A stretch of DNA of 64,000 nucleotides. Source: Hydrolagus affinis (taxonomy: Eukaryota). Made by a program: the position numbers and the translations under genes. The notes under the pieces were generated by a model. The model was given only the letters and a program-made list of their open reading frames with translations, was not told where the DNA came from and ran no database searches. Positions 1 to 64,000 of the stretch are shown here, one piece after another (the stretch's first letter is position 1; each line of letters opens with the position of its first letter). The stretch is from positions 1 to 64,000 of the forward strand of contig JAAILG010000051.1 of the NCBI GenBank assembly GCA_012026655.1. Reading direction: 5' to 3'.

Positions 1-624
1 ACGTTTGCATTCTTATCATACATACATCTATATATAGTACTAACTTACTTGTTTTCTGCTATTGAAAATTACATTCTGCTATACAAATGTAATTTTGTTG
101 CAACCTAAACTGTTCAGGTATTGTATTTTGTTCACTGTGGCTAGTTTCCCATAACAATGGAACATTTACAGTTCAGCTGGAGAAATCCCAAAGTTGCAAC
201 AGTTGAATGCATTATGCCTACAGAGCTTTTCATTAAAATGTTGCTGAACATGAGGTTTATGCATGAACAAATGTGAGTTTCAAAAGTAAAGAATTTGTTG
301 TTTTTAATCTGAAGTGTGTCTAACTGTGTTAAAACCTAATGTTTTCCAATCTAGGGCATCAGTTTGTAATCACATTTGTAAACGTTTTTCAAGCAACCTG
401 AAGCCTCTCCAGTCTATCTGAAAAGTGTATGACAGGATTACAGATTAAGAGAACAGTTCCATCACATGTCACATTTAGAATCAATGACCCTGTTCTCAGC
501 CCACATTAAGTGCCACACTGGACAAGACCGATAAAAGACCATTTTTTTTGCACAGTTCATTGCAAAATGAATTTCACAGCATCGTATGAGACGCAAGATC
601 AAGCGACTGCTGATTGCTGATTAC

Positions 625-752
625 TATTTTCTCCCAGGCCCAGACACTCCATGATCTGCCACAGCTGAGATCAACTATTTTAGAGGAAACCAGGGATTGA
701 ACTGGGATGTTCTGGTCTGTTGAGCTCAGTTCCACACTGGGCATTGCTCTTG
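625..752 (-). mobile_element. Ancient tRNA-SINE fragment, AmnSINE2-like
   Basis: Reverse complement reads ...gtgtggaactgagctcaacagaccagaacatcccagttcaatccctgg...gttgatctcagctgtggcag, resembling the recalled AmnSINE2 head; shares ctgccacagctgagatcaact with the 2517 copy. Confidence 0.55.
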
Positions 753-1939
753 TGAATCGTGCTATTGATGAGACTTTTATTAAAATTGCATTCTTCTTTA
801 ATGGAAAACAATGAACCTGGCCATGATATTTTGTGTAGGAATTGTGAGTTTTCAAGTAGATTTTTCTGAACATAATTTGGGAATTTCTTCAATTTATTTA
901 TTTTCAAGCATAATTATCCTGCTGCTGCATATTCTATGTTTCTTTTTAACAACCCCTAGATCTATGATAGTGTTCATTCTGTACATTGTTTCATGTCTAA
1001 CATGTAGCATCTTGACTTATTATCAAAATATTGAATATAAACAGATTGACCCTATTTTTAAAAATATTTTCCAAATCTCAAATAAATTAAAATAGATGGG
1101 GATAAGGATAAGAACAGACTGAGATGATTAAATACTATATTGAACACACTCATTTTCATTTTGCTGGCACTATCGAAATGTCATCTGTGGAATGCAGTTG
1201 GTCAAGGTTAAAAAAAAATGTAATCAATATTGTAGAGTTTTGTTTGATTACCTCTGGGGCCTATAGAGATATTTCATAAAGTTTTATCTCCTTGGCAGTG
1301 TTACTGCTAGTTATTCACTCCTATCAGTAGATTAATTAAATTAGAGAGAATATGTGATGAAGCAAATGGTAATGGTCTGTTGGAAGGAAAAGGTGTGAGC
1401 AACTATATGAACTTTGGTTGTACCATGCTTTCTAATACTTATATGATCAATAAACAAATACCTTTAGAAATAGATTATCGCAAAATGTTATACATCAACA
1501 GCTATAATTGTAAGCTCAGCTAACACTGATGTTGCCACTACCAAAGTAATTTCAGACCAAACTATCCAGACTATTTATTAGACCATGTTTGATCCAATAA
1601 ATATGTTTTACAGTATCCTGTTTAGAAATCAAAACCTAATTAATCTTTTGCAAAAACGTTTCCATAGCTAAGATCTGGTCAGTTAGCAAACATCACAAGC
1701 TATTGAAAAATAAGTTACCAGCATGTTTAAGTCTTTTAAGAAATACTTAAACTGTAAAAACAGCCAACATAAAATTAATGAAACTACTTTGCCAGAAGAA
1801 AGAAAGCTTGCAGAAATGTAATTGATCTCCAGGAGCTTCAATCTATAGTTTCAATTGCACTCATCTTTTTTTATACAAAGCAATAAAAATGGCAACTGTA
1901 TATTCTGTAAAGAATCCCAATAAGCATCTAAATTGAAAT

Positions 1940-2070
1940 TGGTCATTTCAATTAGCTGCAGGGTTTTGCCAACAAATATACAGTCAATTCACTTTACAAT
2001 ATAATCTCTGAAGCGCTTTGAGATCAGAAGATGTAAAAAGCCCTATATTAAATGCAAACATTATTATAAT
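1940..2070 (+). mobile_element. 3' half of young tRNA/Deu-type SINE
   Basis: tacagtcaattcactttaca...gaagcgctttgagat...aaatgcaaacattattat matches the tail of the full copy at 36600. Confidence 0.8.
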
Positions 2071-2243
2071 TATGAATTGACACACAAATCGTATCCCGTT
2101 TCTCATATATTCTACACATAACAAAAAAAAACATTTTCAGAAGTAACTTTCAGCAGAATTTGTTTTACCGCCTGGTTGGAAATTGCACTGCTTGTTTAGT
2201 TCTATGAACAATTGAGGTGAATTTGCTTCTGTGCTTTTTACAG

Positions 2244-2352
2244 GCGAGGATAAACCCAGTGAATGTGACTCCTCCAATTTCAGCTGTGGACCAGGATAGA
2301 AACATTCAGCCAGCAGATGATCGTCCAGGGATTCTGTTCTCCATCCTCATCG
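2244..2352 (+). CDS. PCDH15: PCDH15 exon (~exon 9, EC3), 109 nt
   Basis: tttttacag|GCG...ATCG|gtttgt; [36 protein letters not shown](G). Confidence 0.95.
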
Positions 2353-2464
2353 GTTTGTAACTGCCAAATACTCTCCAGTTTGTATTTAGCCAATTGGACT
2401 AGAATTTATATGTAAGGACGCACTGGACCATAAGTTTTAAGTAGTGACTTAATTATGCTGGTCA

Positions 2465-2615
2465 CTCTTTTCCTCCCGAACTCCGACACACTGAACCTAG
2501 TGTACCATTCCTATTGCTGCCACAGCTGAGATCAACTGATTCACCACAGATTTGGCAGATTGAACCTAAGGAAAGCTATCTAACTAAATTACTTTGCTCT
2601 GCTGATGGGAGGGAA
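2465..2615 (-). mobile_element. Ancient SINE fragment, AmnSINE2-like, in a 323-nt intron
   Basis: ctgccacagctgagatcaact...gattgaacct shared with the 625-752 copy. Confidence 0.5.
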
Positions 2616-2675
2616 TGCTATGCCAATCATTTTGAAAAAGAAATAGTCATTCTAAACTGTATCATGTTGTTTCAG

Positions 2676-2788
2676 GGACTCCTGAGGATTATGTCAACTA
2701 CTTCTCTCTGAATAATACCACGGCAGAGCTACATCTCCTTCAACCAATAAACAGGGATTTACATCAGAAATTTGATTTAGTTATTAAG
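2676..2788 (+). CDS. PCDH15: PCDH15 exon (~exon 10, EC3), 113 nt
   Basis: tttcag|GG ACT...AAG|gtaatt; (G)[37 protein letters not shown]. Confidence 0.96.
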
Positions 2789-3721
2789 GTAATTTCACAT
2801 GAACATCTGTTGTTGTGATTGGGATGTTTGCTATTTATTGATAGTAATATTCACGAAAGGGAACTGAAATAATGTGCAACAAATACAGTATGTTGTTTAC
2901 AAGGCATATGAAATTGAAAGCTCAGGGAACATGAATGATCTGTTCTATACAAATATGCTGCACCATAATATTGAGGTTAACCGTGTTATACAAAACAATA
3001 TATTTACTCATCTCTTTATGTTGGAATGTGACTATTTTTTAGTAAAGTAAATGTTTCAATTAAATATTTATTTCACTCCTACCCCCCACCCCATCACCTC
3101 TCTTTGTCATGCTGAGCTTAAAAAGGAGTACATCATTTTTAAAAGCCAAAGCTATTTCTTAAACTGAGAAAGCTCAAAAAGGGGTTGTCAATCTAAAAGC
3201 AATTTTGCCATAATCCTTGACAGTGATGTTATACCAAGGCATGGAGTTAAGAATGTTGACATGAACATTAATGTTCATCCTGGGAGAGAGTTTCACACAG
3301 GGGTTAAACACAAATATTCACTGAATCCAATCCTCTTGGGTCTTCAGTAGTCTTGGTTCTTGCAGCAAAGCTTCAGAAGCCTCTTATTTTGAGAAATAAG
3401 TCAGGCCATCAGTTCTATTTCAAGATAACCATTATCTGCTGGAGATTAGTATCACCGCATCCCTACAGTAGGAACACTTACAAAGCTATTATCCCTCTTT
3501 GACGTATGGAGACATAGTGGTAAGGGCAAGGAATCAACGGTTTGTGGAATACTGATGAAGACAGGACTGAATGTGGCTAAAAGAAACATTTGCTCAAAGT
3601 GGAAATAATAAATTCAGTTTTAAATATTTTACTTGCATATAGCCTTTTTCTAAACTTTTTTTTGCAGAAAGCATGAAAATATTACAATATAAAATGCAAT
3701 TTTGCAACATTACACCAATAG

Positions 3722-4025
3722 TTAATAACAATAATAATCCTTGCATTTAATATAATGCTTTTCACATCTTCTAGAGATCTCAAGTGCTTGAAAGAATATA
3801 CTGTAAAGTGAATTGACTGTATATTTGTGGGAGAAACGAGGCAGCCAGTTGCACACAGCAGTGTCCCATAAACAGTTGTGGACTGAGTGACCCAATTTTT
3901 TTTGAGGGATTAATATTAGGCCTGTGGAGTAAGGAAACTTGCTTAATATCTCGCCTTTCTGGGAATCGAACCAGGTATCTCGCTTGCAAGGCGAGTGCTC
4001 TAATCACTGAGTTACAGGACTCCAC
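3722..4025 (-). mobile_element. tRNA-SINE, short (internally deleted) subfamily
   Basis: tRNA head with A/B boxes on - strand, Deu-type 3' segment, (ATT)n tail; homologous to 36600, 45917 and 56263. Confidence 0.9.
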
Positions 4026-6314
4026 TTTACTTCACCATAGCAATGTCTTCTGGAATTCCTTTCCAAAACCACTTTGTCTTATTACCTCTTGAATTGTGCG
4101 TTTGATCAACATCTTTAAATCTCATATGATTCTGCTCAGGATCTTCCACTATAGTCATCAAGCATTTAAGTGTTGTTTTATTTGAAAGGCACTATGTAAA
4201 TCTAAGTTGCTTTTTGCAGTTTTGATTGAATATGCACCTAACTCAGTGATGAATAAAATATTCATAAAAAGCAAATTAACAATCTGCAAATTCTTTGTAG
4301 ATACAATGTGCTAATCCATTGAATTTATTACACATTAGTTAATTAAGTCACTTTATATTGTGATTATCACCAGTATCCCTTGAATTCATGCTGTGAGATA
4401 AGCATGTTGTGAGGTTCGAAGTGTTTTAGATTTTTTCTCTTATCATTTGAAAACACTATTTCATATTCCATATGCCCATTCATAGTTGTTGCACAGCAGC
4501 GTAGATGAAGATATTGAAAAGCTGAGCATTCATTTTAGTGAAGAACCATACATGGAGCTATTAATTAGCTAATGTTGCAGCAATCAGAAGCAATGTATTC
4601 AATTAACTTTTAGCCAGCTGCTGTTTTAATGCAAGAGTGAACAACAAATCCAGCTTTCATTGTCCACCTCATCAGTCATCTTTTTTTACAGCTTGTGATC
4701 AGGTCAGTTAGCTCTTTTGACTAATCAATAATCTTTTGCTCATTTCCTCTTCAATCATCTCTGTCTAATGTAATCTTTTATATTTGTCTTTATTCGTGTG
4801 CTTTGGTTAATAATTTTACCGGGATTAATCTATTGTAATCAATGCTATCTTACAATTATTGCGATAATTACGATACATGATGAATAATTTGCCACATGGT
4901 TTAGCATTAAATGATATTCTTAGATCTATTATGTGATTTCTGTAACTAGTGCTTGCTCGACTCCAGACATGCAATCCAAACTACGTGTAATTCTATGTAA
5001 AAAGAAGTGGCGACAGTTGTATTGGGTAAATGCTACAGATATCTGCAATCTGCTCCAAAGTCATGCCCTCTGTGATCATTAGAACTTAGTCCTTGAACAC
5101 AGTACATTTAGTGTTTGCTTTGAATACATTCATTAACATTTTAGTTGAAATCTAATTTTATTTTGACTTTAATTGAACAAAAGAAGTTGGATATGAAATA
5201 AGTGACAAAATCCGTAAACTTAGATCTAAGCATATTATCATTTGTTAAGTATCTGCTGTGTGTAAAAATGTGTGTTCAGCAGTTTCCCTTGGCTTTCGAT
5301 AATGAATTTCTATTTACTAATGTAGTTCTGCATCCTTTCATATTTCTTTGAATTTCATGACATTCTCAATTTTAGAAAATGACTTTGGAGATATTATATG
5401 GGATCTCTATATGGCTTTATCCCCATCCACGCTGCAAAGGAAAGTATAGCAGTTCGGACTGTGAGCTACTTACAGAAATCAAACAAAAATTATGTTTCCG
5501 CTTTATATTGTTCTGGTTGTCCCGTTATTTTGAATCTGAATTACTGAAGGTCCTAAAAGAACCTATGGGAAACGAGTTTCTAAATTGATTCTGAATTTAA
5601 GAATCTGTCGGCGCAAGTTTAAATTTCTCCCCACAAGTCCAGTGCTCTTGCATTGAATGGTAGGGACATTTGACACATAGAACTATATCACTCTAAATGA
5701 ATATTGGTGAATGCATGCATGTCAAAGCTCTATAGCACATCTCCAACAGAGAAATCCTCTGTGGAGCAAGCATAGAAATAGGAATTGTATTGCTTGGTAT
5801 GGGGTGAATGTAAATGTTTAAAGATGGAAACCATTACCCAGAGAATACTGTTATAAACATGATTGCTTTCTTTAGAATATTTCCAGCAATACAGTTTGCT
5901 TCTATTGTGTTTAGGAATTGTAGTTTATGCAAGTAGTAATCCAATTGTGGTAAATTTGACTTTTTTTAAACTCTTCGTCAGGATTGGGGTGGATAGTTTA
6001 TAATAAATTGTACATTGTGCTATTGTAAAGTATGATCTTCTACAAGTGAATAGTTGTTAAAAATGTGTCACTGGATATCATTCACATGTTAAAAACCATA
6101 TTGTTAACACTTTTTAAAATAGGTTTCAGAAACATGATCTGATATCTATTGTGGTCTCCAATGAATAAACAGCTCTGGTGCTTTGATTTTCTATAAAAAA
6201 CGAAAGCGCTTTAGTCTAATAGATTTGCTTATTGCCATTGATTATATGTATATTGCAGAATAAGATCCAGGATTTCTTTTCAATGTATTCATTAATATTT
6301 ATCATCTTCATAAT

Positions 6315-7408
6315 TTTTTAGTTTGAACAACAAATGCATTTTGAAAATGGTTCTGACTGGAGGGAAGTGTACATTGGTGTACCCACAGGGATCAGTATTG
6401 GGACCACTGCTCTTTTTTTTAATATATATATAAATGATCTGGACTTAGATTATAGGGAGTACAATTTCCAAGTTTGCAGATGATACAAAGTTAGGAAAAA
6501 TAGTACATAGTGAGGAGGATAGTAGCAGACTGCAAGAGGACTTAAGACAGAATGGTTAAATAGGCGGACACATGGAAGATGAAGTTTAATGTGGAGAAAT
6601 GCGAGGTGATGCATTTTGGGAGGAAGAATGAGGAGAGGCAATATAGGCTAGATAGTACAATCTTAATAAGGGGGTGGGGAGGGGGTGGGTGAAGGAACAG
6701 AGAGAGCTGGGGATTCAGGTAAGTAAATCTTTGAAGGTGGCAGGACATGTAGGTAAGGCTGTCGAAAAAGCATACTGCATACTAGGCTTTATAAATAGGG
6801 GCATAGAGTACAAAATTCAGGAAGTTACGATTAGCCTGTATAAAACGCTGTTTAGGCCTCAGCTAGAGTACTATGTTCAGTTCTGAGCACCACACTTTAG
6901 GAAGGATGTTAAGGCATTGGAAAGGGTGCAGAGGAGATTACCAGAATGGTACAAGGAATGAGGGACTTCAGATATGAGGAAAGGAGAGGCTAGGATTATT
7001 CTCATTGGAGCAGAGAAGGTTACGAGGAGACCTAATAGAGGTTTTCAAAATCATGAGGGGATTCAATAGGGTAAACAGGGAAAAACTGTTTCCACTGGTG
7101 GGTATGTCAGTGTCCCAAGGTCGCACATTTAAAATAGTTTCTAAAAGAAGCAGAGGGGAGGTGAGGAGAATTTTTTTTGCACAGCGAGTTGTTCAAATCT
7201 GGAATGCATTGCCTGAAAGAATGGTGGAGGCTGATTTGATAACAACTTTTAAAAGAGAGGTGCAAGGTTATTTGGGGATGACAAGTTTGCGGGGTTATGG
7301 AGAGAGAGCCGGGGAGTAGGATTGACTTTGAATAGCTTTTTTCAAAGAGCCAGCACAACATGATGTGCCGAATGGATTTGTTTTGTGCTGTAAAATTCTA
7401 TGATTTAT
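6315..7408 (+). mobile_element. CR1 LINE, 5'-truncated (RT, C-terminus, 3' UTR), frameshifted
   Basis: GVP(Q)GSVLGPLLF..YINDL..SKFADDTKLG; YKTLFRPQLEY; RRLRGDLIEVFKIM; ends ...gaatgg...gtgctgtaaaattctatgatt, a shark-type CR1 tail. Confidence 0.95.
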
Positions 7409-7645
7409 TTTCATATTGCACTATTATATTGGTATTATATGAAACTGTTATTATTATCATACTTTAATATAGGTATTATAAAAATGAAATAGCAATTCTT
7501 ATTGCAACCTTGCCTGTTAAGAACTGCATGAATATTTTACTGAAAGCTCAGGCATTTCAGGAATAAGTATTCTGATAACTGATTTACTGTTAGCTCGTTC
7601 TTTAGATGTCAAAGATAGATTGTGATCCTCTTGTCTTTCACATAG

Positions 7646-7852
7646 GCAGAACAAGACAACAGGCATCCACTGCCAGTTTTTGCCAGTCTACACATAGAGG
7701 TCCTGGATGAAAACAACCAAGGCCCATATTTTACAAGATCCACCTATCAGGGCTTTATTATTGAGTCTGCTCCAGTGGGAACATCACTTTCCGACAGTAA
7801 AAATTTGACAATGCCTTTAAGAATTGTAGCACTAGACAATGATGTGGAAGAG
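7646..7852 (+). CDS. PCDH15: PCDH15 exon (~exon 11, EC3-EC4), 207 nt
   Basis: catag|GCA...GAG|gtgaga; [29 protein letters not shown]...ALDNDVEE. Confidence 0.96.
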
Positions 7853-8115
7853 GTGAGAGCTGCTGTTCATGGTTTTTTGTGTGTGTATATCTATATATAT
7901 TATTTACAAATCCAGTGTGCATTACGTGTTTACTTAAGCCCTGTTAATCACACCTGAATTGGTGCACTGTGTTTTAACCATCTAGAATCTACACTGTGGA
8001 ATGTTTTTCATTTCTAAAACTTTCATTAAAATGCTTTTTTATTGTAGTGCACATTTAATATGATTTCTGTTGCTTCTCTTTTTGTATGAATTTTCTTTTA
8101 TCTGTTCATTTGTAG

Positions 8116-8136
8116 GTTGCATCTGGTGCTACTCCT
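8116..8136 (+). CDS. PCDH15: Putative 21-nt alternative microexon (exon 12a counterpart), VASGATP
   Basis: Long U-rich tract + tgtag|GTT GCA TCT GGT GCT ACT CCT|gtaggt; phase 0-0; same length, position and terminal V/P residues as mammalian exon 12a (VPPSGVP). Confidence 0.8.
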
Positions 8137-9723
8137 GTAGGTATTCAGGGTGTGTGCATGTGAAGTGGTTTTGTCTTACGTGCAGCATGTTGTTTTGTCA
8201 TATAGTGGAATATGTCATTTTTACTTTCAAAGTAAATCATTGTGTTTGTAGTTTTGCTTCAATCTTAGAATTGCATATTTTTATTAATACAGTACTGTAT
8301 ATAGTAATATCTATATATGGGGGTGGGGAGGAATGTAGGTCTCCTTAGAACTGAACTGGCTCCATGGTGGCATGTTTGCCAAAGGAATGGCAGAATCGTA
8401 CCACTGCTGTGTGACAGTCTCAGTAGTCCAGCTCCTGATCCAAGTCCACAGTAATCCCAAGGCTTTGCTGATGGCAGCAGAGCCAGTTTGGCTCATTGCC
8501 AGGTAGTGTAGACCAGCTCCTGTTAACCCTGCAAGCCAAACTCCTAGTGTGTCCCAATGGATATTTTGGTCCTAGCTGGACAAATAGTGAGAAAGCTTGG
8601 TAGTCTCGATAGTCCAGTTCCTGATTCTGGTGGGTCCATAGTAGGCCAGGGCACTACCCATGACAGCACAGCCAGCTATATTTCAATGGATAGCATTTAT
8701 ATGTATGGGTAGGATGCATAGAGCTCTCAATTTGGTTAGGATACTGTAAAACATGGTGATGGGTTTCTGCAAATGTCAAACACCTGACTTACTCCCTAAA
8801 AAATTCAGACATATTGGCAAGACCTATCTTTCCAATGGGTAAAATGCTGTCTTATGAAGCATTTTGAGGGGTCCTTCTGATGTAAAAAGTGCTATGTCAA
8901 ATGAAAGAATTATCAAATAAAATTGATCATCGGGTTCAAGTGAGAGGAGATACTCTTGCTGAATACTAACAATGCATGATAGACTGGCAACCAATTTCTG
9001 GACCCACTTCAGCATGTTATTAAACACTTACTCCAGTATTGTTCTTTTTTATTCTTATTGATGAAATTGACCACATGTCAAGTTTCAAATCTCTTATGTA
9101 GGTGCTTTATAGAAGAGTTCTCTTTACATTCATAATGGGGAAAAATCCTTCTGGCTATTCACCCTTTATTGAAAATCCCTTTTAAAAGAGTAGTTTAAAT
9201 ATTACAAAAGTTAACTATTTGTGGGTAGTAAATGCCTGGTGGTATAATTGTTAGATAGTAAATTCAAATAATTTGATCTCCGTCAGTAATCTTAAGAAGT
9301 TAAAGACCAGGACTTAATAATGTTTTGATGGAGCTCAATAAAAGGGATAATGGTCATAAACGCACAGAACCATGTGAGTTTTACCACATTAGTTAAACAA
9401 TTTTATGAACGGATAGATTGTGTGCATTTTATTGATACTCTTCCTGGTTTTATTAAAATGAATCAGGGCTGTTAAATATAATTTATGATGAATGCATTTT
9501 TTAAAAACAAATTCCTTCACTTTTGATGATTTTAAGCAAGTGGTGATCTTACAATTTTTGTAATGTGTTTTTAAGTGAATGCTGTTTAGATCATTGCAAA
9601 TCATTTGCTTGGATGTAAATATTAAATGTTCTGGCTCCTACAAGCCACAATTCAAAAGCCAAAAAGTTAAACACTGGTCTGATGCTATAGGCTGGGTTAT
9701 TGAAAACAATTCTGATCATTTAA

Positions 9724-9910
9724 AGAAATCACTGGGAACACTCAGCAGGTCAGGCATTATCTATAGAGAAAGGAAAAGTGAGTCAACGTTTCGTGTCCAC
9801 AAAACATTGACTCACATTTCCTTTCTCCATAGATGATGCCTGACCTGCTGAGTGTTCCCAGTAATTTCTATCTTTGTTTCAAATTTGCAGCATCTGCAGT
9901 ATTTTGCGTG
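9724..9910. mobile_element. Palindromic non-autonomous repeat, probably Penelope pLTR-derived
   Basis: ~68-bp inverted arms (9724-9791 / 9802-9869) followed by ...tttgtttcaaatttgcagcatctgcagtattttgc; related fragments at 28720 and ~44490. Confidence 0.75.
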
Positions 9911-10385
9911 TTTGTCTGGTCATTTAAAGTTTACCTCATTACCCGTTTGGCAGCAGGAACATCCTTATTTATGGTGGTTGCTTATATCAATGGTGCTTGC
10001 AATTATAAAGCTTTTTTGCTCTAAATAGAAGGAACAACATTAAGTGTTTTTATCTTTTTTTGTGGTCAGCCACTAGTCTGACATCAGCAGAAACCCATCA
10101 CTGTGCTTGAGTCTCCCAACCAGACACATAAAAGGAAGTTAAAAATATTGTGAGGGAAAATTGATGTACGACTTGAAATTCCTTGAAATCTTTGTATCTA
10201 AAATATTGCTGAAGTACTTGTACACTTGGATCTTTCTAGCATTGTGAAGTGGTATTGCCAGAAATGTATCTATTTGTAAGGTTACGCATTAGATTGCCAG
10301 TGCTACGAATAAGGTATTCCAACAATAATTAACATTGCGATGCATGTTCAGTTGTACTATTCTTATCCCTTTTATATCTCTAAAG

Positions 10386-10520
10386 ACAAAAGATCCACAT
10401 CTGCGAATTTCAGTGAATGATTTCAGCACCGTATTTGGTGTAACTCCCAGTGGAATAACTCGTTACCTGACATTACTCAAGCCTGTTGACAGGGAGCACC
10501 AACAGAATTATACTTTCACA
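10386..10520 (+). CDS. PCDH15: PCDH15 exon (~exon 12, EC4), 135 nt
   Basis: ctaaag|ACA...ACA|gtaaga; [45 protein letters not shown]. Confidence 0.96.
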
Positions 10521-10836
10521 GTAAGAGATATTGTATGGCTTTTTTGCATAGGGAAGATGTCATTACTACCATTTAATGACCAAAAATAATCATAGTCTAT
10601 AATATTGAACCATACTATACTCTATAAACCTGGTATAGAATGTTTTTACTGTACTGTACCTACATTGAGATCTGAATTGGATTTGATGTTGAAAATATTT
10701 ACTGTTACTTTGTTGCAGCTTTACTGCATTTGTATTGCAGAAGTGGCAGTTATTTGCACAAAATCACTTTTAGTATATTTTTGTAGCAAGCCGTTAGAAT
10801 GCTCAGCTAATGGATTTCGTTATTTGTTTCTGGAAG

Positions 10837-10986
10837 ATGACTGCCTCTGATGGCGTTCAAGAGAGCACTTCTGTTATTGTCCATGTCTTTGTGATCGATG
10901 CAAATGACAATACACCAATTTTTCAAAACATCTCCTACAATGTGGATATCTATAATGACATGACGCCTGGAGAAACTGTTATACAG
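10837..10986 (+). CDS. PCDH15: PCDH15 exon (~exon 13, EC4-EC5), 150 nt
   Basis: tggaag|ATG...CAG|gtaggt; [29 protein letters not shown]...PGETVIQ. Confidence 0.95.
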
Positions 10987-11734
10987 GTAGGTAATCCATC
11001 CAAAACTGCAGCATTATGAAGCGATTTTCATTTTGTATGAATACAATCATTGTTCAAATCAATTTAGAGGTCATTTTGAAATTTGCACCTATTGTTATTT
11101 TTACCATTCTTCATGATATTAGAGAGGCAAAATGTCATATTGTCCTTGTGCATAATCCTGAAGCATAATAACGTAATGTAACTTTATTTTTGGGGAAAAA
11201 AAGCTCTTATTTATTTCTGTTATATCTTTAATTGGTAAGTAAAAATGTTGCCGTGAACAATTTTCACATTTTCAATCTTCTCCTTTCTCTACCGAGAGTA
11301 TTCAGGGTAAATCAGCAGATTTCTCTGCTGAAATCTAGGTTGTTATGTAATCTAGGCTCTATAAAAGCTCTACCTAGAATCACAAATAGCAAATTGGGAG
11401 TCACAAATTGAGACTCCATTTGGCAAGTGAAGTGCATCATGTTGAACTTCACAATGTATGACTGGTCACATTGTATTAATTATTGGTTGGTACAAAACAC
11501 TTTACCAGTTGGAATTTCTGTTTGTGAAACCGGCCAGCGAATACAACATGTTGGAAAGATATACTGTACTGAGCCTCAAAAACAGATAAAATATACATTC
11601 TAATAAACTGAAAATATGGCAGAATTAAACAATTGAGTTTTTAAACATATTGTTTATATCTCTGTATATGGTTGTACAGAAATATGTATCAGAAATAAAG
11701 CTGAATTCACTGTACTTTATCAAACCTTTGTCAA

Positions 11735-11795
11735 TATAATAATAATCCTCGCATTTGATATAGCACTTTTCACGTGTTCTAGACGTCTCAAAGCC
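11735..11795 (-). mobile_element. SINE 3' tail fragment
   Basis: aataataatcctcgcatttgatatagcacttttcacgtgttctagacgtctcaaagc. Confidence 0.8.
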
Positions 11796-12124
11796 GAATG
11801 AATCATATGCAAGCACATATATATGTAACCAAAGGCATATTAATCTTGTACCACATTAATCATACTAATTATTCATCAAGAACATTTCGCATCTGCTTAT
11901 AAAAGATGAAAGTCACTATGGACCTAAATGTAATTAAAGAGAATTTTGTAGTGTGAATAATAGCCTCCAGTGTAATATTTAACCCAGGAAATACTAATAT
12001 ATTGAATTTGTTGATTAGAAGAAGCAATAAGAATATGCTTTTTTTAATATGGTAGATTTGTTAATGGCTTTATCAATATAATAGAGCTGCATTGTTTATT
12101 AACAAAACATGTAGGTGCCAGCGC

Positions 12125-12450
12125 TTCCCAGTTTGAGGCACTCTTGCCTCTGAATTAAGAAGCTGGTGGATTCAAGCCCATATTATTATTTTGTCACTTA
12201 GTACTCAAGTCCAGGCTGGAACTGCAAGTACTGTGTTGGGGGGAGCATAACATTGCTGGAGGTGTTGCCTTTTGTACAATATATTAAACCAAAGTCCCAT
12301 TTTGCCTGTTCAGGTGATGTTAAAGATCCCATGACACTATTCGAAAAGGGAAGGGATTTTCTCCCTGTACTTTTTTTAATCCTCCAACCGCAGATGCCGA
12401 AATGCTTCCCCTCTCATTGTTTCCCTGCACGTCTGCTTGTTATTTACCAT
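12125..12450 (+). mobile_element. Old DeuSINE (SacSINE1/AmnSINE1-like)
   Basis: tRNA-like head followed by Deu core ...ggaggtgttgcctttt...ttaaacc...caggtgatgttaaagatcccatgacactattcgaa. Confidence 0.75.
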
Positions 12451-14419
12451 GTTGACCAGAATTAAAACTAAGTGGCTCCATTTTGCCCTCAAGTTTGACA
12501 CCTGGAAAACCAATTCAACAAGATAACATTTTAAGATGTATGGATTTGTAAACCATTGATAAAACGGCCACCCCAACTATCATAAATCTGCATGCCTTTA
12601 ATCAAGGAAATGAACTGGAATGTGGGTTGATGGTGTCAATAATGTTTGGATATTAAGATCAGGTTGAGCTGAATTCAGTTTGAGTTATTCATGCAATTGA
12701 ATAGAGAAGTGACTTTTTTATGACTTAGTTTGCTGATTGATTTTTGCAGAATTGTATCAGGAACCATATTTAATGGTAATTTATGCTAGTATTATCATAG
12801 CAAAGGTTTGTAAGTCAGTCCTCAAGATTGAAGTAACTTCACCCACGTAGGAAATTGAGAAACCTTATTATAATCTCACAATATTTCATACATGGTGGTA
12901 TATTATATGTCAGATAGTCTTTATAATGGTATAACATGTATCTGCTTTGCTCTGTTTCCACAAAACTTTTCACATGCCTCTTAACTCCAGTACTGTATAT
13001 GTTCCAGGGTGACTTCCCCTCTAATGTGACTGTCCTATCTTCATTGGTGACTTCAACCTCATTTAAATTTTGGAATTTTAGTGCTTAAAAATTAAACAAC
13101 GCTTATTTTGTCACCCAGTGCAAGTATCAGGCATTCATAAGAATTATTATTATTCATTCTCAGATCAATTATAGAATGGCTAAATACAAATTGAAGCATT
13201 TCTTAACTCTGGCCCAACCATTTACTTTTACTCCAACCTCAGAAAGCACCCTGTACTATTGTGTTTTTTGTTCCATTTCCCTGCCCAGCCACACAGCCAT
13301 CCTGTGATTATCATTCTAGTCTCAATTTGTGTCTCAGCAGCAGCTCTATTAATAGAGTCTGGGAGTTCCAGCATCCATTTTTTTGTGCTTTGCGCCTCAA
13401 ATAATAATTGAAATGTAATTTGTGGTAAGTACATTTTCAGTAGTTACTGTAAATCTAACTGCTTTACTTTAGATTTATAATCAGTACACAGAGATTGTCC
13501 GCTCTTTTCTATATTTCGAACCTCATCTTCTTCTGATTGTAAATTTGAGAGATAAATTTGAATGTAGGTTGATTTTTGTAACGTGTTTCACAGAATGTGT
13601 GTGATTGATATTGATGAAAATTTGATTGATCTGTCGAGCAAGTGGATGGAACTTTTTGGAGCTATTGATTCACGGAACAAATCTGTGCTAGTTATTCTAC
13701 TTTCTTTAGAACTTTAAACCATTTATTGCTGATGCTTCTTTGAAATTGTTAGCATAATCAGAGCTTAGTTTCAGCAAATACAGTATGAGCCACTTAGAGC
13801 AGCAGTGCTGAGACCATGTTGATTCAGGGACTGAATTATGCACATTAAACCTGAAATGATCCATTCCTAGATCACTCAGTGGCTCATGTACTTTGTTCAA
13901 AGCTACGAATGTAGTTTTTTTTCTTTTTAAATAAAATATGTAGTTGAACTTTCCTGAGCTTTGTTCTTTGTATTTTGAATGTTTGATGTAAATTCATTTA
14001 AGACAGTTCCAGTTTAATAAGGCACTGTTTTCTATGTTGATCAAAAATAATGTTCTAACTCTCATTATGGTTAAATTGTGATCATGGTGAAGTACATAAT
14101 GCACTTGATTTACTTCTACAAAGATTCACTGTGAAGGGGGGCTAAATCATGGTGACTAACTATTATGCTAATTATCTTATTCATTTCACAGTTATACATT
14201 TGTTTTTACACAAAAGTACTACAATGATGTAAAATTCTAGCAAATTTTGTTTCTTTGAAAATCCATCATAATATGGACAATGATTATTTGCAACTATTAT
14301 TGCTGCTGACAAGACCTTAGAATAGTTTTGCTTCCCGGCTTTGTGCTGAAAATTCTGGTTGTGTCAGTATTATTTTGATCAACATCTTCACTGACCATCA
14401 TTATGTCTGTTTATTTTAG

Positions 14420-14613
14420 CTCATCGCATCCGATGCTGATGAAGGCCAAAATGGAAATATCACCTACGAAATTCTGGCTGGAGATCATGGTGACTTTGTA
14501 ATAGATGATAACACTGGACTTATCACTATTGCACCTGGAGTTGCTTTAACTGTTGGGCGTTCCTATGCTCTAACTGTCACAGCAATAGACAATGCCCTGC
14601 CAGCTCAAAGAAG
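14420..14613 (+). CDS. PCDH15: PCDH15 exon (~exon 14, EC5), 194 nt
   Basis: ttttag|CTC...AG|gtaagc; [26 protein letters not shown]...DNALPAQR(R). Confidence 0.96.
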
Positions 14614-15709
14614 GTAAGCATTTCATGAACAAAGCAGGTCCTTACACTTACAACAACTTATTTTTCGCAAGTATAAAATAACACAAAATAATCATCGTCT
14701 ATATTTTGCTTTGGATTTTCAAAGCACCAAAATACGATAGAACCTTACACGACTTTTGTGCAAAGCCAAAAGTACAGGAAGCCAGATTAATGGACGGGTC
14801 CATCAGCTAGGTGAGGATGAGGATTCTCGTTGAATACTCGCCGAGAACGTGTCGGGATTGTAAGCAGATGGGTGTTGGTGAGAAGTTGGGATGAAGGCAA
14901 GAGGGGAGTTTGTGGGCTGGGAATGCTTGAAGGACTGGCTGTGGTTCTTAAGGCTTTGTCCTCTAGCCCAGGGCCTCTTCGAACACTTAATCCTTGCATT
15001 TTGCATTTTGATATAGCGGTTTTCACATCTTATCTTATCGACTTGTTCGAATAAAGAGTTGTGGTAACTACCCTTTAACTAAAAAAGAATCATTGTTCCT
15101 TTAAAACTTACTCGGCAGTGTTTGGTATCATGACGGGTTGGTCACCCTGTATATGTTTTTTTGAGAAAAAGGGGGAAATTTATATGTACATATTTGAGGT
15201 ATTTTGTTAATATAAAAGTTTTAAAAATAAATAAAACATGTTAAATGGATAAAACAGAATAACAGGAAATTCCCAGAAAATGAAACGGAAAAATAAATGA
15301 ATTTCTCGTGGCTCTACATATAGTGTGTAGGGCCTTTTATATAATGGTGTCTGCTCAAATATACCACAAAGTTTCACACAACATAATTGCTGCATCTTCA
15401 TCTTCATCTTCTTTTCGAAGGATTGCTAACCATATTCTTTGATGTGATTCTTTTCTTTATTTTGCAGAGAGCAGCCTTGAAAATTAATAATGATTTTTAT
15501 ACATTGCCATTTTCTGTGACTTGAGTTGTGGATCCTCCCTCAAAAAAATGACAGTTCCCAAGATGAAGTTGTTCTGTAATCTCACTCGAAAAACAAATGA
15601 ACAAATAACACACCCTTTCTTTTCCTTCAGATGTGTTATGACATATTGCAGAATTATTGAAAATGTACTTGGAAGTATTTGATGGCTGATCATACACTAT
15701 TTTCTGCAG

Positions 15710-15842
15710 AAACTCTATCACCACTGTTTATATTGAAGTCCTTCCTCCAAACAACCAGAGTCCACCAAGGTATCCACAGATGCTATACAACCTTGAAGTG
15801 AGTGAAGCTATGAGAACGGGGGCGACTTTGTTGAGTTTGCAG
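15710..15842 (+). CDS. PCDH15: PCDH15 exon (~exon 15, EC5-EC6), 133 nt
   Basis: ctgcag|A AAC...CAG|gtaaat; [44 protein letters not shown]. Confidence 0.96.
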
Positions 15843-15889
15843 GTAAATATAGATGTGTAAATTGTTCATTTTGCTCCATATCAGTTGAG

Positions 15890-16155
15890 ATGTTCAAAGC
15901 ATTCTAACCTCTGGGCCAGATGGTTGTGGATTGAAGCCACAATTAGGAATTTGAGCTCATAATCTGGGCTAAGACTCCAGTGAAATTGAGGTCTTGTGTG
16001 CCTGTAAAGGTGGATTTTAAAATCACTATTCAAAAGAAGAATGGTGTCTGACCAACAGTGCTCCAGATTATTTGGTTATTCACCTCATGACCATGTGGAA
16101 CTTTATTGGTGCAAATTACTGTTGTATTTCTACAAATACAGTGACTACTTTTTCG
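15890..16155 (+). mobile_element. Old DeuSINE (SacSINE1-like), degenerate
   Basis: ctctgggccagatggttgtggattgaagcc...gactccagtg...ggtggattttaaaatcactattcaaaagaaga...gtgcaaatt...acagtgactact. Confidence 0.65.
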
Positions 16156-16346
16156 GTTAATCATAAGTGCATTATTGAAGCACATCACAATTTCATTGTA
16201 CATTTAAAATCACAGTATCAATATTTTCATATTTATACTGTGACCTGTCATTGAACTAGAAAATTGGACTTCCATTGCAATTTATTGCAATACAATTCAG
16301 AGATTCTACTCACTTCTAATCTCCTAACCAAAACCTATCTTGAAGC

Positions 16347-17200
16347 AATAACAACAACAAAAAAAAAATTACATTTGTATAGCACCTTTCCCTTGGGGGA
16401 CAGTCCCAACACCCTGCACAGTCAGTGTTTCAGACCAGAGCTTTGGATTGGGGAGGGTGGAGATGGAAGGGAGGTGACTGATGGCATAGTCAAAGTGGAG
16501 GGTTTTAAGGCAGGACCTGAAAGAGGCTAGGGAAGGGATGAGGCAGAAGGTTTGCGGGATGAAATTCCAAAGGTTAGGGGCAGAGTGATTGATAGCTCGC
16601 CCGCCAATAGGGGCAGGCAGGTTGGGGGATATGGAGTAGGCCAGAGCCTGCTGGGCAGAGGGAGCGGATGAGAGTTTCAGAAGCCTGAGGGATGAGGTGG
16701 TGGTGGAGTCGGGCAATGTTGCAAAGGTGAGGGAAGGCAGAGCGGGTCATAGCATGGATGTGGATGAGAAAAGACAATTGAGGATCGCACAAGATATCTA
16801 GATTCTTGACTGGCTAGGTGAGATGGAGTGTGCAACCATGGAGGTTGATGCTGCCGGTGCTTGAGGTGTGGAGGCGTTGGCACGAGCCAATCAAAAGGTA
16901 TTTGAGACGTTGGATGGAGGAGACAGCTGGTGGTAGAGAAGAGGAGCCTGGGCTTATCCTTCACCTCCAAGATTAGAAGGAAGATGTGGCTGAGGTGAGG
17001 GCGGGCGATAGATCTTGGTGTGATCAAGCCAAATCTGCCGATGGACCATTAGTTTGGATTTGGTCCAGGTGCCTTGAGGGATCGGAGATGGCTGGTGTAC
17101 AGGGGGATTTACGGAAATATGAACCAGTTCGGGAGATGAGGGGGGCAAGGGAATCAGGGATGGAGGAATTGTTGAGAAAAGAGAGTGAAGATGGTAGATC
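16347..17200 (-). mobile_element. L2 LINE fragment with 3' end
   Basis: (GTT)n tail at left on - strand; ORF2 remnants IGGRAINHSAPNLWN, TRSAFPHLCNIARL; internal deletions. Confidence 0.9.
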
Positions 17201-18272
17201 AGTACATCATATTTCAGGTAAGTATTTAACTCTCGCCAAAACATGTTGAATGTACAATTGAGCATTTAAGGCTAATGCAGCTTCATTGTGGGGTTCCCGA
17301 TTAGCAGAATTACTGGCAACATCCATAGTTTGATACAAATGTAATTTTGTTGATTTGTTTAAAAGGGTTGCAAAGAGCAATACAGTTATTTATAATATTT
17401 TTATTTCCATGATTTATTTCTTCTAATAGATTTGTTTTCTGAATATCTCCTTAATGGTACTAGTTTGCAGAAGTTACTGGCCGCTGCAGCGTGAAAGACT
17501 AATATGCACAGATGAAATTGAGCTTGCTGACTTAATAACTATCTTTTGAATAATTTAGCTGCCTCCATGCTGTGGAGGTCAGTAATTGCACAAGCCTGAC
17601 TTTGCACCTTTGCATTCCTCATGTGTTCTCAGTACACATCGTGGCTTGTATAATGTAGGAGAAACCTTCCTTTTTTTGTACAAACAGGAGAGCAGTAATT
17701 TTAAATGTTCCAATGTCCCATGTTTTCTTTAGATATAAAATAGTATTGATTAAAAAGTTATTTTAAAAATTGCTTAGATTACAGAGGGTAACCCAATTTG
17801 GACACATTTATTGAATGGTTTGGTACCAGCTGTAACATTTTCTTGACCCTGCCCCATGGCTCTTATGAACTGTCAAAAATATTCATCCACGGGTTCATTT
17901 ATTTTTATAAACTCAGAAATTGCTGTTGACAGCAGAAATGAGACACAAAGTTGGTCAGAAAGTCAAGTCAATAATTTTAATTTAGCATTTTTGCACTGAA
18001 TTGAAGCAGTCACCGTATAATTTGCTTGTGGTAAGTAGATGGGAATGTCGAAATGAATGAGAGGCTAGCACAGATCATAAACTGTGCATTAGGTTGATCA
18101 TCTTTGGAAAATATTTGCAAGCTATTGAAATAAACCAGGCTGACATATGTTATGTTAGATTATCATATAAGCTTGAAAGGATATATTTTACATTTAACAG
18201 CTGTAAGATTTTGTTTTTTTAGAATGCCAACAGCATAGCTTCCAGTTATGCAAAAATGGGATCTCGCTTTCA

Positions 18273-18688
18273 AATAATAATTATCAATCTTCATTTGATA
18301 TAGTGCTTTTCACATCTTCTGGACATCTCAAAGCACTTCATAGCAGCAGCCAATTGCACACAACAACAAAATATAACAGAATTACATTTATAGAGTGCCC
18401 TTCTCGCCAGGAGGACGTCCCAAGGCACTATAGTGTCCCACAGCAGTGTCTCACAAACAGTCTTGGATTGAGTGAACAAATTATTATTCTTTTTTATTAT
18501 TTTTTGAGGGATTATTATCCTCGGAAAAGTGATCCAAAAATCGACTAATAACCAGGTTTCTACTTACTGCTAGGTAAACAGAGGCTTGTGGAGTAAGGAA
18601 ACTTGACCAACATTTCACCCTGCCGGGAATCAAACCCAGGTTTCCCACTTACAGGCCGAGTTTTCTAACCACTGAGTTACAGATCTCT
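18273..18688 (-). mobile_element. tRNA-SINE, long subfamily, interrupted by an L2 tail (18359-18440)
   Basis: Homologous to the 36600 copy including its ~64-bp central block; nested L2 3' end. Confidence 0.88.
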
Positions 18689-19554
18689 TGAAGTTCCCAT
18701 TAATATGTTTAATTGATAACATAAGAAGTTATTCCCTTTTCCCACCTTGGAGCGTGGGCCTGAATTTCTCTTCAGTTAGTGGGGCATCCTGCTCCTTTTC
18801 CTCCTACTCTCCAGGTATCCCTTCCATAAGATTCCCCCTTCAGTATTTTCTTTAAAAAAAATGTAATACCTGAAACCATCAGATACATTTTGGAATCAAT
18901 TAATAAATGTATTTGGTATGCTTGCCCCCCAGTATAAATTGGCTAACTCCGCTTGGATTTTGACAGTGAGTCTCCAAACAAGTGATGTTCTAGGTATTAA
19001 CTTGTATTGCTTCAGATTCAGCTGTGTATGTTAAATCAGTTGGTTCACCTTTCAAGTTCATCAACTCCTCCAGGCAAGATCCGTATCTGTGTTATCGTTA
19101 ATCACTGTTTAAGCACAAATATCCTACAATAATCAATAGCCACAAGTACATAAAATGTTTAAAAAAAAGTTTTACAAACAAAACTGGCCAATAGTGAATT
19201 CGTATTTTTAGTAAGTATAATGTTTCTGCAGAATCAAATCATAATACAGTACAATAGTGAAGAGAGAGCAACACTGCATTAAACAGCAAGACCTTTTATT
19301 GATGCTGGTAACATTGTTAAGTTCAAATATTTATTGCCAAATGAGAACTACAAAGCATGTTGATTCAGGGACAGTGCTGCGTTGCTCACTGAATTATTTA
19401 AATCTGTGAAAAGGACATTTTCATCCAGAGTGTATTTCTCTTTTATGTTTTTTCTTTGTTATATACCTTCTAAACCACTCTGCTAATGAAAACTGAGGAT
19501 TACCTAACTTTAGCTCTCAGTTAGCAGCGCACCTTTCTGCAAGTTCAAACTACA

Positions 19555-19675
19555 TATTGGTGCTTGAACAAATTTTCTCAGTGACACTCCAGTGCAGTAC
19601 CAGATGAAGTGCTCCATTGACTGGGGAGCTGCTACTTTTTGGATATGATGTTAAATCAAGGCCCAGGATACCTGT
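19555..19675 (+). mobile_element. Old DeuSINE fragment
   Basis: gtgacactccagtgcagtac...gtgctccattg...gatgttaaatcaaggccc. Confidence 0.7.
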
Positions 19676-20129
19676 GCTGCTGAAAGGGATGGCTGTTGGA
19701 TAAGAAAAGGAGTCAGATAAAATGCCCTCCTCCCCTCCATTGTCAAATTGACTGCCAAAATCTGCTGTTGAGACCTACGCATAAATAATGAGCTCCTGGG
19801 TGTAGTATTTGAAGCATTGGAGAAGCTGTGAGAAAAAAATGAATCAAATTTCTTCGGGGAGAATGGCAAAAACTGACACGGAAACAGAAATGCCCTACAG
19901 AAATATGCCGCTGCTGTGTGCCGTTTAGAATGCCGAAGTCACTATTCATCTGTATCAAACGGCCATGTCAATGTGCAATGCACAAGAGTGTTGAGTTGTG
20001 ACAGTTTCAACAGTCTGCTCCCACTCTTTAGAGTTTGCTGCTTCACATGTTCCCCGAACTGATTCCCTTCCTTAGAATTTTTCAAACCCTTTCTGACCAG
20101 GTTGAAAATATGCATTCAAGGGAGACTTG

Positions 20130-20252
20130 AAGGAGAGCAATAAAGAAAGAGTATGGGAAAGAGTATTGACATTCAGATATGTGGCTCTGGTGGAGGAAAT
20201 ATCACCAACATTAGTGGGCTGAATGGCCTCGTCCTATAGTGTAATTTCTGTG
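20130..20252 (+). mobile_element. CR1 3' UTR fragment
   Basis: tgggctgaatggcctcgtcctatagtgtaatttctgtg CR1 terminus. Confidence 0.65.
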
Positions 20253-20349
20253 GATCGTCCACAGGAGCTCCAGTTATAAATCAGTTCCATTGTTTATATT
20301 TGTGTTATAATTATAGTGCATTACTACTTCATGTCCTATTTATTTTTAG

Positions 20350-20429
20350 GCCACTGATCGTGAAGGAGATCTCATCACCTATCGCATTCAGAATGGAGAT
20401 CCACAGCAGGTCTTTAACATCACTCAAAA
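20350..20429 (+). CDS. PCDH15: PCDH15 exon (~exon 16, EC6), 80 nt
   Basis: ttttag|GCC...AA|gtaagg; ATDREGDLITYRIQNGDPQQVFNITQ(N). Confidence 0.96.
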
Positions 20430-21481
20430 GTAAGGAATTTGTTTAATATTAGATGTGTGATGGTGTCTGATAATCATTATTATTTGATTAATTTTCATGT
20501 TTTAATTAAATAATTATTTTATAACACCATCAAATTCTGTACCTTCATGTTAACTGCATGATATGCTGTAAACGTGCGGGTGCAGCAACTGAATAATCTG
20601 TAATAGTTGAGTTTTCCTTAATTAACGCTGGCAAAATAAGCAGTGTTCATGGATCATTGATTCACTGTAATTGACAGCAAAGTGTAGACACATTGATATA
20701 AATATCAAAGTTATGCAGATACTGCAGTTTTACTGGATGTTTTTGTTTAGAAAAGGGTCCCCAAAATCCATCATGATGAAAATTTGGCTGCTAATGGGGC
20801 TGGATGCCAAGTACTAGCACACATTGTAATCTCTTTGCATTTGACGTGAAGAATTTCCCAAAGCATATTTCATTTATGGGTAATACATGATTGAGATTAT
20901 TAAATAGGTGTTTGCCTTAAAACTGCTCAAAGCACTTTGTGAAGTGCAAATTGACTTCTGGATTAGTTATCCACATAAGACTAACTGCAGTGTCTCCTTT
21001 AGTAAATGCGAGGGAAATGAAAGCAACAGATTCAACAACAACATCTTGCATTTTTTTAAACTAATTCCCCGAAGGACAGTTCTCAGCTTTCTCAGAGAAA
21101 CAAATTGGAACCAATTACACCTGATATTTGTGCATATGTTTGTTATGGGAATTAGATATTAACAAAAACAAATATTGGTACATTATATGCAAATTCAGGA
21201 ATAGAGATTGTGTCAACCTATCTTTGGAAATATAGGTGCATATCTGTCATGAAGACTAACAGAGGCCACAGATTTCTTTGTATATATTCTGTGCAGAAAC
21301 TACCTGAGTGCATTATGCCATTGAATATGCAAAAAAATTCCTTAGAATTGCATGATAGAAGCCCATTTTGACTGTGTGACGCCATTTGTTTTTGATTCTT
21401 AATACAATACAATTCTACAGTCTGTTTATAGGGTCATAAATGTTCATTTTATTCTTTTACCGCACTTTTTTCTCATCCCAG

Positions 21482-21575
21482 CAGTGGACTGCTCATCTTA
21501 GGAAAACCTCTGGATAAGGAAAGTACTGATCGATATATACTTATTGTAACAGCTTCTGATGGCAGGCCTGATTCG
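21482..21575 (+). CDS. PCDH15: PCDH15 exon (~exon 17, EC6), 94 nt
   Basis: cccag|C AGT...TCG|gtaagt; [31 protein letters not shown]. Confidence 0.95.
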
Positions 21576-22394
21576 GTAAGTTAGTTAGACTCTTAAGATT
21601 GAAAGTTGTTTTATATTGTTTCTCGTGATCCGTTAGCTTCCATAAGTAAGTATTTGATACTGTTCGAGAAACTCATGTTCACTGTTTGGAATAGTGACTT
21701 TACCTTTATAAAAATAATCACAGGTGGGTGTTGTCATATTGGCAAAATACCAACATCATTTCCAGCAATTTATTTTAGCATTATATATAATATTAGTCTT
21801 AGAAATGGGTATGGAATTTACTTAATCCAATATCTCCTAAGTATGCAGCTATACTCTTGCCATAGTGAGACTGGTTGCTCATAGGCATTGACTTGAACCT
21901 TTTGTTGGAATATTCTCCTTGAGTAAATGAATTCTAACAAAAAGAATATCTTACAAATGTATGTGGCAATCTGCCCAATATGCATCTTGGAAACTCCCAG
22001 TGCTCAAGGTTTACTTGATCATACTAGGTCATCTTATAGCTCAGAAAGTGATTCTGTGTCACTGCAAGGATCAATGATACACTATTTGGGGGCTTTTGTT
22101 GGAATAAAATAAACCAATGACTTCCTATGAAAAGATCATATGCCATATGAAAGATCAAAGTTGAAATATAATGGCCCTCTGGTGCCCATTTATTGAAGCC
22201 ATAAGTGGATCAGATTCTTTAATGGAGGGATTATAGTGGTTCTTTGGGATGTTTCCACATTAAGATCTATGCTATTACAGATTTATTCATATTGGTTGCT
22301 CTTTGCAATTACTCAACATGCTTTGCTTTAGCAGCTCCTTTTTGTATTATGGATTTTAGGTTCAATATCTACGCATATTATTGCATTGCTTAAT

Positions 22395-22490
22395 GTCCTG
22401 ATTATACTGCTGGAAGTGAAGCAATATTGCTTCCAGCAGTGAAGCAATTAGGAGCAAGAAACTTAATTTATACATTGAATTGACCAGGAG
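22395..22490 (+). repeat. Unclassified dispersed hairpin repeat, copy 1
   Basis: ACTGCTGGAAG...CTTCCAGCAGT hairpin plus downstream flank; second copy at 42570. Confidence 0.8.
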
Positions 22491-22719
22491 AATTCTGGAC
22501 TTGCACATACAATAATCGCTGTTGCTTGTTCAATATTTTGAAGCAATCACCAAGCAATTGACCCTTCAAAGCATTACAAATGTTGTTCTTTGGTGGTTCT
22601 TTGGCCATCCATTGGTCCAGCTGAGGACTTTTAAGGAATAATTTCTGTCAAGATCCTGAACTGAGTTTCACTAGCTGCCGTTATAATCCAGAGATAAGAA
22701 TTTCTAATAAAGAGATGTC

Positions 22720-22795
22720 AGCCTGGTTCTGTTGGTAGCTTTCTTCCTCTGAGTCAAAGGATTGTGAATTCAAACACTATATTGAGATTTTGAAT
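22720..22795 (+). mobile_element. Old DeuSINE tRNA head
   Basis: gttggtagctttcttcctctgagtcaaaggattgtgaattcaaac, similar to the heads at 12125, 15890 and 35205. Confidence 0.55.
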
Positions 22796-24582
22796 TCTTT
22801 GAACTATTCCGTTGCTTGTCTCTGAACTCTTTCCATTGCTGCAATGTATTTTTCAAGAAATTGTGAACCACTGCGCACAGTGTGAATTCAATGATTTATA
22901 CAAGCCTAGAATAGTTTATTTTTCAATATCTCTTTTTACTGATAACTTTTTTGTTTCATTTTTCAAGAATAATCTTAAGATGTAACCTGATAATACAATT
23001 TTCTCTGAAAACATGATTAATAGTAGCATATATTCCCTTTTTATTCTCCATAAGCTTGAAGAACAACTCTTCATTTTATACATACAGTATTGTATTTATT
23101 GTTTATTGTGCCAAAGTGCACTCTTGTATTTGTCTGCAATATCGACCTTCCCCTTCTTTGGCTGTCTGTCGATTTAGACTGGATCTTACTGGTACTATTC
23201 TTATTTCTTGTATTCATCTGAGATGGCTTAATATATTTTAGCAAGTATCATGCGTAGAGAATTTGAGCCCTCCTCATCATTGCCCCAATGACAGAACATT
23301 TTCAATTTAACCAATGTCTTTTGCTGACAGTTTTCAATTCAACTGGCTAATTTTTCATTCATTCCATGAACTGTAGCTGTCTTTCGAGGTCTCAAATGTG
23401 ATTTTTGAAAAGCATTCAAATAACTTTGAATCAATTTCAGAAAACATATTTGACACATACTCAACTGTAACAATTTTCTCTGTACGATTTTAAAAAAAAC
23501 GAAGTTAGTTGCCAACAATATAAATATTTTTCAAAAACCCATCGGTTCGCATCAGCAAAAGTTCGGTGCTGTATATAAAAATCATCATTTCTTTAATGTG
23601 CTGTCCCAAGGGTACAATCTGCCTGGAAGAAATCACAGCTGAAGGATTTTATTGTTTGCCTGATTCCGTTTTGCTTCTCTGAAACAGACAATTCAGAAAA
23701 CAAGTGAAGGCCAAAATAGGGTTTGATGCAGTGAACGAAAGCTCATGGGTCTTTCTAACAAAGAGGGAAATAAAAGTGCTATAAGTGCCACTGTACCAGT
23801 CTCTGCAGCATAATGGTCAGAACCAAGAATCCTCTTATCTTCTTTAATGCTCCCTGAAACAGAAGTGCCCATCTTTGATGGTTGCAATTTAAAATGAGTC
23901 AGTATGTGATAGAATAACTAAAGCAGCTCATTACGCAAGGGTAATCAGTTTTTAAAAAAAAAGTAAATTGCAGATAGATTGAATCAGCAATGCTTTGCAG
24001 TTATTCTGGTATCTACTTGCGCAGCAATTACCAGCAGAACACAAAATGTACTCATAGACTTGTGTCGAACTCAGGCTTGTTTTTTTCTACCATCCTTTTT
24101 ATTGATGACTGATGCACACTGCAATATAATAAATAAAAATAGTTTATCAAGGAATGTTTAATTAGGATTGTATCCACATCTTTTAAGTGAGTGATTCTCT
24201 GCTTTGGTTTCTGCTGGCCGTCTCCGAAGTAATCTTCCTGTCACTCACCAGCTAGCCAGTCAACTGTGCGGAGAGGAGGGAAGCAGTGCTTTGGGGCAAA
24301 CTCATACTTTGCGTGTGCATCAGCCCATAGACTTGTGCAGTGAAAAAGCATCTAAGTGTCAGGAGCTGGGCTCATGCAGCAGAAATGTTCCAGTAGATGG
24401 ACTTGATAAATTTAGCTGTTTATAGTGGCCAGATGTTATCTCTGACTTTCTCATCAGCTCAGCTTAGATTTGACTACATTGCCTTCCCAAGAGCTATATC
24501 AAATGTAAGGATTATTATTATTCTCAAACTCAATTCAGTCTCTGCTCTGGATCTTTGTTGGAAGTCTATGAAAACTGCTGGT

Positions 24583-24585
<3 letters not shown>

Positions 24586-24614
<29 letters not shown>
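24586..24614. repeat. (AT)n microsatellite
   Basis: Direct reading. Confidence 0.95.
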
Positions 24615-24659
24615 CTGTATATGTCAGGATCATAATTGTATCAGTCTTGCTACCTGAAC

Positions 24660-25100
24660 AGACAACCAACACCACCACCCACTGTCTCCACCCAGCTGCC
24701 CGTGATCTGTCTTTCCTCTCCTCCAACTCCAAATAGGAAGAGTTGAAGGGTTTCCTTGGGTCTAAAATTGAGCACTTGTCTGCCTTGACCTCTGCTTCTT
24801 TCCTTCAAATCCTATTTCCTTTCTGCACTCTCTCCGTCTCCATCAGTACCTCTACTCCAGGCTGCTGAAGGTTGAAATATTCCTACTGCTTGCTGCACTC
24901 CCTAGCTCTTTCCTTCACAAACAAGCTGCAGACCTTGCAGAACTCTGCAGCCTTTGTCCTCTTCCACCCCAGTCTTTGCAAACACATTACCCACATCCTC
25001 ACCAGCCTCCACTGGCTCCCATACCCCCCAGATCAAATTCTAGATCTGATCATTATTCTGAATTTCAAATTCCTCCTCGACCTTCCCCCGCTTTACCTCT
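24660..25100 (+). mobile_element. Old L2 ORF2 C-terminal fragment
   Basis: KLQTLQNSAAFVL...HITHILTSLHWLP, an L2 C-terminal signature. Confidence 0.85.
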
Positions 25101-25302
25101 GAGTCTACTGATTCACCTGTTCTCTCCACTCAGCAAAGAGCTTATTGCCCACTGCTTCTTGTCTCAGTACTGATGGGGCAAATTTTAGTAATTCTTTCCC
25201 TGAACTATGCAACTCCATCTGCTCCATACCTTACTTTGATGGAGCTGTGCCGCTCTGTAATATGGTTACCCAATAATGTCCATGATCAGTCAGTAAGCAT
25301 TA

Positions 25303-25362
25303 AATAATAATAATCCTTCCATTTGATATAGAATTTTTCATGTCTTCTAGGCGTCTCAAAAA
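25303..25362 (-). mobile_element. SINE 3' tail fragment
   Basis: aataataataatccttccatttgatatagaatttttcatgtcttctaggcgtctcaaa. Confidence 0.75.
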
Positions 25363-25908
25363 TGATAGACATCCCCATATGATTTGGAGATTAAGTTGAG
25401 GAAGATATCATTAAATTTCAGAACTCATGTAGATTTCCTCCAAATAAAAATAGTAATCAAAACTGAAAGAGTTATTCAAGTTGTCTTCCTGGACGTAGGT
25501 TCCTTATATTACCATAAAAGCACAATTTGGTTTGAATTTAAGCAACCAAACCAAAGATATGTATCAAGTGATCTGGATTATCTGGAACTCAGTTTAAGAC
25601 ATGATAAAATACTAATCCTGTTTAGAGTATCTGCATTGGTAATTATATTTCATTCTCACATCCCACACACACCATAATAAGATTAGGTTGACCTAGATTC
25701 AAAGTGCTGGAGATTTCAAGTGGATTGTTTCCCTTCAAGACATTTCTGCTAAGATTGCCTGTTGGTCATTTTCTTTACCAAGAGGCAGATACTTTTACCT
25801 TTTCCTCAGTTTCCAGTGAGATAAAGTAAATGATTTCATGATTATTATTATTAATAATAACGCCGTCCGGCGTGGAGGGCGCTATATAAATCAAAGTTGT
25901 TGTTGTAT

Positions 25909-26176
25909 TATACATTTTGTGGGTAAAATGCAGAGGCCAATTGCACAGCAGTATCTTACAAACATTTGTTGATTGAGTGACCAAATTATTATTTTTCCAT
26001 TGAAAGGATTGTTACCCCCCGAAAAGCGATCTGCCAATCGACAAACAACCCAGTTCCTACTTATCACTAAGTAAACAGAGGCATGTGGAGCAAGGAAACT
26101 TTAATGTTTCACTTGACCTAGGAATCCTAAACAGTTTAGCAAGGCGAATGCTCTAACCATTAAGCTAGAAGACTGC
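25909..26176 (-). mobile_element. tRNA-SINE, long subfamily, lacking its own tail; abuts an oppositely oriented L2-type tail (25861-25906)
   Basis: Homologous to the 18273 and 36600 copies. Confidence 0.85.
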
Positions 26177-26599
26177 ACAGTAATTCCCCCATTTAAGATA
26201 TCAAACCAGAAGAGTGAGCGAGAGAAAAGGGAAACACACTGAGTAGTGGCACTGGCATACCCCATAACCAATCTCATTTCTTCAACCTATTATGATTGCA
26301 GGTGTCTCAAGCATGTCAAATTGACTCTTAGAAACTCTACTCCCAAATTAGATTGTTTGTCAGAGCAGAATTCCCACAAGTTGAAATAAGGTCCTTCTGA
26401 TTTCCTTAATTAATTGGGCATGATAATTCACCACAGATTAGATCCCACTGAATCTTTCGTTCAGTGTTCAGTGCCACTCTATGTATTATCCAGCATGATA
26501 CAGATTTATTTAGTCCTGAATAAACTGAGCTTTCTCATTACACATGATGACTGATGAAAAACTGTCAAGAAGAGTTCCCATCTGATGCCAACCACTTTC

Positions 26600-26812
26600 T
26601 AGTTAGAGGAAAGTAAAACCTTGTCCAAGTTGCTTCCCAAAAGAGATGCATTGGCAACCACTTGAGAACAGGTTTGCTATCCACCTTCTCAGCCACCAAA
26701 TGGTTTTGGAGAGACCAAACGTAAAAGAACAAGTTTTTTTAAAAATTATAGGGAAAACAAAACTATCTATGTAGTTTGAAAGTCCATTCGAAAGAAATTC
26801 TAGAATCACATA
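26600..26812 (-). mobile_element. Very old LINE RT remnant
   Basis: FGLSKTIWWLRRWIANLFSSGCQCISFG resembles the RT motif YGI.G.LLRWI..FL..R.Q.V. Confidence 0.45.
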
Positions 26813-27324
26813 CTTTAAATAACTGATTAAGTATATATAACAATAAGATTTCCAAATGAATAATATATTGCTACTTTGAGAATCATATTAGATAGTTATT
26901 GAACCAGTACAAGAAATCCATCAATATATTCATAATATATTGATGTATGTAGATATTTATAACAAATAGAATGTAATGTGGTTAATATATTAGCGCAAAT
27001 AGCTCCCAAGTAACCTGACCTTGATCTAATTCATTAGGAATCTTGATTAATTGCATCTACAGTTTCTCTGCCTGTGATTATCCTGGTAAATGTTTGAATG
27101 CTTCCAAAGGGACATTCTAAATAACTTTGGCAGGTCAATGTAATACTGACAATAGCTGTGTTTAACAGTTGCAAGAAAATAATACACACATCTTATTCAG
27201 AATTAATAGTAATTTGTAATCTAATTCCTTTTTAAATTGTAGCCAGGTGCCAAAGTAATTCTCGATACATGTCTTTAAATTGGTGGCCGATAGAGAGCAA
27301 TAATAAATGTTTTTCTTTCCTCAG

Positions 27325-27453
27325 ACATCCACTGCTACAGTCAACATAGTGGTCACTGATGTGAATGACAATGATCCGATCTTTGACCCCATCTTCCTCA
27401 GGAACTTTACTGTACTGGAAGAGGAGGCAAATGCCTTTGTTGGTCAAGTTAGG
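27325..27453 (+). CDS. PCDH15: PCDH15 exon (~exon 18, EC6-EC7), 129 nt
   Basis: cctcag|ACA...AGG|gtaaga; [43 protein letters not shown]. Confidence 0.96.
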
Positions 27454-28719
27454 GTAAGATGATTTGAAGCCACATTTTAATTTCCAATACCTGGCAATAT
27501 TACAACCATGATATTTAAAATCAAAGCAATTTCAGGCAAATGAATAAGTTCTGTAACTTCTCGATTTTCTGCAGTAATGTTAAATAATATTCATGAACTA
27601 TCACTGCGACCAAAGTTACAAAAAGGTTTTTTAATGTTACAAAAAATGCTGTGCAGAATACGATAAATTCATTAACCTCTGAAGGCATCTGTGGCCAGAG
27701 CAATCATTTTCTTGACTATTTCAACCAAGAGATAAATAGAGCAAACAAAAAGCAGTTTAGAAATTTCTCACCAGCAACAATGTGGTTGAAGTTGGATTTC
27801 CTGCAGGGACAGCCTCTAATTGTCTCTAAAAATTGGAACTCTGCTAAAACCAATGCCACTATGATAGATATGCCTCATTATCAACTGTCCTTCAAGGTAC
27901 TATTTCCTCCCTCCTGTATGTTACAGTATAGTGGGTGACATTCTGGGTAGTTCATTGATTGTGCACTTACCTTGGTTCTGAGTTTATATCCTGGTGGGTC
28001 CATTGTGTCTTAACCCTCTGGGGGTCATTAAAATAAATACAATTGATGTTTACACAAAGGTTTTTTTTAATGGATGTCTCATTCAAGGAATCCAAGTAAG
28101 GCCTTGTTCTGGTTAATCTGAAGTTCATCACCCAACTCACATTGATGTATGTAAACTCCAGTCTGAAAGAAGTGTCAGAGTTAGCTGATATACTTTATAA
28201 TTCCTTATTAAACAACCCTGTTAGAATTCATCACTGATACCCTCTTAATCCCCCCCACCCCCCCCCGCACCTCATCCCACCCCACACACACAAACCTCCA
28301 AGTCCCAAAAATATCTTCCGCAATAAGCAAGATCTCTCTGATGTTGGATTAATGGCATATCTGACAAACAATGATCCTTGCATTTGGATACAATGCTTTA
28401 TCATATCATCAATATGTCTCAAAGCTCGTCACAGGAAACACAGTAAAATGGTGTGACTGTGCATTTTTGGTATATATTTTAAAGGCTGAAAACATCAAAC
28501 GATCATAAAATGAAAAAAGCAACAAAAGCCGGATGATGAGAAATAAATGAGAGATCAAATGGGATGTATTTGTGATTGATCTGTATCATTATGAACAGCA
28601 CGTAGGTCAAGGCTCAAAACTGTCTAAGCAGCTGGATATCAGAACAAAGAGACTAAGTGAAAAGTACATGTAATTGAATTAAGATGGATTGAATTTAGAA
28701 AAAAATGAAAGGTATTTCA

Positions 28720-28850
28720 AGATGCTACACATCTGAAATAAAAACAAAATCCGACAATTCACAGCAGGTGAATTGGTGTCTGAAAGAAGAACATTTAAGA
28801 AAAATATTTAAACTAACATTTTGTGCAACACCCTTCATCAGAACTGAAAC
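28720..28850 (-). mobile_element. Penelope-type pLTR remnant with decayed hammerhead-like core
   Basis: - strand reads cagttCTGATGAagggtgttgcacAAAAtgttag; flank related to the 9724 element. Confidence 0.55.
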
Positions 28851-28899
28851 TACAGAGAGACCAAGGGCAGACCCAATATAGATTGGGCAAGTAATGATT

Positions 28900-29160
28900 A
28901 GACAGGAGGACAAGTTGAGAGAAAAAAAACATTGAGATAAGGATCTTAAACTTGATCCTCTAAGTTATTGATTTTGAAACAATGTGAGTAGCGGTGGTAA
29001 TGCGTATGCAGATGTTTCTTGGTGAGAGAGACAGATCAGACTGCATAGTTCTGGATTTGTTTCACAAAGTGGAGTGGAAAATGATAGTGAGCAGAGCATT
29101 ATGAAACATCAATTCTTGAGGTGATGACATTTGAAATAAGGACTTTTCAGGCTGACTTAA
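28900..29160 (-). mobile_element. Very old L2 fragment
   Basis: gcagagcattatgaaacatcaattcttgaggtgatgac resembles the antisense of the L2 'FITSRLDYCNALL' region. Confidence 0.45.
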
Positions 29161-31668
29161 TTTGAGAAAGTTCTCGCCTCTTGAGTCAGAAGGTTATGGG
29201 TTCTGAATTTGCTGAAAGAAGGCCCAAAGCAGAACTGCATTAACCAGCAAATCTGCATTTTTACATATTGCTGACTTGAAAGCTAATATTTTCACTCAGG
29301 GTGAAAATTATGCCTAAATCCTGGGGAAAAAAATGCTGATCATGTAGTTGAGTTCTGAAGGTTGCAGTTCCTGTCTTTGGGTCACTAATGTTGTTAGACT
29401 CGTATATGCAACCAAGTCCAGCCTCTAATTTTAAGGAAAGGCAAGTGACCTTGTATTGTATGGGGTTGTAACTATTTTAACACAACACTCTGAGTATGAG
29501 AGTCTGTTTATTCCAGATTTCCAGCCAAAGTGGATGGTGAAGGAATGAACTTCTCCTTTGGTCCAGAATGATTTTCTAGTGCTTCCATGCATGATAATTT
29601 TGTTTTCATGACAAAAGTATAACTCCTGGGGATGAAAATTGTTGCAGGAAAATGCCTGAAACAGAGGATTGCCTGAAACACTTGTGAAGATCAAACATGT
29701 GGGAAGGAAAAGGAACTCTTTCTTCTCCCACCAAAACATTCACCAATCTATTATCAGAATTTTCAGCCTAGAAACATCCGCTGAGCCCACCTATACTCAT
29801 GTTAACTCTTCCAAAACATATATACAATTCTCTTATGTAGGGCATAAAGTGAACTGTGTGAATGCCTTACAAATATCAGATAATAACCAATCTTTCTTGA
29901 TAATAGATGGTAATTAGATTTATTAGTCATTTTAATGTTCAGTAGTAGAGAAAATTGCTTTGGAAAATGCTTTCAGTTTGACTTCAGTTTCTGCATTAAA
30001 CTGACACAGGCCCATACATTTCCATCTCCTCCCAAGTATCCAGTAGGTAAATAGCACTCTTTATCTGAAGCCAAGTATTCAATAAGAGTTACCTTACAGC
30101 TTTGGTCCAAGTAGAGATAAATAATTCTAGGGGTGCACAAAATACATAATATTTTGATATCTCACCTAAACCGTAGTTTCCACTCTGCCCTATTTTCCAG
30201 TGTAGGGCAGCATAAATTTAGCTCATATAGGAACCAAGTACTGTAACCAAAATATAAACACATAAATAGTGAGAAATATTGCTGCGATTGCTTCTCAAGC
30301 CCTTACATTAGCTCCCTTGAAAATTGGAACAGAAAGACTAAAGAAAATTATAGATAACATGGTCCACCCAGACGTCATTTTACAATCAGTGCCTGTCAGT
30401 TCAGACTGAATCACCATGATTAATCACTGCCATTACTTTCTCTTTGCCTCCCTTTGGTAACCTTGTCAAAACCGTAATGTGCACTTCAAATATACCAAAA
30501 TCATAGGGGCCCCCTCTATCCTTGAAAATAAAACAAAATGAAGAATGGCAATTGCATATCCATCCAGAGAAACTTTTGTTTGGGGCCCTGTTTTATAACA
30601 TTCATGCTTTCTGTCTTCACATAACACCTAGCGAAGCATTATATATTGTGATCTTTAGTACAAAGATGGTCATATTTCTTATTAATCTGAATCTTCACTT
30701 GTTGCTATTATCTTAGATACTGACTCTAAAGTAACCAGTAATCCTATCATTTTGAAGGAATTGGTTGACACCTTCCAAACAGCTTTTGTTGAATCTATCT
30801 CATCATCTTAGTTGCTACCTCAAATAATTCCAGTGGATTTGTGAGGCAACAATTATTGCCTCTTTTTCTCCATTGGTTACTTCTTATAGCTTCTTTGATC
30901 ATCATATTGTGCTTTTATTGCTGGGAGAAAAGCAATTTTTCCACAATTCTGCATCACCTTACAATCAAAGACAAAATCCTCACCTCGCACTGGGCTGTTT
31001 TTTGTTTTTTTAAAAAAACATGAACTGTGTTGATTTCCAACACCAAAATCAGGTGTTTTTTTTTTTTTTTTTACTTGTTATTGAAGATTTGATTCCATTA
31101 GAACACGGAATAGCGAAAGCTCTTGGAATATTTAGTGTACCATAGGGCTTTGAGTCACATTGGAAGTATAGACACTCTACCAATATTCTATATTTATACT
31201 GCAGCAGGAGGTAATCAAGTTTATCTTGAGCCCTCTCCAGGTGATATTAGAAAAAATAATTTCATTCACAGCTTAATTTGAAATAAAATGCAGGATTATA
31301 GAGGAAACTATATTGAGGTTATTGAGAATCAACACTTGAACCGTTAATCTAGTCTGACATTGCAGTGTAGCAATAGGAGTGCAGCTTTCTGGATAAGTGT
31401 TAAGGACAATAAATGTTTTTGAAATGCAAGTGTTGTAGCTGAGAGAAAAGATCAGTACTGCATTATAAGTAAGCTAAGGATGATTAATTTGATTTGAATC
31501 TGTACTTAATTTCAATTATATTTGTGCAACTGTATGGATTCAATGTGTACCAAAAAATCCTCTTAAACTCAGGTTTAAACGTGTTAAACGTGATACTTTA
31601 AATATGAATGTGTTACATTATGTGAGTAGGGAAATTGTGTTGTACAAATTGCATGTTATTTCTTGAAG

Positions 31669-31974
31669 GCTACAGATGCAGATGCTGGTATGAATGGACA
31701 AATTCGCTACAGCTTGAGGAATTATAATGGCATTTTCAGAATAACCTCAAATGGCAGCATTTATACAACAAAGCCATTGGACCGAGAAACTCAAGACTCA
31801 TATGACCTGATTGTAGAAGCTTCAGATGGAGCAGTGGACCCTCGACGTTCAACCCTCACTGTACCAGTCAGAGTGCTGGACATTGATGACAACAGTCCTA
31901 TATTCTCGCAATCCAGTTATGCAGTTACATTGCCGGAAAATAATTCACCTGGAATTGTTATTCTGCAATTAAAG
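31669..31974 (+). CDS. PCDH15: PCDH15 exon (~exon 19, EC7-EC8), 306 nt
   Basis: ttgaag|GCT...AAG|gtaagc; [14 protein letters not shown]...PLDRE...DIDDNSPIF...ILQLK. Confidence 0.96.
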
Positions 31975-34058
31975 GTAAGCCACACAAGACCAATATTCAC
32001 TATACGTATACTTCAGTTATGAGTTGTCAATATTTCTGCATTGGAAAGTTTTATAACTCACTATACTAATTATAGATTAGAAAAGTAGTCACATAAAACA
32101 GATATAAAATTTGATCTCATGTCAAAAAGGTGCCCTGATTTTCTATGTAATTTGCATCGTTAGATTTTGTACTAAGGAAATCGCTGTCTTTATTCCAATC
32201 GGTTTCAAAAGCAACCATTAATAATTACATGAAAACTTGCTGCATGTGAATTAGTATCTTTAACATTGAAACATGTCAAAGCTTTGCTTTCAATAATATA
32301 AACAAGAGCAAACTCACTATAAATGACGTACAATATCTTAAATGAGGCCAGAGTCCTCTGTTGCTGGTGTTATATTCATCATTTATCATTTTTGACAACT
32401 ACAGTGCATCACTGATTGCTTTTGCTGATCTATAATTTTTATTAATATCATGAATTAATGCATTACATTTTATTACATTGGGAATTTCAACTTAAGTATG
32501 CTCTTTGTACCTACAAAACAATTCCTTCGGTCAATAAAAAGCCATTTGGAAATATGACATTGGATAAGAAAACCAATGTCATATGTGTGTTTCAGCTTTG
32601 GTGTGTTACAAAATATTGACTTCATGCTTCAGCTACTGAAGGGTTGTTTGAAATTATACAATTCATTAAATTATGTGGGCGATTTAATTAATTAAGGTAT
32701 AAATGAAGGAAATGTTTGATGATCTCAATTAGTTAGCTGTTTGCATGCATTTTTGATGCTTGTTCTATATCTACAACAAGTGTTTTTACTCTCATTACCA
32801 TGGCTTATTTCTGTCCATTTGTGGATCTCATGGTTTACACTAGCTTATAGCACTACCATATGTGGGAAACATATGGTAGACAGAATAAACTGAATCGGAC
32901 CTTCTCTACTGGATGCAGAGTGTACATTTTCCTAACAATATTTATTTTCTCTAGCCCTCATATGCTCTCAATTTCATTGACTCAGCACTTATGGTATCTT
33001 TGAGAGGAAATATGCTACAATGGTACAATTAATGGCATCTTTTCAAAAAAAAATCATAATAAATTCAAAAGCAAAATGTTTCCTTTCTGAAAGCCAACAT
33101 CCTGATCAAAGCTGTTGTTCTGTCATCTCCAAAGGTAGACCATTAAAATTCATGTTGGAATGATTCCTTTTTATTTTAATTATATCTCTGTTTTAGCTGG
33201 GTGTTAGCCCTTTGCTCATTTGTACCAAAGCTGTACTTTCTAATGTTTTACGGTAGTTTATAACGGTTATTTTCCTGCAGCCAGAAAATAGTGTTTTCTC
33301 TGCTCTCAAATTAATTTCCAGTTTATATCTCAGTTTGCCAGTTGCTCACAGTCATCTTTCAAATTTACATTAATTAAATACTTCTACTGCTATAAACAAA
33401 GAAAGTGTATTGAGATTCATCCAAGAATAGGATTGGTTGACTTCCTGTACATTTGTTGATGTTTCTACCTTGGCCAATTCATAACAGAGCATGTATATTG
33501 TTTCAGGGCAGAGGTTTCTCAATGTTTATTATGTTTGGAGGTTTCCTTGTTATTTGTTTCAAATTATTTCAATCTCATTGCTTACCGATCAGTAACCCTC
33601 CTGTACACAGCACTTGCTGCTGTTGTGTGAACTTCATGTCATTTTAAAAACTATGCACGCCACCTCATTTCATCGAGGTTCCAGTTGTTTGTCTTATTTG
33701 TCTTATCTGAAGGCTTCCTTTGGTGTTTGAAGTAAAATTGTACAGTGCACTCATTTTTTTTTACTCTATTAAGCCTCTGCAGGGACAATTCTATGTCTCT
33801 TTATTTTAATTGTTTCAAGCACTCCATGTGGGTCTGTCATCAGGTTGGATCATATTTCTCTCTCTCTCACTTGTCTCTAGGTTTGTTCCTTGCACTAAAA
33901 CAACACCTGTTTGCATCAAATATTTTTCAGCACTTTTGCACTAGTTCTCTGCATTTTCTCCTTTGTTCATGGTCTTCTATTTTTTCATACATTAAAGGTG
34001 ATCTTGTGTTTACCTGTGTTTGCAAACAGTGCATTACGAATTATTTAATTTTATACAG

Positions 34059-34644
34059 ATTGATAAAATGGGCAGAAACGTGGCAGATGAGGTTTAATGT
34101 GGAGAAACGCTATTGCGTTTTGGTAGGAAGATTGAGGAAAAGCGGTATACACTGTCCTAATCTAGGACAAGATTGCAGGGCTATGGAGAGAAAGATGATA
34201 TTTGTGTAAAGGGGGTAAATGAACAGAGAGACCCGGTGGTCCATATAAACAAATCTCTGAAAGTGGCAGGATAGGTAGATCAAGCTGTTTTAAAAAAAAG
34301 CATACTGGATACTAGGATTTTTGAATAGCGGTATAGGATACAAATGTCAGGAGGTTATGATGAATATTTATAAAATGCTGGTTAGTCCTCATTTGGAGTA
34401 CTGTGTTCAGTTCTGGGCACCACACTTTAGGAAAGATGTATATGGGTATTTGGGAGGACAAGATTACAGGGCTATGGAGAGAAAGTGGGCTAGTGGGATT
34501 GAGTTGGATTGCTCTTATTGGAGCTGACGCAGACAGTGCGTGGATGGACAATGGGCTGAATGGCCTCCTTCTGTGCTGAATCCAACATGAAGGGCGCTCT
34601 AAAATTCAATTTTGTTGTTGCTGTATGATTCCATGATTCTATGA
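34059..34644 (+). mobile_element. CR1 LINE fragment, internally deleted/rearranged, with nested L2 tail
   Basis: RLIKWAETWQMRFNVEK; YKMLVSPHLEYCVQFWAPHFRKD; tail tgggctgaatggcctccttctgtgctg...tatgattccatgattctatg. Confidence 0.92.
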
Positions 34645-35202
34645 ACCTCCTAATACAGAGTGGTACAACAAATTAATCAAACTATATTTGGGAAAATCAA
34701 TACATTGGGGTTTAAAATGTAATTGTTGCCATCTGTATCAAGTTGTTAATTATACCATATTGCAAGATTTGTTTGGAGATCTATAAAGCAGTGAGTTGTG
34801 ATTGAATCCTCAATTGGCAAAGTTTGGGGAAAAGAGATGGTAAGAAAAATGACAAATCCTTCACACTATTTTATGACTCTCACAAATAACTACTTTAATC
34901 CTTCTCCAATATAAAAATTTTAAGCACTAATATAGTGGTAAATGCAGAGATGAAAATAATTGCAAAATTAGAAACATTTATACATTTGAAACAATCATAA
35001 AAGAAAGGTTTGGATTTAATAATTCAAATCTTGTAGAATTAAATTCTGAATTGAGAACGTTATAATTAAAAATGAGACTGAAATATGTCTTCTCTCAATG
35101 TGGGATTATCTTGGGTAGTAGGGAATAGTCCATGAACTTTCATGTTTTCAAGTTTAACTTCTAGCAGATTATTTAAAGAATATTGTTGAAACCATTCTTG
35201 GA

Positions 35203-35560
35203 AATAATAATCCTTCCTTGCATTTGATGTAGTGATTCATCATATGGTCAAAAGCTCTCAAAGAGCTTCACAAGATTTATTGTAGAGTGCAATGATTATT
35301 TTTGTATATAGGCAAACAAGGTTGCACACAAATAATTACAATTGAGCAGAACACCAGGAGAAACTCCCGTTTGTTCCTGAGATCTTTAACTCACACCTGA
35401 ACCTTGGTTTAACATTTCATCAAAAGGAAGGCAACTCTGATAATGCAGCGCATTGCAGCACTGAGTTCAAATGTCAACCTAGACTGTGAGCTCAAAATCC
35501 TAATATAAGGCTTGAATCCACAATTTTCTGACTCAGTGGTGAAAATATTGCCAGCAAAGC
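35203..35560 (-). mobile_element. Old DeuSINE (SacSINE1-like), near full length
   Basis: Tail, Deu core (ccaggagaaactccc...gatctttaac...ggtttaacatttcatc) and tRNA head on - strand. Confidence 0.75.
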
Positions 35561-36599
35561 TCAGCTCAGCCTCACCACAAATAGGGCTGGAAAACCACCA
35601 AGAACCAATAGAAGTTTAACTTGTGAAAGAAATAGAAATTTAAAAACATTCACAAGAAAAGTGAAGAAGCTCTTTTAGAATGACAAATTTCAGTCATTCG
35701 CATCATTCCAGATGGGTTTCAGTTTAGACAGAGTGCCGACTTAATTTCCATAATAGCTTCTGGTCGATAGACAGTTATTATAGGTTTGCTGTTATGGCTC
35801 TTACTCTACTTGACATAAAAGCATAATGTGTTTGGGCACTGAAAATAAAATTATCCTGAATAATTTATAAAAATATGTAAAGTTAAGAGTTTGAATAAAA
35901 TACAACCACTCTCATCACATATACTGCCCTCCCTATATCACCTACCATATGTTACATATAGAGAATAAATTGATATTGATATTAAAACACATTTAGGAAC
36001 CCCTTGGCTCCAGACACTACAAGATGGAATTGTAACAATTTTTAACCATGCAATGTTTAGTGCCTCCCTGATAGCACTATTGTGAGGCGGAATTAATATT
36101 TAAACTGACATTTTAGGATTACTTTGCTGTGAACTAGTTCCCATTATGATTGTACTGCAGTTTTACAGGGTTCTATTATTTCCACTTGGATAGAATAATT
36201 TCATGATTTGTTAAAATAAATATTATACCGTGAAAGCTGGGTAAGTATTGAAAGATACCGCAATTGCTTGCAAATGTGCCTGTACTTTTACAGCAATAAA
36301 AATATGCCTTTTGCTCTGCAGTAACATTGTCTGTAGATCAGCTGTTGTTTTCAGTTATACAATTACATGAAAAAAAACCTCGACTTAAAGCATAGTCTTT
36401 GATTTTTGTCTGTTGTAGTAATCTGATGGTCTTTCAAATCAATGGGATACAAAAAATGTTGCACTGGTTATTGGGCAATTACAGCATGAGATTGTGACCA
36501 GTGGAACAATTAAATGAACAGATTCATTGGGTGCCAATTATTGACGTGTTATCTATTGAGGATTATAAAAATTAGGTGCTTTTGTTTAATCTCAGTACA

Positions 36600-36986
36600 G
36601 CTAATTGTAGCGTATTGGTGAGAGCGCTCACCTCACAAACGGGAGGACTTGGGTTTGATTCCCGGGCAGGGCGAAACATTAGGCAAGTTTCCTTCCTCCA
36701 CACACCTCTATTCACCTAGCAGCAAGTAGGATTATGTGTGTTAATTGATTGGTGGATCGCTTTTCTGGGGTTAATAATCAGTTTTAATAAATGAATAATA
36801 ATAAATTGGTCACTCGATCCACGACTGTTTGTGGGACACTGCTGTGTGCAATTGGCAGCTGCATTTCGTGCAGAAAATATACAGTCAATTCACTTTACAG
36901 TATATTCTGTGAAGCACTTTGAGATGTCTCAATGAAGTGATAAGGCACTATATCGAACGCAAGGATTAGTATTATTATTTATTATT
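36600..36986 (+). mobile_element. tRNA-SINE, long subfamily, full length (tRNA head + CORE-like + Deu 3' + L2-like tail)
   Basis: A box tagcgtattgg (36608), B box ggtttgattcc (36652), gtgggacactgctgtgtgcaattggcagctgc Deu 3' motif, stem-loop tail and (ATT)n. Confidence 0.92.
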
Positions 36987-37419
36987 CATTCAGATTCTTT
37001 TTTGTAAAAAAAAATACAGTCTAATTTGGTGCAAGTGGTATAATTAGAATGTGATTCTCAATAGGGAATTGTGAAACACTATCATTATTCCGTAAATGAG
37101 GACAACTGAATATTTACTGGAATCAATTCAGTGTTCCATAAATTCTGCATCTGTCATTCATCAATCGAGGTCATTAAACATCTAACAATTTATCTAACAA
37201 TTTACTTTCCCTTAAAACATTTTACTGCCGTGTTACCTAAATTCTTTGCTTATAACATGTTTCGGATATTCCTTCTAAATATATTGACATAATTCAAGTA
37301 ATATTGAAACCATCTCAGTTGTGCTCGTGGTGATAGACAGAACAGAATGTGACAACAGACAAAATCTCAGGTTATAGAAAAACCTTTAATCTGATCAATC
37401 ACGGGATCCTGATATGGAG

Positions 37420-37525
37420 ATTTGACAGTATGGATCAACATGGAGTAGGCCAGAGCCCGCTAAATAGAGGGGACAGGCAGGCTGATAAATAGACAGCAGG
37501 TTGGAGAGATAGGTGGGGGCATGGT
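37420..37525 (-). mobile_element. L2 fragment
   Basis: atggagtaggccagagcccgctaaatagaggggacaggcaggctgata...gagataggtgggggc matches the antisense of other L2 copies. Confidence 0.75.
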
Positions 37526-37624
37526 GCAATTGTTAGTGTGATTTGATCTTATGAACAAAGCTCTCATAGATGATCATACCTATATGATCATGAGATGAAC
37601 CTGGTAAAATATTAGGTTATACTT

Positions 37625-37648
37625 TGTGTGTGTGTGTGTGTGTGTGTG
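37625..37648. repeat. (GT)n microsatellite
   Basis: Direct reading. Confidence 0.95.
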
Positions 37649-37976
37649 AAAGAGAGTATAGTTATGAGTGGATCCAAATGAGTGATGTTTTAAAAAATAT
37701 ATATCTTGCACCTTTCCCCACCGTTGGAAATGTCTCATGTGAAATGGGTTTGGTTAGTTTCTTGCAGTTGATAAGTTCACAATCCAAAACTCTGTACATT
37801 TTAAAAACATCTTAACTGGTTAAATCCAGGCACAATAACAAGATGATTGTCAACTGCCTTTCACAAAAAAACGTAAAGCAATATGAGAATAGTTTTCTTT
37901 TGCAAAAGCTCGGCTGATATGAATACTGTACTGGCTGATAAATCTGACTGATTTTCATAGTTTTGTTTTGTTTCAG

Positions 37977-38201
37977 GCAACAGATGTTGATCTTGGTTCA
38001 AACGTGACGTATCGTATAAGAAGTCAGGAATCCATGGAGCTATTTTCTGTAAATCGCTGGACAGGAGAATTATCAATTTTACAGTCTGTGGATTATGAAA
38101 CTCTGTCTGCTGCAGATGGAAGCTACACATTTGTAGTGGAGGCACTGGACAGCGGAGGGAGTATGCCTCCAGGTTTAGCTACTGTGTCTGTCCAAATCAA
38201 G
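37977..38201 (+). CDS. PCDH15: PCDH15 exon (~exon 20, EC8), 225 nt
   Basis: tttcag|GCA...AAG|gtaagt; ATDVDLGSNVTYRIRS...VDYE...MPPGLATVSVQIK. Confidence 0.96.
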
Positions 38202-41200
38202 GTAAGTCAAACACACCATAGAACAATTATTTGAAGTTTCTGCAGAAAGATGTAATATCAGCTAATAGTACCTGAAATCTAAGCGTTTCTCATACTTTAC
38301 TATCATGTTAGTTTAAAAATTCAAAATTTTGAAACTGGTATATTGAAATTCTATAATGGATATTACTTTTTTGGCTCTGACATAATTGTAAGTTTGGATA
38401 TTTAAAAACAGAAAAAAAATCAGTTTTGATTTAAGATGTTGCCATCAAATGGGAAGGAAGTCAATGCAAGGGAAGGCAAAGGGGATTTTTTTTCCTGTTA
38501 TTAAAGTGTAGCAATCCAAAATATCAAGTTAAAAGTATAAAGGTCAAGCTGACATTTTGTTGATTTGCATGTAAATAAAAATCAGTGAAGCGGAAAAAAT
38601 AATGGTAATAAATGTAAAGGATCGTCCAGTTTAAAGAAATGTGTGAAGTAATTATCACAGCCTGTGCAGCTTGTAGAGGTAAATAGGCTGAAAAACCCTG
38701 TATCAGCAGACAGTTTACAGGGTTTTGATAAATCAATGTGAATTTACTGTGCCTGAGCACATTATAATGGAAATGTATCTTGAAGTGGTTTATGGCAAAC
38801 CTCTTCCTCCTTGAAAACAGTTGTTGTAGATAAACACAGCTTATTTTGATTGATCTGAATCATTTCGATAACTGCGAGAGGCTGCTATGGATTACCTCTT
38901 AAATGCAAGCATCTTAATAAACACTTTTTAACTCTTATTTGCAGACATCATCAGTTAGTTAATATGTTTTTGAAGGTATTGTATTCTCTGACCTCTGCAG
39001 CAATCTTTGCACTTGTATTGGTCATTAAGATTTTATGATACCCAGCAGTCATGATAACATCTTTCATGTATAGGTAATTTGCGCATATGGACCATTAATG
39101 TTTTCCTTGGTGGGTGGTAGTGGGTTAGTATAAAATCTGTTACTGTCCAATTCCTTTAATTTATGCTTCTTCCCTTTAAAAAGCTCATTTAAAAACATGG
39201 TTTCTCACCAAAGGCACTTTATATGTTGCGGCAGCTGTATTTGAAGCCTGCCAACACTGTTTAGTGGGCAGTGTGATCAAGCAGACGTTCTTGGGCTTTT
39301 TTGGTGTGTGATGTGGGAGAATGTATTTGTTAAAACATCCAGTTTGCGTTCCTCTCCAGAGAACATGGTATTAGATTGCCCAGCACCACTGTCTAAACTA
39401 TATTTTGTGTATTTAACACCTTATTCCCTGACATCACCTTTCATTTCAGGTTAAGAATAATAATATTTTACATTTTTTATAATTTTAAAAAGTATTCCCT
39501 CCTAAAATTTGTTTACAAAACCATTACAACCCTGACTTGATCACACCTGGAGTTGCACAATGCACAAAAATAAAATTTGAACACAAATTACATTGTGTTC
39601 TGATGAATCCCAGGCTCAGTTTCCTTCTCCCTAGAGTTGAAATGACAGAGAATTGGATGTCTCGAAATGGGAAGTGAATCCACACTCCTTCTGGCAAATG
39701 GAAGATTACGTTATAGCTACTGGTAGTAACATGGCTTCTGACAACAAGAGAAAAAACATACCTAATTTTTTTTAAGAAAACTCATCACTGGTTTTAATAT
39801 ACAGAACTTATCATAGCGTCCATTATTGATAGAGCGCATTATTGTAATTCATTTCTGCATTGTAGCCAACTGAATTTACCCTCCCAACATAGTTGCTCCA
39901 TCATTGTTCTGAACTTAATAATTCTGACTTAAGTTTTGTTACATGATATTCATAAAATTGCTGGTAATATTTAGTGTAAATCATTTATAAAACTGTGATC
40001 ATGTCTGTGACAATCAATGTCACTTTGCCTTCTGACTGATGGCTCCGATGTTAAATTAATCCGGATTTATCCAAACCGGAGACTGATCATGTTACTCAGA
40101 AAGCCATGTTTCATCCTCACATGTGATAGACAGAGTGCCAAGTTTGCAACAAAACATGACCTTCAATGATCTGAATGCATTGAGGATGGTGATTACCAGC
40201 TGCACAAAGTGAATTATTTTATTTTCAGAGCTTATCACAGTCAAACATATTTATTCAATGAAACTAAAAGTATCATTGTCTTAAATCCAGTGTACATGAA
40301 TGCAAATATCCATTAATAGATCTGAGTTGTCAACATTGAGGACATTTGGTAGTTACTTTCATGATCAGAAACAATTAAATAGCTTAGAACCCCACCAACC
40401 CCTTTTAAACATATGGGGTGGGGGAAATTTTGCTTGGTTCTACATTTTTTTGGCATTTCAGATTGCCAGAACTTGGCACATTCTTCAACACAACCTCAAT
40501 TTTGAAGCCCTATTTTCTTTAAGGCCTTTAGAAAATAAGTTTAAAACGTATAAACATACTTTCGAATTCTGCATGTTGTAAAATGCTGGAAAATTAAATA
40601 TAAAACCAAAAGAGGAATTTCTCCATCATGTTGTACATACAAATGGGTTATAATTTTAAACCAAATTTATTTCAAAAAAGGTTAATTATTGATGGGTTAT
40701 TTCCTCCCAACACTCTTCTGTGGCTCAATTTTTCAGATCTTCTGAAACCTGTCAGAAGTGATACAAGAGGGTAGAATAATGACCACATTATTGCAGGCAC
40801 TAAACAGGTCTTTGATTTGTGGGAACTTGAATATCAATACCTTGAGAATCGATAGTTATTTTATATTTGAGTTGCATGCCTACAGCAGATTTTTTTTAAA
40901 TTGTGTAGCTTTGCTTTTTAATTTTGGGAAAAAAATGCTATACAACTGTGTATGTGTACATAAATGCTTTGATAATGTATCAAAGCATCTTGATTATTGT
41001 GAAGACATATGTTCAGACTTTCTATGAATCACTTGGGTTATGTTTTAAAACACATTAAAACACTTGCAATGCAGCAGCAAAATAAAACTACAGACATTTT
41101 CTGCATATGTTTTTGTTTGCTGCTGGTCCCTAAGAGTCTTAGCCATACAGAGACTTTTTTATAGTCATTATGGCAGTTTCCAACAATGTGTATTGTATAC

Positions 41201-41484
41201 TCTGTTAGTTGGTTTTACATTCAGATCAGAGTTCACTACAGTATATGGTAATAACCTTAGCCAGTGTGACATCAAGGTTCAATCCTCTTATCCAGCCCCC
41301 AACCCCTTCTTACCATGTTCAGATGAGCAAAATCACCCCATAGGCCAAGGGTTAAAGTATACATAAGTTTCCAATTGTAACTGTTTTCTGTTCAATCCTT
41401 CTTCCAATCATGTTTTCCAATAACATATTTAGAAAAATAGTTAAAATTCTGAAGCAAATACTTTTTAAAAATCACTTTGATGCC

Positions 41485-41705
41485 CTTCAAGGCCCTCCAG
41501 CTCCTGCCCCCTCCTAACGTTCTGACTTGTTGACCTATCAACTTGTCCGCTCCCTCCGTTCAGCAGGCTCCGACCTGCTCCATGTCTCCCTATCCCCACT
41601 CTTTGGAACTCTAGCTCACAATCCCTTCACCTTGCTCCCTCACTTACCTCCTTCAAGGCCTGACTCAAGACCTCCCCCTTTTCAATCGTGCCATCAGCTG
41701 CCCAA
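41485..41705 (+). mobile_element. L2 3' fragment
   Basis: ttcaaggccctcc...ccgctccctccgttcagc...cctccttcaaggcc...ctcaagacc shared with the 51621 and 53248 copies. Confidence 0.85.
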
Positions 41706-42569
41706 TTGAACACGTTTGCTTAGAATGCAAAGTATCCTGGCTTCAAAGTCTGCAGTTTAACACAGAGCTTTGAAAACTTACATTAGAGTTTCTTCGGTGT
41801 TACTCAGAAGGTGTTTTGCTACATAAATATAGGACTGTAGGAATGCAGTGCTACTGTTGTGCAGTACATTTGCAATAATCGGGAGTGACTCACGGTTATG
41901 AAATTAGAACCTGGCAGAGTTGCAAATCTAAGACTGGAATAAAAGTTAATTGAGTGAAAACAAACTGAAATGACACTTTGTATTAATGCTGTACCTTACA
42001 ATGGATTAATGTGACAGTGAGGAGCCTTGCTTCTACACTGCACCTGTCAAATCAGATTGTTTTATTTTGTGATGATTCAAAATATGAATCTAAACTAATC
42101 AGATCAGTAAACTGTCACACACCTGTGGCCAGGTTACAATTCTTGCAAAATGTCACCGTGATTAGCTGATAGAATAGAAAGTTTACACGTAGGTCATTGT
42201 GACTTTGCAGTAATAGTCATCCATCAGAGATTGTTCCCATGGTTTTTGTTTCAACACAGGACCAAAGCTGGGATGTGAGACAATAGAATTATCTATGGTG
42301 AAGAGCAGAATTGTAAATCCAGAGCAGCACTGTTGATGATTGACTGCTATTAGATCTTTAACTTTTTCATATTTAATATTTAACCTTGAAACATCAGTTA
42401 CGCTTTAAAATACATACAATGTTAAATAAACCATACAGATTATTTTGTATGAGAAAGAAATGTGGATGTGAAAAGAGGGAGTACTGAGACAGAAAATGAG
42501 CAGTAAATTCACGTATATGTCAGGTGATTCATACACAAGTGCTATAATACCAGTGATGACTTATCCCCA

Positions 42570-42660
42570 GTTCATATTGCTGGAATTGAAGCAATATCAC
42601 TTCCAGCAGTAAAGCGATTAGGAGCTGGAAACATGATACATGCTTCTAATTGAATTGCCT
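42570..42660 (+). repeat. Unclassified dispersed hairpin repeat, copy 2
   Basis: ttgctggaattgaagcaatatcacttccagcagtaaagcgattaggagc, homologous to 22406. Confidence 0.8.
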
Positions 42661-44671
42661 GAAAACGAGGTTGGAGTAGAGATTGCTAATGTTCCATGAA
42701 CAGGCGCTGAAGTGGCCACGGTGACCAGATCATTGGCTGCCGTAAAGGGCTCTGGCCCTAATCATGTATCAGCAAAGTTCTGATGACGCAATGTGTATTT
42801 TTCACTACACGCTTTCCCCTTCTGTCACCACCAAGCACAATCGGGTCAGCAATAACAGATGCAGATGAACTGCCCTGTATCATGTCTTGATTCAAACATC
42901 AGAAGGATGCCCCCTGTTGCACTCTTGTCAACCACTCAGTTGTATGCATCAACTATATGTATCAATCGCTGTGAATTTTGAGCTGTGGGCACATATCTGC
43001 TAGACACAAATTGAAACTGGAAATTCATTTTATGTAAAAGCTTCATAGACAGAAGAGATTTTTATTTTACCAGTTTGGATTAGATTTAAATCCAGGACCC
43101 AGGGTGAAAAAGATTGCTCTCATCTGCTATCCTTCATAGTATAATTTGTACAAAAATACCTGTAATATATTTTATTAGCATTTTGTTAATCCTTTAAGCA
43201 GCTTTAATGGCCTGTTTCTCTGACTTTTAAAAACAAACAAGCAGGCATCTTTTCTAAATAGAATCATTGATTAGTCATTCTGTCATTTGTTTATTTCAAT
43301 TGTATTGAACACATGAGTAATCTCAATCAAATTGAAAAGGCTATTTGCATTCTCAAGTGCCGACTTGCATGTAATTTATCTTTAAAGCCTATGAAATGTC
43401 ACCAAATGATCTGGTCGAATTTTAGTACCAAAGAGTGAATAGAATTGTATTAAGAATGTACTGTATTGCATTTTAAATGATAGTGGAAAAGAATCTGTGT
43501 TTTGTATTAGAGCTATCTCAGGGAGAACAAAATTTAGAATTACTGTTCATTGAGCCTTTTCTGGAGTAACCTTCCTCTAAACTTTGGTGTATAACACATT
43601 ACTGGCTAATTCAGCAATGATTATCTTTGTTATTTTCCTGTCGTATAGTTGAATCGAGATAGATTGATACCACCTTAAGTAATTCTTCAACTATATTCTG
43701 CTTGCTTTCATGTGGTACTTTGTATCAAGGACAAATTAATTTGTCTCCCAATTGAACTGTTCTCATTCTAGCCATATTTCTGTTTCATGAAATATCATTC
43801 ATTGGAATTTTTCAAATTGAATTTTCATGTCATTAATTTTACATTTTATGGTTAAGCAGTCTGTTTCCTTCCAAATCTAGTTAATACTGAACATTCTCGG
43901 AATGCATTTGAAAGCCTTTAATGATTAGGAAGAGAACAAGGTTGGGTCTATCTTACAGCCTTGTTAATAATGACGATGGTAAAGTGCATTTGCTTTTTTA
44001 AAACATCCACTTTATTACAAACTAAAATAATCTCAGAAAAAATAAAACCTGGAATTCATTTTGCCTAATTATAGCTGCAGCCTTGATGCGATTTAAATTA
44101 AAGTTTAAACGACAACCAGAAAAATTACATAGGTATAGCACCTTTTACATTGGGAGGTCATCCCAAGGTGCTTAAAGAACTTGAACAATCCACCAAATTT
44201 GTATTAAACTTAACAACAGTAGAGAAGAACTGCCAGTCAAATCACATCTTTGCTGTGTGATATATCATCAGCAGCCATATAGCTAATGAGCACATAGAGT
44301 GCATATGCTTAAATACTTGCATAAGAATAAACCATGAGTGTACATGAAAATCCATTTTCCACATTACAAGAGTGGTTTAGCAATCAGAAGAACTTTGCAT
44401 TGTCTCTTCTCACCACTCCAAAAATGGAGCATTGCAGCAGCTACGTTATAGCTTAGGCAACGAACTGCTAAAGGGCAAGTCACAAAATGTCAGCCCAGCT
44501 CTTTATTTCACATGCTAACGAACCTGTGCATTTCCTCCATTTTCCAGTTTTAATGCTGATTTCCAGAATTTGTGTTTTGTTTTCTGTTCATTGCAAGTGA
44601 GTGAGGTAATTGTCTGAAAATAACTCTATTAGGCTTACTCCATAATTCTAACTACAATTAATTTACAAATA

Positions 44672-45369
44672 CAGGTACTCCTCCCCAACCGCGGGGGATA
44701 CATTCCTGTAAACCTCCGTGGTTGGTAAAATCATGGTTGGAAAATGCAGGGCCCTATGGGAAACATGGGGATAGGGGGAGTAAGTTTGCGTTTCGTAGAA
44801 CTAAACACAAAACAAACATATACACTTATAACGTACATGGGGATAGGGGGAGTAAGTTTGGGCGTGTTGGCTGCCAGGATCTGCAGCAATCCGCGAGGCT
44901 GTCTGACTGACTGACTGACTGATCTACACACAGACACAGAGAGAGAGAGAGAGAGAGAGAAGGTGAGAGAGAGAAGTGGGGGTGGGCGAGAGGGAGGATG
45001 GGGGGAAGAGAAGGTGAAATAGAGAGGAGAGAAAGAGAGATCTCTATAGCCCTATGATACACCTACAGAGAGAGAGAGGATGCAGAGAAGCGACAATAAA
45101 TTCATGTTATTTACCTTAATCCTAAGAGACAAGCTTTGTCGCTGGTTGATCGCAACATCGCAACTGGATCCTGGTGCTAAACGCTAGCGAGAAGCAACAT
45201 CGAGGCTGGTTGATGCGACTGGGTCCTAGCGGTAAACGCTAGTGTTAGTGTTAAAATCCATGGATAACCAAGGGTTATAAGCTGTGGTTTGTAAGGGTTG
45301 TCGCATTTAGCAAACCATGGATCCGTGAGTTTTGCAGTTGTGGAGGGCACAGTTGGAGCGGGGTACCTG
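44672..45369. mobile_element. Non-autonomous Tc1/mariner-superfamily (Tigger/pogo-like) DNA transposon, 698 bp
   Basis: TA|CAGGTACTCCTCCCCAACCGCG ... CACAGTTGGAGCGGGGTACCTG|TA: imperfect ~22-bp TIRs with TA duplication; internal (CTGA)n and (GA)n. Confidence 0.85.
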
Positions 45370-45916
45370 TAATCAGAAGCCAACAAGAGTACCTCTTTCA
45401 AATAATGGCTTATTCTTATGCAAATTGGTTTCTACATACAAATGAATTTTTCTCCATCCTTATGGCTCACAGTTAAGGATTTTGTTTAGTGAACTCTTGG
45501 TATTTTTCTACTTTGTCGGATGTATTAATGTGAGTGGAATTTGGCATCCCTCAATGTTGATACCAAAGCTCGTTTCTCAAAGGAGTATCTGAAACAGAGC
45601 GAGTGTCACCTGATGATTGCTATTGTTCTGTGTATGTGTGGGAGGTGGGAAAGGGGATAAAAGGCCAGCATCCAATAGTGAAAATTCAAATCAACATGAA
45701 CATTCACATGAACCTGAATAAAAATGAATTACAATTGTATACAACAAGCATGAGGTGGACACTTTTCTCTTAAGTAATGACAACAGTATGAGCAAATTGA
45801 TACAGTTTAAACAGTGCCATTTAATTGAGAACATGGTGTCAAACTGAATTAACAGCTGGTGTGTAAACAGGGAATTCATTTTAACTTCACACTGTTGTAT
45901 ATTTGTAACCTGTTCA

Positions 45917-46234
45917 TTATAATAATAATCCTTGCATTTGATTTAGTGCTTTTCACACATCTTCTGGATATCTCCAAGTCCTTCACAGAATATTCTGTAA
46001 AATGAAATGATTGTATATTTTGTGGGTAAAATGCGGCAGTCAATTGCGCACAGCAGTGTCCCACAAACAGTCGTGGATTGAAATGACCAATTTATTATTG
46101 TTTTAATTTTTTGAGGGATTATTATTAGGCCTGTGGAGTAAGGAAACTTACTGAAGGTTTTGTCCTGCCTGGAATCAAACCCAGGTCTCTCACTTTTAAG
46201 GCGAGTGCTCTAACGATTGAGCTACAGAACTCCA
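45917..46234 (-). mobile_element. tRNA-SINE, short subfamily
   Basis: Same structure and deletion junction (attattaggcctgtggag) as the 3722 copy. Confidence 0.92.
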
Positions 46235-48202
46235 CAAATATCCACACAATTAAGAGATACATTGTAAATAAATGAAGAAATTCTGATCACGTGCAGAGGA
46301 TTATCTGCCTGACCTCTCTGCAGAGAGGGCATTTTACGGCATTTAATTAAACGTCTGTGTTTTTTTAATTAAGACTGATGAGATGGAATAGGCAATTTGT
46401 TGGAAACCATGAAGACTCTGAAAAGGGTTTCTTGTCCAAAGATTTTTAAAAGATGTTAAGATTAAAGGTCAAAGATTAAAACTGATGGAAAAGCTAGAAG
46501 ATGTTAATTCTCAAATTTAAATCTTGTTCACTTAATCCTTGTTAATATTTATCTTCTGATTTTAAAGTATTTGCCTTTGGAGAATTTTTCAGTTATCTTC
46601 TTTGTAATATCAAATACTGTATGTGGATTTTGGTTACCCAAAAGTACCCTAAATATGTGCAAATGTGTAATAGAAATGTTCTGGTGAAAACCCAAGAACC
46701 ATATTTAAAACAAATGTGATCGCAGGTCAGAACAGTACCTTGATTAAACCACTGCTTTATTCTTGTTTGAGAACAATTGAAACTCTTGAGGCATTGCTTA
46801 CTTCATCAGGATCTGTTGGACTCTGTTCACTGTAACAATTCTCCAAAACAAAAAAACGGCAATTATCTGTAATATTTGCATGGATAGATCAAAAAATCCT
46901 TTATTTACTACTGAGAAAATTAGGTGAACATCCGAATCCCAGGGCACCAAATTGGTCACCGGATAAATGTAATTATTGGTTAAGTGTGGCTAAGTGCTGG
47001 CTTTAAAAGTTTGTAGATTGTCAGACAAAGGACAGTTAAAGGGGACATGACAACATGAAATCCTGACAACAATAACACCAAAATTACACTTGTACAAAGA
47101 AGGGTCACCTACCAGACAAGATTTAACTTCTGGTGCAACTATTCTGGGATTCTGGAAAGGATGCTTATTTGTAATACTTAATCTGATCGCCTTGTCCTTC
47201 ACTAGACGAGTCTGTCCTCAATTCCTCTCTACGTTATACTTGCACATACATTATTCCTTAATTTATGATCAGGCTGGTCTATTTCTCCTAATAATTAATT
47301 ATAACACTCGCATCAGAGTACTATCTCCCTGATTGACTGATGTTCAATAGAGGTAGGTTTATCTTGTGTCAAGGCCTTCTACGCTTAGAGACTTTGCTTG
47401 CTATTTATCATTGAAAGAACAAAGTGGTACCTAAATTACTCCATGAAAAAGGATTGGGCAATCTGATGAGTCAAAGTTTTGATATACATTCATGCCGATG
47501 TTGATTTACAGATCGTATGAACCATCTAGAATTCTTTGTATGCACAATTGAAATTTCTAAATGAAAGCTTACATTGCACATTTTTTTTTAACACTTCAAC
47601 ATCTGTCAAAAAGATCAGTTTGCTTTCGAGAAATCACAATGTACATTCTCAACCTACACTTGTTAAGGCCTCCATGCCGTTTTCTAGTTTTTTTTATTAA
47701 GAGTTATCAGCCTATCCATGAAACTGTTCAATTTTGTTACTTGGTCTTTCATTAAGATTATTCTAATAATTTCAGATCTTTGAGGGTTCATCTTTACCAG
47801 TTTTAAAAAAATTGCAATAAAATGTCACAGTGCATTAGTTAATGAGAATTGGTTTCATGTGCAATTTGTTTTTAAAATATAACCCTTGGACTGCCATTGA
47901 CATGATGACACATTCAGGTATACCAGTTTATTTTTAGCTCCACCAATAAATTATATTGTTGTTACTTCATGCTTCCCAGAAATTTCACCTGTCATCAGAT
48001 CCAACATTTCTGGTTATTGGCAAAAGTAAATGTTTGGATCCAAACTGTAGCCATCCACAGATTGCATTGATGAACTTTTCTTTGATGGAGGAATTGTTGC
48101 AATGTTTAAATTTTATTGATGTATTAACAAATATATGGATCATATAATCTCCTGTAACTGTAACAATTATTGAAAATGAAGGCTAACATGCTCTTTTTCT
48201 AG

Positions 48203-48319
48203 GATATGAATGACCATACTCCAGAGTTTAGTAAACCTATCTATAGAGGGATGGTGGCACCAGATGCATTGAAGGGTACACTTATTGCTACAGTATCAGC
48301 TGAAGATAAAGACCCTCCA
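48203..48319 (+). CDS. PCDH15: PCDH15 exon (~exon 21, EC8-EC9), 117 nt
   Basis: ttctag|GAT...CCA|gtaagt; [39 protein letters not shown]. Confidence 0.96.
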
Positions 48320-48540
48320 GTAAGTTGCACTTATGTTGCCGATAAACAGTACAAAACAAAAAGCTTTGTTTTCTAGTTTCTGTCGTAGAAAGCATATTTA
48401 AGGTTAATATGTATACTAGATCTGACAGGTGATGCTTGCAAGAACTGCTCTACTCACATATGTTTAGAATTAAATTGAAGCCATATACTTTGCCAACTGT
48501 CATTCTTCGCAATTTGTAATGTTTATTGAACGGTATTATT

Positions 48541-48885
48541 TAAAGCCCTCCATTGCCTTGCCCCACCCTACTTCTGCGATCAACTAACCCCCTACCAACC
48601 AGTCCGCTGCCTCCGCTCAGCGGGCTCCAGCCTGCTCCATTGGCAGGCGAGCTTTCAGCCACTCTGTCCCCAACCTTTGGAATTCCATTCTGCAATCTTG
48701 CCCACTCTTTAGCCTCCTTCAAATCCGACCTCAAGATCCTCCTCTTCAATCGTGGTATTGGTTGCCCTTTCCCTCCCCGATCCCGACCCTAGCTCTGGTC
48801 CGAAACACTGTCTGTCCAGGGCCTTCGGAAGTCCTTCCGATGTAAAAGGTGCTATACAAATGTGATTTTTGTTGTTGTTATTTTT
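48541..48885 (+). mobile_element. L2 3' end
   Basis: aaagccctccattgccttgcccccacctac...aaaaggtgctatacaaatgtgatttttgttgttgtt. Confidence 0.9.
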
Positions 48886-49902
48886 TTGCTTCAAATGCTA
48901 TATTACAAGATGTATAATTAAGGAATCATTTCAATATTGGTACGAAATAAGCTAAATCTCTAATTGGGTTTTCTTTTACCATGCAATGCTGCACAAAGTC
49001 TTATCAAAGACTTGAAGGTCAACCAAAACGCTCTATTAATATGCATTTCACAATGGAATATTAATGTGAAGTGTGCAAAAATTAATGCAGAAGCACAGAA
49101 ACTTGACTATTCCAAAACCCAATCTCACACCAAAGGCAATATTCAGCCTCCAAAAGACACACCGAATGATAAATCAATGAAAAAAATTGTTCTAAATTTT
49201 GTCTTCTATATATGCTGAATGTACCAAATCTGATTAAAATTCTCCTCAAGTCACTAAAAATGGGCTGAAATTGATTTTGCACAATATAGCCATGGAACAA
49301 AATTCAATATGAATTTGAAATACTCACCTGAAAAGATTGCAACTAGGGTATACATATTGAATAAGATGCCTCTCTAAATAAATTACGGAGGTAGCAACTC
49401 GATGGAAAGGTTCAGATGGTATATATAAGCTTCTTAAGATTAAGGCCAATCATTCATTTGATGACATATGAATCTTTAAATCATGTCGCTGCCTTTTAAC
49501 AGACTGCTATGGGTTTGTTGTAGCAGATAGCTTTCCTGGGTATATTGTAATAGATAATGTTCAGAAACACTCTGTATGACTATATGTTGCTCTTATTATT
49601 TAGTCATCAGTATTATATTAAGGATAATGTTACCTCAAGCTAGTGCACAATAGACATTAGATTTTAATTGATTCTACAGTTCGACTATCTCTCACAATAG
49701 TGATGTCTGATCTCAGTTTTGAACCTTTAGATAATGGACAACATTTGAAATATGGAGGATTTAAACTCTCATGCTGAAATATCCTCAAGGTACATCCAAT
49801 ACCTGTTTTAAGCTTGGTTGATAACAGCTTCACATTAGTCAGATATGTTTTAGTTACAGGGTCAGCAATCAAACCCAAACCCTTTTCAATAATCAAACAC
49901 AA

Positions 49903-49968
49903 ACGCAGCGCTGTTTGGAAGACCTCCCTGTGAAAGGCGCTATACAAATGTAATTTGTTGTTGTTATT
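49903..49968 (+). mobile_element. Tail-only L2 insertion
   Basis: gcagcgct...gtgaaaggcgctatacaaatgtaatttgttgttgtt. Confidence 0.8.
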
Positions 49969-50329
49969 TTCCAACTTTGTTAATGGGCACCTATGTACAG
50001 TAGTATTCAGCTGCTAATCTGAAAGTCTTATTAATACAGGTGAAGTACCCCACTGCTTGTAAATTACAGGTGTTTATCATAGCATACAGCCTTGTAACAA
50101 CCTGTTAATTGTATTTATGCACAGATGTTTTTCTAATCTTCCTAACTCTATTAGTAGATTGAATTGAATGAGAAATATCCACCACTGGGTACTTCAGGAT
50201 AGAAATACCTTTGGGAATTAAATTTATAATTTTGCATTCATTTTCATTTTATTAATTTTTTTTAATCTGTCGTAATTGGTCCAATTTGATCAATGTTTAT
50301 TCTATCATGTTCCCTATCTTAGTAGATAA

Positions 50330-50469
50330 GATTTGCGGTTTGAGCACTCGCCTCACAAGTGAGAGACCTGGGATATACTTTCTTTGCTGTATATTCTGTG
50401 AAGCGATTTGAGATGTCTAGAAGACATGAAAAGCGCTATATCAAATGCAAGGATGATTATTATTTATTA
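50330..50469 (+). mobile_element. SINE with head joined directly to tail
   Basis: gagcactcgcctcacaagtgagagacctggg followed within ~20 nt by tatattctgtgaagcgatttgagatgtc...gcaaggatgattatt. Confidence 0.85.
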
Positions 50470-51207
50470 GCGTGCTCTTTCTTTGAGTGAATGGCTCAGT
50501 AAGAAAATCCATTGCTTGGAGTGAAAGATTAATTCCAACAATAGGTTTTAACTTTCCCTTTAGCATTAGGTATTCCTTTAAATGACGGCTGTGACTGTGG
50601 TCTGCTATTAGCACAATTCCATATAAAGGATTTTTTCTTCAACAAATCTTTACATTTTTGTTTACCTGCCGGGATTCAAACCCAGGTCTCTCTCAATTTA
50701 ATTGTGCAATAAAAATGTCAAACTTTTCATAAGTGATAGTTGCTCCATTGTTTCTCGTGAATGGTGTGTTTTGTATCCCCGTTGGGTACCAGTCACTGGA
50801 CAGACTGATTCAACAGTCATATAAAAAATACCCACTGTGGTTCTCTGTTGCCACGGTAATAAGGTGCTGACCTCTTGAGAAAGAGGTATTATTTGAGAGT
50901 CGGCTTTGAAAATTGCGGATTTTCTGTCGCTGCACACATGGTCAGAAGGAATGCTATGGCATGAAAGGTGAATACTGTGGTCACCTTTATTGCTACCGGC
51001 TGTAAATAATTGGTGTGACTCTCCCTTTCCTTATCCTGAGGAGCTCCCTCGGTGCTCTTGTGTCAAAACCCGAAACCTATTTTTAACTGTTTTGCGGTCT
51101 CTATATTTCCTAATCTTTCGTAAAACTGTATCTCAATCTTTGCTGTATCTTTTCATCTGTTCCTGTCTTGTTATTGATACAACTGTAACACATTCCTTAT
51201 TTACTTA

Positions 51208-51406
51208 CAGTAGAAACCCGTTTATCCGGTTCCCTTGGGACCTGGTCAATGCCGGTTAAAGAGTGTGCCTGATATGCAGCCAAAAACACAAAAAAAAAAC
51301 ACTTTTCCGGATAAATTCCAGTTAATCGAATGCGGACTTTTTTTTGGCGGGGCCGGTTATACAGAAGTTATGGTTGATCGGGTCACGGATAAACGGGCTT
51401 TTACTA
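51208..51406. mobile_element. Tigger-like MITE, ~199 bp
   Basis: TA|CAGTAGAAACCCGTTTATCCG ... CGGATAAACGGGCTTTTACTA TIRs; right end mutated. Confidence 0.85.
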
Positions 51407-51620
51407 CATCCATCTTCCACTGAATCGACAATTACACTTTTTTTTCACAAAATCTTGGTCCTCTCTGAAGATACCATACGCTGACTTCAGTTCCATTTGC
51501 CCTCTTTTGAAACAAAAATTAAGTACGTATTTACAATTAATCTCTCTAAATTCAGCATTTCTAAGCACTGTCAATTATCTAACAGTGTTTAATTTCTGCT
51601 CCCAATATTTAGTAGTGTCA

Positions 51621-52052
51621 TTTTGAAGGCCATTCACGGTCTTGCCCCCACCTATCTCTCTGACCTACTGTCTCCCTATCAGCCTGCCCGCGCCCTCCGT
51701 TCAGCAGACTCAGGCCTGCTCCACATCCACCGCCCAACCATCGGTGGCTGGGCTTTCAGCCTCTCTGTTATACTGTGGAACTCCATCCTGCAGCTCCTCT
51801 GTCTTGCTTCGTCCCTTTCCTCCTTCAAGGCCAGTCTCAAGACCTTCATTTTCGACCATGCCTTCGGCTCCCCCACTAACTCTTCCCCCTCTCCTTCCCC
51901 CTACCCCGACCCTCCCCCCCCCCTCCCCCCACCCCACCCCCACCACACCCCCGCTCAGGTCCCGACCTGACTGTTCATCGCTTTGAGATGTTCTACTGAT
52001 GTAAAAGGCGCTATATAAGTGCAAATTTTTTTTTTTTTAATTGTTGTTGTTG
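51621..52052 (+). mobile_element. L2 3' end
   Basis: KAIHGLAPTYLSDLL...IGGWAFS...FKASLKTF; C-rich 3' UTR; stem-loop + (GTT)n tail. Confidence 0.93.
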
Positions 52053-53247
52053 TGTCAGCTGCCCGAGGTTGTCAGTCAAATAAGTCAAACAAATTGTCTC
52101 CCTTCATTTATTTGCAGTCTGTCTTAGTGCCACTTCCCTCACTTGTCAATCTGCTACTTCAATCAACATTCCCTTATTATCATCTCTGCCCTTCACCATC
52201 ACTTTGAACTGTACACTCACTTCCAGTTCCTTCAAAGGGACTTTTACTCAACAGGACAAGATTGTGTAGCAATTTTGGATAAAAGTGATCATTAAAAAGA
52301 TTGAATGTTATGTCTTAACTAGAAGTGATCCATGCCTCAGTAAAGATTAAAGCCATACAAAAAATATTCTTAGTCAAAACAATTCTGAATTGGATTGGAT
52401 TCTGTGTTCAAGTAAAATGAATCCAGTACATCTCTATTTTTTAATCTTCTGAGACGCACATTATATTCTTTTGTTATCCAAGGTGGCTTCTGTTTTATTG
52501 ACATGGTGCAAAGCCACAGAAGGATGCCTGTCATGATGACTTGAATATCTGTTCAGACTTGGTCTGTTGGCAAGAATTAGGTTTATAATGATTATGGTTT
52601 AAAAAAAAGTAATCAACTTTCACTGAGTATCTACTCAGAACTGTAAGCTGATGTGTATTACAAATCTAATGTTCTGCATTTCTGCAGAACAAAATGAAAA
52701 GGTTTGATATTGATAGATTCATAGATATACTGTGTTAGATATAATGATAGATTTTCTTTAAATAAACAATTTATGTATTTTTGACACCTGCAAAGGAATC
52801 TGTTAAGTGTTTGTAACACAATGTAATCAAACTACATTGTTAGTTATCAGTGATTGCTCAATATACTCAATATATACTCAATATACAATATACTGTACTG
52901 TATTCAGGATTATTTTCCCATTTCTTCCAGTTACTTGAATTGGTTTGAAGAAAATGGCTTTTTCACATAGTATCTAATATAAGGGCCCTCTTCATTCAAA
53001 TCCTAGCAGCTGATGTCAAAGATCTGGAGGCATGTTGCCTATGTTGCCTTCTGACTTATTTGTACATTACAGAGAAAGTAAGAAATGTTGAGTGGGTCTT
53101 GCAGGCTTCTCCCAAGTCAGAACAACATTATGGCCTCTAAGGACTACCTGAATGAAATTGCTTTTCCGTGGTGGTTTTTAAACATGAAGACAAAAATAAT
53201 ATTATGGTTTTGGAATATGATAATTCTATGTTTATATCCACCTCGTC

Positions 53248-53801
53248 AGCCTTCCCGGCTCTTCCCTTCACAAGCTGCAGATCACCCAGAACTCTGCAGC
53301 TCATGTCCCCTCCCTAAGCTCCACAGCCACATCACTCCCACCCTCGCCCAGCTCCATTGGCTCCCCATTTCCCAGAGGATCAAATTCAAGATCCTCGTCC
53401 TCACTTTCAAGGCCATTCATGCCCTTGCCCCGGCCTATCTCTCTGACCTGCTGACTCCCTGTCAACCTGCCCGCTCCCTCCGTTCAGTGAGCTCCAGTCT
53501 GCTCCATATCTCCCACCCAACCCACCTTGCCATTGGTGGCCGGGCTATCAGCCTCTCTGCCACCACACTCTGAAAATCCAACCCACAGTCCCTTCGCCTC
53601 GCTTCCTCCCTTACCTCCTTCAAGGCCGGTCTCAAGACCCTCCTTTTTGATCGTGCCTTCTGTCGCCCTTCCACCTCTCTCCCTCCCCTCTCCCCTACCC
53701 TGCGATTCCCCCGTGCCCCCTGCCCTGACTGTGCAGCGCCTTGGGACTTTCTCCCAACATAAAAGGTGCTCTATAAATGTAATTTTGGTGTTGTTGTTGT
53801 T
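53248..53801 (+). mobile_element. L2 3' end
   Basis: HITPTLAQLHWLPISQRIKFKILVLTFKAIHALAPAYLSDLL; tail ...ataaatgtaattttggtgttgttgttgtt. Confidence 0.95.
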
Positions 53802-53846
53802 AATAACCTTACCCAATGTATTTATCTACATTAATCTTCTACACAG

Positions 53847-53987
53847 GGAAGTCCAGCAAGTAGAATCAGGTATAAAGTTGATATGGCCCACACTCAGTAC
53901 AGTGCAAGTATCTTTGATGTGGAAGAGGACACAGGAAGAGTGATGACTCGGGTTAACCTCAATGAAGAACCCAGTTTGATTTTTGAG
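53847..53987 (+). CDS. PCDH15: PCDH15 exon (~exon 22, EC9), 141 nt
   Basis: acacag|GGA...GAG|gtaaac; [47 protein letters not shown]. Confidence 0.96.
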
Positions 53988-54112
53988 GTAAACAAATTAA
54001 AACAAATTAATATCTTTGTTTACAACATTTTGGGATGGCTATTTTCTTTCTGGTGATAGCTTAACGGAATAAATCGTTTCTGATTTTACTTCTTTGATTT
54101 CTTTTCATTTAG

Positions 54113-54225
54113 CTGGTTGTTATTGCATTTGATGATGGAGAACCTGTGAAGTTTAATTCTACTACAGTAGTCATCACTGTCCTCCAGCCATCAGTAATTC
54201 CACGTTTTACACAAGAAGAATACAG
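54113..54225 (+). CDS. PCDH15: PCDH15 exon (~exon 23, EC9-EC10), 113 nt
   Basis: atttag|CTG...AG|gtacta; [37 protein letters not shown](R). Confidence 0.95.
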
Positions 54226-54334
54226 GTACTATGTAGAGTACATTCACTGCTTAACATGCTTTTTTTTAATGCTGTTCAGTTTTACCTGACCTCAGTGACA
54301 TTCTGCAACTCCTCTTCAGATTACACCAGTGTAA

Positions 54335-54456
54335 TACATAAGAACATAAGAATTAGGAGCAGGAGTAGGCCATTCGGCCCTTCGAGCCTACTCCGCCATT
54401 CAATAAGATCATGCCTGATCTTCTCACCTAACTCTAATTACCTGCCCTATCCCCAA
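54335..54456 (-). mobile_element. CR1 3' terminus (second CR1 family)
   Basis: acataagaacataagaattaggagcaggagtaggccattcggcccttcgagcc; 8-bp terminal repeat on - strand. Confidence 0.85.
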
Positions 54457-55399
54457 TAATTACATATAATTTTTTTTAATGCCAACCAGCTAACTGACAA
54501 AGGAGCATTGATACTGATGTGGTAGTCATGGCCATATGAGTATATATTTAAAATATATTTATAGGTATTATTTATTGACTACTGTATAAGTTTTATATTA
54601 CAAGTTAGACGGTTAATTTTTAGATGTGTATTTTGTTTTTATATCCAACGGTGCTTTCAATCCATTTTCTTTTGCTGTGTTCAAGAGTTCTCTTGGACAC
54701 TTTTCTCCTGAAAAAGCTGTAATACATATGTGGGTGCACAGGGACGGTTTGTGTTTATGCCGCATTCTCAATGTGATCGGAAGGTCATTGCTGATTGTGC
54801 CTCACATGGCAGCAATAATGAGGCCTACAAAGCACACTACTGTATTCCACTAGCTGTTATTGCCTGTGGTGCTTTATACATTAGCCAGATGTTTAAGATG
54901 TCAGTTCAGCCAAATATTTGAATCTAGGGAGCCTTTTCGGATATTTTACAGTCCTTATTGTATTATGTTCAATTCTTCAACCAAAATCTGCATAAAAGCA
55001 CAGCTTTTTACAATTATTGATCCAGGCAGGGCCACATAAACTTGTAATTTGATTTCTGAGCATGTTGTATAGATATTTCCGACTAAGCAATTATCTTTCT
55101 CCCAATAGAACTTTCTAAAAAAATGAAACTAATGTAATCAATTCTATGGGTATTTAAATTGCCTTGTAAAAGCCCATTGCATATTAAAATACTTATATGA
55201 ATCCTTCAGAAGTACTTCCAAAAACATTGTAATACATGATACCCCTAACTACAATGCTGTACTTGTGAATTAACTTTATTTTTGAAAAACAATGCGTGCA
55301 AAACAGAATATCTACAATATATTTCACTTCTTGAAATCAACAAGTGAAAATGTAATAGCTGGTCACCACTTTAAGACTAAAAGACAGATGGTCAAACAG

Positions 55400-55661
55400 T
55401 TTCTCCGCTCCCACCCTATGGAATTCTATCCCCCAATCCCTCCGTCTCGTTTCTTCCCTTTCCTCTTTCAAGGCCGGTTTGAAGACTTTCCTCTTTGACC
55501 GTGCCGTTTGTTCCACCCCGAATTCTTCGACCTCCCCTTCGTGTTTCACCCCCGCCCAAACACTCCCCTCCCAGCTCGGGTCACACGCCTCCTGTGCAGC
55601 GCCTTGGGACGTCCTCCCGACGTGAAAGGCGCTCTATAAATGTAATTTGTTGTTGTTGTTG
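55400..55661 (+). mobile_element. L2 3' end with intact terminal stem-loop
   Basis: AGCGCCTT ggg ACGTC ctccc GACGT ga AAGGCGCT followed by ataaatgtaattt(gtt)n. Confidence 0.92.
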
Positions 55662-56262
55662 TACCTTCTTTGACATAAAGACTTCACTTAAAGGATTTTT
55701 GCACATTTGCCTGATCTCTCTGCTCTTGTCCCTGATGATATTACCTTGATCATCGGATATTGAAAATTATTTCCTTCTCCATTCTTTGCTCCCACATTTT
55801 AAATCTACAGTGGAAAGTGGGAATTCTCTATGTAATTTTCAGTTTACATAGAATTAGAGAGGTGCTCAATGTTTTTGAGGGTGATAATGCCTCTTAATTT
55901 TATGCTATTCCTCATGGTATAACTTAACATTGAATTATTAAGTAACATTATTCTTTTAAAAAAAAGCTTTGCAACAGTATTATTTAATTGATTGATTGTT
56001 CTAATTCACATGAACAAATTAGATTCAAAAATGGATTTTCCCTGATAACAAAAAATCTTTGAAACTTGTATTTATTATAAAATTATGTTAATTGGACTGA
56101 ATTTATATACATATATATATTTGTGTGTGTTTGATTGTTTTTATTGGCAGGGTATGCATATATATAATATATATATATGTACATTCCCACAAATCAAAAT
56201 CTACAAACTGACCCTTATAAATGAGTAAATAATAGACAATGACACAATATATTACTTGATTT

Positions 56263-56580
56263 TAATAATACTAATAATCCTTGCATTTGATATAGCGCTT
56301 TTCACATCTTATTGACATCTCAAAGCGTTTCACAGAATATACTGTAAAGTGAATTGACTGTATATTTGTGGGCAAAACACGGCAGCCAATTGCGCACAGC
56401 TCGGTCCCACAAACAGTCGTGGATTGAAATGACCAGTTTTTATTATTATGTTTTTTTTGGACGGATTATTATTAGGCGTGTGGAGTAAGGAAAATTGCCC
56501 ACGGTTTCGCCCTGATCTGCCTGGATTTAAACACAGGTCTCACAGTTGTAAAGCGAGTGCTCTAACCACTGAGCTACACT
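56263..56580 (-). mobile_element. tRNA-SINE, short subfamily
   Basis: Same junction (attattaggcgtgtggag) as the 3722 and 45917 copies. Confidence 0.92.
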
Positions 56581-57004
56581 GCCTTCAATCCTGCAGAAGT
56601 CACTGTGTATTCAATTAAAGCATGGCTGTTTTAAATATAATTATCTTTAACTTTGATGTTCCTTGTTCTTGTTTCTGTTATTTCCAATTGTCATTTTAAT
56701 TGAGATTAGGGTACTGCTGTGTTGAAGTTAACTGGTCTCAACATGAGTGAACTGAAGTAATATCTACAAAGTTGCATAGTGTCATGCTCCAGTTCATTGT
56801 CTTGTGTTCAGTTTATTGTGCTACCAAGCAAAACCTGACAGCATTTTTGCTAATGATATTTGTATTTCCTACTGGCCTATTAGTTACGTTTTGTCTGTAC
56901 TATATTCCTTTGTGCATTGATGTTGGGTTTGCATTCATGTTTCCTAGTAGTTTAGCAATTGGTTGTGATCAATATCCTCTTGATCCAGTGATAGGTTTGC
57001 AATG

Positions 57005-57290
57005 GTAGTATCTGTCAGCAACATTGGCAGAGTTTTCAATTTGTGTTTGATCCATGAAAGAATAATCTTGCATAATCCAAATTTGAGTCAGAACCCTGAC
57101 TCAAGGATGTGGCTGGTTCAGGCTCGTATAGACATCAAAATTTTCCAACACAATATTTGGATAATTCCCTCAGTGGATATTGTAAAAAGGGTCCACAGTC
57201 CACACACTTGATATTTTCCAAGACACCTTGGATAGTGACTGGAGGAAGTACCAAGGGTTCAGTTTCCTAGACTCTTCTTTTATTAACTTC
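57005..57290 (+). mobile_element. Very old LINE RT remnant
   Basis: cttgatattttccaagacaccttgga (LDFSKAFD-like) and gtgactggaggaagtaccaagggttcagtt (VTSGVPQGSV-like). Confidence 0.5.
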
Positions 57291-58321
57291 CTCATCATTA
57301 TAAGAACCACCTTTTCCTGTTACGTTTAGGCCAAGCTTTCTTTTCATTCTGACCCTTAACAACAGTTTCTTCTCCCCTAGTTTCAACCATCACTTTTCCT
57401 AAGTTTCTCCATTATCCAAACAGCCAGAATTATAATATGAACAAATTTCAATATATTCAAAAGAAGGACCCAATTTGAATGAAAACTAACAAAACAACAG
57501 TTTTCAGCCGAAGTAGTAGTATCAGTTTGTCTTTTATAATAGAAGCAAAGTTCATATACTGCAAATGTAGTTACAGCATTTGCATATTCTCTCATTGCCT
57601 TATTCACTTCACAATTACTTAACATTATGAATACTTTCACTTGGACTAAGGATGCTGAGTTGCTCATTTAATTTTCAGAACTGGTTGGTCAAACTAAATC
57701 TCATTTTGGCTGGTGCATGATGTTGGCTCCTTTCTATATAAAACAATTCAGTAAAGTGCTAATTAACAGATTAACAGATCAGAAAGATAAATGAATAAAT
57801 ATTCATGTCATGTATGTGAAATTTCTTCATCCTTTTAAAGCAAAACCTTCTTCTGGTGATAGTTTAAATTGGGTTCATAACAGTTTCTTGGTCTTACATT
57901 CAGAGCAATATAATTGTATCCATCTATACTCTAAGGACATTAAAGGTTTATGAATCTGTCATCCTCAGACTATACTGAACAAGTGTCCTGACTCAATAAT
58001 AAAAAGGAACATCTTTTAAATATGATTGAAATACATAACAGGTGTATATATGTTAATAACTAACTAAAAAAGTATGAAACATGCACAAGTACAATATTTT
58101 TAATGATGTACATTCACAATGATGCACACTCACCACATGCATTAAATATGATGAACTTATAAGTAATTTATCTTCAAAATCTATTTTTTATAAGGTGAAG
58201 GCTTTGGGCAAACTTTTTTTAGAGCATAACTTCAATAGATCAAAGAACATAACTAAAATGAGCGAAAATTAGAATTTGAATCTCTATGCTCCTTTTATTA
58301 ATTTTGAAAAGGAAAATTAAT

Positions 58322-58470
58322 AAAACCTTACATTGGTAACCTTACAGCGCCTTCCACTTCAGGAGGACATCCCAAAGGGCTTCACAGGATATACTCTAAA
58401 GTGAAGCATCTGTGTTTTTTTTTAGAGAATGTGATTCCAGTTTGCACACAGCAATGATCCACATAAAGCT
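58322..58470 (-). mobile_element. Deu/L2-tail SINE fragment
   Basis: acagcgccttccacttcaggaggacatcccaaagggcttcacag...cagtttgcacacagcaatgatcccac. Confidence 0.7.
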
Positions 58471-59863
58471 ACAAAGCCAAAGGGGTTTCACAAGCAACTA
58501 AACAGCTTTCTAGAAGTATAAACAGGGCTGTTACTAGATTTAAATCTAATGTGTCAAAGTAACATTTTGGAAATATGGATGGTAGGTTTACTGGACCATT
58601 GGTCTAGTGTTGCCTAACAATGTTATACATATAAAATATATAACTATAGTTTGTTCTTTGCTGTGAATTTCTTTTTGAAGTCCGATGGATAGCCCACGAG
58701 CCTTGCTTTTAACATTGTAAGCTTTTTTAAAAAACAAAATCTAACAGCTGTTATCTTATCTCTTTATGGGCTTAGTTGGCAAAAAGATCAGCCTCCAGAA
58801 AGTTGTAAATTTAAGTTAGACTTTCTTGCCACTCTGAATAGTCTTACAGCTGGAAGTGATACTTCCAAGAGTCTAACATTTAATGATGAAAAGAAAATGC
58901 AGTGAGTTTGGATAGGAAGGTATCGTTTTTTTAAAAAAAACAAAGATCATGAAAGTGACTTGTTTCATCAAACCTGTCAAAATCTGAATTACTTTTGTTC
59001 TGTTTTAAATATTTTAGAAGTATCCTGGGTCTGCAGTAGTTAATATCATAGCTATTCAGAATTCATAACATATTAGATAAGAGATTATTTTCCGCTCATT
59101 ATAATTGAAATTCTATATCTTAGATTGATGTTGCTGGTTGACTGTTCTTTTTCTTGTCTGGCAGTGCCAATTCTATATCCTTTTGCCCTGTCTTTAATCA
59201 ATGCTTTGTTTCTCTACTTCTTGAATGAATCATCGCCGTCTCCCTTTATCACGCAAGGATTATAGTACTGTATATTTATATATTTATTTGTTTACACCTT
59301 AAATATGAAAGATCACACCTTACCTGGGAATCGTTTTTTTGTTTCCTGAAGTGATGAGAATAGTCACTAGTTCTTTGTTGGTGCCACATCAATAATTTAG
59401 AATTTGCTACTCTCATTCATAACATTAAATATTTGAATCATGTACCTACCCACTCCGCATTTTTCTTTCTAATGAGACATTTGAACTGTTTGAGCTGCTT
59501 CTCATACATCAGTGATCAAAACCCCAGATGCATCCCAGTTGCTCTTTTCTCTTCAATCCCCAAGTCATTTGCGTGTGTGTGCACAGTTATCTCTGCATTC
59601 TCTACAACAGATTCCATCACACGGTGACAATCTGAGTTGTGGAAACCCTCAAGGAGGGGAGGAGATACTGGAAACAAACCCCAAGAGGAGGGAGGGAGGG
59701 AGGGGAAGCACTAGAGACAGACTTGAGGTGGTTTCTGGTGGGGGGGCACTAGATACCAGCTCTCGAGGGGCAATATTCAATTAGCTCCAATTGATAGCTT
59801 TAACTCTAGCACAGAGATCTTATTTAACCCTTAACTTTGTGGTTGAGGTGAAAGAGATGTAAA

Positions 59864-60080
59864 GCAACAACAACAACAAAATTACATTTATAGAATGCCT
59901 TTCATGTCAGGAGGACTTCCCAAAGCATTGAACAGTCATGGGTCGGGACCTGAGCATGGGGCGGAGGAGAGGGGGAGGGGGGATAGGAAGGAGTTGGGAA
60001 GAGAGGTGGGAGAGCGGCAGAAGGCACGATCGAAAAGGAGGTGGGAAGCGAGGCGATGGGTCTATGGGATAGAGTCTGTG
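59864..60080 (-). mobile_element. L2 3' end
   Basis: (caa)n aattacatttatagaatgcctttcatgtcaggaggacttcccaaagc...gaaggcacgatcgaaaaggag. Confidence 0.9.
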
Positions 60081-60599
60081 GGATATCTACGGAGAAGAAT
60101 TAACCTTACGTATGTAATCCATGGATTCAATGTGAATAGTCTGTTCCTTGTCATAATCCACCTTTGAAAAAGATGTGACTTCTTGTAATGTATGTCTGTC
60201 AGCGCTCTAAGTCTTCAGCAGGCATCACAAGATTTACAAAGGCTTAAGGCACACCATTATGTCTGTGCAGTGTTATAAGCTGTTTCTCCTGCCTATTATA
60301 CCATCTGACCAACAGTATCATCACCTGCTTCATGTATGCAGAATTTTAAATGCTACTTGGTGAACCAGAGTTAGTGAAGGGCATATTAAGCTATCTCCCG
60401 CCTCTAAATGTCCCAGAAAATGTCTTGAAGTCTTTTTGTGCTCCTCAAAACTGCTAGGATGGTTATTTTTGACAGGTCTGATTTGTTAATAGGTGCCTAG
60501 AGTCGCAGTTTATAACGTTTAGAATAAAATTGCGATTCAGCTCTCCAATAGTGATATCTGCTAAAATCCTTAAAATAATCCTAGCAGTTAATATCATAC

Positions 60600-60780
60600 C
60601 TGATCACATCGTCTCAAAGCGCTTCCAAGGAATTTACTGTGAAGTATAGTGACAGCCAATTTGCAGACAGCCATATCCCACAAGCAGCCAAGAAGTGAGT
60701 GACCAATTTTACTTGTTGACCAGGATACCACGAGAAACTCCCTTCTCTTTCTTTGCATTGTGATTAGGATTGAACCTCAA
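60600..60780 (-). mobile_element. Old DeuSINE fragment
   Basis: gtctcaaagcgcttcc...cagccaatttgcagacagccatatcccacaa...gagaaactccc. Confidence 0.7.
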
Positions 60781-60989
60781 GATCTACAAATGTAGCTTTT
60801 AAACAGTGACATATACAAAATTATGTTGTCACTTGTACAGCCTTTAATTGATTTAGATGACTTTATTAATTATTTGAATGCTACAATTCATAAAATCAAT
60901 TGTGTTTTTTCAATTAACTTCCTGCCCCAGCCAACATAAATATTTATGGAACATCAAACTGATATATAGTATGCACATCAATATTTTCA

Positions 60990-61165
60990 TGGCTACAGAA
61001 CAAGAAGGTACACATTCCGGATTGTAAAAGGCTATTTCAGGACAGATACCCGGAAGTTTTTTTTTACACCGAAGGTAATTAATGCCTGCAGAAAGTTACC
61101 GAGCAGGTTAGTTAAGGCTTTGACACTGGATTCATTTAAGAAACAGTTTGACGCTGTAATGGGAG
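60990..61165 (+). mobile_element. CR1 ORF2 C-terminal fragment
   Basis: RTRRYTFRIVKGYFRTDTRKFFFTPKVINACRKLP...SFKKQFD. Confidence 0.8.
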
Positions 61166-62599
61166 GTCAACTTTCAAGGGAAACAAAAGGAAACATTATC
61201 TTGAGATAGATATTTGTTCAAATACCATGTACAGTATTAGCTTTGGGATAGATTTAAATGAAAGTGGTGCAATAAATTTGATTTCAGTGTATTTACTGTT
61301 GACTTATCTGCCATTTGGAACTAATGGCAAATAATGATACTGTTTACTAAAATTATTAAGATCCAATTGAAGTCATATGTTGGGCAGATTAGTATTAAAT
61401 ACCGACACATTTAGTTATAAGATGAAGTTTAGTTTATCGCTATCAATGCACGATTAAAGTATTCAGATTACTAGCCTTTACTTTGGAAAAAAAAAGTCAT
61501 AGGGGAGCATCTATCCTATTTAGATATGGCAGCTCTGAAGAACATCAAGAACTCAGGTAGAGACAATATTTCCCAACAGAATATATTAACTAAGAACTGA
61601 TTATGTGGCTTTTACTGAAAGATAGTGCCTTGAGAGATTTATGCTGAGCGGACTCCTTCTGATTGACTATGTCAGGATTGCAAAGTGAGTTACATTCTCA
61701 ATCTACGATTTTTCCCCTGTGTTACCTATAGTTGTGAAGGTCATAGCAGCTATTAGTTTCTGCATTATGGGCTTCATTCAAGCACATCCAAGGATTGTGC
61801 ATTCAGTTAACCATGTCACCTTGCATACAGTAAGTCACAGATGTTTTGTTCTGGGGGGCACATGTTACAATCCGATCTCCAGAGCTAAGGAAATGCAAGT
61901 CGACAGTCATCAATTTTGGGCATTTTCAAGAGCTCAATGTGATATTGACTTGACATGTGTTGAGTTAAATACAGCCGTGTATGATGTTTTCCATATTTAA
62001 ATTGAAAATGAATTTCCAAATGGGATATGCAGCCAAAGTTGGTGGTGTGCATCTGTAGATAAATTGCCTTTGGTCTTGTTCTTCGTGTTCCACACATGTG
62101 AAAAAGAAGAGATCAAAGTTGGTGTGTAGGTCACAGCACGGTTGATAACACTGGTACTTAAAACATTCCAGAGCATTTCCCTAACTGTGCAAGTGAGTGG
62201 TGGGAAAGCTGCATATTTAAATATTCTTGCACACAATTTGACCCATTCCTTCATATTTAATTGGAAGTGTAATCACAGAGGTTTTACCATGAGTCCTTGA
62301 TTGATAATAACATGTAGATCAAGATTCCTAATGTAGAGCATATTTATTGAACTGGAAGCCAGTTATAGAATATTTTGCAGATTTCTTTATCTGTTCTTTA
62401 TTTCTAGCCATTGGAAACTAAATACTGTAGTTGTATTTTAGAATCTTTGGGTCATATAAGTCATACAATATAGCTAGCCCATATGACTCACCAGGTATAT
62501 CGAATGCACGAGATATTAACAACTGAATGAAAATCTACATATTAAATACCTTGGACATAACCTGGAAGAGCCTATTTTTAAACTGTGTCCAACAATAAT

Positions 62600-62722
62600 A
62601 GTGGGTGTGTTTTGCCTACAAGACATACAGTGATTACACTTTATAGTATATTCTGTGAGATGCTTTGCAATGTCTCGAAGACCTGATAAGGCACCATATC
62701 AAATGCAAGGATTATTATTATA
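62600..62722 (+). mobile_element. SINE 3' half
   Basis: atacagtgattacactttatagtatattctgtgag...atatcaaatgcaaggattattatt. Confidence 0.8.
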
Positions 62723-63274
62723 GATTTATAATTGTTGAGTAAAGACAGGTCACATTTGCTGCTTGGTCTCACACCTTAATCCTCTGCACAGCATTTTTGC
62801 AAATGCTGTGTAAGGCATTGTTTGCTAAAAACTGACGTAATGCATTGAATGAATCCACATCGCCCAATGGGCTAAACTAACCACACCAAGGTCTCTTTCA
62901 GCCTCTTCCTTGGTGAGTTCTATCCCATCCATGGAGTGTGTGTATCTCTGTTTATATTTTCTACATGCAGAGCTTTAATGAATTTTTGTTTCTCCCCAGC
63001 GATCAGCCATGATCCATATCCTGTTGAGCTTTCATGTTGAGATTTTGGCTGTCTCCCCGAGGCCTGAAATTCCTCATGGGTTTAAAGTACAAGATCCTGC
63101 GAATTTTCAACAAAATTTAAATTCCATATTCATTTGGAAAGTACTTACTTGCACTTTTACAAAGTATGGAAAGTTGTCTTCCAAATTGAAACTAGATTTT
63201 AAAATTTAGCAAAAATCTGCATTTTATACTGTCTTAAAATGTAAAACTAAAACTATGAGAGATTATTATACTAC

Positions 63275-63385
63275 TAATAATAATCCCTGCATTTGATTTA
63301 TCTTATCACATCTTTGAAACATTTCAAAACGCTTTGCAGAATACACTATAAAGTGAATTGACTGTATATTTTTGTGGGCGAAATG
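63275..63385 (-). mobile_element. SINE 3' half
   Basis: aataataatccctgcatttgat...aaagtgaattgactgtatatttttgtgggc. Confidence 0.8.
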
Positions 63386-63444
63386 TGATAATAGCATGCT
63401 GTCCTCTACAAACTGAACAACCTTGCACTGGTTCTGTTAATATG

Positions 63445-64000
63445 ATATCCTGAACATTTGTGACCAGAGCTCCCTCTGCCTCCTTGTCCTCCTCGACCTA
63501 TCCGCCGTCTTCGATACTGTGGACCATTTGGTCTTCTTCCACAGCCTCTCCTCCCACCTCAACCTTCAAGGTACTGTCCTTGACTGGCTCAGGTCTTATC
63601 TTTCACACCGTCTCCACTTTGTGTCTGCTAACGGCTTTTCCTCCAGCCCTTGCTCCGTCTCGTGCGGCATTCCTCAAGGCTCTGTCCTTGGTCCCCTACT
63701 CTTTACCCTCTCTATGCTCCCCCTCGGTGACATCATCCACAGACATGGGTAAATTTCCACATGTACACGGATGACACACAATGCTATCACTCCGCTTCCA
63801 CCCTCAACTCCAGGACTACTGGCTTCCTGACAGCCTGCCTGCCAGACATTGTGTCCTGGACGAGGGACAACTTTCTTCAGCTCAACATCAGCAAGACCGA
63901 GGACGTCCTGATTAGCTCACGTCAGTACCTCCGCACCTTAGGCACTGGCTGCCTCAGCATCCAAGGCTGCACTCTCCATCTCTCAGTCAGTCAGGAACCT
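63445..64000 (+). mobile_element. L2 LINE reverse-transcriptase region, frameshifted, runs off the window edge
   Basis: LVLLDLSAVFDTVDH...WLRSYLS...GIPQGSVLGPLLF...FHMYTDDTQ...NFLQLNISKTE. Confidence 0.93.

Follow-up and report, generated by a model that had tools for sequence, protein, structure and literature searches.

A PCDH15 microexon in a chimaera as the probable counterpart of mammalian exon 12a

Exon 12a of PCDH15 is called a cassette exon in the available part of PMC3679001. According to the accessible sections of the structural work on the human protein (PMC7547225, preprint 10.1101/695502), its insert enlarges the BC loop of EC4 and projects away from it with the fold unaltered; two of three linkers bind one calcium only, and an effect of the insert on calcium affinity or binding is suggested. 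The human structure 6E8F has VPPSGVP at this junction, as the earlier note had stated for mammals, and human structure 5T4M has no insert. A close parallel in another gene is the DAAM1 microexon, which the available part of PMC12056172 presents as a small in-frame cassette, shared in position from shark to human and near-constant in length, that lengthens a loop or linker. For DAAM1, neural inclusion and a knockout phenotype have been demonstrated, whereas for exon 12a there is structure only; no regulator or phenotype of exon 12a was found in the literature searched. Elasmobranch pcdh15 isoforms form the third comparison, with examples in XP_038629344.1 (Scyliorhinus canicula X1), XP_059509133.1 (Stegostoma) and XP_032890362.1 (Amblyraja).

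We describe a 21-nt microexon in a 64,000-nt window, by which we mean the whole stretch of DNA that was analysed. It agrees with human and mouse exon 12a (CD2-1; 6E8F; PMC7547225, PMC3679001, as far as the consulted sections go) in gene, junction, phase, seven-residue length and placement in the EC4 BC loop, and differs in sequence, reading VASGATP where human has VPPSGVP and mouse VPPGGVP: V1 and P7 are common with human, and V1, G4 and P7 with mouse. The window's microexon is known from DNA, and its splicing into the transcript, its tissue pattern and any coupling to a cytoplasmic tail are at most putative. With the elasmobranch isoforms it shares seven residues inserted at exactly this junction, as many as 6/7 of them identical, and in catshark both forms are modelled; it differs in that sharks and rays are annotated with the insert and none of the holocephalan models retrieved is. 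Our main reading, to which we give a probability of about 0.9, takes it to be a functional cassette microexon that undergoes alternative splicing, orthologous to PCDH15 exon 12a and handed down to chimaeras from the last common ancestor of cartilaginous and bony fishes or an earlier one. The features are as follows.

2244..54225, + strand: span of the PCDH15 coding exons, 15 in the window, all AG/GT-bounded
7646..7852, + strand: upstream constitutive exon, covering the end of EC3, the EC3-4 linker and the first part of EC4, with ALDNDVEE as its last residues
8066..8115, + strand: U-rich polypyrimidine tract and UAG acceptor
8116..8136, + strand: microexon, probable PCDH15 exon 12a orthologue (21-nt cassette, VASGATP, phase 0-0)
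8137..8142, + strand: 5′ splice site, CCT/GTAGGT
8155..8160, + strand: TGCATG, RBFOX-type, putative intronic enhancer, 19 nt downstream of the microexon
8185..8189, + strand: GCATG, another core motif of RBFOX type, 49 nt past the microexon
10386..10520, + strand: downstream constitutive exon (remaining EC4 BC loop onward; starts TKDPHL)

The 15 window exons join into one open frame of 748 codons. Exon 7646-7852 identifies the host gene as PCDH15: its best matches in the PDB are PCDH15 structures (E ~1e-33 to 1e-38), and the best 120 of its 590 protein-database matches are PCDH15 throughout. The encoded 748 residues are identical to Callorhinchus milii models at 707 positions, the best figure for any other protein tested being 598/748. 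Judged by these identities, the DNA most likely belongs to a chimaera of another species than C. milii but akin to it, and the cartilaginous-fish origin proposed in the earlier note holds.

Several further features of the gene may be recorded here. A tandem CAGCAG acceptor (21479-21484) at the exon starting at 21482 could gain or lose one codon. High-copy repeats, marked by very high read depth, lie at 6650-7400 and 9720-9900; the translation of 6650-7320 resembles what we take to be the 3′ end of a CR1-type LINE. Catshark and eel PCDH15 isoforms show further differences of 2-7 residues near the N-terminus and behind the transmembrane region, so that PCDH15 also has microexon-like events beyond the window.

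The layout at 8116-8136 is tttgtag/GTTGCATCTGGTGCTACTCCT/gtaggt, and GTTGCATCTGGTGCTACTCCT translates to VASGATP. The microexon is in frame, is bounded by AG and GT, and lies 263 nt (intron 7853-8115) past an exon ending (A/V)LD.D..(E/D) and ahead of one starting TKDP, both of its junctions being in phase 0; the geometry first described (U-rich tract, tag, 21 nt, 263 nt after ALDNDVEE, phase 0-0) is confirmed at these coordinates. Ranked by a splice matrix built from the window's 15 PCDH15 exons, and rough for having 15 sites only, it comes fourth of 2,552 intronic frame-preserving AG..GT pieces of 3-51 nt, first of 146 intronic 21-nt pieces and first of 169 in its own intron. Since three other intronic pieces score equally, splice signals alone do not prove an exon; the proof is homology, and there is a high probability that 8116-8136 is a real exon. 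The second-ranked of the 2,552 pieces, a 6-nt candidate (AG-CAGGAG-GT, 31205-31210), was dropped, with an insert in 0/235 homologous junctions.

We collected 517 proteins, 294 of them with both flanks of the microexon junction. There, 248 have no insert, 44 have seven residues, one has nine and one has five, and among the window's 14 PCDH15 junctions this is the only one with a recurrent insert. The evidence outside mammals consists of automated gene models, in which 11/19 elasmobranch species carry the seven-residue insert and 8/19 do not. The sequences are VPSGATP (Stegostoma, Cetorhinus, Scyliorhinus torazame, Rhincodon), VLSGATP (S. canicula), VPSGSTP (two Chiloscyllium), VPSGVTP (Heterodontus), VPPGTTP (Amblyraja) and VSPGTTP (Hypanus, Hemitrygon). 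Teleosts have LAPNATP, LNPGDVP and LDPGDTP; sauropsids (birds and a squamate) have IPPGAIP, VAPGAIP, LAPGAIP and VPPGGTP; mammals have mostly VPPGGVP, curated mouse CD2-1 (NP_001136214) among them. In RefSeq, 8/10 S. canicula isoforms include the insert and X3 and X9 skip it, the insert being the sole difference between X3 and X1 across the first 1,480 residues. None of the 10 UniRef models retrieved for C. milii has it. The suggestion that automated annotation misses this exon is therefore wrong in general, given the elasmobranch models, and right for the 10 from C. milii. One Rhincodon typus model joins the exon before 7646-7852 straight to VPSGATP, skipping the 207-nt exon, which may be a misannotation, an assembly gap or a rare form.

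VASGATP is 6/7 identical to the inserts of four shark species, alongside ~80% identity in the flanking exons, and matches human VPPSGVP at 2/7 positions. Against a bony-vertebrate profile (19 species, cartilaginous fishes excluded) it ranks first of the 207 AG-21-GT pieces, and when positions 2-6 only are scored, 0.03% of 41,772 stop-free 7-mers equal or beat it. Position, frame, orthology and the occurrence of both forms in annotated relatives are thus directly supported, and the identification as an exon 12a counterpart, made originally from the window alone, is borne out by junction and length in human 6E8F and mouse NP_001136214 CD2-1 as well as by the four sharks. By this comparison of sequences, exon 12a goes back at least to the split of cartilaginous and bony fishes. 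The jawed-vertebrate ancestor named in the earlier note is a minimum age only, because no cyclostome sequence was retrieved: no lamprey or hagfish is named among the protein matches listed (120 of 590, 120 of 142 and 7 of 7), nor among 10 representatives looked up of 150, where top matches were mostly giant cadherins. The age is presumably more than 400 million years. A metagenome scan for orthologous intron DNA matched 478 stretches and confirmed 0.

The splice signals of the microexon are unequal. Its acceptor scores 11.2 bits and has a pyrimidine content of 0.77, both above all 15 constitutive exons, which bears out the U-rich tract. Upstream is an AG-free zone of 68 nt, with the nearest UGC at -45 and an inferred branch-point-like YTNAY at -61. 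The donor had been called strong and is in fact weak, its score of 4.2 lying below 13/15 constitutive donors on the same rough 15-site matrix. A second donor, TAG/GTATTC (8141-8146), lies 4 nt downstream of the in-frame one and scores 4.4 vs 4.2; splicing there would yield an exon of 25 nt that shifts the frame, perhaps a by-product coupled to decay. Local RNA structure around the microexon is not above background (z = 0.53).

In the portion of PMC4317164 available, TGCATG is the sole motif enriched downstream of alternative microexons, and is bound by RBFOX; microexons under RBFOX regulation have weaker splice sites. The window's microexon has both (U)GCAUG in the proximal downstream intron and a weak splice site. 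Of 60-nt intron windows, 1.7% contain TGCATG and 0.2% contain two GCATG, and either arrangement is found downstream of 0/15 constitutive exons; these frequencies are after-the-fact, the motifs having been noticed on inspection in a TG-rich flank. The very strong 3′ site and weak 5′ site would leave the microexon skipped by default, and RBFOX acting on the putative downstream motifs would promote its inclusion in neural or sensory cells. We put this forward tentatively, at slightly less than even odds.

In its main competitor, SRRM3/4 (the classic neural microexon programme) or some other regulator brings about inclusion, with the TGCATG incidental. The 68-nt AG-free zone and the UGC at -45, between the possible branch point and the AG, are in its favour, and the sections available of bioRxiv 2024.09.17.613571 indicate that UGC is not strictly required for SRRM3/4 microexons and that SRRM4 responses are conserved from shark to mammals. 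By the same account, SRRM3/4 targets combine a strong 5′ site with a weak context on the 3′ side, whereas here the donor is weak, the pyrimidine tract reaches the AG, and no UGC falls within 20 nt of the acceptor. The microexon thus lacks both the UGC near the acceptor and the strong 5′ site of that class, and we regard regulation by SRRM3/4 or another factor as rather unlikely, and RBFOX-promoted inclusion as the better candidate.

Constraint on the insert was read from a table of 29 species, one row each, chosen among those with a seven-residue insert. Left out were the nine-residue quail and five-residue cobra inserts, which are probably misprediction or read-through, a sturgeon exon duplication, the whale shark (model without the upstream exon, counted in the 11/19 alone) and human, whose insert is known from 6E8F alone. 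Position 1 is V, L or I in 29/29 species, position 3 is P in 22 and S in 7, position 4 is G in 27/29, position 6 is T, V or I in 29/29 and position 7 is P in 29/29. Positions 2 and 5, with six residue types each, are the only ones that vary freely, and the consensus is [VLI]-x-[PS]-G-x-[TVI]-P. Marmoset (D4) and human (S4) are exceptions at position 4.

The earlier note had proposed a real exon under selection on loop length alone, with length and the terminal V and P kept and the residues between them free. Length does stand, at 7 in 44/46 inserts, as does P7; position 1 is V/L/I rather than V. Positions 2 and 5 rank with the most variable columns, equalled by only 9% and 5% of flank columns respectively, and the window agrees with human at two of seven positions, which also speaks for length alone. 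A free middle is contradicted by positions 3, 4 and 6, of which the first two stand close to the flank average in conservation (at least as much variation is seen in 42% and 47% of flank columns, respectively). The impression arose because the comparison was with human, the outlier at position 4. We consider selection on length alone improbable; instead both length and motif appear from the alignment to be kept. The sequence constraint is only partial, because, averaged over columns, the insert varies more than its flanks do (mean entropy 1.14 vs 0.63 bits in a recount over 28 species, omitting an icefish row mis-registered downstream). Exonic splicing signals rather than protein shape could be partly responsible for the conservation.

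If included, the microexon would add seven residues to the EC4 BC loop with frame and fold unchanged, a few residues past the DND just upstream of the junction, which we take to be the cadherin DxD calcium motif, adjoining the EC3-4 linker. For the S. torazame protein with insert, AlphaFold places residues 307-313 inside a coil (304-317) of pLDDT<50 between strands 296-300 and 320-323, although the low pLDDT may stem from an alignment of 31 rows with 5 carrying the insert. The model is consistent with a flexible surface loop of EC4. That the insert occupies such a loop without disturbing the fold is seen in this catshark orthologue model and in the human structure, rather than in the window's own protein. 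The motif suggests a constrained Gly/Pro turn, more than a plain spacer, that might adjust how much calcium the EC3-4 hinge takes up and how it bends, or else affect lateral contacts close by; we hold the chances of this to be even. The part of PMC13273323 available reports a lateral contact of EC4-5 in the dimer, the PCDH15 double helix, to which EC4 loops contribute; exon 12a is unmentioned in the main text as available.

Work on mini-PCDH15 constructs limits how large any effect can be. In the sections available of PMC10133396, constructs designed without 12a rescue mouse hearing, among them mini-PCDH15-V4, which has an EC3-EC9 junction and hence no EC4. Exon 12a is therefore at most a modulator, not a requirement, of tip links. 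Its effect on hearing is probably subtle, since a mini-PCDH15 works even after the loss of EC4. The most far-reaching version of our proposal is that 12a is a gnathostome-wide, RBFOX-driven switch in which the conserved Gly/Pro turn of the EC4 BC loop would reset either calcium binding at the EC3-4 hinge or the EC4-5 lateral contact and so yield mechanically different filaments; as a whole we think it a long shot.

Whether the exon is live in chimaeras bears on a further alternative, that it is a relic, live in sharks and with its splicing lost in chimaeras. Reads of four runs, the RNA ones being from another organism, were mapped to 7000-11500 at 80% likeness, where repeats dominated, and among the 15 joints listed of 180 no exon-exon junction was seen. 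In run X3 the flanking exon bins stand at ~1-9 and the microexon bin at 0.01, and in run X2 the microexon bin has a depth of 1.31; since a 21-nt piece may escape mapping, we rest nothing on either figure. In run X1 contig depth drops from ~65 to <10 across the microexon region (7906-8207), a drop from which we conclude nothing, as filtered records make holes. In favour of a relic are the 10/10 C. milii models without the insert and the lack of inclusion reads among the joints listed. However, frame and splice sites are intact, the acceptor is the best in the window, and the 6/7 identity to four sharks matches the ~80% identity of the flanking exons. Chimaeras and sharks diverged roughly 400 million years ago, and an unused exon would not stay intact for so long. 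We judge a relic very improbable and retain the reading of a functional cassette. That the AG-21-GT arose by chance in AT-rich intron sequence, or that several lineages exonised the same junction independently, has a negligible claim, for although three other intronic pieces equal it on splice signals alone, VASGATP is the unique best of the window's 127,960 six-frame 7-mers for the bony-vertebrate profile, and its length and motif are common to four clades.

Some of this was already known, namely exon 12a in mammals with its solved structure and the public shark and ray annotations. Our additions are small: a member from the holocephalans, which the retrieved models lack, the motif conserved in the insert and the candidate RBFOX element. 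Our search, mainly of open-access literature, found no paper that deals with how old exon 12a is, which motif it carries or what regulates it; term searches of PMC13443151 and PMC10089651 gave no mention of it, and the available parts of PMC7652395, PMC4930328 and PMC7917623 contain nothing on it. The supplementary species alignments of PMC7547225 may already show fish exon 12a. Because shark-to-human conservation of microexons has been published for other genes (PMC12056172; bioRxiv 2024.09.17.613571, both seen in part), the present case is unsurprising to a splicing specialist.

For chimaeras the result amounts to one annotation fix. It also makes explicit what was latent in public gene models, the age and motif of exon 12a in the deafness gene PCDH15, with human Ser4 as the exception; from that age and conserved motif we argue that the exon has a function, and G4, P7 and the downstream RBFOX-type motifs are marked as the residues and elements to mutate. 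Should inclusion prove cell-type specific and alter tip-link mechanics, it would matter for tip-link tuning and for which isoform to choose when PCDH15 is used in gene therapy. If the far-reaching version were true, one gene would supply mechanically different PCDH15 filaments to hair cells, electroreceptors, photoreceptors or neurons.
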